A stretch of 58,566 bases of DNA from positions 1 through 58,566 of the IMG/VR virus record IMGVR_UViG_3300038312_000195; one strand, given 5' to 3'. A model generated the notes under the pieces. It did no database searches and was not told where the DNA came from. It saw nothing but the letters and a program-made list of their open reading frames with translations. Origin of the DNA: a virus (taxonomy: Duplodnaviria; Caudoviricetes). A program made the translations under genes and the position numbers. Positions 1 through 58,566 of this stretch are shown here, in pieces (position 1 is the first letter of the stretch; each line of letters begins with the position of its first letter).

Positions 1-79
1 ATATAGCTTGGCAGTTGAACTCTATTCAGCATGAACGAGATACAGGATATATACATTACGAGTGGGTCTGGGAGATGGT
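1..79 (+). repeat. 79-bp exact direct repeat of 40774-40852
   Basis: Base-by-base identity; diverges at 80 / 40853. Confidence 0.95.
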
Positions 80-83
80 TTGA
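1..83 (+). CDS. 3' fragment of tail-terminator-like gene (phage X copy)
   Basis: Bases 1-79 are identical to 40774-40852, the end of ORF 40539..40856 (...YIHYEWVWEMV); stop TGA 81-83. Confidence 0.75.
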   Translation, partial: IAWQLNSIQHERDTGYIHYEWVWEMV

Positions 84-511
84 TGGCGAAAATGACTATA
101 AAAGGACTTGATGAATATTCAATGATGCTCTCTGAGTTTGGTATGGAATCAATAGAAATTGCGAAAAAGGCGGTCATGGCGGGAGCAAATCCTCTTGCGG
201 ATGAAATTCGGAAAAACCTTAAAGCAAATCTCATCGGTTCAAAGTACTCCGCAGGGGATCTTCTTGATTCAATGGGAATTGCACCGGCTGATATTGACCA
301 TAGAGGGAACACAAATACCAAAATTGGATTTTCAGGTTATGACAGGAGCGGAACACCAAACGCATTGAAAGCCAGAGTGATGGAAAGCGGCACATCCAAT
401 CAAAAAAAGAAACCGTTTATACGTCCGGCAGTAAACAGAATGAAAAAGAGGGTTATTGAAGAAATGGGAAAATCAATAGATGAGGATTTAAAAAATTTAA
501 ACAATAAATGA
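83..511 (+). CDS. HK97 gp10-like tail completion protein
   Basis: MESGTS..KKPFIRPA motif; upstream of major tail gene; paralog of 40859..41290; ATG at 83. Confidence 0.85.
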   Translation: MAKMTIKGLDEYSMMLSEFGMESIEIAKKAVMAGANPLADEIRKNLKANLIGSKYSAGDLLDSMGIAPADIDHRGNTNTKIGFSGYDRSGTPNALKARVMESGTSNQKKKPFIRPAVNRMKKRVIEEMGKSIDEDLKNLNNK

Positions 512-524
512 GGAGAGTGAGAAT

Positions 525-1436
525 ATGGATCAGAAGTATGGTGAATTTGTAGGTGTAGATAATCTACATGCTGCAATAATAACTGAGGATTCAGAAGCAA
601 ATTATATTGCTGATGTACCAGAGTATTTTGCACCATCTGCAGAGATTGCAGGGGAGCCGGAAATAAACAATACAACAACATATTATGATAATGGTGCAGC
701 AAATAATTATGTAACCGAAGGTATTACTGCACTTGAAATAACAGTATCCGGCGTACCAGCCTCGATTGCCGCAAAATATCTTGGTAAAAACTATGATGCA
801 ACCTCTGGAAGAGTACTGGACACAGGAGAACCTAATCCCCCACTTTGTGCAGTATCATTCCGCTTCAATAGAGGTACTGATGGATATAGATATTATCAAT
901 ATCTAAAAGGCACATTTTCGGGCGGTTCGGAGGAAGCAGTTACGAAAAAGGATAACATAGAAGTGCGGACATATCAGCTTACATATACCGCAGTGAAGAC
1001 AACGCACAAGTGGGAAATTGATGGAGTAGATCGGACTTTAAAAAGAATTTTGGCTGACACAAGCGATCCGGCATTCAATCCTACAGGATGGTTTACCCAG
1101 GTGCAAACACCAGATACATCAGGAGCTCCTAACGCGGTTGAATTATCCACTATCGTTCCAAGTGACGGATCAACGGCAATTAACTTAGACGCTAACATCG
1201 TTATGACATTTAACAATAAAATCAAGACAGAAGAAGTTGTTTTGTTAAATAGCAACACTGGTGATGTGGTAGCTGTTACAAAATCATGGAACGCGACCGG
1301 AAAGGTATTGACTATTACACCAGACGCTAACATGACAGCAAGCACCAAATATATTGTATCGGTTACGGGTGTAGTTGATGTATATGGACAAAAATTAGCT
1401 GCATCTGGGGTTGACTTTACTACCGGAACCGAATAG
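525..1436 (+). CDS. Major tail protein (phi13 family) with C-terminal Ig-like domain
   Basis: GVDNLHAAIITED, YYDNG motifs; C-terminal P.DG...V..NIVMTFN...LTITP Big_5/SbsA-like pattern. Confidence 0.85.
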   Translation: MDQKYGEFVGVDNLHAAIITEDSEANYIADVPEYFAPSAEIAGEPEINNTTTYYDNGAANNYVTEGITALEITVSGVPASIAAKYLGKNYDATSGRVLDTGEPNPPLCAVSFRFNRGTDGYRYYQYLKGTFSGGSEEAVTKKDNIEVRTYQLTYTAVKTTHKWEIDGVDRTLKRILADTSDPAFNPTGWFTQVQTPDTSGAPNAVELSTIVPSDGSTAINLDANIVMTFNNKIKTEEVVLLNSNTGDVVAVTKSWNATGKVLTITPDANMTASTKYIVSVTGVVDVYGQKLAASGVDFTTGTE

Positions 1437-1465
1437 GTAGTTTTGTATTTTGAAAATTGGATCGT

Positions 1466-1497
1466 AGGATGGGGATAATTAGTCCTCATCCTATTTG
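1466..1497 (+). terminator. Hairpin/terminator after major tail gene
   Basis: TAGGATGGGGA-taattag-TCCTCATCCTA followed by TTTG. Confidence 0.5.
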
Positions 1498-1516
1498 TAT
1501 TTACAGGAGGGATATC

Positions 1517-1828
1517 ATGCAAGCAGTATTTATAAAATTTACGGATGAAAAAGGTAATGAGGTAAAAAAATATTCAACATGTTCACTTAAAACAGGCACA
1601 ATGGACAACATTTTTGACATCGCTGAGCGTGCTGAAAAGCTTGAAAAAGAGAATATGGGCATTAGTGAAGTTAAGACATTCTATAACGATTTAAAAGCTA
1701 CCATTTTAGCAGTATTCCACTACCAATTTAGCCTTGAGCAATTAAATGAAGGTGTTGAACAAGAAGAGCTAATGAAAGTATTTAAGGATATTTGTTCAAA
1801 TATCAGTGGAGAATTAAGAAAAAACTAA
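1517..1828 (+). CDS. Tail assembly chaperone (gpG-like)
   Basis: Between major tail and tape measure genes; RBS AGGAGG before ATG 1517; ends in slippery A AAA AAC. Confidence 0.8.
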   Translation: MQAVFIKFTDEKGNEVKKYSTCSLKTGTMDNIFDIAERAEKLEKENMGISEVKTFYNDLKATILAVFHYQFSLEQLNEGVEQEELMKVFKDICSNISGELRKN

Positions 1829-2055
1829 CACCGGGGGAAAAAGTGGATGACTCCCCCGCAGGTTACAGTATAACACTATTGAATCTAAAAAGGACTATTT
1901 CAAAAAAATGGGGATGGTCGTTGTTTGAAATAGATGAGACAGATATTTGTAATCTTCTGGCTTTTATTCAGTTTAAGCCGGATGATGATCCGAATGTCCG
2001 AATTATAAAGGGCAAGGAATATCACAGAGTAAAAGATGCTCCAAGTTGGTTATAA
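1792..2055 (+). CDS. gpGT-like chaperone extension reached by -1 frameshift
   Basis: -1 frame relative to 1517..1828; slippery AAAAAAC 1819-1825; hairpin CGGGGGA/TCCCCCG 1832-1858; WGWSLFEIDETD motif. Confidence 0.75.
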   Translation: MFKYQWRIKKKLTPGEKVDDSPAGYSITLLNLKRTISKKWGWSLFEIDETDICNLLAFIQFKPDDDPNVRIIKGKEYHRVKDAPSWL

Positions 2056-2068
2056 AGGTGGTGAGTGC

Positions 2069-4330
2069 ATGGCGTATGATATAGGACCCAAGATTGGTAT
2101 CGAGGGCGAAGCTAAATTTAGAAAAAGCATTACTGACATAAACATAAACATGAGAACGTTGAAAACAGAAATGCAAGCCGTAGCCTCACAGTTCGATGAA
2201 AATGAGAAGTCTCAAGAATCATATGCGGCAAAAAATGAAGTTCTTGTTAAACAAATAGATGCGCAGAAAAAAAAGCTCGCTGAGCTTGAAAAAGGACTTA
2301 AAGCTGCAGGTGAGAAATATGAGGAAAATGATAAAGTAACACAGGGGTGGCAACAAGCTGTAAACAAAGCAAACGCAGACTTAAATAAGATGGAGCGTGA
2401 ACTTAAAGAAAATGAAAGTGCGCTTGATAAGGCTAAGAAAGGGCTTGATGAAACAGGTAAGTCAGCTGAAAGCAACGGTAAGAAGTTTGAAAAATTAAGC
2501 GGGATTTTAAAAGCATCAGCCGCGGCTGTGGGTGCTGTTGCTGTAGCTGCAGGCGCAGCTGCTATAAAAATGGGAAAAGAGGTTGTTAAGTCATTCGGCG
2601 AATTGGAACAAAACCTAGGCGGTTCTGAAGAGGTGTTTGGAGAATATGCTAAGTCGATTCAAAAGACTGGAGAAGAGGCTTATAAAAACCTTGGTACATC
2701 TCAAAGTGATTACCTTGCTACAGCAAATAAAATGGGAGCATTGTTTCAGGGTTCCGGCATAGAGCAACAAAAAAGTCTCGAACTAACTGAACAGGCTATG
2801 CAAAGAGCAGCAGACATGGCATCTGTAATGGGCATTGATATGCAAGTAGCTCTTGATTCAGTAGCGGGAGCAGCAAAAGGTAACTTCACAATGATGGACA
2901 ACCTTGGTGTAGCCATGAATGCAACAAACATTGAAGCATATGCGCTCGCAAAAGGTTTAGATTTTACATGGAGTAAAGCTACACAGGCTGAAAAAGCTGA
3001 AATGGCTATGCAAATGTTTTTTGAGAATACAGAACAGTATGCAGGTAATTTTGCTAAAGAAGCCACTACAACCGTATCAGGTTCGATAGGGTTATTACAG
3101 GCTGCCCTTGGTTCGTTTACAGGTGGACTGGGGAATGCCAATGCCGATATGACAAATCTAACGGAGAATCTAGTAGATGCATTTAAGGCTGTTATAGCTA
3201 ATATCGTACCGATAATTAAAAACCTGACTAATTCTCTTCCTGTTGCTCTTGATGCAATTTTATCTGCTGTTGGAGAGATACTTCCGTCTTTACTAGATAC
3301 AGCAACAACTCTTTTTAAGCAGATACTCGATACTATATTAAGACTGCTGCCAGAGTTAATACCTGTTGCGATTCAAGCACTCATGACAATTGTAGATACC
3401 ATAATAGACAATCTTCCGCTTATAATTAACGGAGCATTTATGATAATTCTGGCATTAATAGAGGGGATAATTGATGCACTGCCTAAACTGATACCTGCAA
3501 TAGTCGATACCATACTTTTAGTGGTTGACACGTTACTGGATAATCTCGATATGATAATCAAAGCTGCATTTGAAATAATTATAACACTTACAAAAGGTAT
3601 CATTGATGCATTACCAAAACTAATAGAAAAGATACCGGAGATTGTTGAAGCTATAGTTAATACAATAGTTGATAATTTCCCGTTACTGGTGGATGCAGCA
3701 ATTGAAATTATTCTGGCTCTTGTGGATGCGATTATCGGGAATCTTCCTCTGATTATCGAAGCTGCAATTAAGATAGTAGGAGCACTTATTGCTGGGATTA
3801 TTAAAGCCATTCCCGATTTAATAGCAGCGATCCCACGTATTTTTAAATCAATACGTGAGTCTCTTAGAAACATGGATTGGGCTGAGCTTGGAAAAAATTT
3901 AATTCAAGGTATAGGCAATGGTGTTGTAAGTGCAGCAAAGAACCTTGCCAGCAGCGTTGTTGATGCAGCAAAAGGTGCCTTGGATGGGGCTAAGAAATTC
4001 TTAGGTATTAAATCACCATCACGAGTTATGCGTGATCAGGTTGGAAAGATGATTGGCGCAGGTATGGCTGAGGGGATAGCCGACAGTGCCAGACAAGTTG
4101 ATGCAGCTATGAGTGGGCTTAACAACAAGCTTGTTGCTGATGAATACTCAGAAAATAAGCTCAAGACAATGAATCCAGTAGACTCACAAACTGATAATGA
4201 GCGATCAGATATTGTGATCCATAACTATACTGTATTGGATGGGAAACAGGTACAAAAATCAACCAGTAGAAGACAGTTTCAAGCAAACAGAAGTAAAGAA
4301 AGAGCATTGGGGGTGGCTCCAGCATGGTAG
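2069..4330 (+). CDS. Tape measure protein (phage X)
   Basis: Long helical protein, IGPKIGIEGE..F N-terminus, periodic ..LP.I repeats, LGIKSPSRVM motif. Confidence 0.9.
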   Translation: MAYDIGPKIGIEGEAKFRKSITDININMRTLKTEMQAVASQFDENEKSQESYAAKNEVLVKQIDAQKKKLAELEKGLKAAGEKYEENDKVTQGWQQAVNKANADLNKMERELKENESALDKAKKGLDETGKSAESNGKKFEKLSGILKASAAAVGAVAVAAGAAAIKMGKEVVKSFGELEQNLGGSEEVFGEYAKSIQKTGEEAYKNLGTSQSDYLATANKMGALFQGSGIEQQKSLELTEQAMQRAADMASVMGIDMQVALDSVAGAAKGNFTMMDNLGVAMNATNIEAYALAKGLDFTWSKATQAEKAEMAMQMFFENTEQYAGNFAKEATTTVSGSIGLLQAALGSFTGGLGNANADMTNLTENLVDAFKAVIANIVPIIKNLTNSLPVALDAILSAVGEILPSLLDTATTLFKQILDTILRLLPELIPVAIQALMTIVDTIIDNLPLIINGAFMIILALIEGIIDALPKLIPAIVDTILLVVDTLLDNLDMIIKAAFEIIITLTKGIIDALPKLIEKIPEIVEAIVNTIVDNFPLLVDAAIEIILALVDAIIGNLPLIIEAAIKIVGALIAGIIKAIPDLIAAIPRIFKSIRESLRNMDWAELGKNLIQGIGNGVVSAAKNLASSVVDAAKGALDGAKKFLGIKSPSRVMRDQVGKMIGAGMAEGIADSARQVDAAMSGLNNKLVADEYSENKLKTMNPVDSQTDNERSDIVIHNYTVLDGKQVQKSTSRRQFQANRSKERALGVAPAW

Positions 4331-5154
4331 GAAGTTTTAATTACAAAGGAATAAAGAGCAGCAAGTTTGAACTTATCTGCCACTCTGTGAGTCGTCCTTT
4401 GCTTCCGACTGTACGACCAAAAATGATGCAAATATACGGAAAATCCGGTGTGATTGACTATGGTGACGGTGATTATGAAACACGTAAAATAACCATGCAT
4501 ATGGCATATATTAGCAAGGATTATTACGAGCTCCGGAACAGAGCCCGGGAGATTGCCGCATGGTTAGCGTCTAATGTATGGGCAAAATTGATTATAAACG
4601 ATGAGCCGGATAAGTATTATCTGGCCAGAGTTATTTCTGGGATTAACATTGAAACTATGCAAAGATTAGGACAAGCAGATATAAATTTTGAATGTCAACC
4701 GTTCGTGTACATGGTCACAGATACCGGAGTTGATCCGACATGGGGCGAAACAGAATTCCCCTGGGTAACGGATATTCCTTGGAATATGATTCAATCCTAT
4801 CAATTTTCAGCAACAGCAACAAAGGAATATACATTTCACAATCCAGGCACACAGGAAATCGGGTGTACTAGTCCCCAAGGAAGCAAATTTAATATGATTA
4901 TATCCGGAAGTTGGACGAGACTGGAAATATCCCTGAACGGGAAAACCATTGAGTACACAGAAGCCGACTCCGGAACTCTGGTTATTGACAATGTGGAGAT
5001 GGAAGCAAAGCTGGATGGCGCGAATAAACTCTCTGCATTGGAGGGTGACATAGACAGCTTTTTGAGTGTTATGCCTGGCGAAAATACTGTTGCAATAGAT
5101 GGTACAGGTCTCAATATGACGGTGACAATTGACTTTACTCCAATGTGGTTGTGA
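4324..5154 (+). CDS. Distal tail protein (Dit)
   Basis: FNYKGIKS N-terminus, DEPDKYY.A motif, PGENTV C-terminus; follows tape measure gene. Confidence 0.8.
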   Translation: MVGSFNYKGIKSSKFELICHSVSRPLLPTVRPKMMQIYGKSGVIDYGDGDYETRKITMHMAYISKDYYELRNRAREIAAWLASNVWAKLIINDEPDKYYLARVISGINIETMQRLGQADINFECQPFVYMVTDTGVDPTWGETEFPWVTDIPWNMIQSYQFSATATKEYTFHNPGTQEIGCTSPQGSKFNMIISGSWTRLEISLNGKTIEYTEADSGTLVIDNVEMEAKLDGANKLSALEGDIDSFLSVMPGENTVAIDGTGLNMTVTIDFTPMWL

Positions 5155-5163
5155 GGTGATTTT

Positions 5164-6654
5164 ATGATTAAAATACTTAATTCCAGTTTTGAACGACAAG
5201 CGGTACTTAAAAATATAATAAATCCGAACAGGTTTGAGGAAATAAACGGCGAAAACGCATTGACATTTTCGGCTATACTTGACGAAAAAACGAGTACACA
5301 CATCAATGAAAATGCCGTTGTGGAGTTGAATAACGATTATTTTGATATAGCATATTTTAAAAAGAATCAAAACGAAGGCGGGATATTGACTATTGACGTT
5401 GAAACGGAGCATATTTCATACCGGCTAAATGATCCTGAATATGACATGGAGTACTTTGCATCCACCGGTTCGCCAGCAACCGTATTGTCAGCAATTATTT
5501 CCGGGACTGGCTTCACTGTTGGAACGATTGAATTTGCTGAGAATGCGACATATTCTATCCAAGAAAAAAAATCCCGCCGCATGATGCTGATGGAATTTGC
5601 GGCTCTAGTAGGTGGCGAAGTTAGTTTCGACAAGTTTGAAATATCTATTCTGGAGCACAGGGGCAGTACAGAACCTAAGATGCTTGCAAAGGGGAAAAAC
5701 ATAAAGATTGTCAGTAAGATATTCAACAAGAGGGAGAGGAATGCAGAGGGAAACCTGCTTATATCTTATACCTGTTCGCCGATTATGCTGCCTGATATTC
5801 CTTTGTCTCTGGGGGATGAAGTGTTGCTGATTCAAAAAGACTTAGGCATCAAAGAGCAATTGAGAATTGTGAGGATAGGATACAACCCATACAACCCCAT
5901 AGATGCAGATATTGAGTTGGCTAACTTTGTATCTGGTCTTGAGGATGATATATACAGAATCAAAACATCCACAATTGCAAAAGAAAAAGTATATAACGGC
6001 TGCCGCATTGGTCCGGATGATGGTTTTGTTGCTACACGCAGTGACAAGCTGGCAAGGAACAGAATGAATGCTACCGAGGGAAACGTGCTTGAAATTGGGG
6101 ATGGAACTGGTAACTATACGCCAGTCTTTTTTGTTGCAGTGGATCCGGATACAGGGACTGCAAAGTTATTTCTTGCAGGTGATGCTGTATTTCAAGGGGA
6201 ATTGGATGCAGCATCAGGAACTTTTAATGGAGAATTAAAAGCTGGACAAAAATATAAGGTCAGGATTTATGAAAATTCTCTTAACGGAATAATTCAATTT
6301 TTAGATGAAATCAATAGTTCTGCAGGGACTATAAGCTACAACGGGACAGGCATTGTAATGCAGGCATTGAAGACACTTTTTCTGGATGGTAAGGATGTAT
6401 ATCTTGAATCTGATGATGATGTGACTATAACAACTAATAGATACTTTAGTGTAAATTCGCCAAATATACAGTTTACAGCAACAACCGGCAAAGCAACGTA
6501 TAGTGTCGGTGGTGGTGTTAGTTCTGAGATAGCAACACAGGCATGGGTAAATGATCAAGACTTTACTACAGGTTCAAATGCGAGCGGAGTTTTTGCAACA
6601 GCAGATGGAAAAACAGTTACGGTAGAAGATGGGATTATAACATCAATAACATAA
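5164..6654 (+). CDS. Tail spike / Tal-like hub protein
   Basis: EEINGENALTF, GKNIK, LGDEV motifs of prophage endopeptidase tail family; follows Dit. Confidence 0.75.
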   Translation: MIKILNSSFERQAVLKNIINPNRFEEINGENALTFSAILDEKTSTHINENAVVELNNDYFDIAYFKKNQNEGGILTIDVETEHISYRLNDPEYDMEYFASTGSPATVLSAIISGTGFTVGTIEFAENATYSIQEKKSRRMMLMEFAALVGGEVSFDKFEISILEHRGSTEPKMLAKGKNIKIVSKIFNKRERNAEGNLLISYTCSPIMLPDIPLSLGDEVLLIQKDLGIKEQLRIVRIGYNPYNPIDADIELANFVSGLEDDIYRIKTSTIAKEKVYNGCRIGPDDGFVATRSDKLARNRMNATEGNVLEIGDGTGNYTPVFFVAVDPDTGTAKLFLAGDAVFQGELDAASGTFNGELKAGQKYKVRIYENSLNGIIQFLDEINSSAGTISYNGTGIVMQALKTLFLDGKDVYLESDDDVTITTNRYFSVNSPNIQFTATTGKATYSVGGGVSSEIATQAWVNDQDFTTGSNASGVFATADGKTVTVEDGIITSIT

Positions 6655-6664
6655 TTATGTTAAC

Positions 6665-6707
6665 TTGATTATTAATTAACAATACTATATAATGGCATTC
6701 AAGGAGG
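6665..6707 (+). promoter_or_regulatory. SigA-type promoter and RBS inside the tail operon
   Basis: TTGATT(6665)-17 bp-TATAAT(6688); AAGGAGG 6701-6707 before ATG 6716. Confidence 0.6.
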
Positions 6708-6715
6708 TAGTAAAT

Positions 6716-8362
6716 ATGTGGAAGAAAGTATTGACCATATTGTTACTATTTACTCTCGCCGTGAGTGCTAACGGGGAGGTAAGCATGGCAAATAAATATT
6801 GTAATCTCCAAGGTGGAGATAAAATCAGAGATTCATACACAGATATTAACACTGGGTTTGATGCTCTTGATGTGGATATTAGCGCACTGAATGCGGATAT
6901 TAGCGTACTGGATGGCAGAGTTGACACTATCATCACAACGCCGATATCAGGGGAAGGATCTGCCCAGGAACTCATTGATGCCCGCGGTGGCAGTGAAACT
7001 TTGGGCGCAAGGCTGGATGGTGTTGATTCAACCTTGGCAGAAAATACGCAAGACATTATAGACATAAATACTGCTTATAGTAAGTTTGTGTACCCAGAGG
7101 AGTTTTCCATTCCAGACGAGTTTAAAATTGATTTGTTCAAGTATGGCGGCGGGTACAACACGAACTTTGATATAAGATCGAAAAAAAACAAAAGCGGCAG
7201 CGGTGTCACTTATTATGTGGCACCCGATGGGGACGATTCTAACGATGGGTTGACGGTTATTACGCCACTGTTGGGGATTGATACTGCTATTGCTAAAGCT
7301 GATGTTGAAACAGTAATATTATTAGAGGGTGACTATTTTTTAAATGTGAATTACACAACGCAGCTAATAATAAACAAGTCTATTAATCTTATTGGTAGGG
7401 GCAAAGTAAGAATTATCAACGGTATAAGTGTTGAATGGGCAGTTAACGTTACGTATCCGAATGTATACCAAGTTGCACCAGCTCCTAGTGGTGCAAAAAA
7501 GGTCATAAGTTTAGATAAACTTGATGATTATGGAGATGAGTTAGGGCTTACAAAGAAAACAGCTTTATCAACCGAAGTTGCTTTAATACCATTTACCTAC
7601 GCTATTGGTTCAAATCTGTATATACATTTACTTGAAACACCAACCGCTGAGAACATTTTGGTGCTAAGTGACAAAGGTGTTCTTGTAACTGATAGTGTTG
7701 GTGCAACACAAATCAATCTTTACATGGAAAACATTACAATAATAGGTGGTGCGTCCTGCATTACATTAACTACGCAAACAACGCAAGAAGATGATAATTA
7801 TTTATACGCTTACAATTGCAAGTTTTTACACTCAACTACATCAAATATTCTATCCGGACTTGGTGGAAACTATTATATGGTGGGTTGTATTGCCGCACAC
7901 GGTTCAACCGATGGGTTCAATTACCACTGTAATACAACAGCTAAAAAACCTAATGTAATTGAGATAAACTGTATAGCAAGATATAACGGAGAGACTACTG
8001 GCGGGGAATCAAATAATGGTTCAACAATCCATGACGGTGGTAATATTATCCGTCTAAATGGTGATTATTTTGAGAGTCAGGTCGGTAATGTAACTGATGC
8101 TTATGCTATGTCGGTAAATCTTAACTGTAAAGCACACGATTCAATTATTACGGATGCAACAAGGGCAGGCAATTTCGTACTTATCAAAGGTGCTGCTACT
8201 ACTGCTAAAATGTGGGTTATTGACTGTCTGTCATATGGTAGTGTTTATGACTTGGTATCGGATGGTGATGCAAATTACGCAGCAACGATATATCAAAAAA
8301 ATAATCAATTGTTAGTCGGACAGAACAACCTTATTGGGACTGGTACAATTGAGGATTTATGA
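6716..8362 (+). CDS. Tail fibre / receptor-binding protein with beta-helix (depolymerase-like) C-terminus; two in-frame starts (6716 with signal peptide, 6785 without)
   Basis: ELIDARGG..TLGARLD anchor motif; YYVAPDGDDSNDG and DGFNYH beta-helix-type motifs; second RBS GGGGAGGT before ATG 6785. Confidence 0.75.
   Translation: MWKKVLTILLLFTLAVSANGEVSMANKYCNLQGGDKIRDSYTDINTGFDALDVDISALNADISVLDGRVDTIITTPISGEGSAQELIDARGGSETLGARLDGVDSTLAENTQDIIDINTAYSKFVYPEEFSIPDEFKIDLFKYGGGYNTNFDIRSKKNKSGSGVTYYVAPDGDDSNDGLTVITPLLGIDTAIAKADVETVILLEGDYFLNVNYTTQLIINKSINLIGRGKVRIINGISVEWAVNVTYPNVYQVAPAPSGAKKVISLDKLDDYGDELGLTKKTALSTEVALIPFTYAIGSNLYIHLLETPTAENILVLSDKGVLVTDSVGATQINLYMENITIIGGASCITLTTQTTQEDDNYLYAYNCKFLHSTTSNILSGLGGNYYMVGCIAAHGSTDGFNYHCNTTAKKPNVIEINCIARYNGETTGGESNNGSTIHDGGNIIRLNGDYFESQVGNVTDAYAMSVNLNCKAHDSIITDATRAGNFVLIKGAATTAKMWVIDCLSYGSVYDLVSDGDANYAATIYQKNNQLLVGQNNLIGTGTIEDL
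7028..7049 (+). other. Putative recombination site L-X (degenerate, in frame in fibre gene)
   Basis: TCAAC cttGGCAGAaaa TACGC; aligns with 48144-48165, same GGCAGA core and same frame (Ala-Glu). Confidence 0.55.
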
Positions 8363-8383
8363 CGCATTAGGATTAAAGGGCGT
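8362..8383 (+). other. Putative recombination site R-X
   Basis: ACGCA ttaGGATTAaag GGCGT overlapping the fibre stop codon; aligns with 48797-48818. Confidence 0.65.
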
Positions 8384-8404
8384 AAAATAAATGGGTTTTT
8401 CTGC

Positions 8405-8433
8405 TTGTATTCAGAACAATTGTTTGTTATAAT
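8405..8433 (+). promoter_or_regulatory. SigA promoter with LexA/DinR-type box in the spacer
   Basis: TTGTAT-17 bp-TATAAT; GAACaattGTTT at 8414-8425; conserved at 48841-48869. Confidence 0.75.
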
Positions 8434-8439
8434 ATATGT

Positions 8440-8593
8440 AAGGTCTTTTGTTATAAATATTATTGCATATAACAAAGGGAGCTCCCGGCCGCAACCGGAA
8501 AACTCCCTCACACAGACCCCTGTTCAGGAGGGTAACTGTGCTGCTGTTACTATTATACATTACGCCTCCTGAATATTCAAGGAGGCGTTTTCG
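8440..8593 (+). ncRNA. Structured cis-regulatory 5' leader of the tyrosine recombinase
   Basis: Several stems with compensatory changes versus 48876-49030; RBS-sequestering hairpin and an alternative pairing. Confidence 0.7.
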
Positions 8594-9583
8594 ATGAAAG
8601 ACGAATTTATTATCAAGGTGCTTGATAAAGCATCGGCATTTCTATGCCGAGAGCACATTCAGGAGCTCCGAAACATTCTTGAAGAGGAGCTGTATAATTG
8701 CACAGTTTCAGCTGCTTGTACTGCTCTTGCTGTACTCAATGATCTCCCCGGCCGAGCAATGCTTTTTTTAGCAGCAAAAAAACTAGACGGTTGTTCGCCC
8801 CGGACAATCGAAAATTATAGCCGGATACTACAAAAATTTTGCGGTGTAGTCCATAAAGATGTCGAACAGATTGATAGCATGGATATCAGGCGATACCTGG
8901 CTTTGTACTCTAAGAGAGGCGTAAAGAATAGCACACTGGAGACAATCATTAGTTGCTTAAAAAGCTTTTTTGGATGGTTGGAAAATGAAGAGTATATAAC
9001 CAAGTCACCTATGAGAAAAATAAAAAACATCAAGGTTGAAAAGCGGGTCCGGAAAGCTTTAACCCGTGAAGAATTAGAAATGCTCCGGGATGCTTGCCGA
9101 TCGCTGCGGGAAAAGGCGTTGGTTGAATTTTTTTACTCCACCGGCTGCAGGTTGGATGAAGTACAAAAGTTAAACATTGCGGATGTGGATTGGAACAGTG
9201 GAAAGGCAATGGTCATCGGGAAAGGCGACAAGGAGCGTCCAGTCTATCTGAATGCACGAGCCATACTGCACTTGAAAAAATATCTTGCTTTTAGGAGCGA
9301 CAATAATTCAGCGTTATTTGTCTGCGAAAGAAAACCGCATGACCGATTAGGACGCAGAGCGATTGAAAGAGTGTTTTCAAGCTTAGGTAAAAGAGCTGGA
9401 ATAACTAAATCGGTATATCCTCATTTACTGCGCCACACCACTGCATCCACGATGCTGCAAAACGGTGCTTCATTGGCCGAGGTGCAACATTATCTCGGAC
9501 ATGATTCGCCGACGACTACGCAGATTTACGCCGAGATGGACACCCAAACAATAAAGATGAGTCATCTCAAGCACGTGATATAA
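8594..9583 (+). CDS. Tyrosine recombinase (XerD/integron-integrase-like) between fibre and holin
   Basis: N-terminal SAM-like region; catalytic TGCR, HLLRH, LGH, TTQIY intact. Confidence 0.95.
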   Translation: MKDEFIIKVLDKASAFLCREHIQELRNILEEELYNCTVSAACTALAVLNDLPGRAMLFLAAKKLDGCSPRTIENYSRILQKFCGVVHKDVEQIDSMDIRRYLALYSKRGVKNSTLETIISCLKSFFGWLENEEYITKSPMRKIKNIKVEKRVRKALTREELEMLRDACRSLREKALVEFFYSTGCRLDEVQKLNIADVDWNSGKAMVIGKGDKERPVYLNARAILHLKKYLAFRSDNNSALFVCERKPHDRLGRRAIERVFSSLGKRAGITKSVYPHLLRHTTASTMLQNGASLAEVQHYLGHDSPTTTQIYAEMDTQTIKMSHLKHVI

Positions 9584-9597
9584 ACCAGAAAACAATG

Positions 9598-9623
9598 AGG
9601 ACAGGTTAATAGCCTGTCCTTTT
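9598..9623 (+). terminator. Intrinsic terminator
   Basis: AGGACAGG-ttaatag-CCTGTCCT-TTT; equivalent at 50039-50064. Confidence 0.7.
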
Positions 9624-9665
9624 AAAATACAGAAAAATTAATTATGAAAGTGAGGTTTCTTAGAT

Positions 9666-10136
9666 ATGGAACTTACTCAAAATGCTGGAACAAAAACATT
9701 CCTGGGGTTGATCACTGCAGTTTTAATGTATTTTTGGAACTGCATCACAGAGGTAATGGTGATACTTCTCTTTGTGCTCATCCTGGACTACATAACCGGC
9801 GTTGTTCAAGGTTTTCTCAATGGCGGTTTTAGCTGGGAGAAAGCATGGAAGGGAATCATCAAAAAAGTGATGTATGGTCCCGTTTTAATTATGGGATTTG
9901 CAGCAGATTACATTGTATTATATTTAACTGAAAATGTAGGAATTGAATGGGGTTTGTCTGGTGTAATTGGTATTGCTGCCTGTGTTTATTTAATTGGTAC
10001 GGAGGGATTTAGTATAATTCAGAACCTCCTACTCATCGGTGTGCCAGCTCCGGACTTTCTGCAAAAAATCTTTGGGCTCATGCGTGACAGCGCAGGCAAG
10101 CTTGTCAAAATGCCGAAAAGTGGTGGGGGCGAATGA
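9666..10136 (+). CDS. Holin (phage holin 4 / toxin-secretion family)
   Basis: LDYITG, KGIIKKV, EGFSIIQN..LIGVP motifs; hydrophobic helices; precedes lysin. Confidence 0.9.
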   Translation: MELTQNAGTKTFLGLITAVLMYFWNCITEVMVILLFVLILDYITGVVQGFLNGGFSWEKAWKGIIKKVMYGPVLIMGFAADYIVLYLTENVGIEWGLSGVIGIAACVYLIGTEGFSIIQNLLLIGVPAPDFLQKIFGLMRDSAGKLVKMPKSGGGE

Positions 10137-11206
10137 TAAAAAAAACTAATCTGAAATGGCAAAGACCGTTATCAAAACTTGACCTATTAAAAGTTGACAG
10201 CATAGCCGTTCATCACGCCGCACATCCAACATGGGGAGTTGCGGAAATACACGACTTCCACGGACGACCTGTAGCTGATGGCGGCAGAGGATGGAAAGGT
10301 CATGCCTATGCTTACGAGGTTGACAAAAACGGCGATATTTGGGAAACAAGAGGCTTTGAATACGAGGGCGGCGGTTTGACTGGAAGCCTTAATAAAAGTG
10401 TATTAAGCATTGTTTTCCAAGGTGATTTTGACAAGGAAACAATGGGCGAAAAACAGTTTAATGCTGGAGTATACCTTTTAGCTTACCTGAAAACACAGCT
10501 TAATATTAAGCATATCGCCGGACATAAAACATGGGAAAACACGACATGCCCGGGGATGAATTTCCCGCTTGGCAGCATGACAAATGCAGCTAATAACGCC
10601 GTATATATCATGGGTGAGCCTGAATTGAAAGTTGAGCAGATGCGAAAATTCCTCAGGGGAATAACCCCCAACGCTCCGGACGTCGAGCAGCTATTTCTTG
10701 GCGAGGGTAACATTGAGGGCGTTCGTGGTGATATAGCTTTTTGTCAGGCTATTCATGAGACTGATTATTTCCGCTTTACAGGCACAGCCATGATTGAATG
10801 GAACAATCCGGCAGGGCTGGGCGTGACGGGTCCGGCAGGTGTGGGCAACCGGTTCCCCAGTTGGCAAGAAGGCATAAGGGCGCAGATACAGCACCTGAAA
10901 GCTTATGCACTCAAGCATCCTCTCTTTGCATCCTCTCTTGTGGATCCCAGATATGATGCGCTTGTGGCTGCAGGATATCTTGGAGTAGCTCCAAGATGGA
11001 CAGACTTAAATGGCAAATGGGCTTATCCGGGTACTACATACGGACAGGCTATATTATCCTTGTATCAAAAGGTATCTGCCATAGAAATTGATTCTGACAG
11101 CGAAAAGGCAAAATTACTCACAGCAGAAATAGAATCGCTTAAAAGCGAAAATAAACGTTTACATAACATGCTTAACGAGATACAAGACATTTTGCACAAA
11201 AGATAA
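10133..11206 (+). CDS. Endolysin: Amidase_2 (PGRP-like) + glucosaminidase-like domain
   Basis: VHHAA, GHK..TTCPG amidase motifs; QAIHET, NNPAGLG, LNGKWA glucosaminidase motifs. Confidence 0.85.
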   Translation: MIKKTNLKWQRPLSKLDLLKVDSIAVHHAAHPTWGVAEIHDFHGRPVADGGRGWKGHAYAYEVDKNGDIWETRGFEYEGGGLTGSLNKSVLSIVFQGDFDKETMGEKQFNAGVYLLAYLKTQLNIKHIAGHKTWENTTCPGMNFPLGSMTNAANNAVYIMGEPELKVEQMRKFLRGITPNAPDVEQLFLGEGNIEGVRGDIAFCQAIHETDYFRFTGTAMIEWNNPAGLGVTGPAGVGNRFPSWQEGIRAQIQHLKAYALKHPLFASSLVDPRYDALVAAGYLGVAPRWTDLNGKWAYPGTTYGQAILSLYQKVSAIEIDSDSEKAKLLTAEIESLKSENKRLHNMLNEIQDILHKR

Positions 11207-11230
11207 AACATGATGCACCTCCTTTTTACT

Positions 11231-11258
11231 GCCTCGGCTCCGGCCGGGGCTTTTTTTT
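11231..11258 (+). terminator. Intrinsic terminator after lysin
   Basis: GCCTCGGC-tccg-GCCGGGGC-T8; same hairpin at 51668-51693. Confidence 0.85.
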
Positions 11259-11259
11259 A

Positions 11260-11790
11260 TTAATGATACAAAGAATTCCACAGTTCTATAGGATCATATT
11301 TTTTGTATATGTATGCTTTTACTTTATCAAACTCATTCATTGACCATTCCATTTTTTTTGATTTTTTAATATATGTATTCAATACTGGTGCCAATGAATT
11401 ACTTATAGCAAGTGTGCGAACACAATCGGTAGAAGAATAAAGTTTAAATATCAATTGTTCTTGAGCAGCTAACTTATTAACATGTTTTTCAGGTGCATAA
11501 TAATTAAGCCAAGAATCATATGTCATATCCGGATTATTTTCAAACCGAACCATTACTAAGGCACCAATAGCATTTGTTATTCCTTCAAATATACCAAACC
11601 TAACTTGCACCATAGGATACCGTCCGATTTTTTTCAGATACTTTTCCTCTTCTCTTATCAAAAAAACGAATTTCGTGTCGTCCGGAGAGTTTCCTCCGAC
11701 GCCGAAAAGCATCATTCCTGGCTCAACAGTCTTAATTAATTCAAAAGGATCTACAAACATATTATTTATCCTTTCCTTTATATCGTTCAA
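11260..11790 (-). CDS. Hypothetical protein (moron)
   Basis: 176-aa ORF overlapping the RHH gene, convergent on the lysin terminator. Confidence 0.7.
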   Translation of the reverse strand: MNDIKERINNMFVDPFELIKTVEPGMMLFGVGGNSPDDTKFVFLIREEEKYLKKIGRYPMVQVRFGIFEGITNAIGALVMVRFENNPDMTYDSWLNYYAPEKHVNKLAAQEQLIFKLYSSTDCVRTLAISNSLAPVLNTYIKKSKKMEWSMNEFDKVKAYIYKKYDPIELWNSLYH

Positions 11791-11950
11791 AAAACTCGGT
11801 CAAAGCCCGATCACAAATTCTGGTTTTTGGAATGCCTGTTTCTTTAGAATATTTATCAAGTCGTTCGAGTATTTCGATGTCGATAGCAATATTTATTACT
11901 TTTCTATTTTTTAAGTCTTTAACTCCCATGTCCATTACCTCCTGTAACAC
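11762..11950 (-). CDS. Ribbon-helix-helix regulator
   Basis: INIAIDIEILERLDKYSKETGIPKTRICDRAL is a typical RHH pattern. Confidence 0.85.
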   Translation of the reverse strand: MLQEVMDMGVKDLKNRKVINIAIDIEILERLDKYSKETGIPKTRICDRALTEFFERYKGKDK

Positions 11951-11953
11951 TAG

Positions 11954-12026
11954 TATACTATATACTAGCTATCTACGTCAATATTTAAAAAAACTATTGA
12001 CACACTATATACGTATATAGTATAAT
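11954..12026. promoter_or_regulatory. Divergent promoters with palindromic operator
   Basis: + strand TTGACA(11997)-18 bp-TATAAT(12021) containing the perfect palindrome ACTATATACGTATATAGT (12004-12021); - strand TTGACG-18 bp-TATACT with a related sequence. Confidence 0.7.
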
Positions 12027-12037
12027 AATAATAGAAA

Positions 12038-13288
12038 ATGAGGGAGGTACGAGGTATTATGATGATGGAGTTTATTTGCGAAAAGTGTCAAAAAGAATAT
12101 TCTCGGGTGACCTATACTGCCCGAGACAGTAAGCAGACAAAGGAATATTGGAGAGAAAAAGCAGGTACGGAATACGGACTGTGTTATGATTGCTATCAGG
12201 AACAAAAGCAACAGGAAAGAGCAAAAGCCAGCATGGAAGCTGCAGCAAAAGCGAAAGAAATAAATCTTCCCGAACTCCAAGGCAGCGAAAAGCAGGTTGC
12301 ATGGGCGAACGTCCTACGTCAGAATTTTATTGAGGCTTATGAGCAGAAAATAGAAAAAATCAGTACGGTACCAGAAGAAGAAATCATTGAAAAGGTGCGG
12401 CGGTCTGGCGAATTAGTTCATGCTTCCCCTGAAGAAATCGAAAAAAAGTGCAATCAGGTAATAGAAGACCGAGAAAAGGTTATTGCTACAATGTTTGAAG
12501 CACTTCATTATGTTCTTTCAAATAAAACTGAATCAAAGTGGTATATTGATAATCGTGACGAGAATCCAACTAGACGCTCCTTAGTGGAGGAAATGGAAGC
12601 TTCGAAATCTATTAAGCCTGTTCCAGAAGAAATCGTCCGGGATGCAACTGTTGAGGCAACAATAGTGCCTGAAAATGCAATTACACCAGTAGTCGCTGAA
12701 ATAAAAATATCAGATGACAAGATAGTTTCCATATTTGAGAAAAATGATACTTTTATTGCGGTTGTTAAGGCTTTGAATTATAAATGGAGCGGCTCAGCTT
12801 GGGAAAGAAAAATTAATGAGTTAACCGGATTGGCTGCAGATAGAGCCGCAGAGTTGGGTAACAAGCTTTTGAATGCTGGAATACCAATAATAATTATGGA
12901 TGAAGCAATAAGGGATGCAGCTATACAAGGAGAATATGAACCCGAATGTAATCGTTGGGTATTGAAAGTAAAAGATGAAGAAAAACTAAAAATTAAGTGG
13001 TGGGAAAAAAACGACAGATTGTATCAGGTTGCAAGAAAACTCCCCGGAAGTAAGTGGGATAGCGGAGTTATAATTAATATCGCTCATTATAAAGAAGTTG
13101 AGGAATTTGCGAGCTTATATGGTTTTATGTTTGCTAAAAATGCAAAAAAAGCAATCGAAAATGAAAAGGAAAGATTAGCGAACATAACCACTGTGCGGCC
13201 GGTTACTTCAAAAGTAACGGAAGAAAAGGATGGGCTAAAAGAAATACTTAATTCGGGAAGTGATATTCTTGATGACCTTAAAGACTAA
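12038..13288 (+). CDS. Hypothetical protein with Zn-finger-like N-terminus and LQGSEKQVAWA motif
   Basis: CEKC...CYDC; first gene of an overlapping operon; likely start ATG 12059. Confidence 0.75.
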   Translation: MREVRGIMMMEFICEKCQKEYSRVTYTARDSKQTKEYWREKAGTEYGLCYDCYQEQKQQERAKASMEAAAKAKEINLPELQGSEKQVAWANVLRQNFIEAYEQKIEKISTVPEEEIIEKVRRSGELVHASPEEIEKKCNQVIEDREKVIATMFEALHYVLSNKTESKWYIDNRDENPTRRSLVEEMEASKSIKPVPEEIVRDATVEATIVPENAITPVVAEIKISDDKIVSIFEKNDTFIAVVKALNYKWSGSAWERKINELTGLAADRAAELGNKLLNAGIPIIIMDEAIRDAAIQGEYEPECNRWVLKVKDEEKLKIKWWEKNDRLYQVARKLPGSKWDSGVIINIAHYKEVEEFASLYGFMFAKNAKKAIENEKERLANITTVRPVTSKVTEEKDGLKEILNSGSDILDDLKD

Positions 13289-14732
13289 ACTCTTACCACA
13301 TCAAATACAAGCCGTGGAGAAGCTTCGGCACATCAAAGTCGGAGCTCTCTACATGGAGATGGGAACAGGTAAAACCAGAACAGCACTTGAACTCATAAAC
13401 ATAAGACTGGAAGATGAAAAGGTGGATCATGTGCTTTGGCTATGCCCATGCTCTGTAAAGGAAAACCTCCGGCGTGATATTATAAAACATGCAGGCAGCA
13501 CACAGGGAATAACCGTCTGCGGCATAGAGACGCTTTCGAGCAGCATCAGGGAAAATGTCAGGCTTTTGAAACTTGTACAGTCAAAACGAGTATTCTTGGT
13601 AGTAGATGAGAGCAATCTTGTTAAAAATCACCATGCGCTTAGGACAAAGAACATTATCAGGCTCAGTGAATATTGCAAATACAAGCTGATTTTGAACGGT
13701 ACACCTATCAGTAAATGTGAAAAGGATCTGTTCGCTCAGTGGTATATTCTGGATTGGCGTATCCTTGGATACAGGTCTTTCTGGAGTTTTGCTGCAAATC
13801 ACCTTGAATATGACAATAGAATCAGGGGTCGCATCGTGAAAGCATTGAATGTAGATTACCTAGTACGCAAAATAGTGCCATATACATATCAGGTCAAAAA
13901 ATCAGAATGTCTTTCACTGCCATCAAAGACATATAGCACAGAATACTATTATCTTACAGAAGAGCAGAGTGACCATTATTGTGTAGTAGCTGATGAACTG
14001 ATGTTTAAAATAGATGATATGGAACCTTGCACTATATATAGATTGTTCGCCGGACTGCAAAATGTTATATCCGGATTCAGAGTAAACCTTAACGAAAAAC
14101 GGATGCAGCGGAAACCGTTTTTTGAAAATCCTATGGATAACCCGAGGATGCAATTGCTTTTTGAGCTTTTGGATAAAACAGACGAAAAGGTTATTGTATT
14201 TTGCAAATATACAAAAGAAATACAAGACATTGTATCCATTGCAAACAAGAAATATGGTAAAGGAACCGCTGTTTCCTTTTACGGGGAGCTTAATCAGAAA
14301 AAGAGGCAGGAAAGCATACAGGCGTTTGAAAATAACTCAAGGATTTTCGTTGCCAATAAGACCTGTGCTGGGTACGGCTTGAACCTCCAATTTTGTAGCT
14401 ATGTGATATACTATAATAATGACTGGGACTATGCGACAAGAGCCCAAAGCGAAGACAGGGTACACCGCATAGGCCAGAGCCATAACGTTCATATTATAGA
14501 CATTTGCGCATCTAATACCCTGGACGAAAGGATTTTAAGCTGCCTATGGAGGAAAGAAAATTTAGTAGATAGTTTTAAGAAAGAGATAGAACAGCAAAAG
14601 GACAAAGAGTCTTTTGTTAAACTATTTATTTACGGAGAAGATTACAAAGGGCGCTTGAAAGTGCGAGATACACGCATGGAAAGAACCGAAGCGTTGGAGG
14701 AGTTGAAAGAGGATGCCCAAAATCTACAATAA
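13260..14732 (+). CDS. SNF2-family SF2 helicase/ATPase
   Basis: MGTGKT, VVDES, LNGTP, GYGLNLQ, QSEDRVHRIGQ motifs. Confidence 0.92.
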   Translation: MIFLMTLKTKLLPHQIQAVEKLRHIKVGALYMEMGTGKTRTALELINIRLEDEKVDHVLWLCPCSVKENLRRDIIKHAGSTQGITVCGIETLSSSIRENVRLLKLVQSKRVFLVVDESNLVKNHHALRTKNIIRLSEYCKYKLILNGTPISKCEKDLFAQWYILDWRILGYRSFWSFAANHLEYDNRIRGRIVKALNVDYLVRKIVPYTYQVKKSECLSLPSKTYSTEYYYLTEEQSDHYCVVADELMFKIDDMEPCTIYRLFAGLQNVISGFRVNLNEKRMQRKPFFENPMDNPRMQLLFELLDKTDEKVIVFCKYTKEIQDIVSIANKKYGKGTAVSFYGELNQKKRQESIQAFENNSRIFVANKTCAGYGLNLQFCSYVIYYNNDWDYATRAQSEDRVHRIGQSHNVHIIDICASNTLDERILSCLWRKENLVDSFKKEIEQQKDKESFVKLFIYGEDYKGRLKVRDTRMERTEALEELKEDAQNLQ

Positions 14733-16014
14733 TAAAAATGTTTTGGATGCTGCATTAGAAAGATATGATATTATATTTAATAATTTTGATAATATTTATT
14801 TTTCAGTTTCTGGGGGTAAAGATAGCTCGGTCATGTTACAGTTAGCAGCTAGGAAAGCAAGAGAACACGACAAGAAGATTGATATTTTATTTATTGACTT
14901 GGAGGCACAATATAAGGCCACAATAGACCACGTCAATGAACTGTTATTCAATGAATGCAACGATGTTATTCGTACAATATACTGGGTGTGCCTTCCGGTG
15001 TCTCTCAGAAACGCTGTTTCAATACTTCAACCAAAATGGACATGCTGGGATGAAAAGGATAGAGACAAATGGGTACGTAACATGCCAAAGGTAGCTATCA
15101 ACATAGACAACTGTCCTTGGGAGTGGTTTAAGTATCAGATGGAGTTCGAGGAATTTATTGTACTTTTTGCAGAATGGTATAGCCAAAAATATGGTTTGTC
15201 AGCTGCAGGGATAGGCATCCGTTCCGATGAAAGCCTGAATCGTTTCAGGACGATTATTAACGAAGATAAAGAACGCTGGAAAGATTACGGATGGACTACA
15301 AGGGTAAAGGTTCGTCAATCTCCTACGGATTGTTACAACTTTTTTCCGCTTTACGATTGGCGCACGGAGGACATATGGGGAGCTGTCACAAAGTTGAATT
15401 TGAAGTTTAACGAAATTTATGAGCTCATGTATAAAAATGGGCTAAGCATTCATGAACAACGCCTTTGCCAGCCGTATGGTGATGACCAGAGGAACGGGCT
15501 TGACCAATTTAAAGCTTTGGAACCCGAAACATGGGAAAAGGTTTTGAGCCGGGTTAATGGCGTAAATTTTGGGAACATATATGCACGTACAAGCTTATTG
15601 GGAAACCTGAGGACAGAGAAGCCAGAGCATATGTCTTGGGAGCAATACGCAATTTATCTTTTAGAGAGTATCCGTCTATATGCACCGGAGCTGGAAGACC
15701 ACTATTACAGAAAGATTAAAACTTTTTTGGGATGGTGGGACAAGAATAGAGGGGTGACTGTAGATAAGATTATTGATTTCGGGACTAGCAAACAAGAATC
15801 TAACACGGAAATTCCTTCATGGCGGAGAATTGCCAGGGCGATAGAAAAAAATGATTTTTGGATGAAGCGTTTGTCATTCTCTGCAACAAAGGGAGACGTT
15901 GAGAGGTTGAACAAATTAAAGGAGAAATACCGAAAAATTATCGGTGATGGTAAGGTAGATAAGGATATGGAACGATGGGAAAGGGGTGAGCTGTTTGCAG
16001 ATAAAAAAGTATGA
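14713..16014 (+). CDS. ibrA: PAPS-reductase-family protein with DUF3440 (IbrA/YbdN-like)
   Basis: SGGKDS PP-loop, GIRSDESLNRF, PLYDWRTEDIW, QRLCQPYGDDQR, PSWRRI motifs. Confidence 0.85.
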   Translation: MPKIYNNKNVLDAALERYDIIFNNFDNIYFSVSGGKDSSVMLQLAARKAREHDKKIDILFIDLEAQYKATIDHVNELLFNECNDVIRTIYWVCLPVSLRNAVSILQPKWTCWDEKDRDKWVRNMPKVAINIDNCPWEWFKYQMEFEEFIVLFAEWYSQKYGLSAAGIGIRSDESLNRFRTIINEDKERWKDYGWTTRVKVRQSPTDCYNFFPLYDWRTEDIWGAVTKLNLKFNEIYELMYKNGLSIHEQRLCQPYGDDQRNGLDQFKALEPETWEKVLSRVNGVNFGNIYARTSLLGNLRTEKPEHMSWEQYAIYLLESIRLYAPELEDHYYRKIKTFLGWWDKNRGVTVDKIIDFGTSKQESNTEIPSWRRIARAIEKNDFWMKRLSFSATKGDVERLNKLKEKYRKIIGDGKVDKDMERWERGELFADKKV

Positions 16015-16408
16015 AGGGAATTATGATAAAGCAGAATTTTACAGCATCATGGGCAAGTACTTTGCTGAAAAGAAATACAAAAAGGAAATGCCTTATCTTG
16101 AAAACAGTGAAAATCATATCTGGTTCGTAGCATTTTTTGAGGGTGAAGTTATTGGCTTCGGTTCAGTCACAAAACTCAAAAGAAAAACGGTACTTAGTCA
16201 TTCATATGTTGAGGAAGATCACAGACGACAAGGCGTGTGGAACACTATAAACGAGAAAAGGCTTACACATGCACAGAGAATCGGAAAGCCTATAGAAGTC
16301 ATTACAAAGGAACCTCACCTAAAGGAATACTGGATGGAAAAAGGGTTCTCTGTTTACCGCACGAATGGCAGATATTCATATTTAAGGAGGATTGACAATG
16401 AAAATTGA
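15986..16408 (+). CDS. GNAT-fold acetyltransferase-like protein
   Basis: VIGFG, YVEEDHRRQGV acetyl-CoA loop, KGF motif. Confidence 0.75.
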   Translation: MSCLQIKKYEGNYDKAEFYSIMGKYFAEKKYKKEMPYLENSENHIWFVAFFEGEVIGFGSVTKLKRKTVLSHSYVEEDHRRQGVWNTINEKRLTHAQRIGKPIEVITKEPHLKEYWMEKGFSVYRTNGRYSYLRRIDNEN

Positions 16409-16922
16409 TTTCCCTTGTCTTGGCGTAAAGCTTGTACCAATAGAAAAAGTTGTTGCAAACGATTATAATCCTAATGTTGTCGCAACTCCTGAAATGAAGT
16501 TGCTTGAATTGTCTATAATATTAGATGGAGTTACAATGCCGATTGTGACATATTATGACCAAGAACAAGATATTTATTATGTTGTAGACGGGTTCCACAG
16601 ATACACTATACTTAAAATGCTAAAATGTGACGTTGCTCCAATTGTAACGATAGATAAGCCTTTGGATGAGCGCATGGGCAGTACTATCAGGCACAACAGG
16701 GCAAGAGGCACTCATCAAATTCGTAACATGAGTGACCTTGTTCTTGAACTTACAAAAACAGGATGGGATGAAGCTGAAATATGTAAAAAGCTTGGCATGG
16801 AGCTTGATGAAGTTATCAGGCTAAAACAGATAACCGGACTAAAAGAAGCATTTGCTAATCATGAATTCAGTAAAAGCTGGGAAGAATACGAAGCCAAAAG
16901 ACCTAAGGAGGGGACATTATGA
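16398..16922 (+). CDS. ibrB: ParB/Srx-domain protein (IbrB/YbdM-like)
   Basis: ANDYNPN, VVDGFHRY, STIRHNRARGTH motifs. Confidence 0.88.
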   Translation: MKIDFPCLGVKLVPIEKVVANDYNPNVVATPEMKLLELSIILDGVTMPIVTYYDQEQDIYYVVDGFHRYTILKMLKCDVAPIVTIDKPLDERMGSTIRHNRARGTHQIRNMSDLVLELTKTGWDEAEICKKLGMELDEVIRLKQITGLKEAFANHEFSKSWEEYEAKRPKEGTL

Positions 16923-17047
16923 AACGGACACAGATATACTTACCGGATACACTAATTAGAAAATTAGAAGTCCAATCAAAGGAAAAAGGATTTTCTAAGG
17001 GAGAAGTAATCCGGATAGCAATTGAGGAATATTTTAAAGGAAGCTAA
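16919..17047 (+). CDS. CopG/RHH regulator, 42 aa (not in ORF track)
   Basis: MKRTQIYLPDTLIRKLEVQSKEKGFSKGEVIRIAIEEYFKGS; RBS AAGGAGG upstream. Confidence 0.8.
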   Translation: MKRTQIYLPDTLIRKLEVQSKEKGFSKGEVIRIAIEEYFKGS

Positions 17048-17061
17048 TTGAGCTTCCTTTC
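17036..17061 (+). terminator. Terminator closing the accessory operon
   Basis: AAAGGAAGCT-aattg-AGCTTCCTTT. Confidence 0.6.
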
Positions 17062-17285
17062 TATTTAATCATAAAACGTTTACTCATATAAAAACATGGT
17101 GCGATATAATGCGGGTTCTGGCATGGTTGATTTTATAGGTAGTTAACGTCCTATGTTTGGATATCGGTAATGGCTATTTATCGGGGCTATCTAGTCAAAT
17201 AGCAGACATGCAATTGTTGGGGAAAACAGAGGAAGTAAGGGAGGATGTCTTGCATCCGACCTTACGACATGTATGTTTTAAAACA

Positions 17286-17325
17286 CAGATTCTGACTGAC
17301 TATGTGCATGGTCAAACAGAATCTG
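17286..17325. mobile_element. attP-like site of serine integrase X
   Basis: CAGATTCTG ac TGAC tatg TG catg GTCA aa CAGAATCTG imperfect inverted repeat, 8 bp from the integrase stop. Confidence 0.65.
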
Positions 17326-17333
17326 CAAAACAG

Positions 17334-18737
17334 CTAACAAAAGCTAAAATGCAGGCTTATCTCATTATTATCAATTTCAATATAATCTATTAAAGAATTT
17401 ACATATAATCTTTGCTTCGGAAGGTCTCCATTCTCAAAAATGTCTTTTGCTTTAGTAAGTAAATCCTTAGCTTTTGAAACTGTGATTTTGCTATCATCTT
17501 TATCTGCAATTTCTTCCATTAGACCATCCTTTTCACTTTTTAGCTTTGCAATCCTTTCGGTTATTTTTTTAAGCGGAATATCTCCTACCTGGTATAAATC
17601 CATCAATCTTGAAATTTGTTTATCTATTTCCGATGCTCTGTTGAGTAATATTTTATTATTATCTTTAGACCCTGATATATTAACTCCTTTTACTGCACTA
17701 TTAAAATATGATTTATCATACGCCAATTTTAATATCTCATTACGGACGTATGTATCTAACTCGTTGATTTCCCATTTTTTATTTTTACATTTTGGATCTA
17801 TTATTCTCCTTTTATCTGTTTTGCCACGCGAATAACAAACATAATAACCATGGTTACCACAAAATCGGGCACCACAATTTTTGCAGTAGACAATACTTGT
17901 TAAAAGGTTTTTCGCTTTAAAAGGGTTCTTTTGATATACTGTTTTTGAATCTTCTCTCTTTGAACTCTTAAATAGTTTTTGAACTGCTTGAAATGTTTCA
18001 ACATCAATGATTGGCTCATGTATCCCATTATATTCACGTCCTTTAAATTTGACTTTACCTGTATATGTACTATTTCGTAATACAGTAAGAATCAAATTAT
18101 GACTACTCCAATTGCCATATTTGTTTGTATATATGCTGCTCATATGTTTTTGAATTGCAAATATGCTTTGGCCCTCTAAAAAAAGCCGATAGACTTCTTT
18201 CACCTGGAATGCTTCGTATTCATTTAAACACAACTTGCCATCAATATAATCATAACCAGTCGGGGGAGTAGGACCACCATGATAATATCCGTTTTTTGCT
18301 CTTCCTATTCTGCCCATTGTGAACCGTTCCGTTATCTGATCTTTTTCAAGCTGTGCAAATACAGAAAGTATTCCTACCATTGCCCTGCCAAAAGGAGTAC
18401 TGGTGTCAAAATTTTCACTAATGGATATAAAATCAATATTATTTGCAAGGAAAATGTCTTCAATCAGACTAAGCGTATCCTTTTGTGATCTACTTAGCCG
18501 ATCAAGCTTATAAACAATTACCATATCAATAGATTTGCTTTTTATATCACTTAAAAGTTGCTGCAAAGCAGGTCTGTTTAAATTTCCTCCAGAGTATCCT
18601 GCATCAGTATAAAACTTATGCACAGTTAGATCTTTAGCCTTACAATATGCTTTTAACCGTTCTATCTGCTCATCAATACTGTAGTTTTCTATTTGATTAT
18701 CCGTGCTGACCCTAACATAACATCCAGCTCTTTTCAA
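17334..18737 (-). CDS. Large serine recombinase (integrase X)
   Basis: YVRVST, DAGYSG..RPALQ, KLDRLSR, Zn ribbon CKNCG, coiled coil. Confidence 0.95.
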   Translation of the reverse strand: MKRAGCYVRVSTDNQIENYSIDEQIERLKAYCKAKDLTVHKFYTDAGYSGGNLNRPALQQLLSDIKSKSIDMVIVYKLDRLSRSQKDTLSLIEDIFLANNIDFISISENFDTSTPFGRAMVGILSVFAQLEKDQITERFTMGRIGRAKNGYYHGGPTPPTGYDYIDGKLCLNEYEAFQVKEVYRLFLEGQSIFAIQKHMSSIYTNKYGNWSSHNLILTVLRNSTYTGKVKFKGREYNGIHEPIIDVETFQAVQKLFKSSKREDSKTVYQKNPFKAKNLLTSIVYCKNCGARFCGNHGYYVCYSRGKTDKRRIIDPKCKNKKWEINELDTYVRNEILKLAYDKSYFNSAVKGVNISGSKDNNKILLNRASEIDKQISRLMDLYQVGDIPLKKITERIAKLKSEKDGLMEEIADKDDSKITVSKAKDLLTKAKDIFENGDLPKQRLYVNSLIDYIEIDNNEISLHFSFC

Positions 18738-18761
18738 ATATCTCTCTCCTTTAAAAATATC

Positions 18762-19343
18762 TTAATCGGGTTCATAATTTACAGGATACCCGTCTTTATT
18801 TATTAATGAAAATAAAGGTTCCCACATCTGTTTTTCTTCTCTATACAGCGTGTTTCTGTTTATATAATATATTTTATTATGTGCAGCGCTTTTGGAAACT
18901 AAATAAGTGCTGCAAATTTCATCAACAGTCATTTTTTTATTTAATATCGGGGCAGTAGGCATAAGGAGCTCATCAGCAAAGATATTTGCTTCGTATTCAT
19001 GATTTATATCTATGATGTATGTACTATTGTTATATATTTCAAAGTGTTTCAGAGCAATGTGACCTAATTCATGAGCTATTGTAAATCTAATTCTTGTAAA
19101 ATATTTTTCATTCGTTTTTTCATCTAAATACATTCTATATTTATTTTTTTTCTTATTACGGCAAGTAAATCCTGGTAATCCATATAAGTCAACAATCTGC
19201 CATGTAATACTTTCATCCATTTTACACATAATATTTGATAAATTTATTTCTTTGTTTGGTTTTATATTGAGCTTTTTAAATAAATTTGTGACTTGTTTCC
19301 TTATCTGATAATCACGATTGCTTTCAAAGTGCTCATAAAACAA
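18762..19343 (-). CDS. immA: ImmA/IrrE-family metallopeptidase (anti-repressor)
   Basis: RFTIAHELGH and EANIFADELLMP motifs; adjacent to integrase. Confidence 0.9.
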   Translation of the reverse strand: MFYEHFESNRDYQIRKQVTNLFKKLNIKPNKEINLSNIMCKMDESITWQIVDLYGLPGFTCRNKKKNKYRMYLDEKTNEKYFTRIRFTIAHELGHIALKHFEIYNNSTYIIDINHEYEANIFADELLMPTAPILNKKMTVDEICSTYLVSKSAAHNKIYYINRNTLYREEKQMWEPLFSLINKDGYPVNYEPD

Positions 19344-19376
19344 AACGCTGCCCTCCTGAAGTAAATTATATTTACA

Positions 19377-19420
19377 TTATAATACAACATGCCGGGCAAA
19401 TCAAGAACAATTGTTCTTGA
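19377..19420 (-). promoter_or_regulatory. immA promoter with perfect SOS box
   Basis: - strand TTGATT-17 bp-TATAAT; palindrome TCAAGAACAATTGTTCTTGA (GAAC-N4-GTTC) overlapping the -35. Confidence 0.75.
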
Positions 19421-19521
19421 TTTATAAAACAGTTTTTTCATTATTATATTTATTTAACATAACATTATTTAACAAAAAAGATGTAGGCTATATGCGCTTA
19501 AAGTAAAAGTACTGCAATTGT

Positions 19522-20331
19522 CTAAATCTTATTTAATTTTTCATCTTTTTCATATATCCAATCTGAAATGAAATCTAAATCTTCTGCGAACTGTAATATA
19601 TCAATCGTGAAATCGTCAATTCCATCTTCTTTTTCTGATTTTATGTAAGCATTAAGAACAGAAATAGCTTTTTTGCTAATTTGCTTGATTTCTTCATCTA
19701 TGGTTCTAAAACAACCATTATAATAATGTGTAGTTTGAATTACCTCTAATTTCCTATAGCATTCCTTAAGAATTGTTATCTTTTCCTCTAAGTCTTCAAT
19801 CTTTGATATTGTTTTATACAAATCATGATACTCTTTGAGAATGATTTCACATAATTGAACTTTTCGTTGATATTCATCAGGGTTATTTATTTTTTGCTCT
19901 TCTATTTTTTTTTGTCTTTCTTCGTCTTGAAAATTGAAGCTTATTTGTTTATCTAATAAATTTTGAATTTGATTTACTGTTTGAGATGTCGAAGCGTCAT
20001 AAGTATTGTTTTTAAAATTTTTCTTTTGAAATAATAGTGCTCCTAATCCGGTTAGAATAAGTGCTATAACTGAACCTACACCAAACCCTCCCCAATTTCT
20101 ATCATCAAATAATAGTGTAAAAGAAGTGTAGAGGAAAAAAGCTGATATAATCCATAATACCACCGAACTGGAAGGTATCCTTATATTTTTAACACAGATT
20201 ACTGTTTTTCTTAGTTGCCCGCATTTTTCACAAATTTCAGGTTCATCTGTAAATGCCAACTTCAAAATATCATAGTTTTTCTTTTCTTTTTCATTGAAAC
20301 ATTTCATACAGTAAGACATAGGTATCTCCAC
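19522..20331 (-). CDS. Membrane protein of immunity region
   Basis: Cys-rich N-terminus, two hydrophobic helices; C-terminus homologous to 55746..56396. Confidence 0.75.
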   Translation of the reverse strand: MEIPMSYCMKCFNEKEKKNYDILKLAFTDEPEICEKCGQLRKTVICVKNIRIPSSSVVLWIISAFFLYTSFTLLFDDRNWGGFGVGSVIALILTGLGALLFQKKNFKNNTYDASTSQTVNQIQNLLDKQISFNFQDEERQKKIEEQKINNPDEYQRKVQLCEIILKEYHDLYKTISKIEDLEEKITILKECYRKLEVIQTTHYYNGCFRTIDEEIKQISKKAISVLNAYIKSEKEDGIDDFTIDILQFAEDLDFISDWIYEKDEKLNKI

Positions 20332-20353
20332 ATTTTCCGAAGCATTTTATTAT

Positions 20354-20683
20354 TTAGTCTTCATCAACGAATTCTTGAACCAGTTTCTTTATAATCTCCC
20401 ATTGCTTGTTTGTTAGTTTTGCTACACTACGCATCAAAACCTGTGCTTCAGGAGGAAATTCATCTGCGCTGTTGTTAGAATTGCGAACATTGGTGCGACC
20501 AAGCAAGTAATCTACAGAAACATCAAAATATATAGCAAGCTTGTCAAGCATGACTGAATCAGGCTTACTTTTTCCTGATTCGTATTTTGTATATGTAGTC
20601 CTATCAATTTCAATAACATCGGCAACATCTTGCTGTGTCATTTTCTTTTCATTTCTAAGGTTTCTTAACCTTTCGGGTATCAT
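20354..20683 (-). CDS. CI/ImmR-like XRE repressor (phage X)
   Basis: HTH_XRE pattern, FDVSVDYLLGRT; divergent from cro-like gene. Confidence 0.9.
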   Translation of the reverse strand: MIPERLRNLRNEKKMTQQDVADVIEIDRTTYTKYESGKSKPDSVMLDKLAIYFDVSVDYLLGRTNVRNSNNSADEFPPEAQVLMRSVAKLTNKQWEIIKKLVQEFVDED

Positions 20684-20707
20684 TATACCACCTCTAATAT
20701 AGTATAT

Positions 20708-20803
20708 GTGAAATTAATTCACAAGTAAATGTGAAATATTTGAACAAAACACTTGACAAAGTGAAGAAGCTTCACTTATAATTAAAACGTGAAGTAACTT
20801 CAC
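20708..20803. promoter_or_regulatory. Lysis/lysogeny switch X: GTGAA-N5-TTCAC operators and promoter
   Basis: Operators at 20708, 20761, 20789 (degenerate 20731); TTGACA 20753, TATAAT 20777. Confidence 0.85.
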
Positions 20804-20826
20804 CTTGACTTGGAGGTGTTAAACAA

Positions 20827-21027
20827 GTGAATTGGTTTAAAAAAATACGGGAATCAAAGGGATATACACAAGAACAGCTGGCTACGGTAATAGGCGTTGA
20901 CAGAAGTTTGATCAGCAAGATAGAAAACGGAAGTGCAAGACCTTCACCTGAGAAAGCAAAAAAGTTTGCTGAGTTATTAGGGTTCAAATGGACTCGCTTT
21001 TTTGAACCAAACCAAGAAGCAAGTTAA
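20827..21027 (+). CDS. Cro-like HTH protein (phage X)
   Basis: 66-aa XRE HTH divergent from repressor. Confidence 0.9.
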   Translation: MNWFKKIRESKGYTQEQLATVIGVDRSLISKIENGSARPSPEKAKKFAELLGFKWTRFFEPNQEAS

Positions 21028-21143
21028 TTTTGTTAGGCACTCTTTTTATATATACTCATCTGCAGCCAACGCAGCTTATTACGTCAGCTGCAGAAAACTT
21101 TTTAATTTCCTCGCATATAGTGTATTGATTGGGGGTTGATATT

Positions 21144-21299
21144 GTGAAAAAATCAACTGCAAAAAAAGAAACAGAAAAAACAATACCCGTGTTTAGGTAC
21201 TTTTTAAGCAATGGTAAGGAAATCAAATCACTTGATGATTTGGTTATACCTGTAACTGAAAAAACAGAAACAGCATATCGGATTCTTGCCGAGGCCTAA
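21144..21299 (+). CDS. Small hypothetical protein (not in track)
   Basis: GTG start after G-rich RBS; VKKSTAKK...AYRILAEA. Confidence 0.55.
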   Translation: MKKSTAKKETEKTIPVFRYFLSNGKEIKSLDDLVIPVTEKTETAYRILAEA

Positions 21300-21349
21300 T
21301 AATTTTTTTAATTGAGTTGTGTACAAGCTAAAACGAAAGGGATGATAGC

Positions 21350-21805
21350 ATGACTATTATTACAGAAACAGCAACCGAAAAATGCAAAAGAATGTCTATA
21401 AAAGAGTTTAAAGAAAAGTGTCTTCGGTTTGTCAGAGTTGCAGAGTATATGGAGCTGGTTGATTCATGGGAGAAGCATGTTATATACAATGAATTTAAGT
21501 CCTATAATTCATGTTCTCATGGACTCTCCTCATATCAAGGTAACATCTACTTTGTTGACAGTCTCAATTATCAAAAAACTCCACCAATTGGGATGTATTT
21601 ATTTTCATACAATGAAATCTATAGGGAAGATCATTCAGCATCCTTTCGTTGTAAACATGGTACTTTGTATGAAGAATCCATACTAGCCATATCAAAGTTT
21701 TTTACCTGTTTTAGTAAAAACAAAAATCATTACATTGAATGTATTCTTGAAAGCTACCACACAGAAAGAAATGAGCGAGAGCTGCCCGGAACAGCCCGGA
21801 GTTGA
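21350..21805 (+). CDS. Hypothetical protein
   Basis: 151-aa ORF with RBS; absent from the equivalent position in phage Y. Confidence 0.6.
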   Translation: MTIITETATEKCKRMSIKEFKEKCLRFVRVAEYMELVDSWEKHVIYNEFKSYNSCSHGLSSYQGNIYFVDSLNYQKTPPIGMYLFSYNEIYREDHSASFRCKHGTLYEESILAISKFFTCFSKNKNHYIECILESYHTERNERELPGTARS

Positions 21806-21861
21806 AATGCAGGTCGAATTATTTTATATATAAATCATACATGCAAGGGGGTGAAATATCC

Positions 21862-22296
21862 ATGAAGAGTATTTGCAGGAATATCTATTCATTAGCTAGG
21901 AAATCAGCAGGATTAACTCAAGAACAAGCAGCAGAACTGCTTAGCATCAGTGTGAGATCACTTGCCGACTATGAGTCAGGCAAGACAATACCTCATGATG
22001 ACATAGTATGCAACATGATAGTTAATTACAATTCTTTAGCTTTAGCGTATTTGCATCTAAAAAACAGCACAGAAGTAGGTAGAAAGTATTTGCCAGAAAT
22101 AAACACAACAGGCTTGGCTCAATCGGTTTTACGGCTACATAAAGAAATTGATGATTTAAAGACAGTTAATTCAGACATGCTTGAGATTGCTTGTGATAAC
22201 AAAGTAGATCATCATGAAACAAAAAAGTGGCAGTATGTAAAAAAAGAAGTAAATGACATCGCCGGGGCAGCATTATCACTTATGTTTACGTCTTAA
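21862..22296 (+). CDS. XRE HTH regulator with CII-like C-terminus
   Basis: ARKSAGLTQEQAAE HTH; close paralog 57621..58055. Confidence 0.85.
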   Translation: MKSICRNIYSLARKSAGLTQEQAAELLSISVRSLADYESGKTIPHDDIVCNMIVNYNSLALAYLHLKNSTEVGRKYLPEINTTGLAQSVLRLHKEIDDLKTVNSDMLEIACDNKVDHHETKKWQYVKKEVNDIAGAALSLMFTS

Positions 22297-22310
22297 CTTT
22301 TACGGAGGAT

Positions 22311-22496
22311 TTGCAAATGATTAAATTGGGTTGTTTATCAAAATCAAAACAGGATATGGTGGACAAGCTGGATGAAAAGATATTTATACTCCAGGGGAAA
22401 TGTCGGAATCACAGAGACACAATCAAACTATCAAAGCTATATCGCAAGAGGAATGAAATTATTACAAGGAGGTATACAAATGAACATTATAAATGA
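22311..22496 (+). CDS. Small hypothetical protein
   Basis: Conserved paralog at 58086..58274. Confidence 0.7.
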   Translation: MQMIKLGCLSKSKQDMVDKLDEKIFILQGKCRNHRDTIKLSKLYRKRNEIITRRYTNEHYK

Positions 22497-23010
22497 GCTC
22501 ACATTAACATTTACAATCGGTTTTATATTTGCTCTCTTTTGCGGAATGCAGTTAGAAAAAAGTATAAAAAAAGCCGGTCTTTTGAACCAGCATACAAAAA
22601 ATCTTTCAAGAAAATATTATCATATCAAAGGAGAGCAGTCAATGAATATTGGTGATATTGTCTATGCTGTTGATCTGTACCGCGGTTCTTACATTGCGGA
22701 AGTAGCCGGATTTAGACGTAGTCCTGCAGAGACAATTCAAGTAAGGATATTAGCGTGCCTATCATATCCAAGGCAATACGCTCAACTTTTTCAAGACAAA
22801 ATTGTTGAAAGATACCCATATCCATATGCATCAATACAATCTTACACAAATGACTGTATTGGTAAGTGGGCTGGTGACGTTCCGGAATATGCACAATCTA
22901 TCAGAAACGCACTAAATACTGCGGTAAAAAAGTGTCAACCGTTGGAGCTGCCAGTTATATTACGCCATTTAAATACGAAAGAGGGTGCTTCTGTATGCGC
23001 TGGATACTAA
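22480..23010 (+). CDS. Hypothetical protein with N-terminal TM helix (possible internal start 22642)
   Basis: RBS AAGGAGG before ATG 22480; paralog begins at 58261. Confidence 0.65.
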   Translation: MNIINELTLTFTIGFIFALFCGMQLEKSIKKAGLLNQHTKNLSRKYYHIKGEQSMNIGDIVYAVDLYRGSYIAEVAGFRRSPAETIQVRILACLSYPRQYAQLFQDKIVERYPYPYASIQSYTNDCIGKWAGDVPEYAQSIRNALNTAVKKCQPLELPVILRHLNTKEGASVCAGY

Positions 23011-23086
23011 AGATTTTAAAGCGAAAAAATGAATTACAGGGTGTTAAAATCCTTGTAAGAATCGGCAAGCGCAGAAAAATACTTTT

Positions 23087-23365
23087 TTGAAAGGGTGTGA
23101 GGCTTTGCTTCCAGTGATGCAATCCTGCATTGATGAGATTAATCGATTTAAGAGAGTAAATGTCGGCATGGAACTGCGGTGCACTTACCTCCTTGGCTCA
23201 AAGCGTAGCGAATCAAACCAAATGAGGGCTATAGATTTTTTGGGACCTGTTGTACAAAAGACTAAGTACCTGATCGTTGTTAAAGACAGAGAGACAAAAA
23301 GAATTAACTGTTTATCACTATTTGATTGCATTTGCCATCAGGGAAAGTACAAAATAATTGAATAA
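23087..23365 (+). CDS. Hypothetical protein
   Basis: ORF in early operon. Confidence 0.55.
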   Translation: MKGCEALLPVMQSCIDEINRFKRVNVGMELRCTYLLGSKRSESNQMRAIDFLGPVVQKTKYLIVVKDRETKRINCLSLFDCICHQGKYKIIE

Positions 23366-23433
23366 AAAAAGAGAGTTTCCGCAACAAGCTTCCACTCCAC
23401 TCAACTAAATCTCCTAATTCCATTAAATCATTT

Positions 23434-24009
23434 TTGAATGATTTTGACAAGGGGTGGAAGTGGTTGAATTCTACATATGAAAATATTTTAAGATTGCTCA
23501 GAGCGTACAAGATAAACAAGGTAAAGGTAAAACTGTACGAAATTGAAGTGGAAGGCATTAATGAAATCTTGGCTTCGGGCGCACTTACCGCAATTGAAGA
23601 TGAAACTGACTGCATCGAGGGCATGAGCCTACAGGCACATAAACTTGATGACAGTCCAAAATATCAAAATAATTTATTCTGGAGCAGTACCGAAAGAGCC
23701 GCCCTTGATTATGTGCGTGAAATGTTTTGGTCAGAAGATAGGAATAAGCTCAAAGAAAAAATTAAGGACATCAAAAGTCGCATCAACATTTTAAATATAG
23801 AGATAAAGCAGGTTGATGCAATGCTTGAAGTTTTAAATCGGGAGCAGAAGTTTGTTGTTGAACAATTTTATATTGAGGGCTATCGCTGGCCTGAGATAGT
23901 GGAGCAGTACACTCTTACATATAATCTTGCATATTCGCTCCAAACGTTTTACGCATGGCGTGATAAAGCTTTGTCCTTGATGGAAAGCATCTTGTTTAAA
24001 ACTGCATAA
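23434..24009 (+). CDS. RinA/ArpU-like transcriptional activator
   Basis: Coiled coil then LNREQKFVVEQFYIEGYRWPEI...RDKAL sigma-region-4-like HTH. Confidence 0.6.
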   Translation: MNDFDKGWKWLNSTYENILRLLRAYKINKVKVKLYEIEVEGINEILASGALTAIEDETDCIEGMSLQAHKLDDSPKYQNNLFWSSTERAALDYVREMFWSEDRNKLKEKIKDIKSRINILNIEIKQVDAMLEVLNREQKFVVEQFYIEGYRWPEIVEQYTLTYNLAYSLQTFYAWRDKALSLMESILFKTA

Positions 24010-24183
24010 ACACTAAACCCAAGGTGCCTGAGCCGATGATTTGGTAACCCAGTTGGTATGAGGTGAGGGCGATAATAATAGATTTTATTTATTTTATAGT
24101 TTGATTGAAAAAAACAGCTTTGCCCAGTAGTTTGTTGCCAGCTGGGGGCTACTGGGAAAGCTTCAACGAAAGGAGCATATCAC

Positions 24184-24339
24184 ATGAATAGATTCAAATG
24201 CCCATCATGTAACGGAAATCAATATACTGCAACAAATAGAGCATGGGACTGCATCTACTGTGATCACAAGGGAGAACTCCCTATGATGGAAACGCTTGAA
24301 CCGGAGGAAAACGAAAATGATAAAACAAACATGGCTTAA
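24184..24339 (+). CDS. Small Zn-ribbon protein (not in track)
   Basis: MNRFKCPSCNG...WDCIYCDH; RBS AAGGAG. Confidence 0.6.
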   Translation: MNRFKCPSCNGNQYTATNRAWDCIYCDHKGELPMMETLEPEENENDKTNMA

Positions 24340-24460
24340 CACACCATGGTACGCTGTGTATCTTACGCATGGCAGAGCTCTTGCCATTGTGTTGGCATTG
24401 ATATTGTTTTTGACTGGTGTTTTTGTAATAGGCTTTGGATTGGGGAGGAAGTACAGATGA
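24317..24460 (+). CDS. Small membrane protein (not in track)
   Basis: MIKQTWL...ALAIVLALILFLTGVFVIGFGLGRKYR; RBS GGAGG; ATGA overlap with next gene. Confidence 0.55.
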   Translation: MIKQTWLNTPWYAVYLTHGRALAIVLALILFLTGVFVIGFGLGRKYR

Positions 24461-25134
24461 AAGCTTGGCAGCACAATGAACTTGCAGAAAATTTAGCGGA
24501 TATAAAGGGAACTAACTATCTTGATGTGCCTTTAGGGAGCGTATGGCTGGAAAAACCACAGAGGGCAGATGTGGTGGAAATCAAACCATCATATACCAGA
24601 TTTTGTGTTTCCATATATGAAATAAAGATATCAAGAGCCGATTTTCTGTCAGACATAAGATCGGAAAAATGGAAAGGGTATCTGGAGCACTGTCATAGGT
24701 TTTACTTTGCTGTACCCTCCGGCATGGTTAAAAAAGAGGAAATACCGAAAGAAGCAGGGTTGATTGTACGAGGAGAAACAGGATGGACTACCGTTAAGGC
24801 TGCAAATAATAGATATGGAGAAATACCTTATACTACTTTGCTGTCCTTATTATTTATGCGGCAAAGAATAAATCACTCTAAGCGTAATCGGGAAGCGATT
24901 GCCGAGTTTCTAACAGTCAGCTACAACCGCCAAAAGATGTATAAGAAGTTAGGTCATGAGGTTGGAAATGCATTGCGTAACTTTGACGAATATAAGCAGA
25001 CGAAAAATAATTTTGAATGTGAAATAGAAAAAGTAAGGAAGTGCATTAAGGATGGGCTTGGTATAGATGCGTGGTGGCCTGTTTGGGAACTAAGTGACTT
25101 AGTTAAAGAGATAAAAGCAAAAGCAGAAGCATAG
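24457..25134 (+). CDS. MmcB-like PD-(D/E)XK nuclease-family protein
   Basis: RADV...YEIKISRADFLSD...KW..Y...CHRFYFAVP motif. Confidence 0.75.
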   Translation: MKAWQHNELAENLADIKGTNYLDVPLGSVWLEKPQRADVVEIKPSYTRFCVSIYEIKISRADFLSDIRSEKWKGYLEHCHRFYFAVPSGMVKKEEIPKEAGLIVRGETGWTTVKAANNRYGEIPYTTLLSLLFMRQRINHSKRNREAIAEFLTVSYNRQKMYKKLGHEVGNALRNFDEYKQTKNNFECEIEKVRKCIKDGLGIDAWWPVWELSDLVKEIKAKAEA

Positions 25135-25148
25135 ATGGAGGGTTAGCA

Positions 25149-26126
25149 ATGGCGCGGGCAAGAAATATAAAACCACGATTTTTTATGAATGAGGATTTGG
25201 CAGAATGTGAACCATTAGCGAGATTACTTTTTGCAGGGTTATGGTGTATCGCCGATCGTGAGGGACGGTTAGAAGATAGACCCAAAAGAATTAAAATTGA
25301 AACACTTCCCTATGATGATTGTGATGTAGATGAATTATTGAATGAGCTGCAGGAACATGGTTTTATTCTTCGCTATGAAGCTTCTGGTAATAATTATATA
25401 CAAATAGTAAACTTTAAAAAACATCAGAATCCGCACATAAAAGAGTCAAAGAGCACGATACCACCACCTAAAAAGGAACAAGCACCATGCAATAATAAAG
25501 TTGCACCATACGAGCACAGTACAAGTATAGTGCAAGCACCAGAAAAGCATGAAACAAGCCCTGCTGATTCCCTTAACCTGATTCCTGATTCCCTTAATAA
25601 TTCTTCGTCCGAACTTTGTCCGGACAAGCCGCTTGAAAATCTTAAAGAAAATTCTGAAATTGATGAAAAGCTTGAAGAGCTTGGTGAGCCTGATAATCCA
25701 AAACCGCCTAAAGACAAAGACAAAATTCCTATTTTCGAGGTGGGGTCACAACAATATAAGCTTGCTTTGCTCATGAGGAGCTGCATTCTTAGGAATTTGC
25801 CTAAAGCAAAAGTTCCGGTCGCATCACCGGAAAAACTAAAACGCTGGGCATATGACATTGATTTGATGATGAGGATAGATTGCAGAAGTCCTGACGAAAT
25901 AAAGCAATTAATTGATTGGTCACAAAAAGACCAGTTTTGGAAAGCTAATATTCTATCTCCGGGAAAGCTACGGACGAAATGGGATACACTTGTTGCGCAT
26001 AGAATGCGTGAAATGGAACGGAACAGGGGTGCACCAAAACAAGCCCCACCACAGGCGACTAATTTTCAGCAGCGGAAATATAGCCAAGAAATGTATGACA
26101 AAATTAAAAAAATTGGAATGGGTTAG
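25149..26126 (+). CDS. Replication initiator (replisome organizer)
   Basis: MARARNIKP.FF, LWCIADREGRL N-terminus; FWKANILSPGKLR C-terminus. Confidence 0.85.
   Translation: MARARNIKPRFFMNEDLAECEPLARLLFAGLWCIADREGRLEDRPKRIKIETLPYDDCDVDELLNELQEHGFILRYEASGNNYIQIVNFKKHQNPHIKESKSTIPPPKKEQAPCNNKVAPYEHSTSIVQAPEKHETSPADSLNLIPDSLNNSSSELCPDKPLENLKENSEIDEKLEELGEPDNPKPPKDKDKIPIFEVGSQQYKLALLMRSCILRNLPKAKVPVASPEKLKRWAYDIDLMMRIDCRSPDEIKQLIDWSQKDQFWKANILSPGKLRTKWDTLVAHRMREMERNRGAPKQAPPQATNFQQRKYSQEMYDKIKKIGMG
25450..25596 (+). repeat. Iteron-like repeats in initiator gene (candidate ori)
   Basis: Clustered GCAC(C) motifs and three CTGATTC(C) copies in a low-complexity linker. Confidence 0.5.
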
Positions 26127-26143
26127 TCAGGAGGAGTGAGTAT

Positions 26144-26374
26144 ATGGCATGCAAATGTGCAAAATTTGATACTGACAATGGTAGGTGGGATTGTTCTGTT
26201 TCAGGTGATAATTGTATGTACCTGATTCCTAATTCAAAGCGGTGTGCTGAGGAATGGGGAGAAGGACCGGATGTAAATTCGAAGCAATTATGTCCGAACT
26301 GCAAACGTTACGATGATTGCCCAAATCCAGAATACCGGGAACCCTCTGGGTATTGTGATGATTACGCAACATAA
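26144..26374 (+). CDS. Cys-rich small protein
   Basis: 76-aa ORF with RBS; stop lies inside site A. Confidence 0.7.
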   Translation: MACKCAKFDTDNGRWDCSVSGDNCMYLIPNSKRCAEEWGEGPDVNSKQLCPNCKRYDDCPNPEYREPSGYCDDYAT

Positions 26375-26402
26375 ATCAAGGGCGAAGGAGTGAAATTTCA
26401 TT

Positions 26403-26801
26403 ATGAATCAAGCTTTAGTTAAAAAGTTAACAAAAGTATGGCAAAAATGCCAAACATCCGATCTTGCCATAATATTTGAAGGTTATATGCAAAGCATTAA
26501 GGCAAGGAAGGTAGACAGACGCAGAAATGATAATAAGCATACCTATACAATAGACGGTAAAAGCACAGGCTGGAATAGGGTGCAATGCTACTATCACACA
26601 GATTCTACAAAGTATTGCGAAGAAAATTTATTATTAGTTTTGAGAAAAAAGGCAGGGGACTATTTTATTATTCAGCGGAAAGAGGAAAGAGCTTTTGAGG
26701 TAGATTATAGTGGCGTAAGGCATTACAATGAAAAATTGTTGAAAGAGATTATGAATGAACACAAACCACTATTTGATACCTTAATAAAGCAGTTTTGCTG
26801 A
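26403..26801 (+). CDS. Hypothetical protein (cassette A-B)
   Basis: 132-aa ORF bounded by sites A and B. Confidence 0.75.
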   Translation: MNQALVKKLTKVWQKCQTSDLAIIFEGYMQSIKARKVDRRRNDNKHTYTIDGKSTGWNRVQCYYHTDSTKYCEENLLLVLRKKAGDYFIIQRKEERAFEVDYSGVRHYNEKLLKEIMNEHKPLFDTLIKQFC

Positions 26802-26924
26802 CTCGCAAAATAAAACGAATGCGAAGGAGTGAGGTTATGAAATATAAACCGGAAGATTACAGTATACAGAACACAATGTTTTATTAATGTGCACCTGCGG
26901 GGTGCAGGAAGAGAGGAATAAAAA

Positions 26925-27593
26925 ATGTATTGGAAGTATCTGAAATATGTTTTGAAACACAAATGGTTTGTATTCGTAGAATGCTGTAAACTTGGAATTC
27001 CACTAAGGGGTTTATTGCATGATTTAAGCAAGTTTTTACCGTCTGAGTTTATTCCATACGCACGATATTTTTACGGAAATTACCCCGAAACCCTTACGGT
27101 GTATGAAAAAACTTATCACTGGAAGATGAAAAACAAAGCGGCTATTAAAGACGATTTTGACCTTGCATGGCTGAAACATCAAAAACGCAATAAGCACCAT
27201 TGGCAATATTGGCTTCTTACTATGGATAGTTCCAATAAAGAGTTCACCATACAGGCAATGGGAGATGGATACCCAATGTATCTTTCCCGCAACAGCAGAC
27301 ATTTGGCAGAGTTTGACGATTCCATATTATTCGAAGAAGATAAGGTTTTGCCAAACTTCAACAACGACAATGCCTATATGTACGCCAAAGAAATTCAAGA
27401 CAGACTCAATAAAAGCCCAAAGGTGTTATTAATGCCTTTAAAATATCAGAAAGAAATGCTTGCCGACTGGCGTGGAGCAGGCAAGGCTATCAACGGCAAG
27501 GATGATTCAAAGTCTTGGTATCTGAAGAATAAAGATAACATCATTATTCACCCGAAAGTGAGAGAGTTCATCGAAAAGTCATTAGGATTCTAA
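26925..27593 (+). CDS. DUF5662-like (HD-type) protein (cassette ending at D)
   Basis: HKWFV...LHDLSKF.PSEF, H..RNKHHWQYW, EMLADW motifs. Confidence 0.7.
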   Translation: MYWKYLKYVLKHKWFVFVECCKLGIPLRGLLHDLSKFLPSEFIPYARYFYGNYPETLTVYEKTYHWKMKNKAAIKDDFDLAWLKHQKRNKHHWQYWLLTMDSSNKEFTIQAMGDGYPMYLSRNSRHLAEFDDSILFEEDKVLPNFNNDNAYMYAKEIQDRLNKSPKVLLMPLKYQKEMLADWRGAGKAINGKDDSKSWYLKNKDNIIIHPKVREFIEKSLGF

Positions 27594-27634
27594 TTCGCAT
27601 TATAAAACAAGTGCGTAGAAAGAGAGGTTTGAAA

Positions 27635-28237
27635 ATGTTAGAAAAGATAAACGGTAAGAAAATTGAATTGATGCCTAAAATACCAAAAGAAAACGAGAAA
27701 CTATGCGATACCTGTGACGGAATAGGTTGGCTTTATGATAAGGAAAAAGGATTCATTGAGAAGTGTAGAGATTGCTATGTCGGAGTTATTCATCTTTGTC
27801 ACATCTGCCATAAGCCCGTCAGGGGCATGTGTATGAATAAGGATTGCAGAGCAATTAGGGACGCTGAGAGCGAGGAAAAGGCTCTAAGTAAAGCGATTAA
27901 AGCTGAATACAAAGACGTTCCTCTTGAACATAAGGAAATGCTGTATTCCGAAAGCTACGGATACAACGAGGGTTATTTTTCAGATATTGATGAACTTATA
28001 GAATACTGTGAGGGCAACGATATTGAAGTGCCAAAGCATGTATGGTCTACCGCAAAAACGGAGTTGTCAATAGATGCAGAAAACATAATTGAAAACGCTT
28101 GCGAAGAACTGCATGAGGATGCAAGAGATAACGTTACTGGAGAAAAGGAGCTGCAAGACTTTTTAGATGTTTGGTGTGCTAAACAGACAGGAACAGACAC
28201 ATATACTGTTGACTATAAATATGCCATTACGATTTGA
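27635..28237 (+). CDS. Zn-finger-containing hypothetical protein (cassette D-E)
   Basis: CDTCDGIG...CRDC...CHIC; bounded by sites D and E. Confidence 0.7.
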   Translation: MLEKINGKKIELMPKIPKENEKLCDTCDGIGWLYDKEKGFIEKCRDCYVGVIHLCHICHKPVRGMCMNKDCRAIRDAESEEKALSKAIKAEYKDVPLEHKEMLYSESYGYNEGYFSDIDELIEYCEGNDIEVPKHVWSTAKTELSIDAENIIENACEELHEDARDNVTGEKELQDFLDVWCAKQTGTDTYTVDYKYAITI

Positions 28238-28294
28238 TTTGCTTTATAAAACCGGAACGCAATAATTTAAAAATGAAGAAGGAGTGATATAAAT

Positions 28295-28486
28295 ATGTCA
28301 AACTATAGGGGAAAATATACCAAATGTCGTGAGTGCATACATGTTGTGGCAGCAATGATGATGTTGGTTGAGGTTAAAAAAAGTTGTCCGAAGCACACAA
28401 AATTTAGGAGTATGTTAGCAGTAGATAAGCCAACGTGCGAAGAATGTGAATATTTTGAGGTGGGACGTGAGAATATTATTGATTGA
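28295..28486 (+). CDS. Small Cys-rich protein
   Basis: CREC...CEEC; RBS AAGGAGTG. Confidence 0.65.
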   Translation: MSNYRGKYTKCRECIHVVAAMMMLVEVKKSCPKHTKFRSMLAVDKPTCEECEYFEVGRENIID

Positions 28487-29444
28487 TTTTAACAGCAAAA
28501 TTCCAAATTTAGCATTGATGAAGTTATCTACTTGGCATAAGCAACAAGGGAATAAAGTTTATTTAAATCAATGTGACAATCCAGATAAAGTATACATATC
28601 AACGCTCTTTACATGGGACAAGCCAAAAGTTGAAAAGCTGCTTAAAATGTATCCAAATGCAGAAGTTGGCGGTACAGGTTGGGATATAAAAAAGACATTA
28701 CCTGAGGAAATTGAAAACTGTAAACCAGACTATGACTTATACACTGCGGTTGATATTTATAACCGAATAAAGGGCGGTATAGGTAAAAAAGAAAATAAGC
28801 TTAAAAAGGCTATGGAAATTATTAATGCAGGAATAGGTTTTACCTCAAGAGGATGCATTAGACAATGTGGTTTTTGTTTTGTTCCACCAAAGGAAGGGAT
28901 GCTTCATAAAGTTGGTGAAATAAACGAATTAATCAATCCAAAAAGTAAAGTAATAATCTTACTAGACAACAACCTTACTGCTGATCCGGACTGCATCGAC
29001 AAACTCCATGAAATACGAGATAGGGGATTAATCGTTGATATAACACAGGGCATTGATATACGTCTTATGACTCCGGAAATTGCACAAGCTTTGAGCGAGG
29101 TTAAACATCTGAGAAGCTTACACTATTCGTGGGATCTAATGAGTTTTGAAAAATCCATTTTTGAGGGGATTAAGATTCTTTCAAAGAGCGTTAAACTCTG
29201 GCGGCATATGTGTTTTATGCTAACTGGATATAATACATCATTTGAGGAAGATATGTATAGATTCCATAAGCTGAACGAGCATAACATTAGACCTTATGTA
29301 ATGCCATACAACTTAACTTATCCAACAGAAAAACATCATCATTTTACACGCTGGGTTAATAGTAGGATACATACCGCATGTAGTTTTGAAGAATACGAGC
29401 CATGGGTTAAAGAACAAAAAAGCAATCAATTATCATTTGTGTGA
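28467..29444 (+). CDS. Radical SAM protein
   Basis: PNLALMKLS N-terminus; SRGCIRQCGFC (CxxxCxxC); LDNN. Confidence 0.85.
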   Translation: MRILLIDFNSKIPNLALMKLSTWHKQQGNKVYLNQCDNPDKVYISTLFTWDKPKVEKLLKMYPNAEVGGTGWDIKKTLPEEIENCKPDYDLYTAVDIYNRIKGGIGKKENKLKKAMEIINAGIGFTSRGCIRQCGFCFVPPKEGMLHKVGEINELINPKSKVIILLDNNLTADPDCIDKLHEIRDRGLIVDITQGIDIRLMTPEIAQALSEVKHLRSLHYSWDLMSFEKSIFEGIKILSKSVKLWRHMCFMLTGYNTSFEEDMYRFHKLNEHNIRPYVMPYNLTYPTEKHHHFTRWVNSRIHTACSFEEYEPWVKEQKSNQLSFV

Positions 29445-29455
29445 GGTGCTAGCTA

Positions 29456-29659
29456 ATGAAAGGTGAAAAACATACGGGTAAACGTTGCCATAGTTGCGGT
29501 GAAGAATTGACATCGTGGGATTTACGATGTAGCAAAGCATTAGCATACAAAAACCCAAATTGTGAGAGTTGCATTGCAAAAGAATATGATATTACTGCCG
29601 CTGAATTGCGTAACAAGTTGGAAGACTTTTTCGATATGCGCCCGTGCATTGGGATATGA
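29456..29659 (+). CDS. Small Zn-finger protein
   Basis: CHSCG...CESC. Confidence 0.7.
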   Translation: MKGEKHTGKRCHSCGEELTSWDLRCSKALAYKNPNCESCIAKEYDITAAELRNKLEDFFDMRPCIGI

Positions 29660-30804
29660 GTATGAATAAACTAACAGAAAGACTTTTAGCCGAGGGTTAT
29701 ACAAAAGAAAATCATCCTGACTATGTCAGGTGGTATGGCAACATGGAGGAATTTGAATACACGCCTGAATACCTCGAAACCACAGTTTGGGAAGCTCCTT
29801 GTAGGATTATGCGAAAAGGTGAATTTACTCATGGATATCTGAGTTATGCAGATGTTGATTGGAGAGCAGAAAACGATAATTACAACTTTCATTGTCCTTA
29901 CAATAAAAAAGAGTGTGAACATTTTCACCCGCTACTTAGAGATATTACTATTGGTGCTAAATGTTCATGGCATATGACGGACAAACCTTATGATTATGAC
30001 AACAGTGTCGAAAAGATAGAGGACGAAAGGAAAAGGATTATAGGGAAAAATCTCGAAAAAAAGTTCGGGCATCCTGGAATGATACATTGTGCATGCTGTC
30101 GTATAAACGAAGAAACTCTTGAACCGTATTTTAAATATGAGCCTCGACGTTGTATAAATTTTATGAATAATGGTTGCGACAATAAAACGTGTTGGTGTAC
30201 TGGAAAAGAGCGTGACTTGACTCTTGCCAATATCTATTATGATGTTAGGATTACAACCGAATACAGCAAAGGTTTTATAGTAGAGCCGGTTATCCAGATT
30301 ACTAAGGGTGAAAAGTTATTCGATTCACGAAAGGCAATAACTGACTTAGAACTGTATCTTAAAAAATATCCTGACGCTCCTTTGCAAAAAGAAAAAGGAA
30401 AATCAAAGCATTCGAGAAGGTTATTTTTTGCAAAATATCACGGTGAAAAATATGACCTTGAAATTTTAAGCGTGAGGATTGAAAAGCGGGAAAGCCGGGA
30501 CTTGATGCAAGACCTGCAAGATATTAAAGACGGGATAGAGGTTGTTCATGCCAGTGATTTAACTAAAGCCGTAAAAAAGGATAAAAAGGAACGCAGAGAA
30601 AAATACAAAGGAAAAAAGATAATACGTAGGAAAAAGAAAAATATTGAAAACTGGAAGACTATCTTAAAAAATGATGAGGCAGCAAAGGCATGTGCGGAGA
30701 GAAATAGTGTAAGCATTGATTTTTTAAGAACAGAAGCGGAAAGACAGTTAAGAAAGCGAAACATTTTAATTGAAAAAGAACCTAAGCAATTAAGCATGTT
30801 TTAA
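29644..30804 (+). CDS. Conserved phage hypothetical protein, Cys-rich
   Basis: 386-aa ORF ending in KQLSMF (clamp-binding-like motif). Confidence 0.7.
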   Translation: MHWDMSMNKLTERLLAEGYTKENHPDYVRWYGNMEEFEYTPEYLETTVWEAPCRIMRKGEFTHGYLSYADVDWRAENDNYNFHCPYNKKECEHFHPLLRDITIGAKCSWHMTDKPYDYDNSVEKIEDERKRIIGKNLEKKFGHPGMIHCACCRINEETLEPYFKYEPRRCINFMNNGCDNKTCWCTGKERDLTLANIYYDVRITTEYSKGFIVEPVIQITKGEKLFDSRKAITDLELYLKKYPDAPLQKEKGKSKHSRRLFFAKYHGEKYDLEILSVRIEKRESRDLMQDLQDIKDGIEVVHASDLTKAVKKDKKERREKYKGKKIIRRKKKNIENWKTILKNDEAAKACAERNSVSIDFLRTEAERQLRKRNILIEKEPKQLSMF

Positions 30805-30940
30805 ACAGGAAAGGGGGTTGATCATATGCGCCACATAAAGAAAGGTGGCTAAAAATTGATATATATACACACTACAACACTATGAACACGGCGGGTATTA
30901 GGCTGCCCGCCGTGGATTAAATTTAAGGAGTGATTAATCT

Positions 30941-31840
30941 GTGAATAAAACTAATATTGAATGGTGTGATTATACTTGGAATCCGGTGACTGGATGTCTT
31001 CATGGGTGCGAATATTGCTATGCTAGACGAATAGCAAAAAGGTTCGAAGGTGGTGGGTACGGCAAAGAAATGGGTATGTTTATCGCAAAGCATAGAGACG
31101 ATGCATTTAAGTCACCGTATGTAATAGACGAACCACACTATACACAAACAAAAGATGATTGGTATCGAGTAGCTCCATATCCTTTTGGGTTTGAGCCTAC
31201 ATTTCATAGATACAGATTAAACGAACCGCAACAAGTCAAAAAGCCATCAAAAATATTCGTATGCAGCATGGCTGACCTGTTTGGTGATTGGGTACCGGGG
31301 GATTGGATAGAAGAAGTATTCCGAGCATGTGAAGATGCAGCTCAACATAAATATTTATTTCTTACAAAGAATCCAAAGGGATTAAAATACCCATTCCATC
31401 AGTATTTTAATAACAAAAATTGGTGGATTGGAACATCTGTAACGTGTAATGCAGACCACCAAAGAGCATGGGATTTATTACAGGAAACCACAAGGAAAAC
31501 AAACAAGTTCTTAAGCATTGAGCCTATACACGGTGAGTTTGATTTAGTGAAATATGACCTCTTATACAAAGGATATCCCAAAATAGTGACAATAGGCGAT
31601 TATTACAACTGGGTTATTGTCGGCGCCGAAACAGGCAACCGCAAAGACAAGATTATCCCAAAACGTGAATGGATAGAAAACATTGTTTCAGCTTGTCGAC
31701 ATGCGGATGTGCCCGTTTTCATGAAAGATTCACTTAAAGACTTAATGGGAAAAGAATTTATTCAAGAATACCCAAATAGCCTATGTGGGAGGAAAGAAAA
31801 TGAAAGTGATTTATCTAAAAATCTGGCCAGAATATTATAG
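30941..31840 (+). CDS. DUF5131 (Gp37/Gp68) family protein
   Basis: IEWCDYTWNPVTGC..GC.YCYA, FVCSMADLF, LTKNP, SIEP, WVIVGAETG. Confidence 0.9.
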   Translation: MNKTNIEWCDYTWNPVTGCLHGCEYCYARRIAKRFEGGGYGKEMGMFIAKHRDDAFKSPYVIDEPHYTQTKDDWYRVAPYPFGFEPTFHRYRLNEPQQVKKPSKIFVCSMADLFGDWVPGDWIEEVFRACEDAAQHKYLFLTKNPKGLKYPFHQYFNNKNWWIGTSVTCNADHQRAWDLLQETTRKTNKFLSIEPIHGEFDLVKYDLLYKGYPKIVTIGDYYNWVIVGAETGNRKDKIIPKREWIENIVSACRHADVPVFMKDSLKDLMGKEFIQEYPNSLCGRKENESDLSKNLARIL

Positions 31841-32207
31841 AGCTTCAAAAGCTGGAATTAAACTTTTTGAGATACGAAAGGACGATAGACCTGAGGGGAA
31901 ATATGAGGTTGGTGATATCTTAATACAGCAGGAATATGATCCGCTAACCGGTTATACAGGGTCTGAGGATTTGAAGCATGAAGTAACTTACATACTAAAA
32001 GATTCATCTTTTCTTCCAGGGGGCCATGTTTGCATGAGTCTCAAAGAGATAAAGAAAAATACCTTATTTGAGAAATTTAAAACTATGAGCATACAAGAAA
32101 TGGCAACATGGCTATCAGTATTAAGTAATCACGTAGATTATGAAGATGGAGACTACGATCCTGATATCATGAAAATGCTGCAAAGTAATTTAGTCGAAAG
32201 GAATTAA
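31800..32207 (+). CDS. DUF3850 / ASCH-PUA-like protein
   Basis: LKIWPEYY...G.KLFEIRKDDR...VGD.L...EY motif. Confidence 0.8.
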   Translation: MKVIYLKIWPEYYRASKAGIKLFEIRKDDRPEGKYEVGDILIQQEYDPLTGYTGSEDLKHEVTYILKDSSFLPGGHVCMSLKEIKKNTLFEKFKTMSIQEMATWLSVLSNHVDYEDGDYDPDIMKMLQSNLVERN

Positions 32208-32210
32208 AAA

Positions 32211-32507
32211 ATGAAAATATATATAGCAGGTAAGATAACAGGAAATGAAAATTATAAAAAAGAATTCAAAGAAGCAGAGGATGAATTAATAATGCAAGGG
32301 CATACGGTTCTCAACCCGTCATTTATGCCAATGGGATTTGAAGAAACAGAGTATCATCATGTCAATAGAGCAATGATTGATATTTGTGACGCTATATGTT
32401 TTCTTCCCAATTGGACAGACAGCAAAGGTGCTCATATGGAAATGGGTTATGCTCTCGGAAAAAGAAAACTAATAATGCACTCTACAACAAAGTATAATAA
32501 AAAATGA
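32211..32507 (+). CDS. DUF4406 (nucleoside deoxyribosyltransferase-like) protein
   Basis: IYIAGKITG, VLNP, W.DSKGA.ME motifs. Confidence 0.85.
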   Translation: MKIYIAGKITGNENYKKEFKEAEDELIMQGHTVLNPSFMPMGFEETEYHHVNRAMIDICDAICFLPNWTDSKGAHMEMGYALGKRKLIMHSTTKYNKK

Positions 32508-32529
32508 GATAATTGGAATAGATTATAAT

Positions 32530-32600
32530 AAACCATACTAAAATCATACTAAAACTATACTATTTCTATACTTTTCAATCATTATGCTTTGTGATACTAT
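32530..32600 (+). promoter_or_regulatory. Three 11-bp direct repeats plus extended -10 (candidate activator-dependent late promoter)
   Basis: AAACCATACTA AAATCATACTA AAACTATACTA (32530-32562); TGaTACTAT downstream. Confidence 0.6.
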
Positions 32601-32698
32601 TAAGATGTTAGAATTATATAAAACATAATGAACCGTCCAGGGAAACCGAGGGCGGTTTTTTCATGGAAAGATCTTCATACCTGAGGTGGTGAATTTAA

Positions 32699-33247
32699 GT
32701 GAATTATGTAGAACCAATTAGAGATCCGGAAATGGTCAAAAATATTTGCACATATTTGAAAGAAAAAAATGTAAGGAATTTTATTATGTTCTACACAGGA
32801 ATTTATTCTGGGCTTAGAATATCAGATATCTTAAAACTTCGAGTAACTGATGTTAAAAATAAAAATAGTATTAACATTAGAGAGAAGAAGACAGGTAAAC
32901 AAAAAATTTATGCAATTAACCCGATTTTGAAAAAAGAATTAAAATTTTATTGTGAAGATAAGTTTCTAAGCGAATACCTAATTAAAAGTAGAGAAGGCGA
33001 TAATAAAGCTCTAACAAGAGAACGGGCATATCAGATTATGAAAGATATCGGTAATTATTTTTGTATTCCAGACCTTGGAACACATACGCTCAGAAAAACA
33101 TTTGGGTATCATCACTACATGCAATACAAAGATGTAGTCATGCTACAAAAAATATTCAATCATGCAACTCCAGAAATGACGTTAAGATACATAGGATATG
33201 AACAAGAAAATATTAATAAGAGCATTAAGAACTTTAAAATATTTTGA
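32699..33247 (+). CDS. Short tyrosine recombinase (catalytic domain only)
   Basis: VEPIR, GLRISD, HTLRKTFGYH, FNH, TLRYIG. Confidence 0.9.
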   Translation: MNYVEPIRDPEMVKNICTYLKEKNVRNFIMFYTGIYSGLRISDILKLRVTDVKNKNSINIREKKTGKQKIYAINPILKKELKFYCEDKFLSEYLIKSREGDNKALTRERAYQIMKDIGNYFCIPDLGTHTLRKTFGYHHYMQYKDVVMLQKIFNHATPEMTLRYIGYEQENINKSIKNFKIF

Positions 33248-33497
33248 TATTAATTACTCATAACGCAACTATGATAAACTAATACTTTTGAAAACTGTAA
33301 GATAGCTAAAAGTCAATGCTTGTAGCGCTGTCTATGAGTTAAACAGAAGATAAGATGTGAGTAACTGGATATTTATACATTTTTAAGCGAATAATCGAGA
33401 TAGAATTGATAAACAGATTGACAAAACATAACGCATTAAAGCGTTTTAACATTATGTATAATTATACATTTGCGTTTAAAAAGCGAGAGGAAAAGAT

Positions 33498-33851
33498 ATG
33501 AACATAAAAAATCAGGATGAAGTTGGATGTTGGGTTCAAAAATTAATTGATGAAGACAATCTGCATGCCTTTTATACAAGCAGTGCGTGGTTGAACCTAC
33601 GTAAAGAAACTTTGCGGGAACATAAGAACGAATGCCAAGATTGTAAAAGTAGAGGATTTTATAAAAAAGCAAACCATGTTCACCATGTACAATATGTAAT
33701 AAAGCATCCAAGACTTGCATTGAGTAAGACGTACATATATCAGGATAAAGAGTATAAAAACTTAATTCCGCTTTGCCATGACTGCCATGAGCAGCGACAT
33801 GGATATAGGCAGAAAGAAAAAAAGGAACCATTGACGAAAGAAAGATGGTAG
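33498..33851 (+). CDS. HNH endonuclease (packaging-associated)
   Basis: FY.S.AW, CQDC, VHH, NLIPLCHDCH; upstream of terminase. Confidence 0.9.
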   Translation: MNIKNQDEVGCWVQKLIDEDNLHAFYTSSAWLNLRKETLREHKNECQDCKSRGFYKKANHVHHVQYVIKHPRLALSKTYIYQDKEYKNLIPLCHDCHEQRHGYRQKEKKEPLTKERW

Positions 33852-33869
33852 GTGGTAGATGTTGGTTGG

Positions 33870-33960
33870 ATGAGCAGCACCCCCGGGCGAAATAAATCGC
33901 TTTTTAATCCGGAAGGGCTTGACTCGGCATGGGGTAGACAAGATATAAACTTTGAAAAAC
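33870..33960 (+). other. Probable cos region
   Basis: GC-rich ACCCCCGGGC tract between HNH and small terminase, the usual cos location in HK97-like Bacillota phages. Confidence 0.35.
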
Positions 33961-33982
33961 TCACACGAAGGAGGTGGGGAAT

Positions 33983-34297
33983 TTGGCAAAAAAAACAGAT
34001 ATAAAAAAAGACTTGCTTGACCAATTGGATCGCAACGGAGTATACGGAAAATACTATATAGATCTTGTCAATGATTATATGTCGTTGTGGGAAATTAAAA
34101 ACAAGTTGATCAAAGATATTAAGCTAAGGGGGGTGTCTGTCTATTGGTGTAATGGTGGAGGTCAAGAAGGACATAAGAAAAATGATTCCATCTCTGAACT
34201 CAATAAGACAAATGCTCAGATGCTAAAAATATTAAACGAGTTGGGCATAAAGCCATCCCGAACGGATGGTGAGTCTGATGGAGATATTGAAATGTAG
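33983..34297 (+). CDS. terS: Terminase small subunit (P27 family)
   Basis: DLVNDYM.LW, RGV, N.QMLKIL.ELG motifs. Confidence 0.85.
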   Translation: MAKKTDIKKDLLDQLDRNGVYGKYYIDLVNDYMSLWEIKNKLIKDIKLRGVSVYWCNGGGQEGHKKNDSISELNKTNAQMLKILNELGIKPSRTDGESDGDIEM

Positions 34298-35945
34298 ACA
34301 AAAAGATTATCACCCATACATAGACCAGTATATAGACGACTGCCGCAGCGGAAAAAATATCGTCGGAAAAGAAATCCTTTTGGCGATGGATTACGTTGAG
34401 AGCAAACTTAATAATCCGGACGTATTTATAGACACAAAAAAGATCGATAAAGCAGTTGAACTGATGGAGAGATATTTTGAGATATCTCTTTTTGATTGGG
34501 AACTATTTGTAACGGCATGTATCCACTGCTTTTATAAATCTGATGATACCGTTGTGTTTAGTACTATCTTTATCATGGAGGGTAGGGGTAATGGTAAGAA
34601 TGGTTTTATAAGCCCTATCGCGTGGTATCTGACAACTCATTATCATGGTATTAAAGGATACAATATTGATATCGTTGCAAATGCTGAGGATCAAGCAAAA
34701 ACATCCTTTGAAGATATTTATCATGTGCTTGAAAGAACCTGGGCAAAATCGAAGAAATTTTTTTACAAATCGCTAGTAAAAATTGTGAACCTTATTACAA
34801 AATCTTATATTAAGTTTAATACAAGCAATGCTAAAACGAAGGATAGCAAGCGTACTGGATGCTTAATATTCGATGAGGTACATCAATATGAAAACTATGA
34901 TCAAATAAAAGTATTTACCTCCGGATTTGGTAAACGAAAACACGCTAGGACATTTTACATTACTACTCAAGGAAATGTTCGTGAAGGTGTCCTAGATGAT
35001 ATGTTGGCAATAACTAGAGATATCCTAAAAGGTATAATCAAAGATTTAAGATGGCTTCCACTAATATATAGAATTGATGCAGAGGAAGAAGCCAAAGATC
35101 CTAATATGTGGCACAAGGCTAATCCATCATTAAAGTATTTGGCAACACTTAGACTTGAGATGGAGCAGCAATTTATAGAAATGAAATATAAACCAGCTAT
35201 AGAGGAAGAGTTTTATACCAAGCGTATGAACTGGCCGAAGGAAAACAGGGAGTTGCAGGTAACCGAGTGGGATAATATCAAGGCAACAAATAGGCCGCTG
35301 CCGGATCTGACTGGATGGGATTGTACTGTAGGCATTGACTATGCGTCGTTGCGAGATTGGGCGGCAGTCAACTTCCATTTCCGAAAAGGTGACTTGCGTT
35401 ATGATTTCGGCAGGTACTGGATTTGCACTCAAAACCCGGAACTGTCAAGGATAAAGGCTCCGTGGCGAATATGGGATACATGCGTACCGGTTGACGATGT
35501 GGAGATATCACCGGAACTGCTGACGGATTACATCTCAGAGACAGCACAGAAATATAATCTCAAGATAATTGCTCTTGATAATTACCGGTATGCGTTATTG
35601 AAAGACGCCCTTGAGAAAATAGGGTTCGACCCAAAAGAGCGGAAAAATGTATATCTTGTCAGGCCACGCGACATTATGAAGGTTGAGCCCGTGATTGAAA
35701 GCTGCTTTAATAAGCAGTTTTTTGTATGGGGCGACAACCCGGCGTTACGGTGGGCAACGAACAACACAAAGCGTGTCCGGTCTGGCAAAAAAGAGGGAAC
35801 GGACACCGGAAACTTTTACTTTGCAAAAATCGAGGCAAAGAGCAGAAAAACAGACCCATTTATTGCTTTAGTCGCAAGTATGGTAGTTGAGGACGAACTT
35901 GGCACCGGGCAAAGCGCATATGACGACTTGCCCGTGATCACATAA
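34266..35945 (+). CDS. terL: Terminase large subunit
   Basis: GRGNGKNG Walker A, IFDEVH, KANPSL, GIDYA, KTDPF. Confidence 0.95.
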   Translation: MVSLMEILKCRQKDYHPYIDQYIDDCRSGKNIVGKEILLAMDYVESKLNNPDVFIDTKKIDKAVELMERYFEISLFDWELFVTACIHCFYKSDDTVVFSTIFIMEGRGNGKNGFISPIAWYLTTHYHGIKGYNIDIVANAEDQAKTSFEDIYHVLERTWAKSKKFFYKSLVKIVNLITKSYIKFNTSNAKTKDSKRTGCLIFDEVHQYENYDQIKVFTSGFGKRKHARTFYITTQGNVREGVLDDMLAITRDILKGIIKDLRWLPLIYRIDAEEEAKDPNMWHKANPSLKYLATLRLEMEQQFIEMKYKPAIEEEFYTKRMNWPKENRELQVTEWDNIKATNRPLPDLTGWDCTVGIDYASLRDWAAVNFHFRKGDLRYDFGRYWICTQNPELSRIKAPWRIWDTCVPVDDVEISPELLTDYISETAQKYNLKIIALDNYRYALLKDALEKIGFDPKERKNVYLVRPRDIMKVEPVIESCFNKQFFVWGDNPALRWATNNTKRVRSGKKEGTDTGNFYFAKIEAKSRKTDPFIALVASMVVEDELGTGQSAYDDLPVIT

Positions 35946-35963
35946 TAGAAAGAGGGTGATAAT

Positions 35964-37130
35964 TTGGGCTTAATAAGTTGGCTGGTAGATAGATTTGGCG
36001 GCCCGGTCTCTGTAAGTTATAACGGGGACTTGTTTGAGGAGTACGAGGATCTTGTCGGAGATATATACATCCGAGAGTTGGCTTTTTTGTCCGCTGTAAA
36101 CTTGGTTGCAAATGCCGTCAGCAAATGTGAGTTTAAGACATTCACGAAGGGCAAGGAAGAAAAGGGACGCGAGTATTACCTTTGGAACTTGGAGCCAAAC
36201 AAAAACCAAAACTCAAGCGTGTTCATCCATAAGCTAATTTCAAAATTGTATCGGAACAACGAGTGCCTTGTAATTGACCAAAGCGGGCAGTTGCTTGTAG
36301 CGGACAACTTTAATCGAAAGCCATATGCGCTGTATGAAGATGTATTTACCCAGGTGCAGGTAGGTGATTTTACATTTGACCGGAGTTTCGCTCAGTCAGA
36401 GGTTTTATATTTCAATCTGACAGAGAGTGACACGAAAAAGGTAGTTGACGGGCTGTATAATAGCTACTCGAAGCTAATTACATACAGCATGAAAGCGTAC
36501 CAAAAAAGCCGAGGAACAAAAGGGATATTTCAGTATGACACCTTGCCGGTTGCCGGGACACCTGAAAGGGATGCTTTTGACAAGCTAATTAACGAAAAAA
36601 TTAAAAAGTGGTTGGATGGCGACAGCGCAGCCCTGCCTTTAGGTAGAGGGCAAGAGTGGAAAGAGCTCGAAAAAAAGACGTATTCATCGGAGAGCACCCG
36701 CGATATAAAGGCACTGGTTGATGATATATCAGACTTCACTGCCAGAGCTTTTGGCATTCCCCCGGCCTTGCTTCGAGGAGATGTTCAGGACACATCAAAA
36801 GCTGTAGACCAGTTGCTTACGTTTTGCATCGATTCTCTTGTGGATATGATACAAGAAGAAATCAACCGCAAACGGAATGGATATGCAGGGTTTAGCCAGG
36901 GAACATACTTGAAAATTGACACCAAGACCATGAAGCACGTTGATCTGTTGAGTGTATCCACAGCGATAGACAAATTGATTTCTTCCGGAGCGTTTTGTGT
37001 GAATGACATCCGTGAGTTAGTTGGTGAACCGGTTATTGAAGAAGATTGGGCCAATGAACACTTTATAACTCGAAACTATATGCCTTTTGAAGAAGCATTG
37101 AAGGCCTTAAAAGGAGGTGAGACAGATTGA
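35964..37130 (+). CDS. Portal protein (HK97 family)
   Basis: EPNKNQNS, ARAFGIPP, NDIRE..G motifs. Confidence 0.92.
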   Translation: MGLISWLVDRFGGPVSVSYNGDLFEEYEDLVGDIYIRELAFLSAVNLVANAVSKCEFKTFTKGKEEKGREYYLWNLEPNKNQNSSVFIHKLISKLYRNNECLVIDQSGQLLVADNFNRKPYALYEDVFTQVQVGDFTFDRSFAQSEVLYFNLTESDTKKVVDGLYNSYSKLITYSMKAYQKSRGTKGIFQYDTLPVAGTPERDAFDKLINEKIKKWLDGDSAALPLGRGQEWKELEKKTYSSESTRDIKALVDDISDFTARAFGIPPALLRGDVQDTSKAVDQLLTFCIDSLVDMIQEEINRKRNGYAGFSQGTYLKIDTKTMKHVDLLSVSTAIDKLISSGAFCVNDIRELVGEPVIEEDWANEHFITRNYMPFEEALKALKGGETD

Positions 37131-37909
37131 ATAAATACTATGCACTTGAAACGAATGGTAATGAAGCGGACATATACATCTTTGGTGATATAACCTCTTG
37201 GGAATGGTTAGACAGCGATGTATCCAGCTATACCTTATCGAAGGAACTGAATGAACTCGACACCAAGGTTGAAACAATCAATGTCCACATCAATTCATAT
37301 GGCGGAGAAGTTGCGGAAGGTTTGGCCATCTACAATATGCTTCGGAACCACAAAGCAAAAGTAAGGACTTACTGTGATGGTTTTGCTTGTAGCATAGCGT
37401 CCGTTATCTTTATGGCTGGGGATGAGCGGATCATGAATAATTCGTCTTTGCTGATGATTCACAATGCATGGATGTACACGGCTGGAAACGCAGCACAGCT
37501 CAGAAAGGATGCGGATGATCTGGATGTAATTACCCAGGCATCCATAGAGGCTTACAAGAGTTGTGTAAACATTACCGAAGACGAACTGAAAGAAATACTT
37601 GACGCTGAAACATGGGTGCTTCCAAATGATGCCCTTGAAAAAGGATTTGCTACATCTATAATTGGAGAAGCGGCTACAGAAAAAGCAGCCGCCAGCGCAA
37701 GGAAATCCTTATTTGCCTTGGTTAGCCAAAGGCAGACAGAACAAACACTGGCTCCGGTTTTAGAATCGACCGAAATTGACGTCGATGCACTTGCGGGAAA
37801 ACTGTATGAACGGATTACTGCAGAGATAAAAAAACAAGGCGAACCAGAATCACCAAAGGAAAATAAAACAATCAATTTTTTTAACGCCATAATTGGCAGA
37901 AAGGAATGA
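37127..37909 (+). CDS. ClpP-like head maturation protease
   Basis: INSYGGEV, ACSIASVI, LMIHNAW, AETW. Confidence 0.92.
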   Translation: MNKYYALETNGNEADIYIFGDITSWEWLDSDVSSYTLSKELNELDTKVETINVHINSYGGEVAEGLAIYNMLRNHKAKVRTYCDGFACSIASVIFMAGDERIMNNSSLLMIHNAWMYTAGNAAQLRKDADDLDVITQASIEAYKSCVNITEDELKEILDAETWVLPNDALEKGFATSIIGEAATEKAAASARKSLFALVSQRQTEQTLAPVLESTEIDVDALAGKLYERITAEIKKQGEPESPKENKTINFFNAIIGRKE

Positions 37910-37913
37910 TAAT

Positions 37914-39455
37914 ATGAAAAACCGAATCAAAGTAAATTTGCAGCACTTTGCAATGAAAAATCTTGACACCCTTCAGCAGCAGAAGGCTGACATTGCAAAC
38001 AAGATGAACCAGGCAATGAAAGACAATGATGAAGAAGCCTTCGCTTCAGCTTTTGAAGAATATACAAACATTCTTCAGGAGGCGGTCTTGGCAGAAGCGA
38101 AAGGACTTGTACAGTCCGCAGACAATACGATACTGGCAGGAAGAGGAACAAGGGTTCTTACTTCCCAGGAAACTAAATATTACGAACAAGTTATTGAGGC
38201 AATGAAGTCAAGTAATCCACAGCAAGCATTGACTTTGATTGATGAAACACTTCCAACAACCGTCATAGATGCGGTATTCGAGGACGTCACCGAAGCACAC
38301 CCGCTTCTGTCGGCAATCAACTTCCAAAACACCGGTATTCTGACGGAGATTCTTGTTTCTACGCAGGACGGGCAACATCTTGCGACCTGGCAGAAGTTGT
38401 GTGACGATATTGCTAAACAGCTGACCGCAGGGACTGCTGTGATCAAACTTGCACAGAACAAGCTTTCGGCCTTTATCCCGATCTGCAAGGCAATGTTGGA
38501 AATTGGCCCTGTGTGGATTGACCGATATGTAAGGACCATCCTTGCAGAGGCTATCGCCAACGGGCTTGAAAAGGCTATCATCATCGGAACTGGCGTCAAT
38601 GAACCGGTCGGCATGACCAAAGACCCGAACGGCGTATTCCATGCGCAGAACGGTTACCCCGATCTTGTAGCAGTACCGTTGAATGAAATCACACCTGAAA
38701 CATACGGTGGCATTCTTGCATCTCTGGCGGTTAGCCCGAACGGTTTACAGCGCAACGTCGGAGAAGTGCTGTTTATTTGTAACCCGGTGGATTACTACAC
38801 AAAAGTTATGCCTGCCGTGATGTATCGTCTGCCTGATGGCACGTGGGCGAATCGCTTCCCGCATCCGACCAATATCATCCAGTCCGTTTATGTTCCTGCC
38901 AACAAAGCCGTCATCGGTATCGGTAAAAGGTACTTCTTCGGACTTGGCACCAGCAAGGGCGGTAAGATAGAGTATTCCGACCATTACAAATTCATTGAGG
39001 ATGATCGGTATTATTTGACAAAGCTCTACGGTGACGGAAAGCCATTAGACAGTACCTCGTTTAAGGTTGTGGATATTACCGCCATCCGTCCGGCTGCTCC
39101 GATTGTTAGAGTCGCTGATTATGTCGATGCTCGTTTGTCTGCTATGACCTTGACGGATGAGCTGACCGCTCCTGTAAACTTTGGCGTATTCAATGAAAAT
39201 ATCCACGCCTACTCTGCTGCAATCGCTGACGAGGAGGTCGCAGGTGATAACAACGTAGCATCTTTGACCGTAACCGCTAACGACCAGAACGCTGTAATCG
39301 TGGTTAAGAATGGCGCCAATGTCGTTACCGCTGCCAATGACGCATACGCACTGACGCTGGCTGCTGGTGCTAACGTAATCACCATTACTTCCACCGTTGA
39401 TTCCGTTGAGCAGGAAGCATATGTTCTCGTAATTACCTACACGCCGATTACCTAA
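37914..39455 (+). CDS. Major capsid protein with N-terminal NLQHFA motif and C-terminal Ig/cadherin-like domain
   Basis: HK97-fold motifs (GTG.NEP.G, YGDGKP.D); beta-rich C-terminal extension. Confidence 0.92.
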   Translation: MKNRIKVNLQHFAMKNLDTLQQQKADIANKMNQAMKDNDEEAFASAFEEYTNILQEAVLAEAKGLVQSADNTILAGRGTRVLTSQETKYYEQVIEAMKSSNPQQALTLIDETLPTTVIDAVFEDVTEAHPLLSAINFQNTGILTEILVSTQDGQHLATWQKLCDDIAKQLTAGTAVIKLAQNKLSAFIPICKAMLEIGPVWIDRYVRTILAEAIANGLEKAIIIGTGVNEPVGMTKDPNGVFHAQNGYPDLVAVPLNEITPETYGGILASLAVSPNGLQRNVGEVLFICNPVDYYTKVMPAVMYRLPDGTWANRFPHPTNIIQSVYVPANKAVIGIGKRYFFGLGTSKGGKIEYSDHYKFIEDDRYYLTKLYGDGKPLDSTSFKVVDITAIRPAAPIVRVADYVDARLSAMTLTDELTAPVNFGVFNENIHAYSAAIADEEVAGDNNVASLTVTANDQNAVIVVKNGANVVTAANDAYALTLAAGANVITITSTVDSVEQEAYVLVITYTPIT

Positions 39456-39466
39456 GGTGGTGCAAT

Positions 39467-39685
39467 ATGAGAGTTAAAGTTATAATGCCTTTCAAGGACA
39501 AGTATAAAAAGGTTGTCTATCAGAAAGGACAGGAAATAGAAGTAACCAACGAGCGGTTTGAGGAATTAACCTCAGCCGCTCCTTTTGTTAAGGCGATCAG
39601 TAAACCAGAGGAACCCAAAAAACCAGCACCCCAAAAACCCACAACAAAGAAAACCACAACGAAGAAATCTACAAAGAAAAAGTAG
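39467..39685 (+). CDS. Small capsid-associated protein
   Basis: VKVIMPFKDK..G.EIEV..ERFEEL; Lys/Thr-rich tail. Confidence 0.7.
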   Translation: MRVKVIMPFKDKYKKVVYQKGQEIEVTNERFEELTSAAPFVKAISKPEEPKKPAPQKPTTKKTTTKKSTKKK

Positions 39686-39693
39686 GTGATTAG

Positions 39694-40224
39694 ATGCTGC
39701 CGGAAGGTTTGTTAGATGACATAAAAACATACTTGAATGTTGAAGGTGATGAAGAGGACGCTATCCTGACCGGAATAATCAATGGCGGCATTGAGTTTAT
39801 CGACGGTGTGTCGGGGATGAAGTTGACATATTCGGAAACCGGCAGGCCTCGTGATATGCTCTTTGATTATTGTGAACAGGCGTACATTGCGGAGCTTGAT
39901 GAAGATGAATTTAAAGCAAAGTACACCGATGAGATCCTTCTGGTTGCCGTCAAAAACTACCTTGACATCACATGGCATGACCCCGCAGGCGACAATAAGC
40001 TTTTTGGCATCATTGCCCGTGGAATTAAGTACATCGATGGAGTTGCCGGCGCTGAGATGGACTACACTGTAGAGGATAAACCGCGTGAACTGCTGTTTGA
40101 CTACTGCCGGTATGCTAGGTCAAACGCACTAAATGAATTCCAGACAAATTATCTGCCCGAACTCCTGACATTGCAGATATCTCAGGAGGTGAAATCTTAT
40201 GCCGCAGAAAACGCAGACGTTTAA
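39694..40224 (+). CDS. Head-tail adaptor (gp6-like) with internal tandem duplication
   Basis: Two repeats K.YL...D..L.GII..GI..IDGV.G....Y.....PR..LFDYC. Confidence 0.8.
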   Translation: MLPEGLLDDIKTYLNVEGDEEDAILTGIINGGIEFIDGVSGMKLTYSETGRPRDMLFDYCEQAYIAELDEDEFKAKYTDEILLVAVKNYLDITWHDPAGDNKLFGIIARGIKYIDGVAGAEMDYTVEDKPRELLFDYCRYARSNALNEFQTNYLPELLTLQISQEVKSYAAENADV

Positions 40225-40552
40225 TGACGGTGTAGCCAGTATCTACTCTGTGGAAAACATTGCTTCTCCTGGGGGAATGCCCAAAGAAGCATTAACAATA
40301 AAGGCTGCAAATGTCAGATATAAAGAACGCACAGTTGGCATGTCAAGATTCTGGGCAGCAAAGCAGACTAACGCGAAGATTGGCAGACTGCTACGGATGC
40401 CCAAACTTAACAGCGTATCAACACAGGATGTAGTTATACCGATTGATGGGAAACAGTATAAAATATTGCAGGTACAATATCCAGAGGACGTATATCCTCC
40501 TGTAATGGATTTGTCTTTAGAAAGGTTGGATGCTAGCTATGACATTACATGA
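40199..40552 (+). CDS. Head closure protein
   Basis: QTFNDG, IDGKQYKI.QVQ, DLSLE; gene order. Confidence 0.75.
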   Translation: MPQKTQTFNDGVASIYSVENIASPGGMPKEALTIKAANVRYKERTVGMSRFWAAKQTNAKIGRLLRMPKLNSVSTQDVVIPIDGKQYKILQVQYPEDVYPPVMDLSLERLDASYDIT

Positions 40553-40856
40553 TTTGCAGGATTTACTTCAAACAATTGGTGTACCTGTTCATCATTTTAA
40601 TGCTGCCAACGAAGCGGGTAACTACATCGTTTGGGCAGAGGATGGAGAGGGTGCATCCGGTCATGCTGACGGGAAGAAAACCACACAAGTTATTCAGGGT
40701 ACAATTGATTACTTTACGAAGGATGAGTTTGATCCGGTTGTGGAGCAGATTCAGGAAAAATTGAACGAATCTGATATAGCTTGGCAGTTGAACTCTATTC
40801 AGCATGAACGAGATACAGGATATATACATTACGAGTGGGTCTGGGAGATGGTGTAA
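40539..40856 (+). CDS. Tail terminator-like protein
   Basis: YIVWAEDGE, IDYFTK.EFDP, E.DTGYIHYEW; gene order. Confidence 0.75.
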   Translation: MTLHDLQDLLQTIGVPVHHFNAANEAGNYIVWAEDGEGASGHADGKKTTQVIQGTIDYFTKDEFDPVVEQIQEKLNESDIAWQLNSIQHERDTGYIHYEWVWEMV

Positions 40857-40858
40857 TA

Positions 40859-41290
40859 ATGGCAAAGATGCAATCCATATATGGATTTACAGAACTTGAA
40901 AAACAATTGTCGTCACTTGGTAGTCAATCAAAAGAAATAGGTAAAAAAGCAGTACGTGAAGGTGCGGGAATACTTGCTGACCAAGTAAGGTCAAACTTAA
41001 TGAAAAATCTTACAGGTTCTAAATACTCAACCGGCGACTTAGAAGAATCGCTTGGAGTAACACCAGCTGATGTTGATAAAAATGGCGTGATAAACTCTAA
41101 AGTCGGATTTCATGGATACGATCGCAAAGGGGTACCCAATGCCATAAAAGCAAGGGCAATGGAATCTGGAACAAGTACGCAGAGGAAAAAACCTTTCATA
41201 AGACCTGCAATAAATAAGGTTAAGCAAAAGGTTGAAAAAGCAATGGAAGAAATCATTGATAATGAAATCAATAAAGTAGTAAAGGAGTGA
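40859..41290 (+). CDS. HK97 gp10-like tail completion protein (phage Y)
   Basis: MESGTS..KKPFIRPA; paralog of 83..511. Confidence 0.85.
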   Translation: MAKMQSIYGFTELEKQLSSLGSQSKEIGKKAVREGAGILADQVRSNLMKNLTGSKYSTGDLEESLGVTPADVDKNGVINSKVGFHGYDRKGVPNAIKARAMESGTSTQRKKPFIRPAINKVKQKVEKAMEEIIDNEINKVVKE

Positions 41291-41296
41291 TAACTA

Positions 41297-42163
41297 TTGG
41301 CACAATTTGACTTGAAATACCCGATGTATGCTCCACTCACGGAAGATGAAGCGTCTCGTACTTTTGAATACGGTGACGGAAAGGTTGCAGCAAAAGCAAT
41401 CCGTGTGGATATGAACTTGAATATTTCTGATTCTCCGCTTTATGCCGATGGCGAAATTGCTGAGCGGCTGAGAGAGTTCATCGATGGAACAATGGCGTTC
41501 ACGCCGGACGACTTGCCTCCGGAAACTCGGGGAGACTGGCTCGGAAATCAAACGGAAGAAGAAACAATCGGAGATGAAACTGTTGAAGTGCTAGACAGCA
41601 GTGCTGATGATCTTCCGGGGTATTTTGGCTTTGGGTATATAATCCCAAAAGTGAAAAACAAGATCCGGCAGTATCGTGCTATATTTTTCCCTAAAGTGCA
41701 ATTTGGGGAGCCAAATGAAACCGCTGAGACAAAAGGCGCAAGCCTCACCTGGCAAACACCAGCGATTGAAGGAAAGATAATGCGTAGGATAGACGGGAAA
41801 TGGAAGCGCGAAATAACGGTTACTTCTCTTGATACTGCGCTTAATTGGCTCAGAGATAAACTGAACGTACCAAAACCTGAGGATGCACACTTAACCTCTT
41901 TGACGCTCGGTACTCTTGTGCTATCTCCTGCATTTGATGGAGCGGTAAAATCGTATTCTACAACGACATCGACTGCCACTGCAGTTATTACGGCAGTTGC
42001 GGTAAAGACCGGATCAACTATAGCAATTAAGGTAGGAGAGACAACGGTAACAAATGGTGAATCAGCAACATTTACAGAGGGTGATAACACTGTTGAAATT
42101 ACCGTTACGTACAAATCTGTATCCGCAAAATACACAGTAACTGTCACATATTCGACTGAGTAA
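41297..42163 (+). CDS. Major tail protein (phi13 family) with C-terminal cadherin-like domain
   Basis: LYADG..AE, FPKVQF..P...AETKG; LSPAFD....SY Ig motif. Confidence 0.85.
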   Translation: MAQFDLKYPMYAPLTEDEASRTFEYGDGKVAAKAIRVDMNLNISDSPLYADGEIAERLREFIDGTMAFTPDDLPPETRGDWLGNQTEEETIGDETVEVLDSSADDLPGYFGFGYIIPKVKNKIRQYRAIFFPKVQFGEPNETAETKGASLTWQTPAIEGKIMRRIDGKWKREITVTSLDTALNWLRDKLNVPKPEDAHLTSLTLGTLVLSPAFDGAVKSYSTTTSTATAVITAVAVKTGSTIAIKVGETTVTNGESATFTEGDNTVEITVTYKSVSAKYTVTVTYSTE

Positions 42164-42213
42164 TAATCTTATTTAAGGAGGTGATGGGCAGGGTAAAACC
42201 TGCCCTTTGTGTT

Positions 42214-42636
42214 ATGAAAAAATATGGAGTTCCAATTATATTATACAAAAGAAAAGATGAAAACATTATACCTATTGAAGGGGAATTGATTTTTAATCTG
42301 AATGTACTTGAAGAATGTGTTGATAAATACAACAAAATGGACGACATCCTGAACGCTTTTTCCAACATAAAAGCAGCAAAGGTAATTGGTACGTTAATGT
42401 GGAATGAAGCTGCCGAGATTTGGAATGAGGAACACGAAGAAAAAAGACCTAGGATTTCAGAAAAACAACTGGGAAGAATGCTTGATACTATTGAAAAAAT
42501 CAATGAGTTTCAACAGAAGGTAAGACAGGCAATGCTCTCTGGGCTTCCACAAGGCCAGGTTGAACAGGTGGAGGAATTGGAAAAAAACTTGATAGCTGCG
42601 CAGAGTTCGAAGATGAAGAAAGACAGCCAGAGATAA
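42214..42636 (+). CDS. Tail assembly chaperone (phage Y)
   Basis: FNLNVLEE motif; slippery A AAA AAC at 42582-42588. Confidence 0.75.
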   Translation: MKKYGVPIILYKRKDENIIPIEGELIFNLNVLEECVDKYNKMDDILNAFSNIKAAKVIGTLMWNEAAEIWNEEHEEKRPRISEKQLGRMLDTIEKINEFQQKVRQAMLSGLPQGQVEQVEELEKNLIAAQSSKMKKDSQR

Positions 42637-42812
42637 ACTTTACGCAGCTCATTGTGATAGGTGTTACTATTCTGGGGTTCCCCGAAAAAGCGGTATGGAG
42701 AAAGACACTAAGGGAGCTTCTGGAGCTACACACCGAATATAAAATTTTAACGGGGCTTGAAAAAAGGTATTCCAGCCCGGATGACATTATACCGGGGGAG
42801 GATGTGATATAA
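42582..42812 (+). CDS. gpGT-like -1 frameshift extension (not in track)
   Basis: Open -1 frame ...LGFPEKAVWRKTLRELLELH...EDVI stop, ending 1 bp before the tape measure ATG. Confidence 0.7.
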   Translation, partial: KKLDSCAEFEDEERQPEINFTQLIVIGVTILGFPEKAVWRKTLRELLELHTEYKILTGLEKRYSSPDDIIPGEDVI

Positions 42813-42813
42813 G

Positions 42814-44535
42814 ATGGCAACAAAAATTGGCGCAAAAGTAGAGCTTGCAGGGGAGCGGGAGTTTAGAAAAGCACTCTCAGATATAAATACAGGGCTAAGG
42901 ACAACAGCATCTGAATTGACGCTTGTATCTGCAAAGTATTCAGATAATGCAAATTCTGTATCGGCACTGACCGCTAAAAGCACAGCACTACAGGCAAAGC
43001 TAGAGCAGCAGACTGGGAAAGTTTCCACATTGCGAGGTGCATTAGAAAATGCAAAAAGAGAGTACGGCGAAACAGATATAAAAACATTGAAATGGCAACA
43101 AAGTCTTAATCTTGCAGAAACTGAACTTATAAAAACTGAAAAAGAAATAAAAGATAATTCTGAAGCTTTACAACAAGCACAAAAGGATATGAAGCAATAC
43201 GGCTTAACTACAGATGAGGTAGCAGATAAATCTAGTGGCTTTGGCAATATTATAGCAGACCTTGCGGGTAAAATCGGGATTAAATTAACACCTGAAGTCG
43301 AAGAGTCCGTCCGATCCCTTGGTAGTCAAATGACTGCTGCTGAAAAATCAAAAATAACAACAGCGGCATTGGCAACTGTAGTAGTAGGGTTAGCTGTTGG
43401 TTTTGGCAAATTAACAATAAAGACAGCACAAGCTGCAGATGAGATATTAACAATGGCAACAACAACAGGACTTACCACAGATACGATACAGGAGTTAAAC
43501 TATGCAAGTGAACTTCTGGATGTTTCAACTGAAACTATTACGGGATCAATGACAAAAATGATTAAAAACATGAACAATGCCCGGATGGGAAGTAAGCAAT
43601 CAGAAGAAGCATTCAAGGCTTTGCGCATCCGCATTAAAGAATCTAATGGAGAACTAAGAGATGCTGAAACGGTATTTGGTGAGACTATAGATAAGCTTGG
43701 TAGAATAAGAAACGAAACCGAACGTGATGCAGTAGCTATGCAGATATTCGGGCGTTCAGCACGTGAATTAACTCCACTCATTGAGGCAGGTAGTGGATCT
43801 TTAAAAGCGTTTGCAGCTGAAGCACATGAGATGGGATATATTATGTCGGGCGATACGCTGGAATCTTTTGGTGCGCTGGATGATGCTATGCAGAGATTCA
43901 ATAACCAGACGGAAGCTTTTAAAAATAGTATTGCAGTAGTTTTATTGCCTGTCATAACAAGCTTTTTTGAATTACTTAATAAGATAGATCCAAAGGTCCT
44001 GGCGACCGTTGCTGTGGTTGCATCTGTTGCTGTAACAGCTATAACAGTAGTAAAAGCTATTAAAAATGTTACGGATACATTTAAGGTAATGGATGCTGCT
44101 GCTTGGAAGACTACAGGTATAGTAATTGGTGTGACTGCTGCATTAATTGCCCTTGTGGCTATAATTGGTGTACTGGCCGGAAAAGGCGGCGAAATGGAAA
44201 AGGCTATGGCATCAATAGGAAAAGGTGTCGGAGATATAACTAATACCGTGAACACTGCTCCAGAACGCTTGCAACGGGTAGGGAGAAATGCTCTTGGAAC
44301 GAGTAACTGGCGCGGGGGCTTGACTTGGGTCGGTGAAGAAGGACCTGAGCTTGTAGAACTACCTGCAGGTGCAAAAGTATATGACAATAGAAGGTCAACG
44401 CAAATGGTACAACAGCGATCTACTGGTAACACATACAACATAAACGTAACTATCCCTGCAAAGGATTTAACTGAAATGAAGAATATAAATGACTTTTTCA
44501 ACAGAATACAGCCAACAGCAAGATCAATGGCGTAA
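42814..44535 (+). CDS. Tape measure protein (phage Y)
   Basis: IGAKVELAGEREF N-terminus; WVGEEGPELV C-terminus. Confidence 0.9.
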   Translation: MATKIGAKVELAGEREFRKALSDINTGLRTTASELTLVSAKYSDNANSVSALTAKSTALQAKLEQQTGKVSTLRGALENAKREYGETDIKTLKWQQSLNLAETELIKTEKEIKDNSEALQQAQKDMKQYGLTTDEVADKSSGFGNIIADLAGKIGIKLTPEVEESVRSLGSQMTAAEKSKITTAALATVVVGLAVGFGKLTIKTAQAADEILTMATTTGLTTDTIQELNYASELLDVSTETITGSMTKMIKNMNNARMGSKQSEEAFKALRIRIKESNGELRDAETVFGETIDKLGRIRNETERDAVAMQIFGRSARELTPLIEAGSGSLKAFAAEAHEMGYIMSGDTLESFGALDDAMQRFNNQTEAFKNSIAVVLLPVITSFFELLNKIDPKVLATVAVVASVAVTAITVVKAIKNVTDTFKVMDAAAWKTTGIVIGVTAALIALVAIIGVLAGKGGEMEKAMASIGKGVGDITNTVNTAPERLQRVGRNALGTSNWRGGLTWVGEEGPELVELPAGAKVYDNRRSTQMVQQRSTGNTYNINVTIPAKDLTEMKNINDFFNRIQPTARSMA

Positions 44536-44547
44536 GGGGGTGGATAA

Positions 44548-46332
44548 ATGCCAATAGTAACGATACAACCAAAACCGTCAGAACTAAAAATAGCAAATTG
44601 TAAAAAAATAAACGGTGTTATCGAATCATTTTTTATTGATTATTGTTTTGTTGGTGCATGGTTTAAGTCCGAGGTACCAACAATAAATGAATCCTTTATA
44701 AGATTTGACATTATGAAATATATACCAGAAAATGTTGCTGTCAAAAAAGCAACGATGATGCTATACCCAAATAGTAGTAGTGGGATGGAGATACCAAACA
44801 ATAGCGTTGATGGTATACACACTGTCGCAGTATATGAGTTAACTAGCCACTTTGCGGATGGTGGAGTTGTGGATACAGCGTCATATCCGTCATACAATTC
44901 AACGATTATTGATCAAAAAGAATTTCCTGAAAGTACGTGGTTTGAATTTGATATATCGTCCACTGTGCAAAAAATAGTAAATGGTGAACAAGAAAATTTT
45001 GGATTTACTTTAAAGCCCCTACCGCTAAGTGTACCTGTAGGATCAAACTTTTTTTATAAGTATAATGGTAAACAAAGTGGAACGATTCCTCAAGAGTTAT
45101 GTGCAAAAATTGTAATTGAATATACGGACGCTTTGATTACTCCAAACAACCTATATCCGGAAAATGTTAAATATAAAAAAGATGAAGAGATTACTTTTTT
45201 TTGGAATTTCAACGGTTATAATATCTCAGATCGTCAAAAATCTTTTGAGTTGCAATATAAAATTAATACAGGTGATTGGGTAATTGTAACGCAAACAACC
45301 AATAATCAATATTACACATTTGCAGTTAATACATTTACAGCAGGTACGATAACATGGAGAGTAAAAACTACAGATAACAATAATACAACATCGTTGTATA
45401 GTAATGAGTCTACTTTTACGGTTGTTAATCCACCTGTAAAGCCTACAATAACCAATGATGCTACTGTAACAACAGCAAAACCAACAATTACTTGGACATC
45501 TACCAATCAAAAGGGGTATCATATAAAAATTATAGATGATGAAAACAATGTAATTTGGCAAGATAATAATGAGAATAGTACAGCTAAAAGTAAGGCAATT
45601 GATATTATTTTGGAAAACACTAAAACATATACAATCGAACTAAAAATAATTGATAGCAACGGATTTTGGAGCGAAGCAGAAGCAAAAATCATTAATATTA
45701 TAGTTAATGTACCTAGTAAACCTAAAATAGTACCGAATACAATAGATGCTATAGCGGGGGTTTTATCTTTTAGCATAAACAGAGATGCTGATGTTGTTTT
45801 TTATGATGTGTATAGGGATGATGTAAGGATAGCATCTCTGCAGACAAACGATGCATTTTTAGACTACACGTGTATTTCTGATCATCAGCATATATATTTT
45901 GTTAGAGGATATAATTCTCAATATGGCTTTACTGATTCATTATCTGTAGTACGCACCATAAACATAAAAAACATGATTCTTTCAAGAGTATTAGATTATA
46001 AGGATTATACTGTTTTAAAATATAATCCTGGAAAGGATAATAGCTATAGAGTTGAAAGAGAATTGATGACCTTTGCAGGGCGAGCGGATCCAGTTCCGGA
46101 ATTTGGAGAACACGAGCACGATGAAATAAAAATAAGCTGTTTTGTTAAAAAACTTGATGATGCATTAGAAGTTAAAAACATGGTTTCGAGAAAAGAAACG
46201 ATGTTGTATAGAGATAGTAAAGGGCGAAAAATGTTTGGAACGGTTGGGCAGTTAAATATATCTGAGGATATGAGAGGTAAAATAAATATCGATTTTACTT
46301 TTACAAAAGCGTCTTATAACGAGGTGATTTAA
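44548..46332 (+). CDS. Distal tail/baseplate protein with DNRLRE-like and FN3-like domains
   Basis: FIRFDI...KKATM.LY, EFDISS.VQ; WRVKT; LYRD.KGR C-terminus. Confidence 0.6.
   Translation: MPIVTIQPKPSELKIANCKKINGVIESFFIDYCFVGAWFKSEVPTINESFIRFDIMKYIPENVAVKKATMMLYPNSSSGMEIPNNSVDGIHTVAVYELTSHFADGGVVDTASYPSYNSTIIDQKEFPESTWFEFDISSTVQKIVNGEQENFGFTLKPLPLSVPVGSNFFYKYNGKQSGTIPQELCAKIVIEYTDALITPNNLYPENVKYKKDEEITFFWNFNGYNISDRQKSFELQYKINTGDWVIVTQTTNNQYYTFAVNTFTAGTITWRVKTTDNNNTTSLYSNESTFTVVNPPVKPTITNDATVTTAKPTITWTSTNQKGYHIKIIDDENNVIWQDNNENSTAKSKAIDIILENTKTYTIELKIIDSNGFWSEAEAKIINIIVNVPSKPKIVPNTIDAIAGVLSFSINRDADVVFYDVYRDDVRIASLQTNDAFLDYTCISDHQHIYFVRGYNSQYGFTDSLSVVRTINIKNMILSRVLDYKDYTVLKYNPGKDNSYRVERELMTFAGRADPVPEFGEHEHDEIKISCFVKKLDDALEVKNMVSRKETMLYRDSKGRKMFGTVGQLNISEDMRGKINIDFTFTKASYNEVI

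Positions 46333-58566: not shown

Follow-up and report, generated by a model that had tools for sequence, protein, structure and literature searches.

Phage mosaicism is usually ascribed to selection acting on rare recombination events of the illegitimate or relaxed homologous kind. A row of small genes in the early region of a phage from fermentation metagenomes raises the question of whether accessory genes may also be traded through dedicated short sites. The phage is represented by a 58,566-nt stretch of DNA (IMG/VR record IMGVR_UViG_3300038312_000195), which was analyzed at its full length and is referred to here as the window. Our analysis of this row and of its relatives suggests recombinase-driven gene exchange in this temperate phage.

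The row, or array, is preceded by a consensus sigma-70-type promoter (20753..20782, + strand, 12/12 in a promoter scan), likely the early promoter that feeds the array operon, and it is followed by the strongest intrinsic-terminator-like hairpin that a terminator scan detected on the + strand (30887..30914, 11 pairs), likely the end of this operon. A phage repressor gene is located at 20354-20683 on the minus strand. All array genes are on the + strand. A 76-aa Cys-rich gene (26144..26374, phrog_38560) forms the upstream border. Module 1 is a 132-aa gene of unknown function (26403..26801, phrog_30861), homologues of which occur in Clostridium prophage arrays, and module 2 is a 16-codon mini-ORF with its own RBS (26838..26888), probably a remnant unit. 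Module 3 (26925..27593) had been described as a DUF5662-like cassette, and its 222-aa product does match PF18907 (E 1.2e-37). Module 4 (27635..28237) encodes a 200-aa Cys-rich, zinc-finger-like protein that had no match in family searches and no relative in IMG/VR. The downstream border is a 63-aa gene (28295..28486); since it overlaps the start of a radical-SAM gene, the array ends there.

Reading the window directly, we found five sites in the array, which start at 26365, 26804, 26872, 27596 and 28240 and all lie on the + strand in one orientation. The first-pass annotation had described such a row of directly oriented sites with one variant among them, and had placed them on or near stop codons; each site indeed overlaps a stop or begins 2 nt past one. 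A putative 7-6-7 layout would split a site into two arms of 7 nt (left CGCAwwA, right AAGkGCG) around a 6-nt centre, which is TAAAAC or TAAATC. Site A (26365-26384, CGCAACATAAATCAAGGGCG) would then have left arm CGCAACA, centre TAAATC and right arm AAGGGCG; the TAA stop of the 76-aa gene falls within it and an AAGGAG RBS adjoins it. Site B (26804-26823, CGCAAAATAAAACGAATGCG; centre TAAAAC), whose flanking T and A give a perfect TCGCA/TGCGA, begins 2 nt past the TGA of the 132-aa gene and is also adjoined by an AAGGAG RBS. The variant, site C (26872-26891), has the form CACA-N12-TGTG with centre TTTTAT, contains the stop of the mini-ORF and is similar to the left arm of a motif in Clostridium prophages (see below). 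Site D (27596-27615, CGCATTATAAAACAAGTGCG; left arm CGCATTA, centre TAAAAC, right arm AAGTGCG) begins 2 nt past the TAA of the DUF5662 gene and adjoins the next RBS, such that A, B and D all abut an RBS, as had been reported. Site E (28240-28259, TGCTTTATAAAACCGGAACG), which begins 2 nt past the TGA of the 200-aa gene, keeps the left arm and centre and has a degenerate right arm; a left-arm-like CGCAATA follows at 28258. Sites B, D and E have one centre in common. The symmetric bases of the 20-mer are positions 1-4 and 17-20, and the three arm bases beside the putative centre are asymmetric.

Sites with the same arms are found at the tail-fibre loci, also on the + strand. F1 (8363..8382) is at the stop of a 556-aa fibre gene and F3 (48798..48817) at the stop of a 68-aa ORF, and each lies ~210 nt upstream of a recombinase gene. 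F2 (48145..48164) is in frame within a 303-aa fibre gene, where it marks the junction of the conserved N-terminal and divergent C-terminal parts; this N-terminal/C-terminal junction in fibre genes is marked by a fibre site in the window, in G006 (twice) and in G007. The adjoining gene, present in two + strand copies (8594..9583 and 49031..50020, the second being the candidate enzyme gene), codes for a 329-aa Xer-type tyrosine recombinase. Its best model was the Xer-type NF040815 (about 247 bits, above the cut-off of 220), and the catalytic R, K, HxxR, H and Y are all kept in the alignment. Integron-integrase models gave 95.8 bits (TIGR02249, cut-off 265) and 54.4 bits (NF011946, cut-off 435) with this protein. 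A second candidate enzyme is a 182-aa protein that consists of a tyrosine-recombinase catalytic domain only (32699..33247, + strand).

The exact geometry CGCA-N12-TGCG occurs four times in the window (26804, 27596, 48145 and 48798) against 0.41 expected, and none of 100 shuffles reached this count. With one mismatch allowed, the geometry alone was not significant (11 matches vs 9.9 expected), and therefore A, C and E do not rest on it. A matrix trained solely on the arms of five fibre-locus sites was then scored at 117,092 positions. Its three best matches outside the training set were D (1st), A (6th) and B (8th). The early sites had been noted before to have the same geometry as the fibre sites, and the two groups do have arms in common. 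C and E ranked 154th and 1452nd and are backed by context, i.e., their stop-adjacent position and common core; E is in addition a divergence point in run X8, whose version carries a consensus-like right arm. By this matrix, the + strand gave the better score for all early and fibre sites, which have one orientation, and the sites are confined to 26.3-28.3 kb and the fibre loci; none of the top 25 matches fell in the immunity region (20.5-21.4 kb).

The array had also been described as consisting of promoterless single-gene units. None of 48 sigma-70-like promoter matches in 20500-34500 was at any site, and "promoterless" holds for that scan. None of 14 terminator-like matches in the same interval was at a site either, RNA folds of the five site regions were no better than shuffles (z -1.64 to +1.82), and no Rfam family matched at the sites. 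Two specific roles for the motif were rejected. A -10 element or alternative-sigma promoter was discarded on the grounds that there is no -35, that the RBS is too close in several relatives and that the scan gave no match, and an RNA hairpin or known RNA family was ruled out by the fold z-scores and the Rfam result.

To see how the array varies in nature, we read variants of the window's lineage from assembled contigs of 4 other metagenome runs belonging to 3 studies. Of 11 divergence points listed in 26144-28300, 10 were inside a site or at most 7 nt away: 26371, 26379 and 26391 (twice) at site A, 26799, 26814 and 26824 at site B, 27603 and 27617 at site D, and 28252 at site E. Where the upstream sequence differed, the break was at or before site position 7, and where the downstream sequence differed, it was at or after position 11. 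The sites, with the arms that they hold in common, are exact junctions of natural variation in this lineage, and arms of this family also accompany the alternative neighbours seen in other runs. One assembled contig has a joint between two sites: in contig 14 of run X3, which is identical to the window over 590 nt, 26810 is joined to 26879 and the 68 nt in between (26811-26878) are skipped. This joint leaves site B after position 7 and enters site C at position 8, with an ambiguity of 1 nt, hence there was no homology to guide the joining. No joints between B, D and E, the sites with one centre, were listed among the contigs of the 4 runs. Contig cover was incomplete in some runs (e.g., 26971-27504 in X8), and such gaps were not counted as absence. 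One mosaic junction, at 30823 in three runs, is at a gene boundary that has no site.

A related motif, corresponding to the left arm and centre (CRYAATNCAAAKA), forms arrays in otherwise unrelated Clostridium prophages, again with precise indels and with near-identical blocks that end in motifs. Five whole Clostridium-type prophage records (241 kb) contain 16 copies, all of them on the sense strand of the early accessory region; a control with the reversed pattern gave 0. Most of the Clostridium-type copies have no recognisable right arm. In the Clostridium-type loci, 21 of 99 homology-block ends were inside a motif, compared with 0.9% of random positions. For example, a single hybrid motif copy in L009 corresponds to two copies in locus L002, which enclose a 1.2-kb insert. 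L005 and L007 are 99.8% and 97.4% identical in blocks that end in motifs, and the DNA separating these blocks is unrelated. The expectation that gene content of relatives should change exactly at the sites was thus borne out both in the window's lineage and in these prophages. Mosaic junctions at gene boundaries that have no site were also seen at the left end of the L003/L012 replacement and, in another comparison, between L135 and L136.

Few of the 239 window ORFs have matches in the five Clostridium-type records (G001-G005). The 132-aa module was matched in 5/5 and the 329-aa recombinase in 3/5, the 182-aa recombinase and a large serine recombinase in 1/5 each. Six further ORFs, most of them structural or lysis genes, match at 21-43% identity. 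Of 12 relative loci, 4 have a 45%-identical homologue of the 329-aa recombinase, either within the motif array or at its end. The recombinase gene itself has motif copies on its flanks in these relatives, and it may therefore simply be cargo. No PF00589 protein is encoded by G003, whose completeness is rated 100% and which has 6 or more copies of the motif, and G002 has 8 strict copies in locus L005 and no 329-like homologue.

INPHARED yielded no relative by DNA search or by protein search with the 132-aa gene. Only 3 loci in IMG/VR had relatives of the replication initiator and none of them had sites, nor did 5 metagenome contig loci with the 132-aa gene (59-74% identity). The flanks of 25 of 80 fetched loci with DUF5662 homologues were inspected and no site was found, so the site does not travel with the DUF5662 gene family. 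The exact early-site pattern was rare, being present at 3 IMG/VR loci, one in the close relative G007 and two inside a coding region, which by a rough estimate is about chance level. G008 and G009 had no convincing site family, and a genus-level pattern search around the Clostridium relative (9 genomes) gave counts near control.

What these sites do can be read in several ways. The early accessory genes may each require the motif for expression or as a linker; it might be bound by some regulator, or might act just upstream of the RBS in translation or RNA processing. As every junction then carries the motif, ordinary homology or microhomology recombination between copies would shuffle the genes. 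We regard this as unlikely, though it deserves serious attention: all copies are on the sense strand, close to a stop codon and, in the window, running into an RBS, the arrays are also found in phages that lack the recombinase, and site-free junctions at gene boundaries are common in phages. There is also a precedent, as in a report on T4-type phages (PMC2839356) the repeated regulatory cassettes called PeSLs drive shuffling and form mini-circles. However, the scans and folds described above detected no promoter-like, terminator-like or structured signal at the sites, and a common core of only ~6-13 nt, with 1 nt shared at the B-C joint, offers little for homology. An expression signal also makes little sense for same-armed sites that lie inside or end fibre coding sequence, and the sole regulator common to both lineages by similarity is a cI-like repressor (30% identity, 1/5 records).

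Silencing by an immunity repressor, which would bind oriented intergenic sites and block elongation through accessory genes in the lysogen, appears improbable. It would fit asymmetric sites that are oriented with transcription in short intergenic spaces, as described for L5-type phages (PMC9283540), but the L5-type sites number over 20, are distributed genome-wide and also occur at the early promoter, whereas the sites here are at two loci only and have no high-scoring match in the immunity region. Such silencing would leave both the sites in fibre genes and the exact junctions of exchange without an explanation. Finally, the sites could be due to chance, or to common descent of a few duplicated junctions that have no present function, with breaks falling there as the only intergenic spacers. 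Every spacer longer than 20 nt in 26.1-28.3 kb carries a site, which makes "site" and "spacer" inseparable within the window, and the one-mismatch geometry is, as noted, at chance level. Against this stand the shuffled controls for the exact count, the ranking of D, A and B by a matrix from another locus, the 16 oriented copies vs none in the control in unrelated phages, and the same-family arms next to alternative neighbours; we consider this reading very improbable.

The reading that we prefer, to which we give about an even chance, is that the five early sites are recombination sites through which single-gene modules are exchanged within one early operon, by an enzyme that we infer. Strand exchange would take place inside the centre or at its edge, in which case the left arm would be kept by the upstream gene and the right arm with the RBS by the downstream gene, and related phages would insert, lose or swap modules through such site-specific exchange. 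The likeliest enzyme would be the phage's own 329-aa Xer-type tyrosine recombinase, whose gene adjoins same-armed sites at the tail-fibre module junction; site arms in common, gene neighbourhood and co-occurrence in unrelated phages point to this protein. Unlike centres at the early and fibre loci would plausibly block recombination between them and keep the two loci apart. A broader proposal, which we make only tentatively, is that Firmicutes phages possess a portable module-exchange system, its parts being a phage Xer-type recombinase and a family of short sites that differ in their centres. One channel would swap the receptor-binding end of the tail fibre, and a second would swap single early accessory genes. 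Such a system could have spread with its cassettes between otherwise unrelated lineages. Working through cassette exchange between co-resident phages, it would be the phage equivalent of integrons and dif modules.

Here, every junction of an accessory-gene row bears a short oriented site in two unrelated lineages. Whole genes distinguish the natural variants, with the endpoints falling within a site, and a family of Xer-type recombinases travels along with the sites. If the enzyme acts on the sites, phages would have a dedicated, programmable route for trading accessory early genes and host-range modules. This would bear on the spread of counter-defence genes and receptor specificities, and would also represent a compact natural cassette-exchange system. 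A literature search of limited scope found no description of such a phage array.

Among known systems, integrons are the obvious comparison. Promoterless single-ORF units in one orientation, a site at the 3' end, precise gain and loss and an associated tyrosine recombinase gene are features of both. Nevertheless, the array is not an integron, and the earlier statement that it is not a classical one is supported by IntI-type models scoring far below cut-off and by the lack of attC-like hairpins. The recombinase here is Xer-type rather than IntI, and no attI or Pc is evident. attC sites are long imperfect palindromes that fold as hairpins, whereas the sites here have 20 nt. The array is also placed within a phage early operon. 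In the window, 20 kb separate it from the enzyme gene, which in relatives is found at its 3' end. A shufflon or invertase switch was rejected, as it needs inverted sites and all early and fibre sites are in one orientation on the + strand.

Several phage elements share some of these features. PeSLs of T4-type phages, according to the report cited above (PMC2839356), border non-essential ORFs of a hyperplastic region, and it is at these elements that close relatives differ by insertions, deletions and replacements. They resemble our sites as short conserved elements at ORF flanks that mark gene differences between relatives, but a PeSL combines a strong sigma-70 promoter with a terminator stem-loop and is recombined by homology, and neither signal is present at the sites here. 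Stoperators of cluster A mycobacteriophages, described as asymmetric sites of ~13 bp in short intergenic spaces and oriented with transcription (PMC9283540), are similar in orientation, asymmetry and placement; in contrast to our sites, which are at two loci and coincide with exchange junctions, they occur genome-wide, also at promoters, and bind the immunity repressor. Xer-like recombinases are also known from structural modules of other phages; in Tyrovirus, for example, a report (PMC9703825) describes gp50, an Xer-type gene among late genes that adjoins a site with inverted repeats and a 6-bp core, its role being unresolved. A phage Xer-type recombinase gene among late genes with a nearby site is common to both phages, but the single 11-6-11 site of Tyrovirus was read there as a possible attP (PMC9703825), whereas the window has a site family at module junctions of two loci.

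Outside phages, two reports describe pdif modules of Acinetobacter plasmids, in which short Xer-type sites delimit accessory genes that move between replicons by shuffling (PMC6449649; PMC7399989); the pdif sites have 28 bp in an 11-6-11 arrangement, and their inner palindrome is conserved (PMC6449649). Both systems have discrete modules of accessory genes with short sites at their borders. The sites in the window differ from pdif in being shorter and in having symmetry in the outer four bases of each arm, not in the inner part as in dif-type Xer sites; in addition, they are all in direct orientation, and their candidate enzyme is encoded by the phage rather than being the host XerC/XerD.

The array belongs to an early operon that runs rightward. 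A perfect sigma-70-type promoter (20753-20782) separates a cI-like repressor gene (20354-20683, minus strand) from a cro-like gene (20827-21027), and the early genes are nearly gapless up to a strong terminator-like hairpin (30887-30914). Their order is an MmcB-like nuclease, the replication initiator (phrog_16167, 25149-26126), a 76-aa Cys-rich gene, a 132-aa gene (phrog_30861), a 16-codon mini-ORF, a DUF5662 gene, a 200-aa Cys-rich gene, a 63-aa gene and a radical-SAM gene. Within the array stretch, spacers of more than 20 nt occur solely where there is a site; the remaining early junctions are tight or overlapping. The site positions proposed in the first-pass annotation were confirmed by reading the sequence, with all five sites on the plus strand in one orientation. 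The stop codon of the 76-aa gene falls inside site A (26365-26384) and that of the mini-ORF inside the variant site C (26872-26891), whereas sites B (26804-26823), D (27596-27615) and E (28240-28259) begin 2 nt past the stops of the 132-aa, DUF5662 and 200-aa genes, respectively. As also proposed, A, B and D directly abut the next RBS. Site and reading frame keep a fixed register: the TAA in the centre follows the gene stop in frame by exactly four codons at B, D and E (26799-26815, 27591-27607 and 28235-28251), and at A it is itself the gene stop.

Exact CGCA-N12-TGCG occurs four times in the window (B, D and two fibre-locus sites) against 0.41 expected, a count reached in none of 100 shuffles. 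An exact search of the window with a 13-nt pattern drawn from the four sites matched those four only. With one mismatch allowed, both searches of the window gave chance-level counts (11 versus 9.9 expected and 17 versus 14.5, respectively), so geometry alone cannot judge A, C and E. We therefore turned to a matrix trained solely on five fibre-locus sites (three in the window, two in the close relative G006), using their arm columns 1-7 and 14-20. Among 117,092 positions it ranked D 1st, A 6th and B 8th, the top three outside the training sites, and C and E 154th and 1452nd. This ranking indicates that early and fibre sites form one family, whose members may be described by a left arm CGCAwwA and a right arm AAGkGCG with six variable bases between them. 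Early sites have TAAAAC or TAAATC as their centre, and fibre sites have GGCAGA, GGATTA or GGATAA. A left-arm-like CGCAATA (28258-28264) starts where site E ends and is identical to the left arms of a fibre site (F3) and of the early site in G007, another close relative, which suggests that two half-sites are fused there.

Parts of 25100-29500 are present in 20 public runs. Logan contigs of four runs from three studies (X2, X3, X4 and X8, with X3 from the same study as the probable source sample) were compared with the window over 23500-31500, with likeness set to 85. Among the 24 loose ends listed of 40, 11 fall in 26144-28300, and 10 of these 11 lie in a site or at most 7 nt away (26371, 26379, 26391 in two runs, 26799, 26814, 26824, 27603, 27617 and 28252); the remaining one, at 26250, is within the 76-aa gene. 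Other breaks occurred away from sites, at 28549, 28564, 28701, 30611, 30633, 30823 (three runs), 30921, 30942 and 31378, and the sites are thus not the sole places of difference among these phages. Breaks with differing upstream DNA lie no further along the site than position 7 (26371 and 27603), and those with differing downstream DNA lie at position 11 or beyond (26814, 28252, 26379, 27617 and 26391). Such a pattern is what an exchange inside the six central bases should produce. Arms of this family also come with the alternative neighbours: in X8, E ends in a right arm close to the consensus, and the left arm at D retains complementarity to the right arm of D. One X3 contig is identical to the window for 590 nt and then passes from 26810 to 26879, linking B at position 7 to C at position 8 (1 nt ambiguity) with the mini-ORF unit gone. 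Two cautions attach to this joint: its shorter side measures 30 nt, equal to the k-1 overlap of the contig graph, and likeness had been set to 85. Among the joints listed for the contigs of the four runs, none connected any two of B, D and E, the sites with one common centre.

Homologs of the 132-aa gene (62-71% identity) were detected in 11 IMG/VR loci and one Clostridium botulinum genome contig. None of these loci has CGCA-N12-TGCG at the homologous junctions. Instead, most of the AT-rich ones contain a 13-nt motif, CRYAATNCAAAKA, located 0-3 nt past stop codons on both sides of the homolog and at neighboring junctions; two loci (L010 and L011) have no strict copy. Five whole records of this Clostridium type (241 kb) contain 16 copies, all of them sense-strand and confined to the early accessory region, while the reversed-pattern control gave none, and one record has nine copies within 2.5 kb, each ahead of a gene of 53-137 aa. 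Some copies have a right arm that completes the pattern TCACAA-N10-TTGTGA, after which comes AAGGAGTGA, with the same 22-nt span as window site B and A:T in place of G:C. L010 contains a hybrid form with a left arm of the window type, and window site C resembles the Clostridium type.

Homology blocks were compared in nine of the 12 loci (positions 2501-9000 of each; blocks below 80 nt or 75% identity dropped), leaving out L010 and L011, which lack the strict motif, and L096, a near-duplicate of L008. Clustered block ends fell inside the strict motif in 21 of 99 cases (0.9% of random positions) and at most 10 nt from it in 29 of 99 (1.9%). For example, where L009 has a single motif copy, L002 has two with a 1.2-kb insert between them; the L009 copy combines the left portion of the first with the right portion of the second. 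Two blocks common to L005 and L007, one of 424 nt (99.8% identity) and the other that of the 132-aa gene (97.4%), end in motifs and are separated by unrelated DNA. A replacement between L003 and L012 has its right end at a motif and its left end at a bare stop codon. Two metagenome contigs (L135 and L136) have in common a 132-aa-gene homolog and 30 nt downstream and diverge right after the RBS without any site, which is an ordinary gene-boundary mosaic junction. As had been expected of relatives, gene content differs exactly at the sites in the window lineage and in the Clostridium-type arrays, and at the level of sequence these comparisons show the sites to be exact junctions of gene gain, loss and swap in two lineages.

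The main candidate enzyme is a 329-aa Xer-type tyrosine recombinase, encoded beside the fibre sites at 8594-9583 and 49031-50020. It scored 247 bits with NF040815 (cut-off 220), keeps the catalytic residues in the alignment and was far under the cut-offs of integron-integrase models. The leaders ahead of the two genes (8454-8593 and 48887-49030) are 71% identical and contain several inverted repeats; they have no Rfam match and may serve as an attenuator or in translational control, and a comparable hairpin-rich leader precedes the recombinase gene of another record (G008). A second tyrosine recombinase of 182 aa (32699-33247) has the catalytic domain only, and large serine recombinases are apparently the true integrases. 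When the 239 window ORFs were compared with the five Clostridium records, few matched: the 132-aa module in all five, the 329-aa recombinase in three (~45% identity), and the 182-aa recombinase and a serine recombinase in one each. Six other ORFs, mostly structural or lysis genes, matched at 21-43%, among them a cI-like repressor (30%, one record). In four of the 12 loci (L002, L007, L008 and L096) a 329-aa homolog is found within the motif array or at its 3' end. Three observations speak against a link between array and enzyme. The motif copies bracket the recombinase gene in these relatives, so that it could be cargo. G003, a record rated complete, has at least six motif copies and no PF00589 protein, and G002 has eight strict copies in its locus L005 and no 329-like gene.

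In G006 and G007, the enzyme (89-91% identity) is located between fibre and holin, and the fibre genes diverge at the same fibre site as in the window; G007 also has one early-type site, past a stop codon. The fibre-locus site is in frame within the fibre gene (window 48145-48164; G006 27917 and 36001; G007 46442), with sequence that is conserved upstream and unrelated downstream among the three, and a second copy in G006 joins a different upstream gene to the same downstream module. It looks as if the receptor-binding end is swapped at this site. The window, a 58,566-base IMG/VR virus record, covers ~1.4 genome lengths, with 1-22770 parallel to 40774-58566 (74-99% identity) and the array region in single copy; the duplicated stretches may come from a tandem pair of related prophages, or from two strains assembled into a chimera. 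Their tail genes (85-8453 and 40858-48886) are unlike. Some 5.5 kb at 11260-17330, between the lysin and serine-integrase genes, is found in copy 1 only; it codes for an SNF2/ResIII helicase, a PAPS-reductase/DUF3440 protein, a GNAT acetyltransferase and unknowns, and may be a defence or DNA-modification island.

On the best-supported reading, the sites delimit single-gene modules and recombination takes place at their centre, by which whole modules would be gained, lost or swapped. From the arms shared with sites at the enzyme's own locus, the co-occurrence of the two across unrelated phages and a joint formed without guiding homology, we infer that exchange is site-specific and probably performed by the Xer-type enzyme. 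The main rival is an expression signal reused as microhomology, for which PeSLs are the precedent (PMC2839356, in excerpt). It is weakened by the occurrence of same-arm sites within fibre coding sequence and by the lack of expression signals at the sites: in 20500-34500, none of 48 promoter-like matches (48.1 expected by shuffling) or 14 terminator-like matches lies at any site, RNA folding of the five site regions gave z = 0.39, -1.17, -1.23, -1.64 and +1.82, and Rfam had no match anywhere in the window (E up to 0.1). A stoperator-like role fits in part, as the orientation and position of the sites agree with those in the excerpted account of stoperators (PMC9283540), but their restricted distribution does not.

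Within the library and the terms covered, a literature search found no description of such a phage array. Recombinases of the Xer-like kind, with no known role, have already been described from phage late regions (PMC9703825, in excerpt). The view of the first-pass annotation that this is not a classical integron stands, with neither IntI nor attC present. The sites of dif modules alternate in orientation, and those of the array do not. Dif modules also have a 28-bp site with an inner palindrome (PMC6449649, in excerpt), and the array is without both. The array works like an integron or a set of dif modules, but with the defining features of neither.
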